64,000 nucleotides of DNA, taken from NCBI GenBank assembly GCA_002104905.1, contig MCFE01000158.1, positions 85,992 to 149,991 of the forward strand, read 5' to 3'. The notes beneath the pieces are model-generated. The model worked only from the letters and a program-made list of their open reading frames with translations. It was not told the origin of the DNA and did not search any database. The DNA comes from Basidiobolus meristosporus CBS 931.73. Lineage: Eukaryota > Fungi > Basidiobolomycota. Within the stretch, counting starts at the first letter, position 1; every line of letters begins with the position of its first letter. The position numbers and the translations under genes are program-made. This document shows positions 1-64,000 of the stretch, piece by piece.

Positions 1-188
1 TCACAAAAAACTTAGTCAAGATATTTTATCACAACAATATATATATGGCTTTTGATTGATTCCCTGCCAATTTGCTCACTTTCTGATCCCAGACACTCTA
101 TCACCTTCTACCTTTGTGTGCATACTTTCTGACTCAACTGTTTCTGTTACTTTTCATGCGTGTAAATTGATTAATTGTTGTTGATACT

Positions 189-2108
189 TCAGTTGTACCT
201 CAATTGCCAATTGTACTGACCTAAACAAGTCCCTATACCCTGCACTAACATTAAGCCCAGCCCCACACTCAACAAGTGACTCCAATAATATCCACCATTC
301 AATAAGTATTTCTGCTGTAGCATAAGTAATTCCATAAAAGTCCAGCACTTAAAAATTATTTCTGCTGCAATGTACTGGTTCCACAACTTTGGTGAGAACT
401 CAATGGCTCTATGCCACTGATCATTCACTGGTTCCCACACGTCCTGGTCTTCAGCCAGCATTGCAAGGTCTATCACCTCATCTGCCAGTCTTTGCAATAA
501 ATCCTTGCAATATTCAAGTGAGTCTTCTTGAGCACTGCTCTTGAAGCAGTGCTGCAACCTCTTGGTGCACCTATGAATGCTCCAAAATTCCACTGAAGGC
601 ATTGTGATAGTCCTTTGGGTTCTTGACATTAAAGCCTTGTTGGTCAGTAAAATCTTCACTCTGTCAACAATGGAGCACATGGAGACTGTGGTAGATAAAT
701 TGCTTTTTTCTGCAAGCTCATCTACCTTGCTGGAGTGTAGCTCAGCTGGCTGCACTTCCAACTCTTGTGAAAACAGCTGTTTTCTTTTTAGTGATACTTT
801 TTGGTTATGATGGGATTCAGTCTGTTCCAGGCTTGCAGTGTTAATTGGCAAGAACTGCAAGTTTTTTTACATGCTTCCCTGTCTCAGGCTTAGGTATACA
901 CTTTTCTCTTTTCCTTATCACTGCTAGGTCTCTCACTACTACTTTGTCTGAGTGCTTATTATAATGACCTACATATCTGTTTTGGCCTGCATATCTCTTG
1001 CTGGCACTCTTCTAGTAACCTGATGTTTCTTTTCAGCTTGTTTCAAGCTCTTAACTGTAGTTGTGACAGGCTCCTGTAAAAGCTGCTGATTTTTATTGCT
1101 GCCAGGTCCTTCACTCCTACTTTGACTCAGTGCCTCTTGAGTGGTCCTATGCGTTTTCCTTGATAAATGTTGTGCTGGTGTATCTGTGTCAGCCTGCTTG
1201 TCCCTAGTTGGCACTCTTCCAGCTACCTGATGTCTCTTTGATGCCTTTCTGGAGAATTGGACACTGCTTGTAATGTGCTCCTCAGGAAGCTACTGGTTCT
1301 TAACCATGACACACTTGCTCTACTGCCTTTGATAGTTTCTGCTACTCTTAAGATACTTTTTTAGCATACCAGTGCTGGCACAAAATGAATTTGCCCATTT
1401 GAATCCAGGATGATGCTCTTAGAACAAGTCAAGTGCATTCTGCTTGGCCTTATGTCCCTGACAGTCCCATGATATGCCAGCCTTATGGTGATTGTGTGCT
1501 GGAATTCTGATGACGCCTTCAATATTTGACCACTCTTCATTATTGCACTCAATGGCTACACAGTTCTGCAATGTCTTTAAATTCTTTGGCTTTAGTATAC
1601 ATTTCATTGTCTCCCTCCCATGATGTGATAGGCATTCTGTGGGCTTTATTTTAGAGCACTGTTGTTGTGCTTCAAAGACTGTAGGGTATTCCCCTGCTGT
1701 TACATTGGGAAATGGCTCAATTCTTGGCTGCAACATAGAGCTACTTTAGTTCCTTCATTGCAGCAAAGATATTGCTTTCTTGATCTAGGATATCTATTGC
1801 TTTACAAATATTATTTGCTCATCCTGTTTCTGGACTATTTCCTGATTTCTCTGGGTCATTGTATCTATCCTATCTGCCACTGCACCTGATTGCTTCATTA
1901 ATTCTTTGGTATGAGCTGGCAACATACTTACTAATATGGGTTGTGACAAAGTTATGATGGCTACTTGCCAGTCAGCAACTGAGGGGGCTGTGTTTGCTAC
2001 ATTCCCATCAGCCGGACCATAACAGTCAGCTTGTGGCTTTGCAGAGGTTCTCACTTGCCTACTTGACTGCAAGCCTGAGGATTCTGCAACATTATCTTCA
2101 GTGGCCAC
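189..2108 (-). pseudogene. Degraded TE-associated ORF(s) of unknown family
   Basis: Track ORFs 1794-2108, 1419-1736 and 969-1214 lie in one frame broken by TAA/TAG stops. Coiled-coil-like start, region almost CpG-free, ORF 189-860 follows on the same strand. Confidence 0.4.
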
Positions 2109-2149
2109 ACTGTCAACATGGCCTGGACAGTTCTGGACCAGATATAGAA

Positions 2150-3133
2150 ATTACCAGTACTTAGTCAAGCATTTGGCCTCACCAATGCCCCTGCAACAAT
2201 CATGACCTTGATGCACACCATCTTCCAGGAGTGCTTAGACAGGTTTGTGGTAATCTATCTAGAAGACATATTGATATACGGCAAAATAAAAGAGGAGCAC
2301 TTGGCTCAAATCTAAAAGGTCTTCAAGAAGCTAAGAGAAAACAAGCTATACAGCAAGCTAGTAACATGTGAACTCTTGAAGAAACTTCTTGTCCTGTGGA
2401 AATCTTATATGATAGATTAGCAAACTGTAAGGCAAAAATATAGGTATTCAACATGGAAATGCTGCATATTAATCATTGAAAACTTTGGCATGTCACCATA
2501 AGCTAATGATGCTACTGAGAGGTTAAATGATTTATTTGGAAAATGACAACCAAATATTCAAATGGAGCTTTAGTAAATGGGAAAAGTGTATTTGCCATGC
2601 ACTGTTTGCCTGCAGAGTTAGGCGGCACAACACTCCCCAACAATTGCCATTTTTCTTAGTGCTTGGATGTCAATCATGGATTCCAGGAGATCTCACACAG
2701 CCAAAACTCACTGACAACTTGGAGGATGAGCTCAGTTGGCATACTAGAAACCAACAATTGAAACAAGTATATCTGGAGGCACAGACCAAAATTTTTAAAA
2801 GAGCAGAAAAGATGATGCAAAGACTGGATAAGACTATATCACTGGAGGCTATGATAACTGAAAATCTTGTATTGCTATGAAGCAGCACTTAGAAGGAGTC
2901 TGAAAGCAATGGACAAGTCCATTCAAGATCATCAGATATTGTTGATTTGTAACTTACCAACCAGTAGACAAACAAGAGAACATCAGAGATGATCTAGTTC
3001 ATTAAGATAAACTCAAGCTTAGAAGACTTGCTTGCAATACTGAGCCATCTAGATACTGGCTCCACAAGATAGGAGATTCAGGAGGACCCTCATGGCTTTT
3101 GTAGGGGAGAATGTGATGATCTTATTCTTGAAT
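2150..3133 (+). mobile_element. Ty3/Gypsy relic: RT fragment, integrase C-terminus, PPT and start of 3' LTR
   Basis: Translates to [26 protein letters not shown] (RT) and ALFACRV..IPGDLTQPKL (integrase, homologous to 17767-18090). PPT aggggagaa precedes LTR start TGTGATGAT at 3112. Confidence 0.8.
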
Positions 3134-3655
3134 AGACTTGTTCCATTGTACCGTGCCAGGGCACACGGTGCAATCTGCGGTTGTAAAGAACAATTGGGCA
3201 CAATATTATAGCTACCAGAAGGCAGGATTGTTCTTGGGCAATTTCGCACTGTGCGGGACAATCTTGCACACTATAGCACAATCTGACACAATGAGGTTGG
3301 CACGGATGATTGCGCCAACTTGTAATGTTTGCATCACGTGCGCAACTGGATACCTCTATTATGGCAGGTAAAATCCAGTATTTAGATATGTTTCTTTAAT
3401 GTAAATGGAAATAGTTGTGTATCACACTATAAACTACACTGATACTTACCATTTTGGTTACCCTCACTCCAATTGGACGGTATCTCAGTGGTTAATTGGT
3501 CCAAAAGTATCCTGAAGCTGGCAGCCCCCAATTGGCTCATTGACTACTGAAAAAGCTACCTGATTCACCATCAAATATCCCATTTTGCCCATTGAGCAAG
3601 TAAATCCCTGATCCTAGTGATTGGACCAGGTATCATAGCTAGCACGCAAGCAATC

Positions 3656-3836
3656 AGACTTGTTCCATCATTCCAGCTGATCATAGTGCCCAATAGTGCC
3701 ATAGCATGCCAGATGGTGCCATACTGTGCCAATTTGGGATCAAAATTGACATGCATATGACCCTAAAATATCAAATTAATAACAAAATATACAGCACTTT
3801 CTGGCACTATGATCAATGGCACAATGGAACAAGTCT
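3656..3836. mobile_element. MITE sharing TIRs with the Pangu-type element, nested inside copy 1
   Basis: AGACTTGTTCCAT...ATGGAACAAGTCT, flanks ATC/ATT. The empty site (GCAAGCA-ATT-GTGTA) is present in copy 2 near 9431. Confidence 0.9.
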
Positions 3837-4060
3837 ATTGTGTATGTGCAAAACAGATCCAATAGCTGCACTGGTATTACAGATGACATATATATATGCA
3901 GGGTGTTTATTTATAGGGGTTCTGTCTCAAATGTGAGACAACCTTGATATTACTTATATCAAAAATTTGATGATCACTGATTTGCAATGGCTCAATTTGG
4001 ATTGCAAAAAAAAAGGGTTGCCGGGATCATTACAAATGTGCGCAATTGAAAGCGATCGCA

Positions 4061-5389
4061 TCAACTACTCCTGGGTTTTTTTCTAACAGGGAATACTACT
4101 GAAGCATTTGGTAGTGACTCACTTTGCACACCTATACCGCATCCTGGCTGACTATCATCCTGGCTACTTGTGTATTTGTAGTCAGTATTTTGCCTCCTAG
4201 TTGATGAGTGCAATGCTGCAGCTTGGCCGCGCTGAATTGCTCCAACTGAACCAACTGAACCGGCCTGTAGTGCCACATGCTGACGCGTTCTTTTACTTGC
4301 TAAGGGCTCCGGTGGTTGAGGCACTTCATGTTGTTCATCATCAGTCAGTTCACCAGAAGTAACTTGCTGATGGTCAGGCAAAACAGCATGTGCAGGCACA
4401 CCTTGACATGTTGAGATGGCCCTTGGCTGAGTTTGATGTGATGCTGCATGTTGACGCAACTCGGTCCGCTCCAATGGACTTGTGTCTAAATGAGCAGTTT
4501 GGCAAGTTCTTGTAGTTTTGCTCTGAAGCGTGTGCGTTGACTCAATGCAGGGCATTCTGGTAAAGGGTGTTGGTGTGGTCTGGACTGACATGTGCCGGCG
4601 CGCTGTGGTTGCAAGAGATGGTAGGGAATCCAGCAAGGCGTGCTGGCGCAATCTGGACAATGCTGCTTGCGGTCTGTATTCTTCCTCCTGAAGCTCACCA
4701 TCTGATTCCTCAAGGTATTCACTTACCCTCTGTCTGATACTTTGGAGCTGTTGCCTGGATGAGTCCTGTGTATGTTGCTCTTGGAAGCCACTTAGCTCTA
4801 CTAATATATCACGTAGTACATTAGTCATTTGAGGCAAAAACTCATTCAAAATCTCTTTGGTTCCCAAAGTTGAGGCACAAACAGACGCGTCCGGCCCGTA
4901 CTGTGCAAATTGCGCGCAAAATTGTTCCCGCATGGCTTCTTTGTCAAATCCCCTCACTCTCAGCTCATTCTTATTTCAATACTTGTCTTGTTATATATCT
5001 TTTTACATACATTGGCTGGCATCTTGATGTGGAACTCATGCCACAGCTTTCTACTCAAATTCTTCCATCTTTGTCAACTCTCTGAGGTATCTAGTTCTGC
5101 TAGATTAATCAGTAGTGCCCAAATATCTGTATGAAGGCTCATCATAGACACTTGGGCCATACTAAAATCATTTGGCAAGAGCTCAAATGGATTGAACATC
5201 AACTTTTCCGGTCTGGACTGTGCTTGTGAGCTGGGGGATGGGTTTTGTCTGAGTTGTACTAAAGATGAGTTGAGGCTTGGTACAGGGACCATAGCAACGG
5301 ATTTGGATACTTATACAGCAGTATATTGGCATCAACCTGGTCTTATATGAAATATATATGAAAACTAATGTGATTGTTGAATTTTCCAT
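4061..5389 (-). pseudogene. Accessory ORF2 of transposon copy 1
   Basis: Homologous to 9657-11001. Low complexity and Q/S/T/R-rich, no domain recognised, exon structure unresolved. Confidence 0.55.
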
Positions 5390-5651
5390 ATATTATGCAT
5401 GATGCATCTTGGATTGCTTTGACCCAGATCAGATCACATCAATTGCAGATTTCCTATTTGATTATAGACCTATGATTAAAGCATCAATAACAGTACCAAG
5501 GCATTGTTTGCGGATGATTTTTGCAACACAATGATGGGATACATGGCAATTGATGGAGATTTAACCATAATGTATTAAAAATCAAATAAATAACGCAGAT
5601 TGAGCCAAATTGATTCAAACCACCTCCATACAATCATCCACCAATTTTAAT

Positions 5652-6534
5652 ATGACTTTCTCATCTGAATGGTCTTTTCTCATCAATCCCATCACTACCA
5701 CTGGATTTCCTTTTGACACACTAGTGGAGATCTATTCCAAGTACTGTGGACCATCAACCCCAATCTACTCAAGGAGATTCCTTGTTAAGCTTCTCTGCTA
5801 TTACAAGAACTATTGCCCTACAAGGTTTCATCCCACCATCCATGGCAACAAAAGTCCTAGAAGCTTTCATTCCCAGCTGACAGCAATGGAGAACCACCTT
5901 GCAGAGGGTATGAATGACTTAGAGCAAGCTTGGAATACTAGGTTCAGAAGCTCCAATAGACTTCCATATCCCAGAGTGTTCAGCAACAGGTTCCATATCT
6001 GGAGTATTTTGGATACCTTCCCAGTGAGGATTAACACACCTTCTAGAGGGCAGAGGCACTTTTATTCTGGCAAGTACAAGGCACACTGTGTGAAGTTTCT
6101 AGCACTGTCTGACATTGAGGGTAACATCATCTGGTTTAGTGGGCCATTTGCTGGAAGTAGGCTTGACAAAGCACTCTGGGTAGAGAATCATCCTGAATTC
6201 AGTAGAGGGGAGAAATGTATGGCAGACTTAGCCTATATAGGAGAGGATTGTCAGAGATTAGGATGTATTACAGCTTATAGGAAGCCAAGGAATGGTGTGC
6301 TTAGCAAGAAGCAGAAGCTCTACAATGAGATATTTAATCATTTCAGAGTAAGGGTAGAGCACACATTTGGATAAATGAAGAGATTCAGCATATTGGCAGG
6401 TAAATACAGAGGAAAGTCATATATAGGAGAAAACAGCACAATAGGTAAAATAGTCAAGATACTTATTAATGCACAGTATGTTCATACAAGAAGAGATCCA
6501 CTGAGAGAAATGTGTGGAGCATTATGAAGAGTAA
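5652..6534 (+). pseudogene. DDE_Tnp_4-type transposase, truncated
   Basis: Near-identical to 11264-12148 but with a premature TAA at 6372-6374, Q>L and H>L changes in the KFQAL/SRHD motifs and a 2-bp deletion near the end. Confidence 0.85.
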
Positions 6535-8167
6535 ATAAAGCAAGGAAAGCACTATTCTGAGCAACATAAGTAAGATTGAGTAAAATTACCAGTAACTGTA
6601 TTACACCACTGGCATCATGGTAGATATCATAGTGCCAGATAGTGCCGTAGAGTGCCAGATCAATCTGGCACCATAAACAGGCTGGCACTATGTGGCACTA
6701 TCCAACGGCACAAGTCTAATATCTAAATTAGATAATTTTTAGTCAAATCAATTAGTTTTATGCTAGGTCTATCAGCATATCACATTATATATATTAAGTC
6801 AGTAGTATTAGTCAGCAAATGAATCAGCAGATTGCTATCGGACAGAAGTGGATACGTTGATTATGACTTAGTTGGGTGAACATGAAGCAATCAACTGAAC
6901 TATTTCCACAATCTTCATTAGTCAGCAATTGATCTGGCAAAATATAAATAAGAATCCGCCAGAACCTCAATAAAGATCAGTTCAAGTTTTAGTAGATACA
7001 TCATTAGCTAAACTCTTTATTTCTCTACAACTTTTATTTAAGACTTGTATCATGTTAACTGTTGCATGGAACTTACATCACAAAATGCCACCATTCAAAG
7101 GTACTCAAGTTTTCAGGAGTCCACCACCATAGGAGGAAAACATTGTTGATACTCTGGACATATTCCAGCAATACCCCATCTAAGGAAGCTCATGCCATTA
7201 AAAAAATGTTGCAAAGCTATGTACTGCACTCAGTATCAATCAAGCACAAGCATTTACAATCTATTTGATTACAAAAATTTCATACAACTAAGAAGCAACA
7301 TCTACCCTGAAGGTATGTATGAAATGCCTTGGCCCTGACACTTGATGGATTCCCATTAAAAAAGGAATCTGCCTGCAAATCCTGCTGGCCACTGATGCTT
7401 ATCAACCAGAATTTGTTGCCTATATTACAATATCAGAGCATAAGTGTGATGATGGTCTCACTGGTATCTGGACCTAAACTACCATCCAACTTGAGCAGCT
7501 ACCTCTATCCATTGCTGGGAGAGTTTTGTAGGCTTTGCAGCAAAATATTACTAAATGGCCATCATATCAGAGCATGTTTTTTATCTTCATTGGAGATACC
7601 CTAGCCATCAGCAAGATAGCTAGCTTCTCTGGGCACAATGGATGGTATGGCTGGCAAATTTGTAAGATCCCAGACATTTGATCTAAAACTAAAACAGATT
7701 ACCAATATCCAAGCACCAACACTGAGAACATTTTCTTCTCTCAAGAAACCTTTCAGAAGTCAGTATGCAATTGCAGCAAAGTTTGCCTGCCATAAGCCAT
7801 TAGCCAGAACATGGAATTAATCAGAAATCATAGATATTTGGGATAGATTGAATATATTGGAGTAAAAGCTTTCCTCTGTGATCAATACCTTTGCTTACAT
7901 CAATATCACCATGCCAATGACCAAGTTGTGCATTGGGCATTTCAAGCTGATTGAGCCCTCTGAGATATCAGTGAAATTTAAAAAATTGGCAAAAAATGAT
8001 AGAGTACTTGCTACCCAAACTACTTCTCACAGGTGCCAATATATATCTATATACAACTACAGCAATACAAATACCAGGACTGGATGAGTTGATCATGTCT
8101 TTATCAATGAAGTCTTCTTAAGCCATTTTAGCCATGAGTACATCAGAAGCATTGGCAGTCATATATT

Positions 8168-8378
8168 AGACTTGTACCATTGTGCCATTGATCATAGTGC
8201 CAGAATGTGCTGTATATTTTGTTATTAATTTGATATTTTAGGGTCATATGCATGCCAATTTTGATCCCAAATTGGCACTGTATGGCACCATCTGGTATTC
8301 TGTGGCATGATCAGACACCATCTGGCATGTGATGGCACTGTTGGGCACTATAATCAGCTGGAATGATGGAACAAGTCT
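8168..8378. mobile_element. MITE, second copy, opposite orientation
   Basis: ATT-AGACTTGTACCATTG...ATGGAACAAGTCT-ATT. Reverse complement of 3656-3836 plus three extra 10-bp units. Confidence 0.9.
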
Positions 8379-9656
8379 ATTGACATTGTAATAATATTCA
8401 TCCAGAAGGGAATCATTATTGACAACTTGATGCATCTACAGCATTTGTGCAAGGAGCTTGTGCCAGGATTTGAGTGGCTATACCACAAGCATAAAGCTGA
8501 GCACATATATCTCAGCTACTACTGTATCCATTCTCCACCATATCATAGTTGGTATGTGGATAATACTTGACCTTGCTTCACCTTTTAGGAATTTCCAATG
8601 GAGCAGATTTGTAGGGAGATAGGAAGAAAAGTCAAGTAGTAGGTACTACCATACCCCAATCTCATCAAGAATATTACCTTCAAGTTCATTATGGACTTGA
8701 TAAATTTGCACTTGACAGACAGCCAGGAAATGTTGGAAAATACTGAGGCAAATGTGCACACATAGGCACCTATGCATTTGCCATTAAAGTACTAGGCAAC
8801 CACAATATATTGTTATTCAACTAAGTACTGCACAGTTGGGTTGGGTGCAACAATCAACTAATTTGTATCAGGAAAACTTTACCAAAATTTGCCAGGTCTT
8901 TCATGAATACAATAGACTTGTTCCATTGTACCGTGCCAGGGTGCGCGGCACAATCTGCGGTCGTAAAGAACAATCGGGCGCGATATTATAGCTACCAGAA
9001 GGCAGGATCGTTCTTGGATGATTTCGCACTATGCGGGACAATCTTGCACACTATGGCACAATCTGACACGATGAGGTTGGTGCGGATGATCACGCCAACT
9101 TGTAATGTTTGCATCATGTGCGCAATTGGATACTGCTATAATGGCAGGTAAAATCCGGTATTTGGATATGTTTCTTTAATGTAAATGGAAATAAATGTGT
9201 ATCACACTATAAACTACACTGATACTTACCATTTTGGTTACCCTCACTCCAATTGGACGGTATCTCAGTGGTTAATTGGTCCAAAAGTATCCTGAAGCTG
9301 GCAGCCCCCAATTGGCTCATTGACTACTGAAAAAGCTACCTGATTTGCCATCAAATATCCCATTTTGCCCATTGAGCAAGTAAATCCCTGATCCTAGTGA
9401 TTGGACAAGGTGTCATAGCTAGCACGCAAGCAATTGTGTAGGTGCAAAACAGATCCAATAGCTGCACTGGTATTACAGATGACGTATATATATGCAGGGT
9501 GTTTATTTATAGGGGTTCTGTCTCAAATGTGAGATGACCTTGATATTACTTATATCAAAAATTTGATGATCACTGATTTGCAATGGCTCAATTTGGATTG
9601 CAAAAAAAAAGTGTTGTTGGGATCATTACAAATGTGAGCAATTCAAAGCAATCGCA

Positions 9657-11001
9657 TCATCTTCTCCTGGGTTTTTTTCTCACAGGGATTACTACTGAAG
9701 CATTTGGTAATGACTCACTTTGCACACCTATACTACTTCCTGGCTGACTATCATCTTGGCTACTTGTGTATTTGTAGTCAGTATTTTGCCTCCTAGTTGA
9801 TGAGTGCGATGCTGCAGCTTGGCCGCGCTGAATTGCTCCGACTGAACCAACTGAACCGGCCTGTAGTGCCATGCAATGACGCGTTCTTTTACTTGCCAAG
9901 GGCTCCGGTAGTTGAGGCACTTCATGTTGGTCATCATCAGTCAGTTCACCAGAAGTAACTTGCTGATGGTCAGGCAAAACGGCACACGCAGGCGTGCCTT
10001 GACGCGTTGAGATGGCCCTTGGCTGAGTTTGATGTGATGCCGCTTGTTGACGCCAATCGGTCCGCTCCAATGGACTTGTGTTTAAATGAGCAGTTTGGCA
10101 AGTTCTTGTAGTTTTGCTCTGAAGCACGCGCGTTGACTCAATGCGCGTTGACTTGACGCGGGGCGTTCTGGTAAAGGGTGTTTGTGTGGTCTGGACTGAT
10201 GTGCGCCGGTATGCTGTGGTTGCAAGAGATGGTAGGGAATCCAGCGAGGCATGCTGGCGCAATCTGGACAATGCTGCTTGCGGTCTGTATTCTTCCTCCT
10301 GAAGCTCACCATCTGATTCCTCAAGGTATTCACTTACCCTCTGTCTGATACTTTGGAGCTGTTGCCTGGATGAGTCCTGTGTATATTGCTCTTGGAAGCC
10401 ACTTAGCTCTACTAATACATCATGTAGTACTTTAGTCATTTGAGGCAAAAACTCATTCAAAATCTCTTTGGTTCCCAAAGTTGAGGCACAAACGGACACG
10501 TCCGGCCCGTACTGTGCAAATTGCGCGCAAAATTGTTCCCGCACGGCTTCTTTGTCAAATCCCTTCACTCTCAGCTCATTCTTGATTTCAATACTTGTCT
10601 TGTAATATATCTTTTTACATACATTGGCTGGCATCTTGATGTAGAACTCATGCCACAGCTTTCTACTCAAATTCTTCCATCTTTGTCAACTCTCTGAGGT
10701 ATCTAGTTCTGCTAGATTAATCAGTAGTGCCCAAATATCTGTATGAAGGCTCATCATAGACACTTGGGCCATACTAGAATCATTTGGCAAGAACTTGAAC
10801 AGATCCAACATAGACTTCTCCGGTCCGGACCGCGCTTGTGAGCTGGGGGAAGGGTTTTGTCTGGGTTGTACTAAAGATGAGTTGAAGCTTGGTATGGGGA
10901 CCATAGCAATGGATTTGGATACTTATACAGCCGTATATTGGCATCAACCTGGTCTTATATGAATTAGATATGAAAACTAATGTGATTGTTGAATTTTCCA
11001 T
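9657..11001 (-). CDS. Accessory ORF2 of transposon copy 2 (exon structure uncertain)
   Basis: 337-codon open frame 9657-10670 plus upstream frames to 11001, divergent from the transposase as in two-gene PHIS elements. Confidence 0.55.
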
Positions 11002-11263
11002 ATATTATGCCTGATGCATCTTGGATTGCGTTGACACGGATCAGATCACATCAATCGCAGATTTCCTATTTGATTATAGACCTATGATTAAAGCATCAAT
11101 AACAGTACCAAGGCATTGTTTGCGGATGATTTTTGCGACATAATGATGGGATACATGGCAATTGATGGAGATTTAACCATAATGTGTTAAAAATCAGATA
11201 AATAACGCAGATTGCGCCAAACCAATTCAAACCGCCTCCATACAATCATCCATCAATTTTAAT

Positions 11264-12148
11264 ATGACTTACTCATCTGAATGGTCTTTTCTCATCAATC
11301 CCATCACTACCACTGGATTTCCTTTTGACACACTGGAGGAGATTTATACCAAGTACTGTGGACCATCAACCCCAATCTACTCAAGGAGATTCCTTGTTAA
11401 GCTTCTCTGCTATTACAAGAACTATTGCCCTACAAGGTTTCATCCCACCATCCATGGCAACAAAAGTCCTAGAAGCTTTCATTCCCAGCTGACAGCAATG
11501 GAGAACCACCTTGCAGAGGGTATGAATGACTTAGAGCAAGCTTGGAATACTAGGTTCAGAAGCTCCAATAGACTTCCATATCCCAGAGTGTTCAGCAACA
11601 GGTTCCATATCTGGAGTATTTTGGATACCTTCCCAGTGAGGATTAACACACCTTCTAGAGGGCAGAGGCACTTTTATTCTGGCAAGTACAAGGCACACTG
11701 TGTGAAGTTTCAAGCACTGTCTGACATTGAGGGTAACATCATCTGGTTTAGTGGGCCATTTGCTGGAAGTAGGCATGACAAAGCACTCTGGGTAGAGAAT
11801 CATCCTGAATTCAGTAGAGGGGAGAAATGTATGGCAGACTTAGCCTATATAGGAGAGGATTGTCAGAGATTAGGATGTATTACAGCTTATAGGAAGCCAA
11901 GGAATGGTGTGCTTAGCAGGAAGCAGAAGCTCTACAATGAGATATTTAATCATTTCAGAGTAAGGGTAGAGCACACATTTGGATATCTGAAGAGATTCAG
12001 CATATTGGCAGGTAAATACAGAGGAAAGTCATATATAGGTGAAAACAGCAGAATAGGTAAAATAGTTAAGATACTTATTTATGCACAGTTTGTTCATACA
12101 AGAAGACATCCACTGAGAGAAATGTGTCTGGAGCATTATGAAGAGTAA
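11264..12148 (+). CDS. PIF/Harbinger-family (DDE_Tnp_4) transposase, 294 aa
   Basis: Motifs ILDTFP..FYSGKYKAHCVKFQ..GSRHD..MADLAY..FNHFRVRVEHTFGYLKRF carry the D, D and E catalytic residues. Confidence 0.92.
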   Translation: MTYSSEWSFLINPITTTGFPFDTLEEIYTKYCGPSTPIYSRRFLVKLLCYYKNYCPTRFHPTIHGNKSPRSFHSQLTAMENHLAEGMNDLEQAWNTRFRSSNRLPYPRVFSNRFHIWSILDTFPVRINTPSRGQRHFYSGKYKAHCVKFQALSDIEGNIIWFSGPFAGSRHDKALWVENHPEFSRGEKCMADLAYIGEDCQRLGCITAYRKPRNGVLSRKQKLYNEIFNHFRVRVEHTFGYLKRFSILAGKYRGKSYIGENSRIGKIVKILIYAQFVHTRRHPLREMCLEHYEE

Positions 12149-13369
12149 ATAAAGCAAGGAAAGCACTATTTTGAGCAACATAAGTAAGATTGAGTAAAAT
12201 TACCAGTAACTGTATCATACCACTGGCATCATGGTAGAAATTATAGTGCCAGATAGTGCCGTAGAGTGTCAGATTGATCCGGCACAATAAACAGGCTGGC
12301 ACTATGTGGAACTATCCAACGGAACAAGTCTAATATATATATATATAGGAATTCACAAAAACAAGAGCCAAAGCACACCTATAATGGGAACAGAGTCCAG
12401 CAGATAGAAGGAATATGTTAGCTAAATACAAAAAATTCTTTACCAATATTCAGGAGGTATTCATGACAAGATTGGTGGTTACCAGGTGTATGTTTGCAAA
12501 ATGTGATTGTTATCAGCAATACAAGATATATGGTAACTTTGAAAATATCAAACTAAAAAGCTATAAGGTTGAGGTTATAGATGTGTGTCAATTGTAGCAG
12601 TTGTTCATATATACAGAGGTTAGTAAATAGGAGGCCATAGTTTTCAATGGTTTAGACAAAATGTGTAGTTCCCAAGATAATGGTGGGTAAGTTAATCATG
12701 AGGGGTGATTTTACAGTGGAATATATGAATGGAGCAAGGGGACGTAGAGGGAGAAAGTATTGTTTTATTAAGTGGTACAGTAGCATTTTACAGAACTAGC
12801 TGTAGTCTGCCACACTGCTGTATATAGTGCCCACTTCTCCTCAGATAGAAGTAGAGCACATTAAGACTATCAGAATGCTGCACAATTGATTTCAAAAGAC
12901 CACTTGAGCACTGTCAAGCTTTCACCTTAGTTGGCAGTAAAAGCAGCAAAACAGCACCTCAATCCCAGCATAAGAATGTGTAAATGGCCAATAATGCCAA
13001 ACTGCTGGCTTTATGATGAACTCATTGTTGGATCCTGACAGCTGTTCTAGACTAGATCAACCTGGGTGACCATTTTATTTTTCACAGGGAGTGAGGGCAT
13101 TGTTTGAGTAAGAAAATAGTGAATAGGACAATGCAGCAATAGCAAATCAGCACACATGTATGGGAGGTGTTTGAGTGTTGGGATCAGAATGTAAGTGAAT
13201 TAGCAGTGAACAAATGAAAAACCGCTTAAGTATTGATGTGATGAAAAATTTGACCAGGCTTTTTGTAAAATATGGGGCCCAATGTTTTGTACACAGTCTT
13301 TGCATGGTAGCTTAATGGCATCACTATCTTAGCAATAGGATATAAAATCTGTGATGGCATATTGATGGG

Positions 13370-13700
13370 ATTATCACAATTATTTTTCATTAGGAAGCTA
13401 CAGAGATGGAGTACATGGCAGCCTGTGAGGCAGTAAGGAATAATGCAGTCAAGAAAGCTTTTCAAATATTTGGCCTTAATTCAAAAAGCCCCTGTTGCAT
13501 TGATTTGGGATAATTAAGGCTGCATACAAGTGTGTAGAAAACCAACCTTTCATGCCAGAACTAAGAGCATAGATACTAGACATCACTCATATGTAAAGCT
13601 TTTGATATCAACTTGGCCAACTTGACCCACCAGCTTATGGATGAAGTGATTGAAGATAGACTCACTAGGCCACAAGTAACAAATCATTTAATACATCTCA
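13370..13700 (+). mobile_element. Ty1/Copia RNase H relic
   Basis: TEMEYMAACEA..GCIQ..FHARTKSIDTRHH with stop codons. Confidence 0.7.
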
Positions 13701-14329
13701 GATCATAATAAGAATGAGGTTTTGTGATTATTGGTCTGATTAGGAGTAAAGTACAAGCTGGTAATATCACCCAAATACATGTTGCAAGAGTTTTGAAGAT
13801 AATAAAGATAACTGGGAGAGCTAGCATTTTATTTGATTTTCATATGGGTTTGGCAGAGCAAAATTTATAATACACTTAGGGCAGCTCCAGTAGCATATTT
13901 AAAAATTTCTGGCTGTTTGGATTACTTTGAGAATTCTGTTCCGCTTAGTTACTGATGTTATAGTGAATATATTTAGGTGGATCACAACAAATAACTTGCT
14001 CAGAGTTTTCTAAGAGTTGTATGTATTGACACAAGTGACTGTGTAAGAAAAATACAAAGGTGGAACTTCAAGCTTTTGCAACACTCTCAATCAGCTCAAT
14101 ATTCATATTAGCTAATCCTGATGGAGATCAAAGATACTCCAGCTTGTATGCATTATAATAGTTTGGCATATACCCCTGCAAACATTTCATCTGTAAGTCA
14201 GTAACCTAAGTTAGCAAGGCTATTCTCTAGAGTAATATATAGGAAATGATCTCAGTAAACTTGCATAGTTCAAGTGTAAAAAGTAAGATATCAACATAAT
14301 TGTATACATTCTTCATTATTTAAAATAAT

Positions 14330-15330
14330 GTGGCAGGGGGTTTTTGCCATAAGCCTGAGTCTCTGAAAAGCTTGCTGAGCCTCATTGCTTCCTTTGTAGC
14401 CTCAAGGGCTGCCATATACTCTGTTGCTGTGCTTAAAGCAATATAGCTGGTACTCTATCAAGTTCTACAAAGTTGCTCCTTTATAGTGAGGCAAGATGTA
14501 ACCAGCAGCAGATCTTCTTTCCTTATATTTTGTCACCGGTCAGCTTCAAAGTAGCCCTCAGGATCCTGTTCTAAAACTTGATAGGTGTGCCCTAAGCATG
14601 TATCAGCAGCTCTGTGTAAGTATCTGTAAGTTACCTTAACTGCTGCATTATAATAAGATTATTAATTTGATTAAGCTGGTAGACAACACCCACTGAATAC
14701 ACAATATCTGGAAACAAGAAGAGTCATAAAGTATTCTTCTTTGACTTCTTTATTTAAGTTATGCAGCTGTAGTAGCAGATCTTGAATGTAATATATAGAG
14801 TATGCACTTTCATGGATCAGATATCTTGCCATATCAATGATTGACCTGCTGGTATACTCTGACACTCCATTTTGCGGTGAGGAATAGGGTACTATAGTCT
14901 CTTGGCTCATCCAGTGAGTTTTGCCGGTGCAGACAAAGAACTTTGCAGTAATTTGTCTACCATTGCCCTGGCATATTCCTACATTTGCTCACAGGCTTAT
15001 CTTGCCATTAGTGCCCTTAGCCCCATGAGCTTAGACAGAGCTTCTTCCTTTCTTTACATGATAATTAAAGCTGATTTGTCCAAGCATTCATTGCCAAAGC
15101 ACCAGTGCATCTTCACTTATATTACTTATATTGACCTTGAGATTTAATGGAATGTAAGTTTAATCTGTTCAGATTTTGAGCATTATACCCAAAGCAATGT
15201 GAGCATCATTTAGTTTTATGATTCTACATCCAAGATTACTATATTTGAGGCTGAGTCTCCATGCTGTTGTCTTCTTTAAGTCAATAGATTTGTGAGGGTC
15301 TTGGAGGTATTGAAAGTGATTGGGAGAACA
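14330..15330 (-). mobile_element. Ty1/Copia integrase and RNase H relic
   Basis: PYSSPQNGVSE..SIIDMAR (integrase) and ALSTATEYMAALEATKEA (RNase H). Confidence 0.7.
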
Positions 15331-15339
15331 ACTAGACTA

Positions 15340-15960
15340 TAAGGCTTTCACTTGATATTTATTGATTGTAAAACAGCAATTAGACTTTTGCATGATTGTG
15401 GCATATCAAAACTGTAGAGAAGATCTAGGGAGCTCCCAACAACATGTGTGCAAAGTTTGGGGCTGTCTGGACAACTTTGAGAAGTTTCATGTTCAGGGTA
15501 TTTGATATTCTGATGAAAATATTCTAGGTAAGTCCCAACAAGAAATTTGGTCATTATTTTGTGAGATTTGTAAGTAATGATCTAAGCAACTATGTCAGGT
15601 GAATACTCAGGTGCAAGTACAGATATATAAATTACTCCAACTCAACTAAACATTCAGACAGACTTGTCCTAATCTTGACCCAAAATATTTGAATCTGCCT
15701 CTAGCTAATTGATTGGCAATTATGTCTGCAATTATATCTTCTGTAGAACAGTAAACTAAGTTAACTAAGCTATTTTCTATAGCTTCCTTTATGAAATGAT
15801 GTCTAATAACTATGTGCTCAGCTTTAGCATGAGAAGTTATATTTCTACCTGATTGTATACATCCTTGATTATCTGTATAGAAAGTAAGCATTTCTTGATA
15901 TAAATATAAATCTTCAATGAGCTTTCTTGAAAACATTGCTTTTTGTGAAGCTTCACAGGA
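15340..15960 (-). mobile_element. Ty1/Copia 3' end plus LTR
   Basis: YTDNQGCIQ..HAKAEHIVIRHHFIKE..YCSTEDIIAD. The region 15430-15640 resembles the reverse complement of LTR 24124-24455. Confidence 0.7.
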
Positions 15961-16057
15961 AGTTGTATACTCTGCCTATGTTGTGGAAAGTGCACAGTAG
16001 ATAGCTATCTTAAATTCCATGATATTACACTTTACAGTGAAGAAAGGTTGTTACAAG

Positions 16058-17030
16058 TGTTATGATCTACCGCTTAAATGTTTAGGCTAGATCAATATTT
16101 GGTCAAATCAATTACTTTTATGTTTAGCCTTTCAGTACATCAGTGTTATCTATCAGATCAGTAGCATTAGTCAGCAAATTAATCAGCAGATCCTTATCAG
16201 ACAGAAATAGATATATTAAGTAGGATCTTATTGGGTGATGATGATGCAATCAAATGAGTCATCAGCCACAGCCTACATTAGGCAATACAACTAGTCAGCA
16301 ATTAATTGGGCAAAATACATATAAGAAGCTGCTGGAACCTCAATAAAAATCAGGTCAAGTTTTAGCAAATACAATACTAGCTAAACTCTCCATTCCTCTA
16401 CAACTCTTATACCAAGGCCATAACATTGGTAGCAACAATAACCAGAAACCTCTCTTGCAAAGAAAGAAGAAGCCTCCCTCAAGATCTCAGAGAATCAATA
16501 ATGGAAGAATGCAATGCAGCAAACCCTGGCCCAATAGCAACAGTTACTTCAGATCTTTAGCCAGCAACAACAAGGAATGACTACCATGGCCCAAAGCCAG
16601 CCAAACCCTGTCAAGAACAGCTTTAGTGTGGAGGTCAACCAGTACCATGGTAGAGTCGATGCAAACCTGGGAACTTGGTTTGTCCCAATTGAAGAAGCTT
16701 TAAGGCTAAGGGAATTGCTCCAGAAAGCAAGTTAAATTATGCAGCCTCTTACCTGGCAGATGCAGCTTCACAGTGGCACCTCAACAAGATCAGGTCAGCC
16801 ACCATGATGGGATGCTCTACAATCCCTACCTGGGACTAGTTGGTGTAGGAAATTCAGGATGATTTTGAACCTCCACAGCAGCAGACACTACTAAGAAGAA
16901 AGTTGAAGATACTCAGACAGAAAGGAATGGTCCAAGAGTATGTATATGAATATAGATGTCTACTTGGACAACTTGAAAGAATGGACCCTGTGGATCAAGT
17001 GGAATACCTTATTGATGAGTAGAAACACAG
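16058..17030 (+). mobile_element. Ty3/Gypsy 5' end: family-A LTR (16058-16425), PBS and gag relic
   Basis: TGTTA...TAACA LTR followed by TTGGTAGC, then gag-like AASYLADAASQW..LRQKGMVQEYVYEYR. Confidence 0.75.
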
Positions 17031-17036
17031 AACTTG

Positions 17037-20000
17037 AGTTACAAGTCTTGGTATAAGAGTTGTAGAGGAATAGGGAGTTTAGCTGGTGTTGTATTCACTA
17101 AAACTTGAACTGATCTTTATGGTGGTTCCAGCAGCTCCTTATATACATTTTGCCAGATCAATTGCTGACTAATTGTATATCCTAATGTAGGCTGTGGCTG
17201 ATGACTCATTTGATTGCATCATCATCACCCAATCAGATCCTACCTAATATATCTATTTCTGTCCAGTAAGGACCTGCTGACTCATTTGCTGACTAATACT
17301 ACTGATTTGATAGATAATAGTGACATACTGATAAGTTAAGCATATAACTAATTGATTTGACTAAAAGCTGATCTAACTCAAAAATCCAAGTGGTAGATCA
17401 CAAAATTCTCCCCTACCAAAGTTGAGAGGGTTCTCCTGAATCTCTTTTCTTGTGATACCAATATCTTGATGGTTCAGTATTATCAGCAAGTCTTGCAAGC
17501 TTGAGTCTGTCCCTATGTACTAAGTCTTCCCAGATACTGCCTTGTTTGTCCACTAGTTGTAAGTTGCAAATGGACATTCTCTGATGATCTTGAATGGTCC
17601 TGTCCATTGTGGCTCAAACTTCTTCTAGGTGCAGTTTCTTGGCAATACAAAGTTCCTAACTGTCAATGCTTCTGGTGCTATAGTTTTTAAATCTCTGCTT
17701 AATCTTTTCTGCACTTTGAGATACGTTGGTCTGTGCCTCTTGACATCTTTGTTCCAGTTGCTGGTGTCAATTTGGCTGACTGAGTTCATCTTCTAAGGTG
17801 TCTGTAAGCTTTGGTTGTGTGAGATCTCCTGGAATCCTTGGTTCACATCCATACACTAAGTCCAATGGTAATTCTTGGGAGGTGTTGTGAACTCTGACTC
17901 TGCATGCAAAGAGTACTTGGTCTATATACTCATCCCATCTACTGACAACTCCATTTGCATACTTGGTCAGCATTTTTCCAAATAAGCCATTAAACCATTC
18001 AGTGACTCCATTAGTTCCGGGGTGATATGCCAAGGTTTTCCAGTGATTGATATGCTGCATTTCCAGGTAAGCTTCCAATGTCTTTGCCATAAAGTTTGCA
18101 CCTCTGTTGGATAGAATCTATACATGGCATCCAAACCTCATAAGGATCTTGTGGTAGATGAAACTTACAACTTCATTTTCACTGACTATAGGTGCAGCTT
18201 TAGCCACTGGCCATTTAGTGGCATGGACAATTGCTACTAGGATCCAACAGTTGCATTTCCTGGTAGTTGGCAGTCTTCCAATTAAGTCAATACCCCGTTT
18301 TTTAAATGGTCTTACAGGCTCTAAGAAAAGAGTATGGCAATTCTCTGTGGTTGGCCTTGGTAGATATGGTAATTTGGGCATGTTTTCACTAGCTTCTCAA
18401 TGGCATGTTTCATTCTGGGCCACCATACTCTGGCTTTCATAAGGCTATAGGTCCATATCCATTGTGTAGCTTATGTATTAAATCCAGGCAAGCAACATAA
18501 GGGCAATTAGGCAATAGGGCTTCCATCAACAACTTGATAGAGTGTTTCATCCTATACTACAAATTTGTTGGCTTTATCCCAGATTATCTTCTTGATATTT
18601 TCATCCACCTCATCAGGAAAGGCTTGGTCCTCCAAGTACTTTGGTAATAGGCTAGGTCAATCTGATTCATGCACCAAGTTGAGTTGTGCAACTTGCTCTA
18701 ATCTTGGTAAGGCATCAGCAACTGTGTTGCTTTTTCCAGGGCAGTTAACAATCTCCAAATCAAATTGCTGAATATATTCACTCCATCTTGTCATTCTTCT
18801 ACAGAGTACTTTCTGAGTAAATATATGCTTGAGGGAGGAATGATCAGTCTTCACAGTGGATTTGACTCCTTCAATATAGCATCTCCATGTCTTCAAACAG
18901 TGTATTATAGCACGCATCTCCTTCTCATGCACTGGATAGTTTTGTTCTGCTGAGTTCAGTTTCTTGGATTCAAAGGCAATGAGGTGGTCCTTTCCCTTCT
19001 GTTCTTGGCTCAACACTCCACCAATTGCATAATCTGAAGCATCTGTGCACAAAGTGAACTCTTTTCTAAAGTCAGGTATTCTTAAGCTTGGTAATGTAGC
19101 AAGTTCTTTCTTGAGCATCTGGAAGGCAGTGTCACAAGCTATGTCTCACTTGTAGGTTTTGTCTTTCTTGAGGATACCGGTTAAAGGGGCTGCAACACTT
19201 GCAAAGACTTGACAAATCTCCAATAATAGAAAACCACTTGAAGGAATGATCTGAGCTCTGATATGCTATGGGGCTGCTTCAGGTTCTTGATAACTTCAGC
19301 CTTCTTAGGATCTAAGGTTACTCCTGTGCCAGTCACTATGTGTCCCAGATATTCAACGTGTTCCTTGAAGAATTCACACTTGGCTAGCTTGACATATAGT
19401 TTGCTCTCTATTAGATTCTTCAAGACCTTTTCAGTGTGTACCAAGTGATCCTCTACTGTCTTGCTGTATATCAATATATCATTTAGGTAGATTATCACTT
19501 ACTTGTCTAAGTACTCCTGGCAGACAGTCTGCATCAGGGTCATGAATGTTGCAGGGGCATTGGTGAGGCCAAAACTCATGACTAAGTACTTGTAATGTCC
19601 ATAGCTAGTCCTGAATGCTGTCTTAGGGATGTCTTCTGGCTTCACCCTAATCTGGTAGTATCCTGACATGAGGTCAATCTTGCTGAAAATAGTGGCTCCA
19701 TGGAGCTGGTCCAAAAGCTCATCAATCCAAGGTATGGGGTACTTATTCTTCACAGTGACTGAGTTGAGGGCTCTGTAGTCAATGCACATCCTAAGTGTTC
19801 CTTCCTTCTTCTTCACAAAAAGGACTGGTGCTCCCCAAGGTGACCTGCTGAGACTGATATATCCTTGCTCCAGTAACTGATCTATTTGTCTCTTCATCTC
19901 TTCTAACTCCAATGGACTCATTCTGTAAGGTGTCTTACTCACTGGAGGGCTATCTCCTGTTTCAATGGCATGATCCACATCTCTGACTGGTGGTAGGCTT

Positions 20001-20430
20001 ATAAGCTCATATGGAAATGCATCTGAATATTCTCTTAAAAGAGTCTGGACCTGCTGGGGTACTAGAGTAGAGGAATCCTCCCATAATACTGCCATGAGGA
20101 ACATCTGGGTGCCTTTTCCTAGTGCTCTACAGAACTGTGTCTTGCTAAGTTCACCTGTTTCACACACACTAGAATTGACCAAGTTAAAATCCAGTCTGGC
20201 AGGTAATAGCTGATAGGTCTTGTAGTCCTTCTGGATCTGAGTAGCATGGGTTCACCAGTTGATTGATGGATTACAACACATAGCCAGGTTTTTCCAAGTA
20301 CAGGGTCAAACTTGCAGTTCCCAAATATATAGACCTGTAGATCCACTTTGTAGTCATAGATTTTCATCCTTACTGGCAGAGTAATACAGTTGACTATGTA
20401 AGAGTTCCCATCAGCTGTTCTCAAGACCCA
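17037..20430 (-). mobile_element. Ty3/Gypsy pol relic (PR-RT-RH-INT) with family-A 3' LTR (17037-17402)
   Basis: [48 protein letters not shown] and AYHPGTNGVTEWFN. PPT ggggagaa precedes the LTR. Confidence 0.9.
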
Positions 20431-20436
20431 GTAACT

Positions 20437-20643
20437 TTGGAATCCTATGAAGTTGAAGCTATTGTGGACCATGATGGAGAAGAGCCAAATTGCCTTTATT
20501 TAGTCAAGTGGAAAGGCTATGATGCCAAACACAACACCTGGGAACCTTACACCAACTTTGATGATGTTGCCATTATTGATCAGTATTGGAGCCGCAGAGG
20601 AACCCAGAAGGTATCAAAAAACTCCTCTTCCGGAGGGAAATGA
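20437..20643 (+). mobile_element. Chromodomain C-terminus of a chromovirus integrase
   Basis: YEVEAIVDH..YLVKWKGY...HNTWEP..F, directly followed by a purine tract and an LTR. Confidence 0.85.
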
Positions 20644-21340
20644 TGTTGTGCATCAACATTTAAAACTTAGCCAATTTTACCCCATTTGAAAATCTAGTAC
20701 CCTAACTGATTTTCCCTAACCCAAACATAACAAATCCCAGTTACAGTTTATTTTATCCCACCTCAGAATCTATTTTTAGCTATCACACCTGATCTATTTT
20801 CAAATGGTCATTACGTTATCAACCTATCTGTCAAGCCTTCCCAGGTGATTAGTCATCTGAGATCTATCCAACCACTGTGTAGTTGCCAAGACATCAGTTG
20901 ATTGATGATGTAATTTTCATTTATCTTATGCACCTATGAATACCCAAATTGATTTCAATCAATCCAGTCCCTTGGCGCTTACTAATTCAACTTGATCAGA
21001 AAAGTATAAATAAAGTTTACTGAACCTTTTGGTTTAGTGTGTGTCTCAACAAAATTAAGATTCTGTCTCAGCAAAAATAAGAGTCCAACAATTCCGTTCT
21101 AGTTTCTATCCAAGCCTAGTATATCTAGCACTCCAAAGAACACCAAGCCTAGCCTGCCTAGCAAACAAATATCATTGTCTTTATAGCCAACCCAGCTATA
21201 TCCAAGACCAATATTAGATCAGAATCTTTCTGCTAATATTTCCGCCACTCTCTGACAATTCTAACATTCCGCACTTAATTGTCCCTTTGGTTCAGTTAAA
21301 CCATTCAAGAGTTTTATTACACTTTCTTTTGAATACAACA
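20644..21340 (+). repeat. Family-B LTR (3' LTR of chromovirus)
   Basis: TGTTG...CAACA termini, near-identical to 53401-54097. Confidence 0.9.
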
Positions 21341-21344
21341 AACA

Positions 21345-22800
21345 TACAAAAGTCAGCATGTAATTGCAGCAAAGCTGGCAAGCTATAAGCCATTTACCAG
21401 AATATGGTGTTAATTGAAAACCAGTGATACTAAAGAAGGAAGGAATCTATGGGAGCAAAAGCTTTCCACTAGGAGCAATGCATTTGCTCTTCAACACATA
21501 ACTATACTATTGACAAAGTTGCACTTGGGGTATTTCAAGCTGAATGTGCCCCCCAAGATAATGGAGAAATTCAAAAGAATTTGCAAGCAATTATGTAGTA
21601 TCTGCTACCTAAAGTATTTCTCACAAGCTCCAATGAATATTCATATGCATGTACCACAATACAAACACCAGGACTGGATGAGCTGGATATGTATAGATTC
21701 AAGTGGCCTTCTGAAGCAGTCTCCACCAAGAGTACATTGGAAGCATTGGAAGTCATATGTTGACATTAACAGAATATTTATTCAGAGGTGGATCACAACT
21801 GCCAACTTGACACATCTACAGCTTTTATGCAGGGAGTGTGTGTTGGGATATGAGTGTCTGTATTCCAAGCATAAAGCTGAACATGTAGATCTGTGCTGCT
21901 ACTGCATCCATTCCTTACCTCATCTTGCTTGTTGTGTGGAGAATATTGGCCCATGCTGCACCATTTAGGAGTTTCCTATGGAGTAGATATGCTGGGAAAT
22001 AGGAAGACAAGTCAAGTAGCAAGCACTACCATATCCCAATCTCATCAAGCATATTATCTTCAAGTCCATCATGGATATGATGAGCTGGCATGTGGAGGAT
22101 GGCCAGGAAGAGTTGGAGAATACTGAGGACAGATGTGCATGTAGAGACACCTATGTCTTTGACATTAAGAAGCTAAGCAGCCCCAATGTGTGGGTAGTTA
22201 GTTAGCAATGCAAGGTTGGGTTGGATGTAACAAGCAGCTAATATTTATCAGGCCAACTTTACAACAGTATGGCAGGTTTCTCCTGGATACAAGTCAATTT
22301 CTACACAATTCAATATGGAATTCATACAAGCAAGAGTTAAAGTGCACCTATAGGGGAGACTTGAACTCAGCAGGGTGAAGAAATACATTGGCAAGGCACC
22401 AAAATGTTTTCCAAGGATATTAAAGAGGTATTCATGACCAAGTGGTAGCAACCTGGTAAATGTTTGCAAGATGTATATGTTACCAGCAATACAGGGTATA
22501 TGGTAACTTTGCAAGTATCACACCAACAAGTCATAAAGTTGAGGTGATAGAAGCATGTCTATTACAGCAGGTGTGCATGTATGTAGTAGTTGGTAAGCTG
22601 GAGGCCATAGCTTTTTTGACTCATACTATATGTGGAATACTCATAGTAGCAGTGGGTAAGCAAAGTCTTGGGATGATTCTATAATAGAATAAATGAATGA
22701 CCCAAGTGAATGTGGCAATAGGAAATACCATTTGGCAAATTGGTATAGTAGCATTATACAATACTAGCTGTAGGGCACTGTACTGCCATTATAATGGCCA
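21345..22800 (+). mobile_element. CACTA/En-Spm transposase relic, second copy
   Basis: IHSLPHL..VENIGP....EFPMERYAG. Nucleotide similarity to 7900-8900 and 12350-12830. Confidence 0.7.
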
Positions 22801-22959
22801 CAGATGTCCACATCAAGGCCATCAAATTCCTGTTGAAGAACTTCCCAAACATCAAGTATATTTACTAAGCTTTGCAGTAGTATCTGCAAAAACTGTCACA
22901 ATCCCATTATAACATTGTGAGGAGGGTCAATAATTTCAAGTTGCAGGCATTATGATGGC

Positions 22960-24455
22960 CTTATTGTGGGATTTTGGTGGCTGATCTGGATTAGATCCAC
23001 CTTTGGGACCAAGATATATTTCATATGGTTCAAGATAGATACTTATTTAGAATCACTGAGTTTCCAAAGAAGTACTGCTAGCTATAGTATTGACTATAGG
23101 TCAGGTAGAGCAAGTCTGGTTCTATTAGCTCTATGTGCGGATGATCTTATTATAGCCACTGATAATGAAAAAACATTGGAAATGACTAAATCCAGCCAAC
23201 CTAAAGAGCTCATAATGTCCAATCTAGAAGAAGTCAGTTACTACTCAAGAATAAAGCTCTCTATATACAGAAGCACCCAGACTATCACCCTAAGCCAGTC
23301 CAAGTATACTCACAATATACTCAAGAAGTCCCAAATGGATGACTGTAAATCAGCAGCTACTCCAATGGAAACTAACCTTGACTTAATCAACCCTCAACCA
23401 AATTAAGAGAGCTTGATGCCATCTGAAAGCCCAGAATACCCTTGCCAGTTTATAGTTGGCAATCTGATAAATATCATGCTTGGAAGATGTCCAGATGTGT
23501 CATATTCAGTGGGAGCTGTCAGCCAGCACAATCAGAACTAGGATCTGATCATATTGCAGCAGTTAAGTGGTATTTGGATACCTAAGAGGAACTGCTGATA
23601 TCTGCTTAAGGTACATCTAAAAGGATTCAGAACAAGATCTTGTGGGATACTCTAATGATGATTGGGGACAAAGCTTGGAAGACAGAAAATCCACCACAGG
23701 ATACACCATTCTTTACTGTAAAGGAGCAATTTTATGGAATTCAAGAAAGCAACCAACTGTAGCACTTCCAATCACAGAGGCAGAGTATATGGCAGCCTGT
23801 GAAGCTACAAAAGAATCAATGTGGCTAAGGAAGCTTTTCAAATATTTTGGCTTATGTCAAAAAATGCCTAATACTTTATTTCAAAATAATTAAGGATGTA
23901 TACAATTAGGAAGAAATCCAACTTTTCATGCTATAACTAAGCACCTGGATATTAGACATCATTTCATATGTGAAGCTACAGAGAGTGACTTGGCTAGCTT
24001 AGCTTACTGTCCTACAGATGAAATGATTGCAGACATATTTACCAAACCATTAGCTAGGGACAAGTTTGAATATCTTAGGTCAAAATCAGGACTAGTCAAT
24101 ATGAACATTTAGCTGAGTGGGAGTGTTGTAAGAATTTATAATTCCACCTAAATATTCACTTAACATAGTCACTTAGATCATTACCTTCAAATCCTAGAGA
24201 ATACTGACTAAAATCCTTGTTGGGATTCACTTAGAATATTTACCCAGAACATGAAAATTCTCAAAGCTGCTCAAACAGCCCCAAACTTTGCACACATGTT
24301 CTTGGGGCCTTCCTCAACCTACTTTGTGTGTATGTTGTGCCAAGACCATGTAAAAGTATAAGTACTACTTTACATTCAATAAATCATCAAGTGTAAACCA
24401 CATAATCTACTTGTTCTCCCAAATCACTTCCAATATCTCCAAGACTCTTACAACA
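22960..24455 (+). mobile_element. Ty1/Copia 3' half (RT, RNase H, LTR)
   Basis: ADDLII, LSQSKY, GYSNDDW..DRKSTTGY, SRKQPTVAL..EAEYMA, MIADIFTKPL, then a PPT. Confidence 0.9.
24124..24455 (+). repeat. Copia 3' LTR
   Basis: Perfect 10-bp inverted termini TGTTGTAAGA...TCTTACAACA after a purine tract. Confidence 0.85.
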
Positions 24456-25000
24456 CCTTTAACATTAAGGCAAATGCAGTTAAAGGCGCATTTTTCTTTC
24501 TTTTGATACTTTAAGGCTTGCCCTCCTATGTTTTTAGGATGGCATTCTTCTCCCATAACAATATCCCAAAGGCCTCTTTTTTGTAGCAGGTGTAATTACA
24601 AAATCTGTAACAAATATTTAGATGTATTTATGAAATACACATCACTTGGGACCTTGCTTGGCATATTCTATATGCTTGTTGGGCCAAGACCATGTAAAAG
24701 TACAAACACCACTCATACATTCAGTAAATCATTATGTGAACACCCCATAATCTACTTGTTCTCCCAATCACATTGGGGCTCCACTGCATACAGAACTCAT
24801 GTTGTGGCAGCAGTGAGCCACTGTTTCCAAGGCAACAGATTGAAGGCCTACAGGGTGTGCCATTGTTGCTCAAGTGGACCTGCATCCTACATGACATACT
24901 CCAGCACCCCACTGATTATTAGTATGAAAGGTTGGCTGGGCGTATGAAGACCATTTCTCCAAGGAATTTGGGGACAAATTGAATCACCCTTTCGGTCAAG

Positions 25001-25028
25001 CTCCCCCTCCCCCTCCCCCTCCCCCTCC
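25001..25028. repeat. (TCCCCC)n microsatellite
   Basis: ctccccctccccctccccctccccctcc read directly. Confidence 0.9.
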
Positions 25029-25882
25029 CGCGAAAACACGTGATCACACCACAAAACCGACAGCGGCCTCCACACATCCAGTCCGGTGAGGCGTCCGCAA
25101 AAGAGAGCAGCCCACCGACGATCCCCGCGGAAGACGACACAGGTCAAGCAAGCGCCTGGAGCGTCTCGGCGAGAGTGTACCTGGGATGCCAAGGCGAAGC
25201 ATGTCCGCAGGAGAATCTGCACGGATGTGATTGGCGGATGTTGTTTGGGTATCTTGCCAATTATAAGCATCTCGAGCAACCGGTTGAAAATTGGCGTCGA
25301 GCTAATCATCAATAAAGGGAGCGCCAGTCATGTATCAACCAATCATCGCCCATCATGGCAAATGAGGTGGTATGGTTTGGGCGAATCGTCAGCACTGCGC
25401 CCAGCTAGGCGTAATTGAGCAATCTCCGGTGCAGATGAGATCCCTTCAAGCTAATCGACCTCTGACCGCCGCCCCTCGCCTCCATCGGACGGGTTATTTC
25501 GTTGAAAGGGACCCCAACCAAGCGGGAGATCCGTGAAGACAAGCCCGACGGAACGGGCAATGAGTCATGTGGGATGGGTTGCTGCCCATAGCACCTGTGA
25601 TTCCGGGTAGGAGTCACGGTGCAGGGCGTTCAATCGAATTACGAAATGTACGCCCACCTCTTGTCGATGATGAAGCCTGTTGACCGGGTCCACGACTAAG
25701 GCGGGAAAATATCGGTTTATTGACTGATGAATTACATATACGAGTACGGATAGGAATAGGAATACAAGCAGATGCCGGAAAAATTGGGTCATGAATAGGA
25801 AACCATCCAGGGATTATGTGGGAATGGGGCGGTGATGGTGGCGGTGGTGGTGGTGGTGGTGGCGGGTGTGGGATCGTAGAAG

Positions 25883-26525
25883 TTACAAAAGATGGTTCAC
25901 CAACAAGGATTTGATCATGTTGTAGGCCCAGGTAGCGGTGTACTGCACCTTGGGATTCTCCTGGACTGAGCTCTGCTTGTCGGTGGGGTAGAGGTTCTCC
26001 TTGCGAGGCTCCGCTTTAGGGATGGCCTTGTTGCCGGTACTCTGAATTCCGCGGATGGTGATGGGGTGTTCGATGGATAGGTCAAGTGGCTTGGCAGTAC
26101 CACGGATAGACTGTAGGTACTTGACGACCAAGGAGAACTTCTCGTTGGTTTTGTATTCGGTCTCGATCTGCTCGGGGATTTTCCAGGTCTGAATGGTCGC
26201 GGCTTGGTCGAAGGCGGGGTAGGTCTTCAACTGGATCAACTCCATGATGTTGTAAAGCTCGGTGGTGCCAGACTCGTCGTACAAACTGATGGAGACCGAA
26301 GGGATTCCCACCATCCAATGGTCCTCATCGTAGTTGTTGACGATGGAGACGACCAGGTCCTCCCCAACCTTGTACTCGTCCTTGACCACGTTGGTGTCGA
26401 ACTGCATGGCAGAAACTAGGGAGGGAATGAGTCAATACGAACCTCACCTTGACCACGACCACAACAAACTATCACTTACCGAAAACTGTGCTAAGTAGGA
26501 GGGTTACCAGGGAAGTGAACTTCAT
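25883..26525 (-). CDS. Secreted hypothetical protein, 2 exons
   Basis: Signal peptide MKFTSLVTLLLSTVFVSA across a GT-AG intron at 26479-26416, continuing into the 174-aa ORF. Confidence 0.8.
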
Positions 26526-27194
26526 GACTGAGGCGAAGTGTGAGGAGAACGATGTAAAACAATGTCAGCGGAACTAGAGGGGAAGTGATAACTTATAAAG
26601 CTCGTGATGCTAGAGATCGATTGGGGAATAGGGGGCTGAGTGGGTGTGTAACTTCTGGTTGAACGTATTCGTCAATATAACCTTCCTTTTCAGGGCGAAT
26701 CATTTAGCTCATCTATCGTCCGGGAACCAACTATCCTAGCTAACAATGACCCTCATGGCTAAAAATAACTGAGGTCATACGCCGTTCATATGGATATAGC
26801 CAAATTGGTCTGGACGTCACCCCCCAACCAACCTCGGCGGTGTATTTAAATGAGCGACACGCGAAAAAAAATCTCGTCAAACCTGAGTAAAGCTATGCAA
26901 AGCCTGACTAGGGCTATGCAACACCGTGATGCAAAGCTGGAAGTTATGCGAGATCCTAAGCGGAAACCGGCTCGTCTCGGTGGGTGGGTTCGAGAAAGAA
27001 ATGGCGATCGGGAGCGAGCAAAAATTTTCCCATCACCGAGTCAAATTTTTCAGGCTGATCTTTGATCGGCCGGGGATTGGTCGACGGGAACCCTAACCCC
27101 GATTCCTGGAAGTCGAGTTTAAAAGCGTTTGACATGTAACGGGATTTTCCTTCTCCTACACCCTTGGTGTTTTTATTTTATTTAGTCAGATTAT

Positions 27195-27306
27195 GTAAGT
27201 ATATCCACCTGTTGTTCACCACCACCCATCAGCCATCCGTCTTCGGATGGATGGATGCTGGCATGCTATGGATGTCCCGTACTCACCCTCCTTTTCTCTC
27301 CCCTAG
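27195..27306 (+). other. 5'-UTR intron of rps2
   Basis: GTAAGT donor, pyrimidine tract and TAG acceptor 3 nt before the ATG. Confidence 0.75.
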
Positions 27307-27309
27307 CAA

Positions 27310-28095
27310 ATGGCTGACTCAGCTCCGGCCGATAGTCGCGGTGGACGCGGTGGTTTTGGACGTGGACGTGGTGCTCGCGGTGGACGCGGTCGCGGACGTC
27401 GTGGTGGTCGCAAGGAAGAAGAAACCCAATGGGTTCCTGTTACCAAGCTTGGTCGTCTCGTCAAGGATGGCAAGATCAAGTCCATGGAACAAATCTACCT
27501 CTTCTCTCTTCCCGTCAAGGAATACCAGATCATTGACTACTTCCTTCCTACCTTGAAGGATGAGGTCATCAAGATCATGCCTGTGCAGAAGCAAACCACC
27601 GCTGGTCAAAGAACTCGTTTCAAGGCCTTTGTCATCATCGGTGATTCTGACGGTCATGTTGGTCTCGGTGTCAAGTGCGCCAAGGAAGTTGCCACCGCCA
27701 TCCGTGGTGCCATCATCCTTGCCAAGCTTAGCATCATCCCCGTCCGTAGAGGCTACTGGGGATCTTCCCTCGGTCTTCCCCACACCGTTCCTTCCAAGGT
27801 CACCGGCAAGTGTGGTTCCGTCACTGCTCGTCTTGTCCCTGCTCCCCGTGGTACTGGTATCGTCGCTGCCCCTACCCCCAAGAAGCTTTTGCAACTTGCC
27901 GGTATTACCGATTGCTACACCACCGCCCGTGGTTCCACCCGTACCTTGGGTAACTTCGTCAAGGCTACCTTCGCTGCCATTAGCCACACCTACACCTTCT
28001 TGACTCCTGACTTGTGGGCCGAATCCCAATTCACCATGGGTCCCTACCAAGAATACTCTGACTACTTGAGCAAGGCTCAAGAAAAGAAGTACTAA
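27310..28095 (+). CDS. rps2: 40S ribosomal protein S2 (uS5)
   Basis: RGG-rich N-terminus, [40 protein letters not shown]. Confidence 0.99.
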
Positions 28096-28321
28096 GTTAG
28101 TGTTATGATCATGACAACTGCCTTCCTGTTGGGCTAGTTCGAATGTGTTCTTTCGCACTCGTTTGATAAGAATAAATACTTGATACTTTTTTCTGTACAA
28201 CCCAACCATCGCGTGTGTATTCTAGAATAGGTCGTTTATTTCGGCCGTGCTGGAAATCAATCCGCAGGAGGGTACATTAATTTATGGGTCGCTGGATATG
28301 TTAGGTTTGCCAGGGGTGGAG

Positions 28322-29091
28322 TCAGAAGTATAGTTCCTCGTCGCCGAAACAGTCCGGCACCGTGGTGACAGAGAAGTTGTACTTGTCTATGGTGTCCAGG
28401 ACATTCGGGATGGCCTGCACGGTGGAGGGGTGGATATCATGTTGCAACGAGATGAATCCGGTGGTTTCTGGTGAATGGATCGAGAGTGTATTCTCGTATA
28501 CTTTTTCCATGAGCTCGGTGTTCAATGTCTGCCAGTCCAGGGTGTCAAGATTCCAATCGATGATCTTGTAGCCCATGTTGTTCAGTATACTTTGTACTCG
28601 CTCGTCGCAGGACCCATATGGGCAACGTATATACTGTGGCTTCACCCCGATTACGTTTTCAATGGCTTCGGCTGCTTTGTCGGCCTCTTCTTCAATTTCC
28701 TCGGCAGATAGACTGTTCAGGTTCAGGTGAGAGTACGTGTGAGAGGCTATATGATGACCCTCGTCGTACGCTCTTCGGAGCAAGTCAGGATTTTCCTCCA
28801 CATCTATTCCAGGAAAGCATGAGTATATACCATAGTGATGGGTAGCAACTACACAAAGGCCTACTTACTCTGACCAATGACGAACAAGGTTACTTTAACA
28901 TCAGCTTCGAGTAGGTCGTCCAGAAGCTGACCAGTCGTCTCACTGGAGGGTCCGTCATCGAAAGTCAGAGCGATTTTGCCTGGGGAGCATTCTTTTATAA
29001 GGCCGCCCGAGAGCTGGCGCTTCTCCAAGGGCGTGGCAGTCACTCCCATAGCTAGACTAGCCAGGGTCACTAGAAATGCAAGGCCGAGCAT
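28322..29091 (-). CDS. Secreted CE4 polysaccharide (chitin) deacetylase, 1 intron
   Basis: Signal peptide and NodB motifs TFDDGP, HTYSH, RCPYG, DW and LQHD. Confidence 0.95.
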
Positions 29092-30212
29092 CAGAAACTT
29101 GAAAGGTTAGTTTTGGTTACGGTTTGGGCATTCCAGGCGAATATATGGCACCTTGGCACCTGAAACCCACAAGACCCCGTACCAAACCAAATAGACAGGA
29201 AATATATTCCCTAACGGCAAAGGCGACCGTGCTCATTTGACAGACGGTTTACGGGAGTCGGTGGATATTCTCTCACAGGTAAGGAAAATTGCAAGTAATT
29301 TTCCTTGATGTATATATATATCACAACATAAACAACACTGCTAAACAAGCCACGCCCAGAATTGATGGATCGAAATCACTGGATTGTTTAGGATTTCCGG
29401 CTTTGAAAGATTCCCTGGGTTGTGTGGGATTTAAGGCTGTGAGTGCCATCATCACTTTCTCGCCCATTGGCTATGCACCAGCATCTACCAAAATTGTTCA
29501 CACGCGTGAGTTTATTAGCGACCTATCATTTGAGCGATCCCCTTCGGCTAACGTGTTTGTAGAATAAGCTTGTGTTCGGTAAGGGAAGTTGAACTAGTAT
29601 GGCTCACCTCAAGAAAGGTTGCCAATTCTCATGAATTTTCACCGTGGTAACCGTGGTAAAACAGACCCTATCTTCGGATGATACAAGAAAGTCCGGGTGA
29701 ACAAACCAATGCCAGCACAGAAGACAGGGGGCAAACAGGCTCTGGAGATACAGATGTAACGAGCAAGCAAGAGTTATGACTCACGGGCAAGTTCATGGTC
29801 GAGACCTCCAATAAGAGCAGAGGTAGCAAGTCATTAATAATATGCTTTCACACAAGGAATATGAAGGACCCTCTGAAGGACCCTCCCTAAACAATCTATC
29901 CTCGATCCTGTTCTGGTTTGGACAGCCAATCTTGACCTGGGGATTTGGGGGTGCGGAGGGAAATTTTCCTTGAACAACCCGGATCGCCAATCATCGCTAG
30001 GGGTGCTGGCATACCGCGGAAGCCAACAGACTTGATCTGAATTTGAATCCGCAATCACAACCATTGAGTCGGATCGCGTACTTTTATAGACAAGAGATCA
30101 AGGATGAAGATATAAAAGAGCGGCCATTCCCTAACCAGACCTGCTACATACATACCCCCCCCCCTCAAGCATTCACGAGCTAGTCTCAACAGTGGATCAT
30201 ATCCCCAATTTA

Positions 30213-31012
30213 ATGGACATCAGTGGACAATTCAATGGAGTCTTGTTTAATTACGAGCAAGACAGATTAAACCTAGATCTTTGGAGCTCTGCCAGTATGT
30301 GCTTCGATCCAGCAACTTCATTCCATTTGGATTCGTTCCCCCTGCTGGACACCACCAACAATGCTCAGAGTAAATGGCTTGTTTCGAATTCTTTTGTCCA
30401 AGAATGCTCTTAATCTCAGTCTTCTACATTGTAGTGAACTCGGTTCTTTCGGATAGCCCATCCCAGCTATCCATATTCCCGTGCTTTTCTGACTCCAGTT
30501 CCACGCTCGGCCCACCCTCCTCTCCCGAGTTGATCCACTCTCCCCCTTTCTCACCCATCAGCACCTCCGCAACACCCTTCTCTGCCGCTGGTATGCACAA
30601 GAGTAGCCCTGCTAGCTTCACACCCATACTCCCTAATGGAATCCCTCAATCGGATATCACCTCCACGAAGGAGGTTTCTCCTCCCAAGCGGAAGTTGAAC
30701 CCCGATAGGGAGGCCAGCAGGGCTGCCTTGTTAGCAGCAGCCGCAAATGATCCCAAGCTTGCAGCCAAGTTGGAATCTCTCGAGGATAAGAGACGCCGCA
30801 ACACTGCAGCATCCGCACGGTTTAGGATCAAAAAGAAGCAGCGCGAGGAGGCGCTGGAGAAGACCACGAAGGAACTGTCGGTCAAGACGAGCTTACTCGA
30901 AAACAAGGTGAAGGAATTGGAGATGGAGGTTAAGTGGCTTCAAGGTTTGCTTATTGACAAAGACCCGGAATTCGTCAACGTGGTACCACCCTTCAAAAAG
31001 CAGTGTATATGA
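30213..31012 (+). CDS. bZIP transcription factor (Cys-3/MetR/Zip1-like), 1 intron
   Basis: DKRRRNTAASARFRIKKKQRE plus leucine zipper. An intron at ~30370-30434 joins the two ORFs in frame. Confidence 0.88.
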
Positions 31013-31472
31013 TTACGGACATTTGAGTTATTTTTGATTTTTACTTCTTGGACCAAGGACATTCTTTTTTTTGCATTCTCGTATTCAATCAGTTTATCGG
31101 ACAATCAATTTTTTTCTCTATTCACGGACAATTTAGATATTTCTCTTGTAGACAAATGGACTCTGACTAACGCAGGATTTCTTGCCTCCCCCCCCCAAAT
31201 AGCATGCTTGTAAGAATAAAAGTAGGTATTATGCTCCTTCATTCGTGTTGTCTCGTGGGGTGGTTGCCTTGGTCCTGACCCCAGCCCAGGCATCATCCAA
31301 AACGTCACTGATCTTACAACCTAGAGCGGAGGACTGAGGATCGATGATTGTCTTCAGAAAGCCACGATTGTTTGAGCTGTTGATGACGTTGTATCACATA
31401 TGCTTGGCTCGATTTGGACAAGGTTCAATATATAAGAGTAGCGACCGAAACGACGTGTCGTAGTCTTTCCCC

Positions 31473-31964
31473 ATGTCGTCGTCATTAATAATATCCGTAG
31501 CCATCCCAGTCCTTGGTGGGTTCTTGTCGGCGTTGCCAACACGCGAAGCAGTTCGGAGCTGGTACACCACCATCAACAAGCCAGGCTTTACCCCACCGAA
31601 CTGGCTGTTCGCCCCCGCTTGGACCCTACTTTACATCGTAATGGGCTACGCCTCGTACCGGGTGAAGTCCAGCGAATCCACAGCCAGTGCCGCGCTCGTA
31701 CTGTACTGGGTACAGCTGGGATTTAACTTTATGTGGTCCCCGCTGTTCTTCTACTTCAAGCGAATTGACCTCGCCATGGTCAACATCAGCATACATTGGG
31801 TGCTTATTCTTGCCACCATGATTACCTTTTGGCAGGTTGATACCATCGCTGGAGTACTCTTCTTACCATATCTAGCATGGGTCTCATACGCCTCCGCACT
31901 GAATTGGTCCATATTGAAGCTGAACCCTTCTACAAACTCCGAATACCAACGTCTGGATCGTTGA
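31473..31964 (+). CDS. tspO: TspO/MBR translocator protein
   Basis: WY..I.KP..TPPNW.F...WT.LY..MG, LFLPYLAWVSYA.ALN; five hydrophobic segments. Confidence 0.95.
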   Translation: MSSSLIISVAIPVLGGFLSALPTREAVRSWYTTINKPGFTPPNWLFAPAWTLLYIVMGYASYRVKSSESTASAALVLYWVQLGFNFMWSPLFFYFKRIDLAMVNISIHWVLILATMITFWQVDTIAGVLFLPYLAWVSYASALNWSILKLNPSTNSEYQRLDR

Positions 31965-32771
31965 CTCATTTTTGTATGCATTTTCGCATCCTCGTGTCTG
32001 GATTGCCTCTATGTGGGAAGGTGTCTTGAAATATGCCAAGTCAATAAAGCCCCATGGGTATCTGGCCAATAGGCAGAATAGGAAAACCAGAATTTAATCA
32101 ATCCCACCATCTTGCTAAATCTATACAGTCATGCAGTCTTTACTGCCACACATGGACCAATGGCGGGACGATATGATTTAGGTATCGAGCTCCTGATCAA
32201 ATGATGGGTGAGTATGCATGTCGATTGGCATTAGGAATATATTGAGGTTTGCTTAAATTACTCCAATGGATATGATCTCATTCCATCAATAACATCTTTG
32301 TCTCTGATTCTGACCAATTGGTTGAAAGTTCGAATAATAAAACCAATGAGAATTCCACCAGATCACAATGATTTTCGTGAGTCCAATTCATTAAGCCTGC
32401 TCAAGTAAATTCACTATTTATAAATACCTATGATTTGATTGCTTAAGATTCCTCCGGTCAGTTCTCCATAATTCAACGACCAATATCTTGCTGAACTTTA
32501 GCATTCTCTTTACATGAATCTGCTTATTGATTCTTCCTGCCTTGACTAAGATTTTCCCTACATAGTCTCTTAATTGCGTGTTGCAGTATTTCTCGGCCTT
32601 CATCTTTGGCTTAGTTCGTTCCATTTTATTTAGAGTGCAATACTTGTGTGTTCGTGGTGTGGTATTCCTTTAGCATAGCTCCTTCAACTTTCCCAAATAA
32701 GTATTAGGCTTTTGACTGCTTTTCTCATCCCCCGCCTCTCGCCCAGTCATTAAACCTATCCCTCAGAAAAT

Positions 32772-33892
32772 ATGGAAGTCCAAGAGTTTCTCAAGAAGTG
32801 TGGCTTGGAGCAATATACAGAGGCCTTCTTTGCCGAAGGTTTCGATCAGCTGAGATCAGTTAGTACCCGTCATTGGTTCTTTTGGTAGCTTTGAATTAAC
32901 GCTAGTTGAAACAGCTCCTAGAAATCACTGAGCCAGACTTGGTGGCTTTGGGTGTAAAAAGAGGACATCGTAGGGTTAGTAGCGTTCCAACCAGGAATAC
33001 CACTTGTTCAATGGTAGCTTATTCCAGTATTCTCGAAACTAGCTACTCCAACGAGAGATAGTCGCGGTGAAGGGCGCCACCTCCTTATCAACACCATTCC
33101 CTCTTACAATCACACCGGAGAACCCTTTCATGAATCTGACGGGATCTGGTCAGTCAACAATGAGTGTGGCACAGCTTATCATGTGACTAATTTCATGACT
33201 GTTTCTGATGCAAGTAGACCCTAGAGCGTTGAATCTCTTCGCCAAAAATTTCTCCCCGACCTCGGTCAACGGCAACCAAAAGATGTTCTTCGCAAATCCC
33301 AAGGTTCCAATAGCACCCCTCAAGCCATCTCCGCCATCCATTGAAAACAACAGCAACAAGAGGCGATACAGACGACATCCCAAGCCGGACAAAAATGCCC
33401 CGGAGAAACCACCCTCAGCCTATGTGATGTTTTCGAACAAGATTCGGGGCGAGTTCAAAGACCAGAATATGTCGTTCACTGAAATGGCCAAAGTGGTCGG
33501 CGATCGCTGGAAAACACTCAGTCCGGAGGAAAGGGAGGAGGTGGAGCAATGCGCTTCCAAGGCTAAACAGGAGTACTTGGAGGCTTTGGAAACCTACAAG
33601 AAAACTCCTGAATACCATGAATACCAAGAGTACCTGATCGAATTCAGGGCGAAATCGTCTTCTTGTGTGCGTCCAGTTGGCAGACCGCGAAAGCATCCCA
33701 AGCTTGACGAAATGGACAATGTCACCTCCGATGACTCCAATGGTAAGTTCCCTTTGATCATGAGCGTTATTCGAGATCGGCTCAAGTAATCCTAATTTAG
33801 GTCTAGTCTCAGCGGATGATCTCCTCTACCAAGATGCATCAGGTAGAGACGTAGATCACAATGGATGGCCAGCAATTGTCCCGAGCTGCTGA
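32772..33892 (+). CDS. SAM-domain plus HMG-box protein, multi-exon
   Basis: SAM-like VQEFLKKCGLEQY..F..EGFD..LL.ITE.DL..LGVK.GHRR, and HMG box PEKPPSAYVMFSN..EMAK.VG.RWK.L. Confidence 0.85.
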
Positions 33893-34141
33893 TTGCCTTG
33901 TTCATGCCCGTTTATTCTAATATCTCCACCTGAGGTTGGAGTTGGTTAGTTTAGAAGGAGGTTTCAGGAAAACAGCAAGTCGGATAGGGATATGGATTCT
34001 CTCGGTTTCAGGCCCCGATGATTTTGAAAGTAAATGGATGTTTTCTTTTCTATCCTTGCCCATGCATACATCAATGACTCGTATGTATCCTCCATCTATG
34101 TTTATATACTAGGATATGTAATAAAAGTAATTCACTTGGCA

Positions 34142-34828
34142 TCATGAGGGCGGAAATGGGGAAGTGTCTTTGAAGCAATTCTCGAATACCTCGTTGACAA
34201 CCTGCTCGGCATTCTTGCAATGGGAGCGGGTGGAGTTGATCGCTTCTCTTCTCGCGCACTCCCTCTTCCTTACCAACGGCCACACGTTGGCACATTGACC
34301 AAGGGCACTCGCCCGGATTTCCGAACAAGCAACATTATGGCAAGGGGTGGTAAATGTCCCGGCTCGACCTGCGTCGTAGGCGTGAACCAGTTCGTGTATT
34401 ACTGTCTCCTCCAGGTCTTTCCGGGAGCGAATGGCTTCGCAGCAGACAACGATTCTGTTGGAGAGCATTAGTGCGTTGGAGCTGGGCATAGGGAAGCTCT
34501 AACAACCAACCACCCAACCGGCTCGCATACTATGAAAGAAGGGAAACTGGAGGTACCTTTTGTTTTGAGGATCGTAATATCCAAACCTACCTGCTTGCAC
34601 AGTATCGACGCAACTGCGACAGGTCAGGCCTTTCACCAGGGACTTCTTGGCTTGCTTTCGTATGGCATACAGCAGAAAGTGGACTCTGGGGTCCTCTAGC
34701 ACCTACATAGAAGGTCAGTCGCGGCTCCAGATAGTGGGGTTGCGGGCGCTCTCACTTACGCTGGCGATCTCTTTGGTGCACTGTGCTTCCGAATATCCAG
34801 TGGAGGCTGGGTTGGGGTTTCTGTACAT
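34142..34828 (-). CDS. Atp23-like metallopeptidase (M76), multi-exon
   Basis: HELVHAYD and ACSEIRA motifs. Confidence 0.85.
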
Positions 34829-35487
34829 AAGGGCTAGGTATTGGGAACACCGTCACTTCACTAGCTCATAGACGTGGTCACGGTTGACCTGGGTTTGGAG
34901 GGGACTAGAATGGATTGCCAACAAATCTGATCCTCGGTGTGTGTGAAGCAAAGTTTATCATCCATTTATCACCTCCACCAGGGAAATCATCCTAATCCAG
35001 TATCACGATAGTTTCCGTATGGACCATCGATGAATCCCTATGTTTTAGCATGTGAGATATGTGACGTAAACGATGGGCAAGTCTTAATAGTATGGTGAGG
35101 AATCTTCGAGTATCAAATGATCGGAACAGAATCCTCAACCCAGACTATTTAATCTACATCAGGCATCATAGAGATTGGTTTGATGCGCGTACCATGCTGG
35201 AATAATTCATTGATTTCAAGCCAGTCCACATAGCATCTCTTTCCTCAACTTGGAGAGGCACATCGATTCCATACACGACCCAAGGCAGCACCTTATTATC
35301 CGCTCACCCGACATCCAAGAACCTTCCCCTCTCAACCACCACCTAACCTCACCCAGTATCCCCCACCTCTCGAACGTCCCCACGCTTCCAAAGTAATTGG
35401 TTGAAAACCGACCGAGGTGTACCTGTGCCAACCAACCCCGAAGAAGTTTTCCCACCTACGTTTCCAACGTGAACGCACAACACAAAC

Positions 35488-37945
35488 ATGTTGACCTTTG
35501 AGAATAGTTTTTGGACTGCTGACTACCGTTCAGGGATAAACCAGCTGAACGAAAAGCTCGCCCAGGGAAGCATCGAATGCGACGAGATCCTTGGCTTCCT
35601 CAAGGAGAGGGCCGCCATAGAGGAGCAGTACGGCAGCAAGCTCTGCGAACTCGGCAAAAGGAAGAGCAAGAATGGTGGGTTCGCTAAAGATGACGGGGCC
35701 ACCCTGAAGAGAACGTTCGATTCGCTGAAGGGGGAGTGCCTCGAGCTCGGCCAGTTCCACAAACAGAACGCCTCCGACATTCAAGAGCTCGTACTGAAGC
35801 CACTCCAGATCTTTGTCGAGGAACGCAAGGTCGGCCTGAAAGTCAGCAAAGAGAGCATCGAGGCCGCACTGAAACGCTTGGACAAGCAGCGGGCCGAGTT
35901 GTTACGTGCCCAGGAGAATTACATGACCAAGTGCGGAGTTGCTGACTCCCTGGAGAAGCAAGAGGCCGATAAGCCCAGTAGACGGCTTTCCATTCAAGAC
36001 CTTCAACTCCGACTGGAGCTCATCACCAACACCCTGGGGAACCTGACCTTCACCGAAGAGGAGTTCAAAGAATTTCTGCAGAGGATCCAAACGGAGATCC
36101 CAACTCAGGAGGTCCGTTATCCATTCCTCGGGTTATACAAAGGCTTGATCTCTGGGGAATCCGTCGCAGCGTGGCTTCGCGAGCATTACAACCTAGAAAG
36201 TGACGAGCAGGTCGAGCAGGTCGGCCAGGCCCTTATCGATCAAGGGTTTTTGAAACTGGTCGGCCGCGGGAACAAGTTCACCATCAAATCCAACTCGTAC
36301 TACCAATGGAAAAAGCTCTACCAAGACCAAGGTTCCCCGTTGGAGAAAGCTCGGCTAGAGGCGGAGGAGGCGGACGCAGCCTACAAGCAGCTTGCCAAGT
36401 CGGTAGACAAGTCCCGAATGTCGGCCGAGCGGACTCTGATGAGTTATCTTGGAAACATGGAGCGTAACGAGGTCAACAGGATCGTCGCCATCAAGGCCGC
36501 GTTCTTGAGCTTTGCCGCCACCTTCTCCACCGTGATCTCAACGTATATCTCGATGAACGAGAGAACGCAGCTCTACTTCGAGACCCTTAAGCCCGAGAAC
36601 GACATCACCTTCATGATCGAGCAACACGGGACTGGTTACTTCAACCCCAAGCCCGTCGTCTACGAGAACTTCTATTACGGATCCGTTAAAGACCAAATTT
36701 ACGGTGTCCCTCTCGAGGAACAAGCGCGCCTTTCGAAGAACCACATCCCACTCATCATTGCCAAATGCCTGAGCGCGCTCACCAAGGGCTATGGGGAAAT
36801 GCCCTACGTGGAGCGGAGGGGTATCTGGATCACCGATGTACCCTTGGCCACCATTCATAGTCTGAAAAGAAGCATCAACCAAGGGTGCCAGGTAACCCTG
36901 AAGCAGCTGCGAGAATATGACCTCAAGACCATTGTTGGCGCGCTCAAGCTCTACTTGTTGGAGCTCCCGGAATGCTTGTGTACCTCGGAGCTGTACGATG
37001 CCGTGAAGGCCATCTATGCGCCAGGTGAGTTGCCCCGAGAGTCGTCTTTGAATGGATTCATACTAACCATCTGACCTGAAGTTCCCCTACCCGATAGAGA
37101 TGACGACGAAGAACGAGCCAGACTAGGCGCGATTCAGAACCTGCTCACCGCTCTACCGCCCGCCAACAAGCGCAGTTTGAAGGCCATCATGGGCCATCTC
37201 AACCAGTGAGTAGCTTTTGCTTTGTAGTTGTCGGCTGGGCATCGGACTGATCAGTTGCAGGTTGCTGCAGGACATGTCTCCCGAGGAGCTGTTCATCCCG
37301 GAGATATGCCATAACCTTGGACATACCATTTTGAGACCACGCGCGGAGACCCCGGTGACATTCCACGACAGACATCCACAGAAGCTCGTGAAGGACATGA
37401 TATGCCATTACCAGGAGATCTTCGACTCGATGAATCTGACCAACATCAGCTACGATGACGAGGACTCGGCCGAGCCGAGTACGGATTCCAAGAAGGTCAG
37501 CCCACAGCTGGAGGAGGAAGTGGAGGATGAGGACGAGAGCGAGCTGCTGTTCTCAGATCCCTCCTCCGACTTGGACAAAGAAAGTACTCACTCGGAGGAG
37601 CCTGCGGCGGAACCCAAGCCCCTTCAGGAGAGCAACCACGTAGAGCACGAAGCAAGCGCACCTGCGAGTCCCGTGATAGAGGTCGAGCCTAGTCAAATCG
37701 ATAGCGCACCCAAAGAGGATACCCCCATCGCAGAAGAGAAGGCGGCGATCATCGAGGAACAACCAGCACAACCGATCGAGGAAAAAGTGAGCGCACCAGC
37801 GACAGTCCCAGATGCACCCAAGTCGTCCACCAAGGAGGAGGTCAATAGCCCCGCTCCTACCCCCACACCGGCCAAGCCTGTAGTGGAGAAGGTGGACGAC
37901 GACGATTTGGATCCCTTCTTCCAGGACGAGGACGAGGAGGACTGA
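35488..37945 (+). CDS. F-BAR + DEP + RhoGAP protein (Rgd2-like)
   Basis: FENSFW..D...GI..L..L..G..EC.EIL.F..ERA.IEE.YG (FCH), GQALIDQGFL (DEP), YGVPL..P.II.KC and ALKLYLLELPE (RhoGAP), acidic tail. Confidence 0.92.
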
Positions 37946-38161
37946 GGAGCCGGTCGTTGTTTGTAGAGCGTATTTTCCACCCAGACCCACCTTTTTCATT
38001 GGCCACCCTTTTTGAACAATCATCACGAAATAAAAATGGGCCATCAGTTCTTTTCCATCGACTGCCTTAGCATGGGGGTGTATATATTTCAGAAGGTGTA
38101 TACAGTAGAACATTAAAAGGGCGAAGAACCAAACTAATGGAGAGAGTCGGAGGGGATTGGT

Positions 38162-39875
38162 CTATACCTCAGCCTGTGCCGGGGTAGGCATTTGTTGTCC
38201 ACGGCCTCTGCCTCGACGGTGACCTCGGTTTCCTAACACATCAACATTGGTTAAGGCGCTCGCAAAGCCCGAAATTAATCTGTTCGACGGTTTACCTCGG
38301 GATTGCCCCTTTCCTCGAGTGGGATGCTCGCCATTTGTGTTCGAACCATCTTGACCTTGACCTTGACCTTGGCCTGGGCCTCGACCTCCACGACCGCGAC
38401 CACGACCACGATTTCCCCCGCGGCGATTCTCATCCGAGGTGCTTTGTCCAGGTGGGGTTGTGCCGTTGCCATTGCGCTTACCACGATACCCTCCACGATG
38501 CCCCCCGCGGTGCTTGTGTTCCTTTGAAGGATTTCGCTTCCGGGTCGACTCGGTGTCCGGTTGGTCGGCGATGTCCTGCAGGGTGTCGTTTCCTTCTTGG
38601 GGCTCTTCACTTGTTAACGAGACGGCGGTTCCGTTCACGGACGAATCATGCGTGTCGTCCTGCTCCAGAGGTTCCTCTAATGTGACGGGTTAGTGGGAAG
38701 AATCGAAGCCGTCACCGATCCCTGTTTACCCAATATCTCCGAGGTGGACATGAAGCGGATCCCACCCGGCGGAACAATCACCTCGTGAATTACAACTTCA
38801 AGTAAAAGAGTAAGTATGTTGCGCGATCACAGCCAGTTTTCGGGATGTTTACCGGTGTCGTCGCCGTCGTAGTGTACAAGCTCCTGGTTGTCTGAAGCGA
38901 ACTCGATCGCGTGTGATTCCTCAACCTCCTCTACCGGAGTTGGATCCGCGTCCCTCGGTGGACCGATTGATCTCGTCAGCGCCGACGCAACATCCTGATC
39001 TATAGTGAGGCTTGTTAAGGGGAGATACGAGCAAAACGATCACCACTGCGGGTGGATCTTGAGTTGGAAGGATACAGCAGACTCCATGAATGCCGGGGAT
39101 CTCCTCTTCCGAGCCGTTGGCCAACTTCTTAAGTGACTCGTACACATCTTTCTGGGCCCCTGCTTTATCGTCGGTGGAAAATTGGGCGACGACGATCTCC
39201 TTGAATGCTGACAACACTCTTGCGTCCGGCTCTGGGACCTCCTCACGCGTACACCATCCGTGGAACAGCCCCACACAGTGGAAAACCACGCCGGCCGCCG
39301 AATTCTAAATGCAACCAGGAGTGAGAAATCGGGCACGAAAGGAGCAAGATCTCGATTTCCAAGCAACCTCAGCCTCCTCGGCCATCCTTCTGGCTGCCCT
39401 CCTTGACTGGCGCTCCTGCTCTTTGGCTCGGGCAATGTGCGCTTTGGTTTCCTGTCTCGAAACGTGAATAAACCAGCCGGTCGAGGGGATTCATTTGCAA
39501 CGGTTCACTGTCAGCTAACCTCGGAGTCAACAGTGGTGAACTGCTTGACCATGTCCTCCAGCTCTCTGATGGCGGAAGAGACCTCATCTCTTTTCTCCCA
39601 AGCCTGGATCTGGTCGGAGTTGAGCTCCACCTTCCCTTCCGAGCTTGTGCCGATCACCTCGGCGTACCTTTCTATCTTACTCTGTCGGAAAATAAGGTCA
39701 GTTCCACTGGATAGGGGAAGAAGGGGTGTCCAGGCAAACACTCTACCCATCTCTTTTTCAGCGTACGAAGTCGTCTCAATATCAACTCGACGTAGGGATT
39801 TTCATGTTTGGCTATGCTGGCAACATCTTTCGTGGCAGAATTGGCGGGTTCGTTATGGGGTTTGAGTTCAGACAT
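38162..39875 (-). CDS. Caprin-1-like helical domain plus RGG-rich tail, multi-exon
   Basis: ILRRLRTLKKR/SKIERY..LNSDQ...WEKRDEV...IRELEDMVKQF resembles the Caprin HR1 motif. The last exon is rich in RGG/RGRG. Confidence 0.6.
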
Positions 39876-39989
39876 GGTAAGGTAGCTTGGACGTGTACTC
39901 TAATGGGGGGGCTATGCTATTTTATCGGTGTATACGACAGTGTATTCGTATGGTTGTGTGGAGGTGGCTGGAAAAGGTAGTACGAAATT

Positions 39990-40090
39990 CATGCTAACTT
40001 AAGCATACTATTGCCCAACTTCTCGGGATCATGCTAACTTGAGCAAATCATTGCCCAACTTCTAAGGACCATGCTAAATTAAGCAACTTT
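39990..40090. repeat. 40-bp tandem repeat, about 2.5 copies
   Basis: CATGCTAACTT.AGCA.A..ATTGCCCAACTTCT units start at 39990, 40030 and 40070. Confidence 0.8.
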
Positions 40091-40379
40091 ACCGTAAACT
40101 GGGTTGATCGCAACGAGGTTTTGGGAGGGGAAAAGCAGCGCAAGTTTATTCTATGTTTCTAGGGGGATGTGAGAGGAGGGATAAAATACAGGAAAGTTCT
40201 ATCTATTTTAGTTGCATGGCGAGGTTAAAGGTTCTCAGGCCGTTCTTGGTCACCAAGCACAGCTCGCTGGAACCATGAATAAACATGATCCTTTTCACCT
40301 CGCTAGTCAACCCTGAAATACTGATGCAGGCCGAGTTGATAATCTCCACCGATTCTTCTCGAAAGGCCAATAGCACAAG

Positions 40380-41119
40380 CTATACGTTTGAATGCAGGGA
40401 TTTAATACGCTTCACAGCGACCGATTTCCAAGCCAAACTGCTTACCTCACTACACACATGGGAGTATACCGCCAAGATGTTCTGCACGAAGTTTAGTCCA
40501 ACGAGGTCGAACATATTCCCAAGGCAGAATTTTGGACATTTCTGGCCGATTGTCGAAGCAAGTGCTGATGCGAACTCCACATATATCTCGGTTTGCTGTT
40601 TAGTATGGTCGCAAATCACGACGATCATGCGGCGGTCTTTCAGCTGGAAGACGCCCAAAATCCTCTGGGTCTGAACGTTGATGTTCAGTGCTAGATAGAA
40701 GTAGTTGGCCTCGGTTACCTCGGCGGATTCGCCCACGTTCCGTTTACACAAGAGTAACTTCGGTACCGGATAGACATCCACGTTGAAGAACTCCACCAGC
40801 ACCTCTACACAATGGGAGATTCAGTTTCACTGGAAGGCCGAGAAAAACAAGGGGAACAACCTTCGTTCTCCAGATTAGCGTCGGTCCCGGCGTCAGGGGG
40901 TGCCATGGATATGCTGTCAAATCGCGTGCGTAGTGGGGAGTTTACCCCCGAAGGTTCGCTGACCACCTTGTGCTCCGCCACCCTCTGAGCACTCATGTTG
41001 CTCGAAACACCATGATTACTCTCGGCAAACGATGGATAGGAATTCTCCACATAGGGCATCTCGACGTTCTTGACTCGAAAATTTGGCGCCTTGTGTATAT
41101 ATATGCGCGATGTAGTCAT
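40380..41119 (-). CDS. Hypothetical protein, probably 2 exons
   Basis: ORFs 40805-41119 and 40380-40802 can be joined by a GT-AG intron (GTTGTT...TGTGTAG). No family recognised. Confidence 0.45.
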
Positions 41120-41167
41120 TGTTGATTGGCTAGGGCAAGGGAATTTATTGGCTTACAAAATCAAGGC

Positions 41168-44008
41168 TCACATGAACAAATACACCAAGGAGCCCACAAA
41201 CTTGACAAGGGAGAGCATGGCGACCGCCCAGAAAATGAAGGTCAGATAGAAGTGCTTCTGATCCACTACTCTGGGGGTGGTCAGGTTGAACCAGGAGCTT
41301 GTCTCGATCGCCTGGAACACCAGGATCAACACCACATTCGAGAAGATCCACGACAAGACAGTGCGAGTGCGAAACAGCCGGTAGTAGTCCTCTCTCTTGG
41401 TTTTGGCGTCGCGTTTGGCCTTTTCGGCCTTGGTGGGCACCGACAGGTCCTTCACCGTCTCCTCGTAAATCGCGTTGATATCCTGTCGCTGGCTGGGCAC
41501 CGCCAGGGCTGCCACCTCTTTTCCTTGCTTGGTGGTCTGGACCATGACCTTGCCGAGATCACCCGCCGAGCCGTTGTCCCCTTTCGTGCCCCAAGAAACA
41601 TCGTGAGTGTTGCAGAAAGCATACACCATCAGGATGTTCACGTAGGAGGGAAAGATGAACAAGTACTGCACGAACGAGGTGACCATGTGCCACGGGTCCA
41701 GATACAAAATCGAGGAGACGAGATACAGCCCGTATGTCGAGGCCAGCGCGATCAGGATGTTCATGCTCTCCTTGGCGAACGGGTGGGCCAGCAGCTTGCG
41801 GACGTTGTTGGGATCGGAGAAATACATGTAGAGGCTGAATCCCACCGTGTACATCATGATCCCCATGATGAACGCGAAGATGAACACGCACAGCAGATAG
41901 ACCGCTTTGGAGCCCTGAGGCCGGTTGCCCAGCGACAGAACGAACTGAACAATGATCCCCAGCAAAAAGATTTGTCTGGCGATCGGATACACGATCCACG
42001 AATATCCATGGAATGGGTCAGGGTTGTAGGGATCGTAGTCGTGGCTGACGGAGCCATCCGGGTTCTTGGGCATCGCTGCATCGGACAAGAAATAGAACGT
42101 CAGGTAGAAGTTCCCCTAACGGAATGAACCGGGGTTAAGACCAGACTGACATGCCCCCCACATTGCACTACTTACCAAGGTGAACCAGCTGAAGAACAGG
42201 GAAATGATGTTGTAGATGAATTGAATAAAGAACAGAAACTTGCGGCATGTGCTGTGCTCAGTCCCGTAGATTTTCATCCAGTGCGCGGTGGCGAAGAATG
42301 CCGCGAACAGCGAACCATTGAGCCAGCGTCTGCGCTGGGATATAAACTCGGACCAGTTGTCAGGGACATCGGTCTCTGCCTTGGCGGCCTTGATAACCAT
42401 TAGCAATCGATATCGAGGCGGCATCGACAATCGAATGTTGGGCCTACCTTCACATATTTCAATACCCATCTGGAGTTTTTCTTGGCCACCAGTTCAAAGC
42501 ATAGTATCCGATCTTCGGCCAGATACATGTTCGCCTCAAATATCCCGCCTGTTGCATCTTCGCCGTGCATGGTTTCCCCTTTGAAGTAGGAAGCTAGCGG
42601 CCCTTCATTTGAGGCGGTGTTCTTCAACGCGGTATAGCGGTACGCGGAGAAAGCGCCGGGCAACACGCTAATATAGCCAAACACACTCTCCAATGGTTTG
42701 TCCAGGATGTTGCTCATCTTGTATTCGAAGTTCTGCGCGGCAACCAGCGGGTTCAGCAGACTTTTGCCTGCGATGCCTAATTCAGCGCAGATCTCTCCAC
42801 ACGCACCACCAACATGTGGGTTGCTGTGGAAAGCTAGTAAGGGTTAGCCATGATCAAGCCAATATCAGGTGCTGTGACCGCTCACCTTTCCACAAATGAT
42901 AGATCGAGGTGTTATGGGGCCTGGTGCCGACATCCAAGAGGATGCAGACGTTGGGATTTAGCAACGGGGAAAATCCATTGAAGAACCAGCGGTGGGAGTT
43001 GAGCTTCTTCTTGTTCTCCTCCTTGAGACAGAACAGGATTTGTGTAGGCATGTAGCTCTTGGCCTGGGATTTCTTGGTGATAGGCTGTACCTGCAAGTTC
43101 TTGTCGATGTAGAGTTGCGTGGTATACTCGTACAGATGGGCGGTGACGCCCTTTCCGTTAACTGAGCTCTGGGCTATCCCATCCTGGTAGACTCCCATGG
43201 CACTCAGTACTTTGAGCACTCGGGGATGAACTTTGGTACGCCCGTCCGCAACGATGCACACCACCACCTTGGTCCACCCCTCTTTCCCCCATACACCATT
43301 CCGATCCTTGCTGCACAGGTGTCGAATATTTTTGATAACTCCGCTGAACGTTTTGATGAATAGGTTCTCATCCTCGTTGTACATGGTCATCACTATAAAG
43401 ATCTCCACAGGCCGACCATAGAGAACCTGGCGTAAGGTATACTTCGAGAACGTGAATTGGTCGGGCTCACAAGTAACTGCTGTGTATCGCATATGGGTGA
43501 ACTCCCTCTGTTCTTTATGTATTGCGGAGGCCAAAACCTTGTCCGGCACTGGGCAATCTAGTACCAAGTTACCACTGGTCAATTCGATGTGCTTGAGGCC
43601 ACGGTGATGATCTTCTACCTGCGATTGAAGCTGGTAAGGATTAACTGCCCACGGGAAGCTATCTTGATGGTGCAGCCGCCTTCGTGGATTCTCTGGCTCT
43701 GGCGGCGTCTGGAAAGGAAGCGTTGGATAGAATTCAGGATAGCCAGGATTTCCTGGGCTCCCAAATAGCTCGTGAGCAGAAAACTCTTGCGGATAAGTGA
43801 ACCGGGGGTCGATGGGGGGCTCCGGGGGATAATAGTACGGTTGCGGATACATTTCATGTGGAGCAGGGTAGGGATATCCAGGCTGTGGATAGGGCAGTAC
43901 GCCAAGATTGCTACGTTCATCCGACGGAATGGGATACTGTGAAGAGTCTTCTGAGTAACTGTGTTGAACATTCGGAGGAATCGAGTCATTATTATAAGGT
44001 CTGTACAT
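41168..44008 (-). CDS. chs: Division-1 chitin synthase (GT2), multi-exon
   Basis: [46 protein letters not shown] and HDVSWGTKG motifs, plus a C-terminal TM region. Confidence 0.97.
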
Positions 44009-44923
44009 TTTTTGGCTGGAATTCAATATAAATCGATCATGAACTATAATAAAAAGGTGGGATTAAGAGGACAGAGAAAGAAAGCCCAAGGTTGGTGAAA
44101 GTGCGAAGGAAAAGTGGAGATGGTCATTCGAAACTAGGAGATTTATTGAGCTAATGTATGTACTCCTCCGGGGAATATTGCCAGTTGTTAATAACCTTAA
44201 TTTTCCTTTTCTGGATGTTGTTTCTCATTTAGGAGTATTTAAGGGGTGGTCTTTAATTCTTGAACCCGTTGACCGTTGTTCATTAGTGCTACTGAGACTT
44301 GGTCCGTACAAAGTGAGGTATCTTTGTTCAATTGAGTTAGGCTGGTTTTGGATGGGTCAGACAGTAGTTTAGGTTGACAAATAGTTGGAAGTGGTTCCGT
44401 TTTTGCTTTACTACGACATTGTACCGGTTTTGCTTCGATTTGATTAACATCGCAATCTCTCACCTCGATCTTTTTTTTTTCGATCTCGTTTGTTTTTCAA
44501 CCTTCCGAAATCACTGGAATCCCACAAATCCCCACAGCGACCACAATCAAACAAATACGAATTGATTTCTCTGTTGATTCTTCACTTACATACAGATCCG
44601 CTTACCATAAGCTAACCTTTGCATCTATGGTTTGTTTGCAAATGGCGCGGACCGAGATGAACAACTGAATTATAATACATCTTGTTTGGTTTCCTTCGGG
44701 TTATCGACATAAACTTGATGTTTCGCTTTTTCAGGACATACCTTGTATTAATATTCAAATTTGTTTATTGAAGCATTATGATGCTATCATAAATTTTTCG
44801 AAACTAAAATTATCATGACATTCTATTTTGCAAGCCAAATTCAATCTGGGTGGTTTTAGCGTTCTATGGTATATCTAAGAGGGGTATGCATAGGTTGGTG
44901 TATAGGCTCAGAAATTGATTTTT

Positions 44924-45457
44924 CTACTCGTGCCAAATGAAGGATACTCCTTCCCCAGGCCAGAAGTTGACATAAGTGGTCACATATGGACCACCATATC
45001 CGTTGATGTAGTAGTTCCAGTCACTGGTGTACACACTTCCGTCGTCATTGATGCTCTCCACCACTGCGACATGTCCGTACTCGTCACAGCCTTGGTAGCC
45101 TGGCTGGATGGCAATGATTGAGGGGACGCGGGGCTCATCAGATACAACCCATCCTGGGGTGTTCATGGCACTCTCCGGCCAGGTCTTGGCATTGCCCCAC
45201 CACTGAGTGTGGTAGCAGGTGAGTTGGTAGTAGCGAGCATCGGCCCAGTCGGTACACTGACCATTGTCGAAGCGGAACTGGAGAGGACATTCATTGTAGA
45301 GCTCACTAAGCACAGTGAGGTTGTCTTGTACGTCAGCGGGCTTGGTGCAGTTAGATGGGCTCTGAGTGGCAGCAGCAGGCAATGCGTGAATACCGGAGCT
45401 CAAGAAGCTAGTTGTGGCCAAGACGGCAGCAGAAAAAAGCGAGGCGATTCTGACCAT
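44924..45457 (-). CDS. Secreted CHAP-domain amidase/peptidase, copy 1
   Basis: Signal peptide, GQCT (Cys68), WGNA..W, GHVAVVE (His129), SDWN. Intronless, with upstream TATAAAT at 45511-45517. Confidence 0.92.
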   Translation of the reverse strand: MVRIASLFSAAVLATTSFLSSGIHALPAAATQSPSNCTKPADVQDNLTVLSELYNECPLQFRFDNGQCTDWADARYYQLTCYHTQWWGNAKTWPESAMNTPGWVVSDEPRVPSIIAIQPGYQGCDEYGHVAVVESINDDGSVYTSDWNYYINGYGGPYVTTYVNFWPGEGVSFIWHE

Positions 45458-46013
45458 TGTTTGTAAGTGAGGAGACTTGAAGATGTCGAATTAGCCACCA
45501 GTCGGTTCTTATTTATACATGGATTTTCACCAGAAAATGAGGTTGTCAAGCTCAATCCAACGGTCATTGGATCGAAATCTACTTACCTAATTTAACCTAG
45601 TACTTCTGGATACCTGCCAAAGAAGGACGGCTTGTTTACTAATATATTCCTCAGATTTCTGGATTGAATCTGGACTGTATTTCCCAAATGTAGTAATTAC
45701 TACTTCTGATCGTAAAATAAGATATTACATGAATATCATCCGCATTCTTGTTGATTCCTTGATCGGTAAAAAAGATAATAAATGATTTGTTTTTCTTGCT
45801 ACAATGCTTTACCTTTATATCATCAAGTTCAGTTCAAATTTTATACATTGGATGTCACTTTTGTTTGCTCGTCGGACGTTTACGAGGAGATTCAAAATAA
45901 ATCAATAGGCTTATAGATATTTTTATTTTTATATGCAAATTGGGTTTGTATGGTATCAAAGCTTTTCAATTTCACGGTATTTTAAGTGGTATTTTCAAGA
46001 TAAATTGACTATT

Positions 46014-46547
46014 CTATTCATGCCAAATGAAGGATACTCCTTCCCCAGGCCAGAAGTTGACATAAGTGGTCACATATGGACCACCATATCCGTTGACGTA
46101 GTAGTTCCAGTCACTGGTGTACACACTTCCGTCGTCATTGATGCTCTCCACCACTGCGACATGTCCGTACTCATCACAGCCTTGGTAGCCTGGCTGGATG
46201 GCAATGATTGAGGGGACGCGGGGCTCATCAGATACAACCCATCCTGGGGTGTTCATAGCACTCTCCGGCCAGGTCTTAGCATTTCCCCACCACTGAGTGT
46301 GGTAGCAGGTGAGTTGGTAGTAGCGAGCATCTGCCCAGTCGGTACACTGACCATTGTCGAAGCGGAACTGAAGAGGACATTCATTGTAGAGCTCACTGAG
46401 CACAGTGAGGTTGTCTTGTACGTCAGCGGGCTTGGTGCAGTTAGATGGGCTCTGAGTGGCAGCAGCAGGCAATGCGAGGATACCGGAGCTCAAGAAGCTA
46501 GTTGTGGCCAAGACGGCAGCAGAGAAAAGCGAGGCGATTCTGACCAT
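46014..46547 (-). CDS. Secreted CHAP-domain amidase/peptidase, copy 2
   Basis: Differs from copy 1 only at H24L and I151V. TATAAAT at 46601-46607. Confidence 0.92.
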   Translation of the reverse strand: MVRIASLFSAAVLATTSFLSSGILALPAAATQSPSNCTKPADVQDNLTVLSELYNECPLQFRFDNGQCTDWADARYYQLTCYHTQWWGNAKTWPESAMNTPGWVVSDEPRVPSIIAIQPGYQGCDEYGHVAVVESINDDGSVYTSDWNYYVNGYGGPYVTTYVNFWPGEGVSFIWHE

Positions 46548-47139
46548 TGTTTGTAAGTGAGGAGACTTGAAGATGTCGAATTAGCCACCAGTCGGTTCTT
46601 ATTTATACATGGATTTTCACCAGAAAATGAGGTTGTCAAGCTCAATCCAACATCTATTGGATCGAAATCGACATCCCAAATACGGGCTAGTGTTCATGGG
46701 CTCCAACCATTCTAAGGAATCTATCAGATGCCTGGGATTTCTTTTGTTAGATTTCAAGAATGACAATCACTTATAATAAAGGATATTGATAGGACAGCCT
46801 TTTTGCCACAATTCTTACGATACTTTTTGAGATAAGCCGATTCAAATCGGTAAGTAGTGGGTGGAGTTATATTTATCAGTTGGGTTTAGTTGATGCTTGT
46901 AATAATTATGGTGTAGTTCTCTTAAAGGTATGCCATTTTGAGTTAATCATCTGGACACTGATCGTTGAATAAGTAATACTTAGTATTGGTACTTTATATT
47001 GATCCAAAAACACAATGAAAGTTTCGATTCAAAGATTTTATTGGTATATGTACGATTTTATCTAAATGGTATTTGCACTCAGTTGGGTATCAAAGAAAGG
47101 TGTGTATAGGTTGGTGCATAGATTCAGAAAATGATTTTT

Positions 47140-47673
47140 CTACTCGTGCCAGATGAAGGATACTCCTTCCCCGGGCCAGAAGTTGACATAAGTGGTCACA
47201 TATGGACCACCATATCCGTTGACGTAGTAGTTCCAGTCGCTGGTGTACACACTTCCGTCGTCATTGATGCTTTCCACCACTGCGACATGTCCGTACTCAT
47301 CACAGCCTTGGTAGCCTGGCTGGATGGCAATGATTGAGGGGACGCGGGGCTCATCAGATACAACCCATCCTGGGGTGTTCATAGCACTCTCCGGCCAGGT
47401 CTTGGCATTGCCCCACCACTGAGTGTGGTAGCAGGTGAGTTGGTAGTAGCGAGCATCTGCCCAGTCGGTACACTGACCATTGTCGAAGCGGAACTGGAGA
47501 GGACATTCATTGTAGAGCTCACTGAGCACGGTGAGGTTGTCTTGTACGTCAGCGGGCTTGGTGCAGTTAGATGGGCTCTGAGTGGCAGCAGCAGGCAATG
47601 CGAGGATACCGGAGCTCAAGAAGCTAGTTGTGGCCAAGACGGCAGCAGAGAAAAGCGAGCCGAATTTAACCAT
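47140..47673 (-). CDS. Secreted CHAP-domain amidase/peptidase, copy 3
   Basis: Differs from copy 2 only at residues 3-5. TATAAAT at 47722-47728. Confidence 0.92.
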   Translation of the reverse strand: MVKFGSLFSAAVLATTSFLSSGILALPAAATQSPSNCTKPADVQDNLTVLSELYNECPLQFRFDNGQCTDWADARYYQLTCYHTQWWGNAKTWPESAMNTPGWVVSDEPRVPSIIAIQPGYQGCDEYGHVAVVESINDDGSVYTSDWNYYVNGYGGPYVTTYVNFWPGEGVSFIWHE

Positions 47674-49041
47674 TTTGTTGTGTGGATTTTTAGATGCTGA
47701 TCAGGTGCCACATTGAACAGTATTTATACCACATCTAACATATCATACGGTTTCCATAAATCCAATCCCCTACCAGAATCAGCTCCATGTTTCAGGACTG
47801 CGTACAAATTTAGAATGTCAATCCTGGTATTCTCTAGTTCGGAGCTCATGACCGTCGTTACCATATATGGAGCCTAACGTTACAACACTTTCCAATCTTG
47901 ATGGAGCCTAGCCTTTGGTAGTTAGCAAACGATAACGACACTAAAATGAGAAGCTATTGAATTGCTAATATCCAATCACAATAAAAGCCTGTGCTCAGGG
48001 AAAATTTGGCTATATGTGATGATCTATTGGTTCAATAGTGGATCTTACCAATTGACTACGGCAAGGGTCACTACAAAGAATAGTGGCACTATAGAATAAA
48101 ACAGTATTTCCTAAGGATGTTCGTAAACATTCATAACCACAAAAGGGAAGAAAAGAAAAGTTTCAATCAATAGAGTCAGGCCCTATCAAACTCTTATTCA
48201 AAGCTTCCTACCTGGAGAGCACTAATAGTCCCAAGTCTGCCCGCTCAAGGAATGCGTCACAAGGTTCATCGTAATTCGGTAAATATGACAAAGGTAGGGC
48301 TGTTTTCGAACCTTTTGTACCAATGTTTATTTAGGCGTGGTATCGCCTCGAACGATAGGTTGTCACGATGCAATCTAGATTCATGATCTGACTCAGGAAA
48401 TTTCCGCATCTGAAAGATAGCGCAGAACGTGGAAAAACCTCGAAAGTGATGGTATAGTCTTTATGAGCTCTGTAGAATGTTATCAGTTCGATAACGTAGT
48501 ATTCTTCCGAAACTCTTCAAATATAGAATATATAGCGCTAATATAAGATTTGATAACATTTACTTCCAAGCTAAGCCACACAGAAGGGGAATACTGTTCG
48601 TGTAGCTATCTGCCAAACATTTCAGCCAGAGTACCTGTTATTTGTTGCAACCTTCGTCGCCACTATTGCTTTATTCCTTTCCTTTGGCTTTTTTCCATCA
48701 TCACGATTCTTCGTTTTTTGTAAAGAAACTATACGATTCACGGGATCGGTGCTATGACCTAAGCAACAAACTATCCTCTACTCCTGGCTCAAAGCAGAAG
48801 CTTCTTTAATACCGCTTTTTCATGATATCTGCAGTAATGAATTTCAATACATGAAGTGCGTAGTAATGTCTTGAGTAATCTGCATGTGTCGTCTTTGTGG
48901 CTCCTGATATGCAAAAGCAGGCGCTGTAAGTGTAATCACAATATTCATCATATTTATTATTAAAATTGACATGTCAAAGTATTGCTCACTAAGCTACCGA
49001 GTTATCTTTGGACAAAGGTTCATTATTTTTCGAGAAGTAAA

Positions 49042-49446
49042 TTAGCATCGATTGACTGTCAATTGACCCTTGCTAACATCGTTGACGTTGGGGAAATCGA
49101 CTGGGACACTACCGCACTGGTTGCAACCATGGTCGGCTAAGAAGCCAAGAAGTTGACAGGCCTTCCACTTGGGAATAGTGCGGTCTCCCATATTCTGAGT
49201 GAAAGCACAGAAGTTACGGCGAACAGGGAAGTTGGTGATCTGCTCGTTGACGGTGATGATGTGTTGGCCGTTGCTGAATTGCTGATTTTGATCACCGCCG
49301 CATAACTGTCTCATTTCAGCGATGACATGCCCGAAGTTGCCAACAAAGTTACAGTCACTTGAACCTCTGCAGTTGATACCGAGCCCATTTGTGGTACCAA
49401 TCGAGAGAGCGAAGATGGCAGCAGCTGTAGCAATTGATTGTTTCAT
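49042..49446 (-). CDS. KP4-family killer-toxin-like secreted protein, 134 aa
   Basis: Signal peptide MKQSIATAAAIFALSIGTTNG, then LGINCRGSS..C, HGC..CGSVP and NDVSKGQLTVN, matching the Ustilago KP4 signature. Intronless. Confidence 0.93.
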   Translation of the reverse strand: MKQSIATAAAIFALSIGTTNGLGINCRGSSDCNFVGNFGHVIAEMRQLCGGDQNQQFSNGQHIITVNEQITNFPVRRNFCAFTQNMGDRTIPKWKACQLLGFLADHGCNQCGSVPVDFPNVNDVSKGQLTVNRC

Positions 49447-50620
49447 GATTCGGACCGAAAGTAAAATGCGGCTTTGAGCAATGCTTTGGACAATGTCTGT
49501 TGTTGCCATTTATACTGTTGCTTGTTTGAGACCATGCTGGGACACAACCCCCGCTTCCGCACTGCTTATCACAGGGGACAAGTTTTTTTGCCCCATCCTC
49601 CTGTTGTGCTATATTACTAAATGCCCTGTGGTACCCTGTGGCCTGTTTATGCTGTATCCAGTCTACTGTGCCGTTCACCTGCTTTATCAATCAAAGCTTG
49701 TTGCCAAATGGTTATTGTTGGGAATGATAGCTTCACCACTGCCGCGTGGAGATTTCTGCTAATAGCCCAAAAGGTGGAGCATTGATGCTTACTATATTTT
49801 TTCCCTTTTTTTCTAAATCCAGCAACTCTAGAGGTGTGACAATCACAAATGAAAAACAACCCAATGTGGTCTCCAAATTCGCTATTCGAGGCTATTTTCC
49901 CGAAACTTATTAATCGTCAATGAGTACCAGTACGCTCTTACCATCGGCCCGAGAAAGGTTTTTTGAACTATAATTCCACTTTTACCTCATAGCGATATCC
50001 TCTCATCAATTCAGGGTAATGGAAAGAGTGTGAGCAAGCCTTGCTAGTCACATCAAGTTATTCGCTTGGCTTAGTAGCAAACAGTCAACGCGAAACAGAG
50101 GTTCTCAAAGACACAGCCAATGTCTTAGGTTTCTCAGTATAAAGTACATCAATTGCCTCATCATCCGATATTCCTAGTAATTGCATTGTAAGTTATGGTG
50201 TCCACCTTTGCGTACTTGCACAGGTGATTATATTATGGGAAGAGCGGTTGTTTCTTCCAAGTTGACCGGTACAACATACTAACCTGTCAACCTAATCTTT
50301 TTGGCAATTGTCCCCACAGGTTGCATCAAAGCGCAACACCAAAAGCATATTGAGTAAGGATTGCCTGATGGGAGAAGTTACCACGTTTCAACATTCGACT
50401 ATTATGGCTGGGATTTGCTCCAATTTTATAGCGCATAAAAGATTGCTTTTGCGATTTGAGCATTCGACCCACCGAAGTAGGAATAGATATGCACACGATA
50501 ATTGACCATTCCTTTCCTGGTGCCGCTTGTGACTAGTTTGGAAGTGGGATGCCAAAAGTACCAAATCAGCATTTCTTCTAATACCTCATTGGTCAAGAAT
50601 GGAGGAAAGCTAACGAGAAA

Positions 50621-51063
50621 TCTGTTAACCGTTAATTGGCCTTTTCCAGCATCTTCGACATTGGGACACCACACTTACGTGGCTCTGAACCATGTCTGTT
50701 GATGACATTCATACTGTAGCTCGTTTGAGACCACACAATGCCAGATTACAAGTTTCTCGTCCCATCCCCCTGTGGTAACCCCATTCCTTACATGCCGCAT
50801 CCAGTCTACAGTGCCACTCACCTCATTATCCAATGAGCTTTGCACCTAAATATATATAATGCTAAGATATCTTGATGTTTTCCAAAAGCAGGCTTACAAT
50901 ACCTTTGCCACTTTACTTCCAAATCTAGCACCATCGGAGGAGTGACAATCATTGATCCAAAGCAACCCAACAGGAACTATAGTTCCACCATTAGAAGCGA
51001 TTTTCCCGAGACTTATTAATACCGACTAACCTGGCACCGATTACGCTCTTACCATCGGCTCGG
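50621..51063 (-). pseudogene. Internally deleted KP4 paralog
   Basis: PNVEDAGKGQLTVNR (50665-50621) matches the KP4 C-terminus. Region 50683-51063 is a diverged copy of the KP4 upstream region 49488-49950. Confidence 0.75.
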
Positions 51064-51819
51064 AGTCTCTTCAAGGGAGTCGAGTCAATATTCACAGTAA
51101 GAAGAATACGCTGGTATTTCGAATTGTGATTGAGTTGAGGGAGGGAAATACTAGGGAAAATTGCCGTAGCGCTTCTAGATGGTTATTGGGGATAGAGTGT
51201 CGTTGATACAATCGCAGTTTAGATTTTATGAATCGTTGTTGGGATACTTAGAGTAGCCTACAGAAATCAGGCTAGATCACAAATAAGATAGCATGCATGA
51301 TCCAATTAAAAGATTACGACAAACAACCATCAGCTGTTTTTGTTGCTTTGAGAGACGGCACCATATCCAATTTACATATCCTTCATCTAGTATAAAAGGC
51401 ACCCTGTACGCAACTCTCTGCTCCTTGACGGTGCCCAGCTTATTTACCGATTTTTTGGAAGTTTTGCGAGTAGTGCAGCCCTTCAACTGGGCATATAAGC
51501 CAGACATTTCGGGTTAGGGGGTCACAATCACCAAAAGGTGGAATCTTTACTTCTATAACTCGAAACGCAGAAGCGATGTACTACACAGGCAGCTTTTTGC
51601 AAGTAAATTGAAAATGGCCATCTTGATAAACCTTGCAATAAAGGTTGTTTGGCTCAAAGGGGTCAAAACAATGTCAGGCTGATCTGGAGGATAACTAAGG
51701 TAAGTGGTCGCTTATTGACTAATACATTTAAGTTAAGCAAGTAGGGATTGGAAGAATGTAAAGAAGGATTATGGTGGCTAAGATAAATTCTCTATAGGTT
51801 GGGGGTGTATGATGCCATA

Positions 51820-51955
51820 AATTTTGAGATTACACCTAAATATTCACTTAACTTAGTTACTTGGATCATGGTCTACAAATATTGGAGTATCCATTCCAAA
51901 TTCCTTGTTGGGTTTTACTTGGAATTTTTCACCAAACTATAAGGTGCCCAACACA
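51820..51955 (+). repeat. Copia LTR fragment
   Basis: CACCTAAATATTCACTTAAC..CCTTGTTGGG is shared with 24140-24240. Confidence 0.55.
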
Positions 51956-52049
51956 TAAGGGTAGGGGGAGACAGTCACTAACAGGTGAAATCTTTACTTC
52001 AGTTGAAACAAAGAAGCCAGCACTACTGCTGTAGCATTGATACAGGAGT

Positions 52050-53400
52050 GTGTAGCTGAGGGGAATTTGTAGGTAAGTTAATAAGAAGTGATGATAGTTC
52101 TTCAGTGCTCAAGACACTATTCAGTGGGAAGGGGGGTAGCAAGGGGGTAAGAATGATTTGTGAACAACATTAATGAGGGGAATATGATAAGGATTGATAT
52201 TCATCATGAAGGGAGTGTGCTGCTTCAGATATTGCTGCCAAAGGTCTGTCATGTACTTCAGGTAGGCCAGCTTGGGTTTTTTGACTGCAGAATATAGTGA
52301 GCAAACTTCTTGACTTCAGGATCTCCAAGTATAGTTCTCCAGCAGGAGCCAGGTGTAGTGTGGTGTGTTCTCTTCCAGGCCTTAATCAGTGGGTTGTTGC
52401 AGTGGTGAAGTCTGAGATATAATCTGGTTCTAAGGCAGAGTAGTCTGATCTAATAGGGCATAAACCCAAGAGCACCAAGAATAGCATTTCTGTAAGGGCA
52501 TTCAGGCAGTTGAGGCACTAGGGATGTAATGCACCAGACTGCAAATTTGTCAAGCTTAGTGAAGTCTCTAGAGGTAAGAGAGAGAGTGGTAAGCCAAATT
52601 CCAGGACAGGGAAGACAAACTGCTTGAGTAGAAGGAGGCAGCTGGGAGCTGAAGTCATATGAGGAGTAACAGCCAGTAGCTTGTGGAGTGCTTGTCTTGC
52701 CAGGATAATCCTCCTCTTCAGGTGTGCTCCAGAGTCTAGTCCAATAAGAGGGAAAGAAAAGCCAAGATATGTAGCCAAAACTTGAGCAGGTAGAGTGCAG
52801 TTCTCCAAGTTGATAGGACAGCCCAAGGTTACTGTCTTTGGAATTGGAAGCTGGAGATTATTCTTCTGCAGATGCTGGTGGATGGTCTGGGAGTCTTGTT
52901 GCACACTGGAGGAGGATATTCTGATGTCATCAGCAAAGAGAGTGACCAGGTAGTCAGCTGAGAGTCTTGGGAAGTCATTCAGGAAGATGGCAAACAGTAT
53001 AGGACCAAGCACAGAGCCTTGAGCCACTCCATTAGGAACTGAGAACACTGGTGATTGCTATCTTGGGTGCAGAATTCTTTCTTGTGGATCCAGAAACAGA
53101 GACCTGACAAGGAGGGTGAGAGATGTATTGGAGAAGCATTGCAACTTAGACCAAAGCAGATTTCTGTCAACTGAATCAAAGGCCTTAGTAATATCAGACA
53201 GAGCAGAGGGATACTTGCACTGAAGTGAGTGATCTTGGCTAAGTATGACTACATATTCCAAGGAGAGGCCAGGAGCAAAGCCAAATTGTGCAGGGTGAAA
53301 CTTGAGGGAGTCAGAGTAGAGCTCTTGAGCAAGCAGAAGCTCAAACACCTTTCTGCAGGTGGGCAGCAGAGATATTGGCCTGTAGGAGCTAGGATCCAGG
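52050..53400 (-). mobile_element. Non-LTR (LINE) retrotransposon RT relic
   Basis: QFGF, DITKAFDSV, GVAQGSVLGP.LF and LFADD motifs with stops. Confidence 0.9.
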
Positions 53401-54097
53401 TGTTGTGCATCAACATTTAAAACTTGGCCAATTTACTCCGTTTGAAAATCTAGTACCCTAACTGATTTTCCCTAACCCAATCATAACAAATCCCAGTTAC
53501 AGTTTATTTTATCCCACCTCAGAATCTATTTTTAGCTATCACACCTGATCTATTTTCAAATGGTCATTACGTTATCAACATAGCTGCCAAGCCTTCCCAG
53601 GTGATTAGTCATCTGAGATCTATTCAACCACTGTGCAGTTGCCAAGACATCAGTTGATTGATGATGTAATTTTCATTTATCTTATGCACCTATGAACACC
53701 CAAATTGATATCAATCAATCCAGTCCCTTGGCGCTTACTAATTCAACTTGATCAGAAAAGTATAAATAAAGTTTACTGAACCTTTTGGTTTAGTGTGTGT
53801 CTCAACAAAATTAAGATTCTGTCTCAGCAACAATAAAGAATCCAACAATTCCGTTCTAGTCTCTATCCAAGCCTAGTATATCTAGCACTCCAAAGAACAC
53901 CAAGCCTAGCCTACCTAGCAAACAAATATCATTGTCTTTATAGCCAACCCAGCTATATCCAAGACCAATATTAGATCAGAATCTTTCTGCTAATATTTCC
54001 GCCACTCTGTGACAATTCTAAGATTCTGCACTTAATTGTCCCTTTGGTTCAGTTAAACCATTCAAGAGTTTTATTACACTTTCTCTTGGATACAACA
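53401..54097 (+). repeat. Family-B solo LTR
   Basis: TGTTG...CAACA, near-identical to 20644-21340. Flanks CCAGG and CTCAG do not form a TSD. Confidence 0.9.
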
Positions 54098-54454
54098 CTC
54101 AGTTTCAGTTTTGACAATTCTGGATGCAAGATCACTGATCACAAATGTTTGACAAAACATCTAAGATTGTTAATCCAATACTTACAAAAAAATTTTTTAA
54201 ACGCGACTTAAAAGTTTTTTTATTTTCAAACCAAATTTAAACCTGATAACCAACTTGCGCATGTAAAATTTGGATAAATGTTTAGCCAAACCTATATAAT
54301 TTCTAATTCTACATTTACAGATACGTTTTATTTTTTAATTCGCAAAATTTTTTTCCAATTTTTTTTATCCCAAACCCAAAATCGCGTTTAAAAACTTTTT
54401 ACGCAATAAAAAACTCAAAACAAAACTTTTGATTTAACAAAACTATTTCCAGAA

Positions 54455-54750
54455 ACTTTTGTCTACTCATGGAAAACTTTTTTAAAACTTAAACATGATA
54501 TTTATTTCTGCCAAAATATGTCCCAAACTTGGACAGGACATTTTATTTACCCATGAATAAAACTTTTTTCAAACTTAAAACTATCTTATTTACTTATGCC
54601 AAAACCCATTTTAAACTCAGACAAACCATTTTATTTACCCATGAATAAAACTTTTTTCAGACTTAAAACTATCTTATTTACTTATGCCAAAACATATTTC
54701 AAACTTAACCCATACATTTTATTCACCCATGGAAAAACTTTCTCAGACCC
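54455..54750. repeat. 88-bp AT-rich tandem repeat, about 3.4 copies
   Basis: CATTTTATTTACCCATG units at 54539, 54627 and 54715, with a diverged unit before them. Confidence 0.85.
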
Positions 54751-55072
54751 GCAAAAAATATTTTTTAAAAATTTGCTGAGAAACATAAAAAATTATTAAA
54801 AAACAGAAAAATTGGCAAATAAAAAAAATATAAACTCTTAACCGTATATCTACATTATTAATTAAATTCTTTTCATGCAATTAACCCACAGTTATAAAAA
54901 ATAATAGTTATATTGTCCGCAAAAGGCAAACCCATCCTAACACCAAATATTAACCTGATAATGTCCATTACCGCTAACCAAAATATTTACACAAAAATAT
55001 ATCTCATATATACACGGAATAACCATAACTATTAACCAGAATATTTACGCTGAAAAAATAACCCCACTTATC

Positions 55073-56137
55073 TCACATACCAATATATTTTTTCACCTTA
55101 CCCACCAAATTATTATACGTATATGGAATCAGATAATTTTTAACCAACGGAACAACACCATCAGAATTCTCGATTAATGCGTTAATCTCACATGAAATCA
55201 GATTTATTTGATCCCCAGGCAACATATTTTTGGACAAAAGTCTTATATTTGATATTAACATATCTCCATTGACATAATTTTTGGCAATCTGTCCATTTAA
55301 AATATCTTCGTCAGAATATTTTTTTCCAAGAAACTCTTTGTCAGAATATTTTTTTCCAAGAAACTCTTCGTCAGAATATTTTTTTCCAAGAAACTCTTCG
55401 CCTAAAATTTGGTTGCAAGAAAAATCTCTATCATCAGAATTTTCGCAAAAAACATGTTCACCCAAAGTTTGTTCATATAAGATACTATTTGCTAGTTTTG
55501 TATTCTTGAAACCTTTGGAGTTTGATGCAATTATTTGTTTGTTTAACGTTTGTTTTGTAATATCATCTTTTGACACAATTATATCCTCTTGAATGATAGA
55601 TTTGGTGGGTAATTGTGTTATAATATTATTTGGCGCAATTGTAGTTTCTTGAATAACAGATTTTTCGCGAGATTATATCATAGTATTATCTGGCACAATG
55701 ATATCTTCTTGATAAAAAGTTACGTTAGACGCCTGTGTTATAGTATTATCATCCATACAATCACCATCCTGATATTTTTCTTCGCTTGATAAATTTTTTG
55801 TCCCAGAACAAATATTTTTAGAAATCTTTTCGTCGTTAAAAGTTTTGCAAATCCCATCCTTATCATCTAATACGGTTTCATGAAGATGGCGCAAATGGTA
55901 TCCGCAAAATTTTTGATCTTTTGCTTGATATTTGCATCTTTGTCCCTTGTTTTTACCAGTTGTTAATTTTGCCATGCACTGAAATGTACGTGGGACATTT
56001 GTATAATACGCATTAAGAAACGCATACTGAGATTCGGTTAAAGCCTTAAATAGCTTGCATACTAAAATTTCTGATTGATCTTGTATCTTCTGTCAAAAGT
56101 CGTCACAAAAAATTTGTATTAACAAATCCGAGTTCAT
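55073..56137 (-). pseudogene. AT-rich intronless gene of about 354 codons with a C-x8-KG-x2-C-x9-C-x2-H-type motif and two in-frame stops
   Basis: One frame runs from ATG 56137 through TGA (56095-56093) and TAA (55675-55673) to 55073, merging two track ORFs. It contains QCMAKLTTGKNKGQRCKYQAKDQKFCGYH. Confidence 0.7.
55311..55400. repeat. 30-bp coding tandem repeat x3 (EEFLGKKYSD)
   Basis: TCAGAATATTTTTTTCCAAGAAACTCTT(C/T)G three times. Confidence 0.95.
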
Positions 56138-56214
56138 GTAATTTGAAAATGAAAGCCTTTTTATGAATATGAAACAGGATCGAGACCCAGTCAATTTTAG
56201 TTTTTGCTATGGGA

Positions 56215-57013
56215 TTAGGAGTAGCAATCTTGATATCATCTGCATAGAGAGTTAGTAGTGGATAGGGAGAGTCTGGTGAGGGGCCTTTTGGAAATAAAGG
56301 AAAGTCATGTAGGAATATCACAAATAATAAGGGACCTAGTACAGATCCTTGGACTACTCCATTTGGAACCTCATAAGTCTCTGATGTACAACTTGGATGC
56401 AAAATTTTGGCTGAGTTCTCACAAAATAGAGAACGTACAAGAAGGGTCATTGGTAGTGTGGTAACTGCTAATAGCTTTCTCCAAAGCAGAGCTCTGTCCA
56501 CAGAGTCAAAGGCTTTGGTAATGTCAAACAGAATGGTTGGCAATGAGAATTGAAGTGAATGATCATGGCTTAGCACCACAGCCATATCCATGGAGAGTTT
56601 GGGCAAGAAGCCAAACTGAGAAGGATGGAATGGATATAGTTGAGATTGCAAGGATCTTGCTATTATAAGCTCAAAGATTTTCCGGCAGGTTGGTAGGAGT
56701 GAAACTGGCCGGTAAGAACCTGGGAGTGAGTGTTTCCCCTTCCCTTTGTATAAGGGTATTACATTTGCCTGTGACCAGGCCTTTGGGGTAGTCAATTGTT
56801 GGGCACAGATAGAGTAGAATGGGAGAAGTAAGTGACTCATTTTGGAGTAGCACACCTGGAGTAGATTGTAGGTAATCAAGTCATGTCCAGGTGCAGTATT
56901 TGCAGGAAGCTTCTTTAAAATTTTCTCCAGAAGCTTTGCTGAAACCACAATTGGAGATGTTGTACTGCTAGATATGTCACCAGTATGGTAGAAAGGAGGA
57001 GTGGGATGCACGG
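56215..57013 (-). mobile_element. LINE RT fragment (same family as 52050-53400), cut by an LTR element
   Basis: APGHDLI, SYRPVSLL, QFGF, DITKAFDSV, GVVQGSVLGP and YADD motifs. Confidence 0.9.
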
Positions 57014-58084
57014 TGTGGTGGTGTATAAGTCCAAGGGAGAGATACGTCCAACACTTCTCAAGTGTTTTGTGTGTGGGGTGTTCACTGGGTGCAATAACCT
57101 CTGGCAAAAGCTTGCTAGGAATACTTGGGTTCTGTCTCTAATCTAATGTGAAGGGGAATAAAGCCACAAGCTTGTCAAGGGAAAACTATTGAGCTACAAT
57201 CCCCAACTTAGTTGGCGTCTTAACAAAAGTATGTGCTGGGTTCAGCGTCCTTTGAGATGACAATGTACTAAAGCTTCCAAAGTCAAAACAACTGTAAACT
57301 CCACCAGCAGGGACTTGATAAGAATGCAGCTGTGGTCAATAGTTACAAAGACAGAAAAGTATCTTTGCCTGTACAAGAACAAACTTGGGAAAGAATCAAA
57401 TATAATAAAAGATACCTACTCTGAGTATTCCTCACAAGTAGTGCCTCCAAGGTCAGTTGGCTGTCAGCGCGGTGTCCTGGGAGTGTCCTGTGGTCTAGGG
57501 TTGGAAGTTCAGGTAGCAGCAGGTAGCAGTGATCACACTAATTAACAAGTCGGTATATTGATAAAAGGGATGATGATTTATTGTTGAGGGATAGCCTCCC
57601 TTATATACTTTTCTCACTGGCTAAGTGATTACTAATCATGGTGTTCCAGAAGGTTCTGGAGATCAATAGAAATCTTAATGACATCAGAATGACCTAAGAA
57701 TGTTCTAAGTAGGTGCCGGAAGGTTCTAAGAGGCACAGCACATCCAACCAATCAGGAATCAGTATTCTGAAACCTATGTAACATGGGGATACCATATATG
57801 GTATGGAAATGGTAGGGATGGTGACACGGGCTGATCATGTGTCACGGGTACTGGCGCGGGTACTTGCCTAATATAGAAGTACTTATAGCTAGTAATCTTA
57901 CATAAAGTGAGGGGTAACTTATGCAATAAGGTAAGCAGGTGTGATAGTCAACTGGCTTATGGGATAGTACTGATTGGGTAAGACAAATGGGATAAAACTA
58001 AAATAAGTGTAGTAGAGATATAGGGAAGTAGAAAATAAGGGAATGAGCACATCTGTCAGTGGGTGTCACTGTCACCCCACTACA
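57014..58084 (-). repeat. 3' LTR (1071 bp)
   Basis: On the minus strand TGTAGTGG...CCACCACA, preceded by PPT GAGAGGGGGGTGGA. Confidence 0.93.
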
Positions 58085-58123
58085 TCCACCCCCCTCTCAG
58101 CTTTGAACTTGGGTCAAAGCAAA

Positions 58124-61100
58124 CTAATCTTGATGTGCAAAATTCCTATGCTTGAATAACTTAAGTCAATTTCCAGCAACTGGTGCTCTCAACTGGGTGT
58201 TGTCAAGCTCAGATATGTAATAACTTCCATTTCCAATCACTTTGGAAATGAGGTAGGGGCCAGTCCATTTGTTGTCAAACTTCCGACTCCATTGCTTGTC
58301 CAAGGTAGAATCATAGAGTAATACTGGGTCTCCTAGTGATAGTGGTTTTGGTCTTGTTGGGTGTGATTTGTCAAAGGGCACCTTGTTCTTTAGTCGTGTA
58401 TGCTTAAGTTGTTCAGCAGCTCTGCTGATATTCAAGTCATGGTGATCAAGTTGCTGTATGCGAGTTGCAAGGAGGTCTTCAGTCTGCATATTGGATCTCC
58501 AATTCAATGAGTTCCAAGTGACTGTGTTTAACTCAACTGGTAGTATGCAGTCATGTCCATAGAGTAGCTTGAATGGCGATAATCCAGTTGTCCTCTTAGT
58601 AGTAATTCTATCTGCCCAGAGTGCTAGATGTAATTGCTGTGGCCACAGTGTTGTGTTATTCTCACAGGTCTTGACAAGAGAGTTCACCAATGGTCCATGT
58701 CCTCTCTCTATCATTCCATTGGCTTGAGGGTGGTAAGCAGTTGTAAAAGCAATGTGTATCTTGTACTTTGAGCACAACTCCTGGATCATTTGGGATGTCA
58801 TCTCTCCTCTGTCAGCAACAAACTGTTGGATGCAGCCAAATCTGCAGATGATGTCTTCAAGTATAAATCTCCATATGGTATGGCTCTTGTTGTTGGGCAA
58901 GGCTCGAGCCTCTGCCCATCCACTAAGGTCATCTCTAGCAACAATCAAGTACTTTTTTGATCCAGCTGTTGGCATGTGGACAAGGTCGATACCAACCTTT
59001 TGCCATTGACAGATTGTGTAAGTAGGATGCAGTGGTTCTTCATAACGCTTTGAGGATCTCTTCTGGCAGGCTACACATGACTCAACAAAGTGTTGGATAT
59101 CATAGTACATGTTTTCCCAGTAGTACCTCTGAGCTGTAGTATTGTATGTGGCTTCTTGTCCTCTATGTCCTCCTGGTTCTCCTTGGTGGATACTTGTCAT
59201 GATGTTCAGTTGCTCTTGAGGGGTAGTGACTACTCTTCTTGGCATAAGTCCAGGTTTCACTCGCTTAAAGAGAAGATCATCTTTAAGATAGTAGTGGTGT
59301 GCCTTCTTCCTGAGTTTTCTAAACTCCTGAATATCCATCCAACTAGGTTTCTTAAGTGTCCTTAGATATTCCTTGATAAGACTCCAGGTAGTTCTCTCTT
59401 GGTCTTTGATGGCAATCTGTTGGATCTCTGCATCAATAATATCATCAAAGTGAGGGTCCAAGTCTTCAAATAATTGTGGTCCCTTCCTGGAGAGTGCATC
59501 AGCCACAACATTTGTCTTGCCAGGGATATGTTTGACCTCAAAGTCAAACATTTTCAGCCATGCCATCCATTGGTTTGTGGCATCATCAAGTAGGTCAGGC
59601 TTGTTGATCATTCCTATCAGTGGCTTGGCATCTGTCTCCAGGATAAAATGTGTCATGTAGAGTTGTGACTTCAGTTTCCTCAGCATCTTCACAACTCCTA
59701 GTAGTTCTCTCTTAATCTGTGAGTATCTTTGTTCTCTAGGAGAGAATAGGCAGCTCTCATATCTGCAGGCATAGCGGTTGCCATCTTCATCATCTTGTCC
59801 AAGTAGTGCTCCAGCTCCTATGGGGCTTGCATCCACTGTCAAAATAGGTGGGCATTCAGTGTTTTGATAGTCAAGAGGTCTCAGAACTGGTGGAGATACT
59901 AAGGCCTCTTTCAGTAATTGCATGGCTTCTTCTTGCTCTTCTCCCCAGATAAATGGGGTGTTCTTTCTCTGTAGTCAGTAAATTGGTTCTGCTATCTCAG
60001 AAAATCTTGGGATCCAGATCCTAAAGAACCCACAAGCAGCCACAAAGCCACAAGCTTGTGTGAGATTTGTGGGGGTAGGCCAGTTGCATATCTTTTGTGT
60101 CTTGGAGTCTCCAGGTGAACGACCAAAGGTGTTGCATTTTTGTCCAACAATGGATATCTCTGATACACCAAAGCTGCTTTTCTCACCACTGATGGTGAGT
60201 CCAGCTTCTTCAATGGCTCCTAATATGGCATCATTGTCTGCAATATGGTCATAGACAAACTTTCTTACTCCAGGCATAACTTCAGTGGTGTCCCGGAATT
60301 TTGATCCTTTGATGCCTATGTCATCCACAAAGACAGCAAGTTTCTCAGGTATAAACTGATACAGCACATTTACCATGCATCTCTGGAACTGAGCCACGGA
60401 GTTTGTAGCCCCTTGGCTGAGTCTTGTCATCCTTAACAGTCCAAATGGTGTCTGAAGTGCAAACATATCTCTTGATGTCTCATCAAGGGGGATCTGGTCA
60501 TATCCTGAGTAGAGATCATATGTTGAGTAGATGGAGTGGCCACTAAAGCTTTCTGCAAAGTCATCAATAGATGGGGTATAGCAGCATCTCTGATAGTGAC
60601 AGCATTTGCAGGTTGCATGTCTTGAATGAATCGGAGCTTTCCATTCTTCTTTTTGGTCACAAACCATCTGTTAGCATAGGGTCCATGGCAAGGTTCTAGG
60701 ATACCAGCTTCTATCTTCTTCTTAAGTAGGTCATGCACATCAGCTTGGAGTCCTCTGGGCAGTGGGTAAGGCTTAAATGACCAGGGTGTGTGGGGCACTG
60801 TATGAATCTTGATGGGTTTTTCAACCAATGTCTTTAAGAGTCCCATCTCCTTGTCATTATATGAGAAGACCTTATCATGTCTTTTCAAGGTCTCCTTGAA
60901 TAATAGTATCTCCTCTGGTGTTAGGTTTCCATCACCAATGATAAGTTGCTTAAGTCTCTCAGGTGTAAGTCGTATATCATCTGGTGTTTTTTCTGGTGGT
61001 CTAATGTAATCAGCAGGTCAAGATCCATCAGTCAGTGGGGTAAGTGATGGTCTAATCTTCTGTTCTACTGTCTTGTATTTTGTTTGAACCATAGCTGTTT

Positions 61101-62124
61101 GCTCCTGTATACCTAATGAGCAGCTCCAAATGTTGGGGTGTATATTGTCAGGCTCTTCATCTTCTTCCATAACAAGATGTGCCTTCTGGCAAGCAGTATG
61201 TGTCCTCTTATTGTTGGGTGTTACACCACAGAAGGTTGACTGTAGTCCTGGGTTGGATCCTTGTATGGTGTACCATACTGACCCATTGGAATAGTTGGTA
61301 GTTGTAGCCTTAGTACTGGTTTCCCATGGTCTACCTAGCAGAAGGTCAAAGTTTGCCTTCTGGCAGATGAAGAGGGGAAGCCAGACCTTGATTCCTTGTA
61401 CCTCAATAGGAAACTTGTGTACTACACCATAGAGTGGACTAGATCCTGAGTTTGCATCAGTCATGTTCCATCCAATATCTCTATCAACAGGCAGTAGCTC
61501 CTTGCTTTTAAGTGTCTTCCAGAAGTCTAGCGGCATAACACAAATCTCTGAGCCACTGTCAATATGGCAGTCAACAGGGTCATCATATATATACCCTTTC
61601 ACCACAGCAGTTGCAACTGAGTAAAAGGTCTTATATTCAGTAGTGTTGTCATCCTTTTGGTGGTCTTCATGGTTTGTCTGAATTATATGAGTGTCCATAT
61701 GTTCAACAGCTTGTTGTCTTGTTCTAAGCTGCTCATCAAAGGTCTTCCTAACAGATGGGGATACACTCATGATTTCTCCAACCGACAAAGTGAGGTTCTG
61801 CTTCAGCAGCTTCTCAGTAATCAGTTGAGGGCTTGAGTAGCTTGCTATCTTTGAGGTCATCTGAAAGTGAGGCAATGGATCTTGGGTGGGCAGCATACTA
61901 GGCCTCTTGTCAATAACAACTTCAGGTTCTTCAAATCGTGGTCTTCTAAGGATGGGTTTGGCAGGTTCTTCAGGGAGGTGTCTTTTGGTAGCAAAGGCAT
62001 CAACTTCATATTGTCTGTTGTCAGGGCTGCTTGGATTCACTTTATGAGTCCCAATAGGGGCATCAACAGTAATCTTTCTGGTTGCTGAGTCAGATTTCTG
62101 GAAAAGGGCTCTCATCCCTCCTCT
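58124..62124 (-). pseudogene. pol (PR-RT-RNase H-integrase), disrupted
   Basis: In-frame TGA at 61018-61020, 59975-59977 and 58166-58168, and a 1-bp frameshift near 60573-60576. Confidence 0.92.
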
Positions 62125-62976
62125 TCAGAAATTAGTGGGAATCCTTCTTCCTTCCTTGTCAGCAAGCATTCCATCAGCATCAAACTGTACTGCTCCTTCT
62201 CTGAGTAGCTGACTAAGCTCTGAGCATTCTTGTCTGGCATGCTGAGTAGAGTCACACCAGATGCAGTGCCTGGGCAAAGGTCTTTGTCCCTCAGTAGCAA
62301 CCTCAGCTGAGCCATTAATCTTGAGGGCTAGCTTCTGTAGCTGTTCAGCAAGTTGGTCAATTCTGTTGGTAGTGTAGGTCTGATTGTCAGCAGCAGCACT
62401 CCTTGGCTCCTTGGTTGACTGGTCTGGCAGATTAGATGTCAGGAGTCTCATAAAGGTAGAAGTTTGCTTTGCCTCTAGGAGAACACGTTTCATCTCTGCA
62501 AAGCAAGGAATGCCAGACTTGTCATCCTTGGCTGCATGTAAGTCAACTTTCCTTGCCAAGTCCTGGGGAAGCCCTTGTGCAAGGTAAAGTGTCATGGTAA
62601 ACTCAGTTATAGCCTGGGACTCTAGGAGTGGCTTGGCCATATCTTCATACTGTTGAATGAACTCTTCAAGTGGTAGCTTGGAAAGTCCAGTTCTTCCAAA
62701 GTGCCTGAGGTCTTCAATTCCATAGTATATCTGGGGTCTACCATACTCGGTCTGTAGGTAGGTCTTCATTAAGGCCCAGTCAGTGAGAATGTCTCCTTGT
62801 CTGAGAAGCTTAGTGGTAATATCATTGGTGCAGTAGTAGGGGAAGTCTTCAGCCATTTCTTGTTCAGATAGGCTGCACATCTTGCAGAGCTTCTCCCATT
62901 TGAATATGAAGCTTTCCACATTCTTTCCATCAAACTGTGGGGCTCCATGTGAGAGTGGTAATGGCATAGAGTTCAT
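62125..62976 (-). CDS. gag-like ORF
   Basis: APQFDGKNVESFIFKWE start and CIWCDSTQHARQEC zinc-knuckle-like motif, in frame with pol across a TGA. Confidence 0.85.
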   Translation of the reverse strand: MNSMPLPLSHGAPQFDGKNVESFIFKWEKLCKMCSLSEQEMAEDFPYYCTNDITTKLLRQGDILTDWALMKTYLQTEYGRPQIYYGIEDLRHFGRTGLSKLPLEEFIQQYEDMAKPLLESQAITEFTMTLYLAQGLPQDLARKVDLHAAKDDKSGIPCFAEMKRVLLEAKQTSTFMRLLTSNLPDQSTKEPRSAAADNQTYTTNRIDQLAEQLQKLALKINGSAEVATEGQRPLPRHCIWCDSTQHARQECSELSQLLREGAVQFDADGMLADKEGRRIPTNF

Positions 62977-63094
62977 TTTGGGCAGGTAGGTTGGTGTTGT
63001 AATCTTGGTAATATCGGTAGTCTCTTTTCAATAGGTGGATAACAGCTCAAATCTTCAGGTAAATCTTGTTGGGTCCTAGGGAGCTTGTATGAAC

Positions 63095-63112
63095 CCCCCA
63101 CGTTGGGTGCCA
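63095..63112 (-). promoter_or_regulatory. Primer-binding site, tRNA-Lys-like
   Basis: TGGCACCCAACGTGGGG just inside the 5' LTR. The tRNA-Lys-type PBS is TGGCGCCCAACGTGGGG. Confidence 0.75.
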
Positions 63113-63116
63113 AATA

Positions 63117-64000
63117 TGTGGTGGTGTATAAGTCCAAGGGAGAGATACGTCCAACACTTCTCAAGTGTTTTGTGTGTGGGGTGTTCACTGGGTGCAATAA
63201 CCTCTGGCAAAAGCTTGCTAGGAATACTTGGGTTCTGTCTCTAATCTAATGTGAAGGGGAATAAAGCCACAAGCTTGTCAAGGGAAAACTATTGAGCTAC
63301 AATCCCCAACTTAGTTGGCGTCTTAACAAAAGTATGTGCTGGGTTCAGCGTCCTTTGAGATGACAATGTACTAAAGCTTCCAAAGTCAAAACAACTGTAA
63401 ACTCCACCAGCAGGGACTTGATAAGAATGCAGCTGTGGTCAATAGTTACAAAGACAGAAAAGTATCTTTGCCTGTACAAGAACAAACTTGGGAAAGAATC
63501 AAATATAATAAAAGATACCTACTCTGAGTATTCCTCACAAGTAGTGCCTCCAAGGTCAGTTGGCTGTCAGCGCGGTTTCCTGGGAGTGTCCTGTGGTCTA
63601 GGGTTGGAAGTTCAGGTAGCAGCAGGTAGCAGTGATCACACTAATCAACAAGTCGGTATATTGATAAAAGGGATGATGATTTATTGTTGAGGGATAGCCT
63701 CCCTTATATACTTTTCTCACTGGCTAAGTGATTACTAATCATGGTGTTCCAGAAGGTTCCGGATATCAATAGAAATCTTAATGACATCAGAATGACCTAA
63801 GAATGTTCTAAGTAGGTGCCGGAAGGTTCTAAGAGGCACAGCACATCCAACCAATCAGGAATCAGTATTCTGAAACCTGTGTAACATGGGGATACCATAT
63901 ATGGTATGGAAATGGTAGGGATGGTGACACGGGCTGATCATGTGTCACGGGTACTGGCGCGGGTACTTGCCTAATATAGAAGTACTTATAGCTAGTAATC
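63117..64000 (-). repeat. 5' LTR (partial)
   Basis: Matches 57014 onward. Confidence 0.95.

Follow-up and report, generated by a model that had tools for sequence, protein, structure and literature searches.

Predicted secreted CHAP hydrolase and KP4-like genes in a duplication-prone cluster of Basidiobolus meristosporus

CHAP and KP4 proteins described elsewhere

The CHAP peptidases (MEROPS family C51) are recognized by a nucleophilic cysteine that opens the first helix, a histidine located on a beta-strand, and one more polar residue, which may be Glu, Asp or Asn. In the KP4 family, the criteria are a signal peptide ahead of a mature LGINCRGS start, a conserved Cys framework, an alpha/beta sandwich fold, and arrest of target-cell growth by blocking calcium uptake. 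GH25 lysozymes have moved across domains, and the dae amidases of ticks or mites stem from type VI effectors. Basidiobolus, the fungus considered here, inhabits the guts of amphibians and reptiles, where it is surrounded by dense communities of bacteria and fungi.

A secreted CHAP family of seven genes has been described in the oomycete Saprolegnia parasitica (PMC3681718). Fungal KP4-like proteins include KP4L of Fusarium (PMC9506348) and Zt-KP4-1 of Zymoseptoria (PMC12382754). Basidiobolus is known to have taken up bacterial genes, most of those described to date being for secondary metabolism (PMC7466969, PMC12400927). Neither CHAP (or peptidase C51) nor KP4 in Basidiobolus is mentioned in PMC7466969 (supplements aside), PMC11291939, PMC9391592, PMC8778642 or PMC12382754, and the searchable literature holds no description of a CHAP family in this genus. 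An earlier note on the DNA analysed here had stated that no description of a CHAP and KP4 pairing in a fungus was known to it. The searchable literature agrees, but that absence marks an adjacency that has gone unstudied and does not document a system.

The cluster and its two gene families

The window is the whole stretch of DNA that was analysed, 64,000 nucleotides that match contig MCFE01000158.1 in the B. meristosporus CBS 931.73 assembly GCA_002104905.1 at 100% identity. It contains a locus of three CHAP genes, one intact KP4-like gene and one KP4 remnant, with chitin synthase on one side and a retroelement zone on the other. The features are as follows, in window coordinates.

42854..44026, minus strand: 5' exon of chitin synthase, with Pfam Chitin_synth_1N and Chitin_synth_1; part of an annotated 837-aa gene; the housekeeping-side border, outside the cluster.
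44924..45457, minus strand: CHAP1, 177 aa, single-domain, predicted secreted, peptidase C51, with Pfam CHAP; annotated as a 177-aa gene in GCA_002104905.1.
45511..45517, minus strand: TATAAAT box of CHAP1, 60 nt 5' of its ATG; a motif match only.
46014..46547, minus strand: CHAP2, 177 aa, tandem copy with 98.9% aa identity to CHAP1.
46601-46607, 47722-47728 and 49508-49514: TATAAAT boxes of CHAP2, CHAP3 and the KP4-like gene, respectively; also recognized by motif only.
47140..47673, minus strand: CHAP3, 177 aa, tandem copy with 97-98% aa identity to the other copies.
49042..49446, minus strand: KP4-like gene, 134 aa, Pfam Kp4, with a predicted signal peptide.
50621..50830, minus strand: KP4 remnant, in which the KP4 5' flank is joined to the last ~15 codons; delineated by tblastn, blastn and alignment.
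52518..62976, minus strand: retroelement zone with RT fragments and a Ty3-type RNaseH-integrase ORF (Pfam RVT_1, RT_RNaseH, rve and Integrase_H2C2); the other border of the cluster.

The four intact genes share one orientation on the minus strand, lack introns and correspond to existing annotated models in the assembly. Each begins with a hydrophobic stretch resembling a signal peptide. Much of what the earlier note had read from the letters of the sequence is borne out in this arrangement. Pfam and alignments agree with its inventory of three CHAP genes, a KP4 gene and a KP4 remnant, and the hydrophobic N-termini with its account of intact signal peptides in four of five intronless units. Its setting between chitin synthase and a repeat zone corresponds to the chitin synthase exon found by Pfam and the RT and integrase frames from 52.5 to 63 kb. 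The locus had also been called duplication-prone, and we do see tandem CHAP copies, in repeat units of 1090 and 1126 bp, as well as duplicated blocks elsewhere in the genome. The GC content drops to 27-31% at 54-56 kb.

All three CHAP copies match Pfam CHAP (PF05257) with E=1.1e-16 and 61.5 bits against a cut-off of 26, and they are 97-99% identical to each other in amino acid sequence. The catalytic residues are present as C68 (in GQCT), H129 (in GHVAVVE) and D146/N148 (in TSDWN), and they align with their equivalents in 2K3A. In an alignment with relatives, C68, H129 and N148 are nearly invariant and position 146 is conserved as D or N; the pattern CH[ND]N occurs in 35 of the 36 sequences from Basidiobolus and in 55 of the 64 from elsewhere. 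A further pair, Cys81/Cys124, is found in 14 Basidiobolus paralogs and in none of the 64 non-Basidiobolus sequences of the alignment. Sequence matches in the PDB are to 2K3A and 5T1Q, with an identity to solved structures of only 27-32%. The AF2 model of CHAP2 has a pLDDT above 94 across residues 57-177, given as 94-98 at residues 61-177 and 76 at residues 51-60. Compared with the PDB by Foldseek, the model matches 5t1q best (E=3.1e-7), and also phi812, LysK and LysGH15, at a probability of 1.0. The top 25 matches are CHAP-type peptidoglycan hydrolases and related CHAP-domain proteins, and the model has the papain-like alpha+beta fold. A Gsp amidase is also in the Foldseek list, weakly (E~1e-2).

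The CHAP copies differ from each other at 13-17 nucleotides, with 11-12 of the differences synonymous. The non-synonymous differences are confined to the signal peptide and I151V; CHAP3 is distinct at signal-peptide residues 3-5, at residue 24, and by I151V relative to CHAP1. The resulting dN/dS is about 0.05 (115 synonymous and 419 non-synonymous sites). The signal peptide is predicted to be cleavable at a conserved x-A|LP site, and the GC3 of the genes is host-like. The proteins have one catalytic domain and no cell-wall-binding module, and for the latter reason their substrate could differ from peptidoglycan. From homology, an antibacterial role is a reasonable suggestion.

The family extends well beyond this locus, with at least 40 genes in Basidiobolus; B. 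meristosporus has 21 or more sequence clusters, and B. ranarum 19 or more. Of 101 pattern matches in a set of 185,579 prokaryotic species, 95 encode relatives, and the prokaryotic relatives listed are all Chloroflexota (Ktedonobacteria, plus MAGs labelled just Chloroflexia or Chloroflexota). These bacterial relatives are 45-59% identical over residues 62-176, and the domain lies C-terminal in proteins of 260-390 aa. In an exhaustive HMMER search, the top matches looked up were from Basidiobolus and the next named were from Ktedonobacteria. Outside the fungi, no CHAP proteins came closer than those of Ktedonobacteria in either of two independent searches. The motifs QCT[DY]WAxxRY and VPSII..Q are common to the fungal proteins and those of Ktedonobacteria such as Thermogemmatispora tikiterensis (WP_112429574.1) and Dictyobacter spp. 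The Ktedonobacteria proteins have a long N-terminal region, with a hydrophobic transmembrane-like stretch in the one sequence read (P0210), whereas the fungal genes retain the C-terminal domain alone, behind the cleavable signal peptide. Entomophthora muscae is the only eukaryote outside Basidiobolus in which relatives were found. In an unrooted tree made by a quick search on about 120 columns, 41 Basidiobolus and three Entomophthora sequences, the latter on long branches, are on one side of a branch with an SH-aLRT of 95. Placing the root on a long-branch sequence gave no useful result; the sequence proved to belong to Entomophthora muscae, and the tree was rebuilt with the fungi labelled.

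Since the nearest relatives are bacterial, the genes are absent from most fungi, and their DNA context and signals are eukaryotic, we propose that the family came from a bacterium-to-eukaryote transfer, the direction and donor of which we infer from the sequence comparisons. The source would be the C-terminal CHAP domain of membrane-anchored, Ktedonobacteria-like proteins of Chloroflexota, gained probably once, by an ancestor common to Basidiobolus and Entomophthora. In the fungus, a signal peptide with the x-A|LP site and a eukaryotic TATA promoter would have replaced the bacterial N-terminal region and transmembrane-like stretch. CHAP1, CHAP2 and CHAP3 would be recent tandem copies from the large fungal family. 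The predicted secreted protein of ~15 kDa is expected to attack amide or peptide bonds in bacterial peptidoglycan with Cys68 as the nucleophile, assisted by His129 and Asp146/Asn148. Judging from homology, this may kill bacteria, or digest them, in the gut, in dung and in soil.

The KP4 frame at 49042-49509 (minus strand) matches Pfam Kp4 (PF09044) with E=1.1e-27 and 97 bits against a cut-off of 27.8. The GenBank model begins inside this frame at the Met at 49446 (134 aa). That is most likely the real start, since the TATAAAT box runs over the ATG further upstream, at 49509. PDB entry 1KPT matches the protein with E=1.5e-10, in an alignment that begins at residue one of the 1KPT chain. LGINCRGS is unchanged across 16 homologs, the predicted cleavage falls just before it, and the mature part has 8 Cys within the conserved framework of the family. 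An Atlas model has a pTM of 0.78 and a TM of 0.77 to a KP4 cluster, in line with the alpha/beta sandwich fold. The dN/dS is about 0.1 relative to the second copy in the genome, at a locus designated L002. Except for that copy, nothing matches the gene at more than about 48% identity. It sits on a long branch, apart from a distinct KP4 lineage that is also present in this genome. By its sequence, the gene is a divergent KP4 lineage. One of the best KP4 matches, P0055, lies in a very large NCBI assembly, next to genes for PTR2 and a galactosyltransferase. From homology, it is reasonable to suggest that the gene has an antifungal or toxin role: by analogy with UmV-KP4 and the fungal KP4-like proteins, the disulfide-rich product, predicted to be secreted, probably inhibits the growth of other eukaryotic microbes.

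The KP4 remnant reported in the earlier note exists, but it is smaller and more damaged than had been implied. Its 5' flank, at 50830-50682, matches 49688-49483 at 75-85% nt identity and is almost directly joined to the last ~15 codons, at 50665-50621, which match at 80% aa identity. About 375 bp of coding sequence are gone, and with them the signal peptide and all but a small part of the mature protein. L002 has the same structure. Frame-shifted pieces upstream of the C-terminal match had been candidates for KP4 coding sequence; DNA comparison identified them as KP4 5' flank.

Origin and meaning of the KP4-CHAP adjacency

KP4 and CHAP genes are adjacent in three blocks of the genome: the window, L002 and L001. 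L002 is collinear with window positions 52199-47138 at 93% nt identity. It was considered as an ortholog in a related strain, but both are in one assembly, so it is a second copy (haplotig, homeolog or segmental duplicate), and the claim of linkage conserved in a relative was withdrawn. L001 has a KP4 fragment (aa 10-43, with an in-frame stop and 81% nt identity) ~1 kb upstream of three CHAP genes. Because all three derive from a single ancestral arrangement by copying, they count as one event. Other loci of B. meristosporus are unpaired: no partner lies within 8-10 kb of a CHAP array of 6-7 genes (L081), a KP4 array of 5 genes (L082) or a lone KP4 gene (L083). The CHAP locus L080 of B. ranarum is also unpaired, although this is a weak test with the contig ending 1.1 kb from the gene. 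The earlier note had looked to synteny in relatives for CHAP-KP4 linkage; what is found is linkage in three paralogous copies within one genome, with L080 to L083 unpaired. Nor has the pair been maintained, because KP4 contains a stop in L001 and the second copy in the window is gutted.

We consider it likely that the locus is a duplication-prone cluster of genes for secreted, probably antimicrobial, proteins at the border of a retroelement zone, in which a transferred CHAP family and a divergent KP4 are adjacent by inheritance, with no demonstrated two-part system. The KP4 gene and the CHAP array would have been duplicated as one block, carrying the adjacency along, and KP4 copies would decay freely, which would give the local remnant and the stop-containing fragment of the paralogous block.

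The earlier note had instead taken the block for a co-regulated unit of interference competition, in which selection holds an antifungal toxin and antibacterial lysins together for joint deployment. The adjacency does recur in the window, L002 and L001, and the genes all point the same way, are predicted to be secreted and evolve under purifying selection. That two small families should adjoin by chance is also unlikely a priori; taking ~16,000 genes in all, a few dozen of them CHAP, a rough estimate for random placement of a KP4 locus directly beside a CHAP array is well under 1% per locus. Since the block was kept through at least two duplications, a selective or regulatory reason for the linkage is possible. 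However, the three blocks go back to one ancestral event, KP4 is broken or gutted in two of its copies, L081, L082 and L083 do without a partner, and the B. ranarum proteins yielded no close KP4 ortholog. CHAP and KP4 genes have their own TATA boxes, and k-mers of at least 10 nt are not common to their upstream regions beyond the level of shuffled controls. Co-regulation or joint function of KP4 and CHAP is unsupported on these grounds, and so is a single dual-kingdom unit, since the pairing consists of copies of one ancestral block with KP4 decayed in L001. We therefore hold such a unit to be unlikely. It is quite improbable that the block is a heritable two-kingdom antimicrobial cassette, copied as a unit and switched on together in the crowded herptile gut, with decayed KP4 as a dosage adjustment. 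Most likely, the adjacency reflects residence in a fast-evolving compartment and not functional coupling. At present, it is an unexplained adjacency and not a system.

Other readings concern the CHAP genes themselves. They might not be weapons, serving instead to scavenge or digest dead bacterial walls, to act on a non-peptidoglycan amide, or to blunt host detection of peptidoglycan fragments. CHAP-type glutathionylspermidine amidases do act on a non-peptidoglycan amide substrate, and the Gsp amidase match, weak as it is, points the same way. A single catalytic domain without a wall-targeting module would fit, as would a large family of many similar secreted paralogs, which is typical of digestive enzymes. 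However, in both structure and sequence, the CHAP proteins come nearest to peptidoglycan hydrolases, in every case from staphylococci or their phages. The relatives in bacteria are wall enzymes that sit outside the cytoplasm on a membrane anchor, and killing and digesting can coexist. We judge a non-weapon role distinctly unlikely. The bacterial type of the domain and the lack of introns could also raise the thought of bacterial contamination or an assembly artefact. This has next to no probability and is ruled out by genomic context: the genes lie on a 150-kb fungal contig between chitin synthase and retrotransposons, with eukaryotic signal peptides, TATA boxes and host-like GC3, and relatives are present in the B. 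ranarum and Entomophthora muscae assemblies.

If the preferred reading of transfer followed by expansion is true, secreted peptidoglycan hydrolases of Ktedonobacteria-like origin, in a large family under selection, would let this fungus shape the bacteria around it by way of proteins. They would also offer small lysins stabilised by disulfides. The locus adds a KP4-like gene that travels with one CHAP sub-array through segmental duplications, repeated loss of KP4 copies, and two distinct KP4 lineages in Basidiobolus.

Comparison with known systems

In the KP4-like protein, as in UmV-KP4 (Ustilago maydis virus P4, PDB 1KPT), the mature part begins with LGINCRGS. Two further motifs, HGCxxCGS and GQLTVN, are conserved, and the gene encodes a small, Cys-rich, predicted secreted protein. 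It differs in being a chromosomal gene of a Zoopagomycota fungus, and in having 8 Cys where the aligned 100 residues of 1KPT have 9. Compared with UmV-KP4, one Cys pair is absent. Thr aligns with Lys42 of UmV-KP4, a residue that we take to be important for activity; therefore, the mechanism may differ.

The CHAP proteins have Cys-His-Asp/Asn at the same positions as the C51 hydrolases of S. saprophyticus (2K3A) and S. aureus (SAOUHSC_02979, 5T1Q), the phage phi812 hub, LysK and LysGH15. Unlike those, they are encoded by a fungus, have a eukaryotic signal peptide and the extra Cys81/Cys124 pair, and are without an SH3b, LysM or amidase partner domain. As with the Saprolegnia family, a bacterial wall-hydrolase domain would have entered a eukaryote, been given a signal peptide and duplicated repeatedly. 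The Basidiobolus family differs from that of Saprolegnia in that the recipient belongs to the Entomophthoromycotina, the apparent donor to the Ktedonobacteria, and the expansion is much larger.

Layout of the locus

Between 44.9 and 50.9 kb of the window lie five units, all on the minus strand and thus co-oriented. The units and their borders are as follows.

Features of the KP4–CHAP locus and its borders
42854-44026, minus strand: chitin synthase 5' exon, bordering the cluster on one side
44924-45457, minus strand: CHAP1, 177-aa ORF, Pfam CHAP (PF05257), E=1.1e-16
46014-46547, minus strand: CHAP2, 177-aa ORF, Pfam CHAP (PF05257), E=1.1e-16
47140-47673, minus strand: CHAP3, 177-aa ORF, Pfam CHAP (PF05257), E=1.1e-16
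49042-49509, minus strand: KP4-like ORF, Pfam Kp4, E=1.1e-27
50621-50830, minus strand: KP4-derived remnant, a copy of the KP4 5' flank plus the last ~15 codons
52.5-63 kb, minus strand: reverse-transcriptase, RNase H and integrase ORFs, bordering the cluster on the other side with an AT-rich stretch

The Pfam matches and ORF strands agree with the earlier note, which had read three CHAP genes, a KP4 gene and a KP4 remnant in one orientation; the chitin synthase exon and the retroelement ORFs likewise place the cluster, as it had, between chitin synthase and a repeat zone. The exact KP4 protein sequence leads to contig MCFE01000158.1 of GCA_002104905.1 (Basidiobolus meristosporus CBS 931.73), and the 20.4 kb compared there matches the window at 100% identity. 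The models of this assembly already cover all four intact genes, as a 'killer toxin' and three Peptidase C51/CHAP proteins, and give the chitin synthase 837 aa. No discussion of the window's CHAP or KP4 genes was found in the literature searched.

In the retroelement zone, the ORFs at 58166-62976 (minus strand) carry RT-RNaseH, integrase zinc-binding and core, RVT_1 and DUF4100 domains, and jointly resemble an LTR retrotransposon of Ty3 type that is largely intact. Isolated RVT_1 fragments occur at 52518-53048 and 56103-57107, and 54001-56000 is AT-rich (GC 27-31%) with a strong negative GC skew. A repeat at 20418-21340 recurs at 53401-54100 and matches positions 3435-4360 of L002, a paralogous KP4–CHAP block on MCFE01001273.1, at 97-98% nucleotide identity. 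It is a dispersed element, recent relative to the background divergence of the window and L002 copies, which are 93% alike.

The CHAP genes and their origin

By sequence analysis, the CHAP genes have kept intact catalytic residues, fold and secretion signals under purifying selection, and have been duplicated as part of a block. For the catalytic domain (residues ~57-177), alignments were obtained with two CHAP domains of known structure, 2K3A from Staphylococcus saprophyticus (E=7e-10) and 5T1Q from S. aureus. The active-site positions are filled by Cys68 (GQCT), His129 (GHVAVVE), and Asp146 and Asn148 (TSDWN); 35 of 36 Basidiobolus sequences and most relatives conserve these residues. An AlphaFold2 model built with 100 homologs has a pLDDT of 94-98 over residues 61-177 and 76 over 51-60, and the PDB structures that match it best are the S. 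aureus CHAP protein 5T1Q, the phage phi812 hub CHAP domain, PcsB, LysGH15 and LysK. A Cys81/Cys124 pair is present in 14 Basidiobolus paralogs, including CHAP1-3, and in none of the 64 non-Basidiobolus sequences of the alignment, where these positions are mostly G or A; the two cysteines may form a disulfide gained once the gene had been transferred. The N-terminus has a basic residue followed by a 12-residue hydrophobic core (mean Kyte-Doolittle 1.7-2.0), with an x-A|LP cleavage site kept among the paralogs, and is predicted to be a typical eukaryotic signal peptide.

The three genes are 97-99% identical pairwise and lie in repeats whose units measure 1090 and 1126 bp, each gene with a TATAAAT motif 55-60 nt ahead of the ATG. 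They differ at 13-17 nucleotides, 11-12 of them synonymous, and the amino-acid changes are confined to signal peptide positions 3-5 and 24 and a conservative I151V. dN/dS is ~0.05 (115 synonymous and 419 non-synonymous sites): all three copies are kept functional, and the mature enzyme they encode is essentially the same. Similarity between the repeat units drops to 79-90% beyond the coding sequences, which have thus stayed closer to one another than their flanks have. High similarity of CHAP1 and CHAP2 runs ~130 nt 5' of the ATG, promoter and TATA included (45458-45591 versus 46548-46681), and the upstream region of CHAP3 is unlike theirs.

Sequence comparison also gives the domain a bacterial affinity. 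Searched exhaustively with HMMER, 1.84 billion representatives yielded 951 matches; the top ones, where looked up, were all Basidiobolus, and the next named were Thermogemmatispora and Dictyobacter. Scanning prokaryotes for the pattern, with each species represented by one genome, confirmed 95 relatives at 45-59% identity over residues 62-176. Among the matches listed, all the prokaryotic relatives are Chloroflexota: Ktedonobacteraceae, Thermogemmatispora, Dictyobacter, Thermosporothrix, Tengunoibacter, and MAGs labelled only Chloroflexia or Chloroflexota. In these bacteria the CHAP domain is the C-terminal third of proteins of 260-390 aa, and the one inspected (P0210 of Thermogemmatispora) has a long N-terminal region with a hydrophobic, transmembrane-like stretch, whereas the fungal genes keep the CHAP domain alone.

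By word-indexed search, the family comprises 21 or more clusters (90% identity) in B. meristosporus and 19 or more in B. ranarum. The sole other eukaryote found with the subfamily is Entomophthora muscae, with three proteins (E~1e-15) bearing a signal peptide. A maximum-likelihood tree, unrooted, built by quick search from 120 columns and with long branches for Entomophthora, puts the 3 sequences of that genus and the 41 of Basidiobolus on one side of a branch (SH-aLRT 95); Basidiobolus alone also lies on one side of a branch (SH-aLRT 75). The tree fits a single old acquisition in Entomophthoromycotina and later expansion; given those properties of the tree, we only infer the CHAP donor and the direction of transfer. 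The GC3 of the CHAP genes is 60-64%, like that of neighbouring host genes, as expected if the transfer is old.

The KP4 gene and its remnant

The KP4 start is likely the Met at 49446, giving 134 aa, because the upstream ATG overlaps a TATAAAT box and the public model is 134 aa long. The predicted mature protein has eight cysteines and opens with LGINCRGS, like the 1KPT chain of Ustilago maydis virus KP4; this motif is invariant in 16 homologs. An Atlas model of the exact sequence has a pTM of 0.78, with a TM of 0.77 on KP4 clusters. The residue aligned with Lys42 of the viral toxin is not Lys. Named relatives are mostly Ascomycota (35-46% identity); Physcomitrium and Riccia are also among the matches. 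One of the closest relatives, P0055, is on a 9.9-kb contig of the very large NCBI assembly GCA_015689235.1, beside PTR2 transporter and galactosyltransferase genes.

The KP4 genes of B. meristosporus fall into two lineages. The window gene shares one with its second copy, to which it is 98% identical; the other consists of an array of five tandem genes (L082, MCFE01000791.1) and one lone gene (L083). The window gene and its second copy differ by 8 synonymous and 3 non-synonymous changes (dN/dS ~0.1), the three replacements clustering at residues 33-38. The window gene is under selection, with a putative toxin role. Three array genes (L082:12829-13224, 14666-15061 and 17035-17430) are modelled as 117 aa from an internal Met (MVLLTQVDA...); tblastn finds full 132-aa ORFs with signal peptides there, so the models look N-terminally truncated.

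In the remnant, the copy of the KP4 5' flank (75-85% nucleotide identity) is followed, after no more than ~17 nt, by the last ~15 codons (80% amino-acid identity). Hence ~375 bp of coding sequence is gone, including the signal peptide and nearly all of the mature protein.

Descent of the pairing and known counterparts

Window 52199-47138 has a collinear counterpart in L002 (11.5 kb), 93% identical in nucleotides, where the remnant and an intact KP4 are followed by the first CHAP gene; there the contig stops. The window belongs to the same assembly, so L002 is a second copy within this genome (haplotig, homeolog or duplicate) and not evidence from another species. Its CHAP gene (L002:10703-11236) has TGG (Trp) as first codon versus ATG in the window copies, and may have lost its normal start; the public model uses an upstream start and an intron, giving 158 aa. 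A third block, L001 (MCFE01000074.1), contains three CHAP genes whose proteins match those of the window at 92-95% identity. The first of the three is preceded, ~1 kb upstream, by a KP4 fragment (residues 10-43, with an in-frame stop, 81% nucleotide identity to window 49415-49318), the remainder of the gene being deleted. Between the second and third lies a stray CHAP C-terminal fragment (L001:7488-7553, residues 156-177, 95% identity), left over from a further duplication. From the collinearity of L002 and the KP4 fragment beside three CHAP genes in L001, the order KP4–CHAP x3 is ancestral to all three blocks, copied as a unit before KP4 decayed in one copy.

The tandem CHAP copies and the block copies L002 and L001 bear out the earlier description of a duplication-prone locus. 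That the genes form a co-regulated unit, as was also claimed, is improbable. By a rough estimate, random placement would put a KP4 locus next to a CHAP array with a probability well under 1% per locus. However, the genes of both kinds encode secreted proteins, are specific to the lineage and duplicate, and they sit at the border of a retroelement zone, a setting in which genes of this sort often gather. The pairings are copies of one block, and no partner occurs within 8-10 kb of the L082 array, the L083 gene or a CHAP array of 6-7 genes (L081). A comparison of the regions upstream of CHAP and of KP4 turned up no more shared 10-12-mers than shuffled controls did. Together, these points lead us to treat the adjacency as inherited co-location. 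The nearest CHAP locus of B. ranarum (L080) has no KP4 on one side and, on the other, a second partial CHAP and then the contig end; no close KP4 ortholog was found among B. ranarum proteins.

We propose that the CHAP enzymes would be secreted and would cut stem-peptide or amide bonds of peptidoglycan through Cys68, His129 and Asp146, a cleavage that could kill or digest bacteria, and that the KP4-like protein might inhibit other eukaryotic microbes. The proposed CHAP transfer has parallels in GH25 lysozymes that have been transferred and in the 'dae' amidases of ticks. The closest precedent for the Basidiobolus family is the secreted, duplicated CHAP family of Saprolegnia parasitica, attributed in its genome paper to bacterial transfer (PMC3681718), and KP4-like families are well described in fungal genomes (PMC9506348, PMC12382754). 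To these known kinds the locus adds the inherited KP4–CHAP block and the repeated decay of KP4.

Follow-up and report, generated by a model that had tools for sequence, protein, structure and literature searches.

A tandem array of single-domain CHAP genes of apparently bacterial origin in the fungus Basidiobolus meristosporus

Three tandem CHAP genes among fungal genes

The window that we analyzed, a stretch of 64,000 nucleotides, is the end of contig MCFE01000158.1 (150 kb) in assembly GCA_002104905.1 of Basidiobolus meristosporus CBS 931.73. Open reading frame (ORF) calling revealed three complete and near-identical ORFs of 177 amino acids, which follow one after another on the minus strand as direct repeats with spacings of 1090 and 1126 bp. 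The genes and their associated features are as follows.

44924..45457, minus strand: CHAP gene copy 1, single exon, last in the direction of transcription (ORF; Pfam CHAP, 61.5 bits; NCBI gene call of equal length)
46014..46547, minus strand: CHAP gene copy 2, single exon, 97.6% DNA identity with copy 1 (ORF; Pfam CHAP; NCBI gene call)
47140..47673, minus strand: CHAP gene copy 3, single exon, first in the direction of transcription (ORF; Pfam CHAP; NCBI gene call with the exact protein on MCFE01000158.1)
47599..47673, minus strand: signal-peptide-like N-terminus, copy 3 codons 1-25 (hydropathy; A-L-P junction; copies 1 and 2 alike)
47143..47508, minus strand: CHAP catalytic domain, copy 3 codons 56-177, with Cys68, His129, Asp146 and Asn148 (AlphaFold2, Foldseek, 2K3A alignment, conservation)
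45510..45518, minus strand: TATA box GTATAAATA of copy 1, 53-61 bp upstream of the ATG (invariant columns in the copy alignment)
46600..46608, minus strand: TATA box GTATAAATA of copy 2, 53-61 bp upstream of the ATG (invariant columns in the copy alignment)
47721..47729, minus strand: TATA box GTATAAATA of copy 3, 48-56 bp upstream of the ATG (invariant columns in the copy alignment)
46548..47139, minus strand: spacer X, separating copy 3 from copy 2 (homologous to positions 6957-7477 of L078, a second array in the same genome)
45458..46013, minus strand: spacer Y, separating copy 2 from copy 1 (homologous to L078 positions 7478-8118)

The NCBI gene calls on the contig are single-exon models of 534 bp that match the ORFs; therefore, the copies lack introns. 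The motif GTATAAATA occurs five times in the window compared with an expected 0.49 occurrences, and three of the five sit 48-61 bp upstream of the three start codons. ORFs, gene models and motif enrichment thus agree on three intronless copies with TATA boxes, as described in the first-pass annotation of this DNA. The array has a chitin synthase gene on one side and a KP4 toxin gene on the other, with an FCH-DEP-RhoGAP gene and retrotransposons also nearby, and the GC3 of the CHAP genes (0.60-0.64) falls inside the range of the neighbouring fungal genes. The array is therefore physically integrated among eukaryotic genes, and its surroundings argue against the chimeric assembly that the annotation had raised as a concern.

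The copies differ from each other by 11-12 synonymous and 2-5 non-synonymous changes (pS of approximately 0.10, pN of 0.005-0.012), bearing out the earlier statement that the differences are almost all synonymous. Four of the five distinct amino acid changes fall in the signal peptide, and the domain has only I151V. The dN/dS ratio is 0.05-0.11 within the array and decreases to 0.004-0.005 when the domain is compared with that of the paralogous array (a single non-synonymous change set against 35-38 synonymous ones). In comparison with Basidiobolus ranarum, the domain shows saturation at its synonymous sites (56-60 of 75) and a dN of 0.04, whereas the first 55 codons evolve fast, with a dN of approximately 0.5. 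The catalytic domain is under very strong purifying selection, and the proposal that the genes were amplified under such selection is supported both within the array and against the two outside references.

The second array, L078, is located on a 185-kb contig together with trypsin, GMC oxidoreductase and MAP65 genes. We ruled out that it represents the orthologous array of another species, since the window itself also belongs to B. meristosporus CBS 931.73. Spacer X aligns with the L078 array over 496 bp at 78% identity, but its match to spacer Y (94%) is limited to the 134 bp of the proximal promoter; spacer Y in turn aligns with the L078 array over 546 bp at 78%. Both arrays have common spacers, but their coding sequences cluster by array. 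The copies evolve in concert, gene conversion not extending beyond the coding sequence and the proximal promoter, and the near-identity of the three copies owes to this process too rather than to selection alone. The array is a clean example of concerted evolution.

A CHAP domain behind a signal-like N-terminus

All three copies pass the profile threshold of the CHAP family (Pfam PF05257, MEROPS C51), scoring 61.5 bits over residues 64-148 where the gathering score is 26. The Pfam search of the three copies returned no second domain besides CHAP, hence no wall-binding module, in line with the first reading of the sequence. Cys68, His129 and the S145-D146-W147-N148 motif are all present. In an alignment to the solved CHAP domain of Staphylococcus saprophyticus (2K3A), the GQCT, GHVA and S-x-x-N-Y segments coincide and D146-W147-N148 faces E-M-N. 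Cys68 and His129 are each kept in 95 of 96 aligned relatives. Across 97 relatives, Cys68, His129 and Asn148 vary hardly or not at all, with Asn148 invariant and position 146 being either Asn or Asp.

The AlphaFold2 model reached block-mean pLDDT values of 94-98 for residues 61-177, with 121 residues at a pLDDT of at least 90; in it, Cys68 opens helix 68-80 and His129 opens strand 129-136. A Foldseek search with this model matched the S. aureus CHAP amidase 5T1Q with an rmsd of 2.6 Å over 115 columns and a probability of 1.00, and the best matches were all CHAP peptidoglycan hydrolases (5T1Q, phage phi812, 2K3A, PcsB and LysK). In this model, the copies thus have the papain-like alpha+beta CHAP fold. 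Profile, fold model, alignment and conservation all uphold the CHAP assignment. A weak Foldseek match was to glutathionylspermidine (Gsp) amidase, an example of the non-peptidoglycan amidases, and CHAP domains can also cut such amides.

Hydropathy is 1.1-1.9 over residues 1-24 and lower than 0.2 after residue 25. The N-terminus comprises Lys3, a hydrophobic core at approximately residues 6-24 and an Ala25/Leu26-Pro27 junction. Most full-length paralogues from Basidiobolus likewise have A-L-P, or a sequence close to it, directly after their hydrophobic stretch. The N-terminus is probably a secretion signal that is cut after Ala25, which would leave a mature protein of approximately 17 kDa with an acidic pI of approximately 4.2. 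The two sequons (N36-C-T and N46-L-T) and the four additional cysteines (Cys37, Cys57, Cys81 and Cys124) that had been noticed earlier are indeed present. Cys57, Cys81 and Cys124 were gained in the Basidiobolus subclade that holds the window genes, together with a conserved N-glycosylation sequon. In a secreted protein, the sequons would be predicted sites of N-glycosylation and the cysteines could form disulfides. Some paralogues have a Cys-rich N-terminal module, for which the Pfam search gave no match.

Relatives and origin of the family

We performed an exhaustive index-free HMMER search of 1.84 billion representatives and examined the best 150 matches. All matches with a traced source belonged to Entomophthoromycotina or to bacteria; metagenomic matches of untraced source sit nearest to sequences of Ktedonobacteria/Chloroflexota. 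The fungal members belong to Basidiobolus, Entomophthora muscae, Massospora cicadina and Neoconidiobolus thromboides; among these best 150 matches, the family appears to be narrow in eukaryotes, being found in Entomophthoromycotina. Next after the fungal paralogues came Ktedonobacteria (Thermogemmatispora and Dictyobacter). A genome scan with a single-protein query matched no relative, whereas an alignment query did. The patterns of that alignment scan are derived from the family itself; therefore, we took the ranking from the HMMER search instead. Among the genomes of 185,579 prokaryotic species, Ktedonobacteria or Chloroflexota supplied all of the 56 best loci, with 44-59% identity over residues 62-177 except for one longer match at 36%. 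The following matches, from Bifidobacterium, Saccharibacteria and Staphylococcus, had 35-48% identity over shorter stretches and much weaker E-values. Since the nearest non-fungal matches are Ktedonobacteria, the resemblance to Ktedonobacteria/Chloroflexi proteins, which the first-pass annotation had pointed out, is verified.

The CHAP proteins of Ktedonobacteria, such as WP_112429574.1 from Thermogemmatispora tikiterensis and WP_151755742.1 from Dictyobacter vulcani, are 44-59% identical to the fungal protein over approximately 115 residues and have the blocks VPSII-x-Q, GHVAVVE, DGSVYTS and GVSF-x-W in common with it. However, they differ in architecture. The bacterial proteins have approximately 300-400 amino acids, and two of them, viewed over their full length, consist of an N-terminal region, one hydrophobic transmembrane stretch, a long linker and a C-terminal CHAP domain. 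In contrast, the fungal protein has the domain only, preceded by approximately 55 residues: a putative signal peptide of eukaryotic type, which is short, and then approximately 30 residues of linker. Judging from these sequences, the window proteins appear to descend from a Ktedonobacteria-type domain without the membrane-anchored architecture.

Two careful maximum-likelihood trees were built from short alignments (120-149 columns), in which deep branches are weakly resolved. The fungal sequences form one clade (support 99/94 and 99/91), and the branch that sets fungi plus the Ktedonobacteria type apart from the remaining bacterial CHAP domains has a support of 100/99. Neoconidiobolus groups with Entomophthoraceae, matching the species tree. 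The first-pass annotation had expected a transfer from bacteria to be visible as nesting within a bacterial clade. In the free trees, the fungal clade does lie inside Ktedonobacteria (branches 95/92 and 95/91); however, the AU test did not reject monophyly of the bacterial ingroup with the fungi as sister (p = 0.54 and 0.22), so that a sister position is also compatible with the data. Because the AU tests were non-significant, we do not claim nesting inside Ktedonobacteria, and we call the donor "Ktedonobacteria-like" rather than naming a specific clade within that group. The nearest non-fungal relatives and a single fungal clade beside or inside Ktedonobacteria support a bacterial origin of the CHAP family by horizontal transfer, as had been suggested. 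Given the presence of the family in other Entomophthoromycotina and the single fungal clade, the transfer predates Basidiobolus and was followed by vertical inheritance within Entomophthoromycotina.

An alternative is more than one transfer, whether into Basidiobolus and Entomophthorales separately from related bacteria or from fungus to fungus. In its favour, each of the two fungal groups is monophyletic and has a long branch. The brevity of the alignment and its weakly resolved deep branches leave room for such a history, and Basidiobolus is known for abundant transfers (PMC7466969). However, the support for one fungal clade, the placement of Neoconidiobolus and the finding that no bacterial sequence breaks the fungal clade make repeated transfer very improbable. 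To bacterial contamination or a chimeric assembly we give practically no credence and reject it, although the family is otherwise bacterial and the genes are intronless. Both arrays lie on long contigs among eukaryotic genes. Independently assembled genomes of B. ranarum and E. muscae also contain homologues, on contigs that range from 260 kb to 1 Mb. TATA boxes, apparent signal peptides and host-like GC3 are features of the genes, and identity to bacterial sequences does not exceed 59%.

Putative function and comparison with known enzymes

We consider it probable that the array encodes a secreted single-domain CHAP cysteine amidase/peptidase that was transferred from a Ktedonobacteria-like bacterium and acts against bacteria. 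The sequence signals that bear on expression and secretion are the TATA box, the signal-like N-terminus and the strong purifying selection. In the putative mechanism, a separate TATA promoter would drive each CHAP gene, the signal at the N-terminus would bring the protein into the ER and be cut, probably after Ala25, and the free CHAP domain would be released outside the hypha. There, Cys68 as the nucleophile at the start of its helix, His129 and Asp146/Asn148 would cut a stem-peptide or cross-bridge bond of bacterial peptidoglycan, and bacteria of the fungal niche (soil, litter, and the amphibian and reptile gut) would be lysed or digested. As for its history, the domain may have entered an ancestor of Entomophthoromycotina from a Ktedonobacteria-like bacterium, in which it would form the extracellular C-terminus of a membrane-anchored protein, with a eukaryotic signal peptide taking the place of the bacterial cytoplasmic and transmembrane parts; the family would then have grown in Basidiobolus through tandem and segmental duplication, while gene conversion would hold the array uniform. 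The potency of the enzyme on intact cells is uncertain because, unlike many enzymes that lyse from outside, it has no wall-binding module and an acidic pI of 4.2.

These same two properties would suit an enzyme of the same origin with a job other than killing, such as trimming free peptidoglycan fragments (as nutrients, or as immune-stimulating muropeptides in an animal host) or hydrolysing some amide bond outside peptidoglycan, in fungal or host material. The family is kept in the obligate insect pathogens Entomophthora and Massospora, in which host immunity is a plausible need, and the CHAP superfamily has non-peptidoglycan amidases, as the weak Gsp amidase matches indicate. Nevertheless, we regard such a job as unlikely. 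Every strong sequence and structure match is a peptidoglycan hydrolase, the catalytic domain retains 45-59% identity to the bacterial enzymes, and the adjoining KP4 killer-toxin gene fits a locus of secreted antagonistic proteins. Moreover, it is in Basidiobolus, a fungus surrounded by dense communities of bacteria, that the family has expanded most (PMC7466969; PMC10964425). A use other than killing bacteria, for example clearing immune-stimulating peptidoglycan fragments inside an animal or attacking an amide outside peptidoglycan, seems to us decidedly unlikely; if true, it could explain both the retention in obligate insect pathogens and the joint gain of Cys57, Cys81 and Cys124 with a conserved sequon.

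The CHAP enzymes of staphylococci and phages (2K3A, 5T1Q, the phi812 hub 9EUM and LysK CHAPK 4CSH) resemble the fungal protein in fold, order of catalytic residues and Pfam family (PF05257), but are only 20-31% identical to it, and many carry extra modules, of which the fungal protein has none. SH3b, LysM and amidase domains are examples of such modules. Staphylococcal and phage enzymes have Glu as the third catalytic residue, compared with Asp/Asn here.

Transfers of bacterial wall-cutting enzymes are known in few eukaryotic lineages, and the products were antibacterial weapons where assayed. Tick Dae2, the subject of work by Chou et al. in 2015, is reportedly an antibacterial enzyme of this kind that was gained by a eukaryote. 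Saprolegnia parasitica has a secreted CHAP family, likewise a bacterial wall-cutting enzyme gained by a eukaryote (PMC3681718); no Saprolegnia CHAP protein was among the matches named from the best 150 of the exhaustive search. Antibacterial activity has been reported for the NlpC/P60 enzymes that Trichomonas vaginalis gained from bacteria (PMC6299479) and for GH25 lysozymes transferred from bacteria (PMC4241558). These acquired hydrolases resemble the present family in combining a bacterial enzyme with a signal peptide and in often being duplicated. However, the recipient here is Entomophthoromycotina, the apparent donor is Ktedonobacteria-like, and the expansion is much larger.

Bulk gene transfer from bacteria into Basidiobolus has already been reported (PMC7466969), and Tabima et al. 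2020 gave 806 transfer candidates. CHAP is not mentioned in the main texts of Tabima et al. 2020, of a study on transfers in early-diverging fungi (PMC11291939) or of the E. muscae genome paper. The case would add a whole fungal subphylum to the known recipients and an unusual apparent donor, a filamentous soil member of Chloroflexota. With approximately 20 distinct clusters at 90% identity per Basidiobolus genome, the expansion is large, and Basidiobolus is a gut symbiont whose bacterial interactions are under active study. Being small and highly conserved, with a single domain, the CHAP proteins should be easily expressed and assayed.

The CHAP gene array and its neighbourhood

The three 177-aa CHAP genes that the first-pass annotation placed at 44924-47673 were real and had been read correctly. 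All are complete ORFs, with repeat spacings of 1090 and 1126 bp, and the NCBI annotation contains the identical three genes next to a 134-aa KP4 gene; its models are single-exon for every copy, in agreement with the claimed lack of introns. Public records label the products as hypothetical or Peptidase C51 domain proteins. The proposed TATA boxes were also recovered: GTATAAATA lies 48-61 bp 5′ of the ATG in 3/3 copies, and the 64-kb window holds five matches against 0.49 expected, three of them at CHAP promoter positions.

Features of the CHAP locus
35488-37074, strand not given: FCH-DEP-RhoGAP gene, neighbourhood of the CHAP array
42854-44026, strand not given: chitin synthase exon, neighbour of the CHAP array
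44924-45457, minus: CHAP gene copy 1, complete ORF, 177 aa
46014-46547, minus: CHAP gene copy 2, complete ORF, 177 aa
47140-47673, minus: CHAP gene copy 3, complete ORF, 177 aa
49042-49446, minus: KP4 killer-toxin gene (Pfam Kp4, 97 bits; NCBI product 134 aa), just upstream of the CHAP array
about 50426-50674, minus: degraded second KP4 copy, ~1 kb beyond the KP4 gene, ORF ending ...GKGQLTVNRF
52518-62976, strand not given: cluster of retrotransposon ORFs (reverse transcriptase, RNase H, integrase, DUF4100) filling the final 12 kb of the contig

The neighbourhood of the array is eukaryotic, comprising chitin synthase, KP4, FCH-DEP-RhoGAP and several retrotransposon reading frames. The presence of a KP4 toxin gene beside the array suggests that secreted antagonistic proteins are grouped at this locus. 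The window takes up the final 64 kb of the 149,991-bp contig MCFE01000158.1, and the GC content at 54-56 kb is only 29%.

The encoded protein

All three copies match Pfam CHAP (PF05257) over residues 64-148, scoring 61.5 bits (threshold 26). The NCBIfam matches were partial only and involved the CHAP ends of staphylococcal amidases and of PcsB. The AlphaFold2 model, built with 97 relatives as input, reached block-mean pLDDT values of 94-98 over residues 61-177 and was uncertain across residues 1-55. Its best Foldseek matches were CHAP peptidoglycan hydrolases throughout (5T1Q, the phage phi812 hub, 2K3A, PcsB and LysK), with an rmsd of 2.6 Å over 115 columns to the S. aureus amidase 5T1Q. In the HMMER alignment with the S. 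saprophyticus structure 2K3A, the GQCT, GHVA and S-x-x-N-Y blocks coincide, and through these blocks we take the 2K3A catalytic positions Cys-His-Glu-x-Asn to correspond to Cys68, His129 and D146-x-N148. The catalytic Cys68 and His129 named at first pass are thus borne out, each being kept in 95 of 96 aligned relatives; Asn148 is kept in all 96.

The N-terminus carries Lys/Arg3 and a hydrophobic run that ends near residue 24 and is followed by Ala25/Leu-Pro. Most full-length Basidiobolus paralogues have this A-L-P junction or a near variant after the hydrophobic run, as a conserved signal-peptidase site would be expected to look. Among the aligned proteins, the window copies and 13 further Basidiobolus proteins share all three of Cys57, Cys81 and Cys124, which are otherwise missing from fungal and bacterial relatives, except for one Basidiobolus protein with Cys124 alone; elsewhere, Gly is found nearly without exception at position 81, and Ala, Val or Thr at position 124. 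Cys37 is confined to the closest relatives of the window proteins, in whose subclade an N-x-T sequon at positions 36-38 recurs. These patterns would fit adaptation to the secretory pathway. Because three extra cysteines make an odd number, we infer disulfides among them only as a possibility. A subgroup of Basidiobolus paralogues (P0012, P0014, P0017 and P0030) bears an N-terminal module of ~55 aa with 6-7 cysteines, followed by an Asn-rich linker and the CHAP domain. This module had no Pfam match in the two proteins searched (P0012 and P0017) and could be a binding module acquired in the fungus.

Relatives and probable bacterial origin

In a word-index search, B. meristosporus and B. ranarum accounted for the leading 34 clusters (90% identity), ahead of metagenomic and Ktedonobacteraceae proteins. 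A HMMER search run without an index against 1.84 billion representatives gave 950 matches at E 0.001 or better, with Basidiobolus on top and Thermogemmatispora and Dictyobacter directly next. In a scan of 185,579 prokaryotic species, one genome each, the best 56 loci were from Ktedonobacteria or Chloroflexota only (identity 44-59% across residues 62-177, apart from a single longer match at 36%), followed by Bifidobacterium, Saccharibacteria and Staphylococcus (35-48%, over shorter stretches and with far weaker E-values); the scan patterns were derived from the family itself, so this result supports the HMMER ranking but is not independent of it. The likeness to Ktedonobacteria/Chloroflexi suggested at first pass is therefore confirmed.

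Of 151 metagenomic domain sequences, 147 were closest to Ktedonobacteria or Chloroflexota; the other four were closest to Basidiobolus, yet at only 45-56% identity. Three of those four and a fifth sequence form the sister group of Basidiobolus in the tree; they include sequences of Entomophthora muscae (n=2) and Massospora cicadina (n=1). Further searches found more E. muscae CHAP genes, the tandem trio DSO57_1023045-47 among them, together with a single gene of Neoconidiobolus thromboides. The trio lies on a 260-kb contig. Of the E. muscae proteins P0139, P0208 and P0209, P0139 is encoded by a single 945-bp exon, and its N-terminal region is long, rich in Pro, Ser and Gln, and absent from the Basidiobolus proteins. 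An unusual pairing was seen in P0078, a metagenomic Ktedonobacteria-type protein of 545 aa with an N-terminal Ser/Thr protein kinase domain and a C-terminal CHAP domain.

Clade support in maximum likelihood trees (LG+C20; ultrafast bootstrap/SH-aLRT)
All fungal sequences together: 99/94 (92-row tree), 99/91 (69-row tree)
Basidiobolus: 93/87 (92-row tree), 99/90 (69-row tree)
Entomophthorales: 100/98 (92-row tree), 100/98 (69-row tree)
Fungi plus Ktedonobacteria type against the Bifidobacterium/Saccharibacteria outgroup: 100/99 (92-row tree)

The nesting within a bacterial clade that had been put forward as support for transfer appeared in the free trees, where the fungal clade fell within the Ktedonobacteria radiation (95/92 and 95/91). 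However, trees with a monophyletic bacterial ingroup were not rejected by AU tests (p = 0.54 and 0.22). Our wording is therefore limited: the fungal family can safely be placed as sister of, or within, a CHAP clade whose other known members all come from Ktedonobacteria-like bacteria, and its entry into an ancestor of Entomophthoromycotina can safely be put down to one event. Transfer from bacteria, as originally proposed, is upheld by these nearest non-fungal relatives, and its direction is argued from four points: the outgroups are bacterial, few fungi have the family, the presumed substrate is bacterial, and the fungal genes have lost the bacterial architecture. The bacterial relatives are about 300-400 aa long compared with 177 aa; in the two inspected over their full length, a single transmembrane stretch and a linker precede a C-terminal CHAP domain. 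The GC3 of the CHAP genes (0.60-0.64) does not stand out from that of the fungal genes around them (0.53-0.72), which is consistent with an old transfer.

Bulk transfer from bacteria has been reported for Basidiobolus (806 candidates, 5% of CBS 931.73 genes, mostly intronless; PMC7466969). CHAP is unmentioned in the main texts of that study, of a transfer survey of 44 early-diverging fungi (PMC11291939) and of the E. muscae genome paper. Analogous cases are the seven-member secreted CHAP family of Saprolegnia (PMC3681718), Trichomonas NlpC/P60 (PMC6299479) and the GH25 lysozymes found across domains (PMC4241558).

Selection, putative function and array turnover

The copies differ mostly by synonymous changes, as initially noted (11-12 synonymous, 2-5 non-synonymous), and I151V is their sole amino-acid change inside the CHAP domain. 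The same genome holds a second three-copy array, at locus L078 on contig MCFE01000074.1; between the two arrays, the domain shows 35-38 synonymous changes versus one non-synonymous change (dN/dS about 0.004), which sustains the earlier view of amplification under purifying selection. Against the B. ranarum relative, synonymous sites of the domain are saturated (56-60/75 differ) with dN 0.04, unlike the first 55 codons, where dN is about 0.5. Such strong constraint, limited to the catalytic domain, speaks for a functional enzyme.

Most likely, the gene product is secreted as a free CHAP domain and would cleave the peptidoglycan of bacteria nearby, either to kill them or to feed on them. The main rival reading has it act on fragments of peptidoglycan or on some other amide bond; the acidic pI of the mature protein (calculated ~17 kDa, pI 4.2) and the lack of a wall-binding module, stated already in the first-pass annotation, leave room for it. 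A Pfam search of the three copies found no domain besides CHAP.

Identities within and between the arrays (spacer X, 46548..47139; spacer Y, 45458..46013)
Coding sequences within one array: 95-99%
Coding sequences, window array versus L078 array: 88-89%
Upstream region, window versus L078: 80% over about 557 bp
Spacer X versus L078 6957-7477: 78% over 496 bp
Spacer Y versus L078 7478-8118: 78% over 546 bp
Spacer X versus spacer Y: 94%, only 134 bp alignable

Because the spacers match between arrays and little within the window, whereas coding sequences are closest within an array, tandem duplication must have preceded duplication of the whole block. Homogenisation within each array has since affected the coding sequences and, for copies 1 and 2, the proximal promoter as well; this pattern is concerted evolution through gene conversion. 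At L078, the counterparts of spacers X and Y are fused, with ~85 bp of CHAP coding 3′ end between them (about 7480-7566), and an additional copy with its own spacer is present upstream. The counterpart of copy 2 thus seems to have been deleted and an extra copy gained upstream, so that copies have apparently been both gained and lost in this array. A KP4-like remnant of ~100 bp occurs at L078 4141-4238, the position matching the KP4 region of the window.
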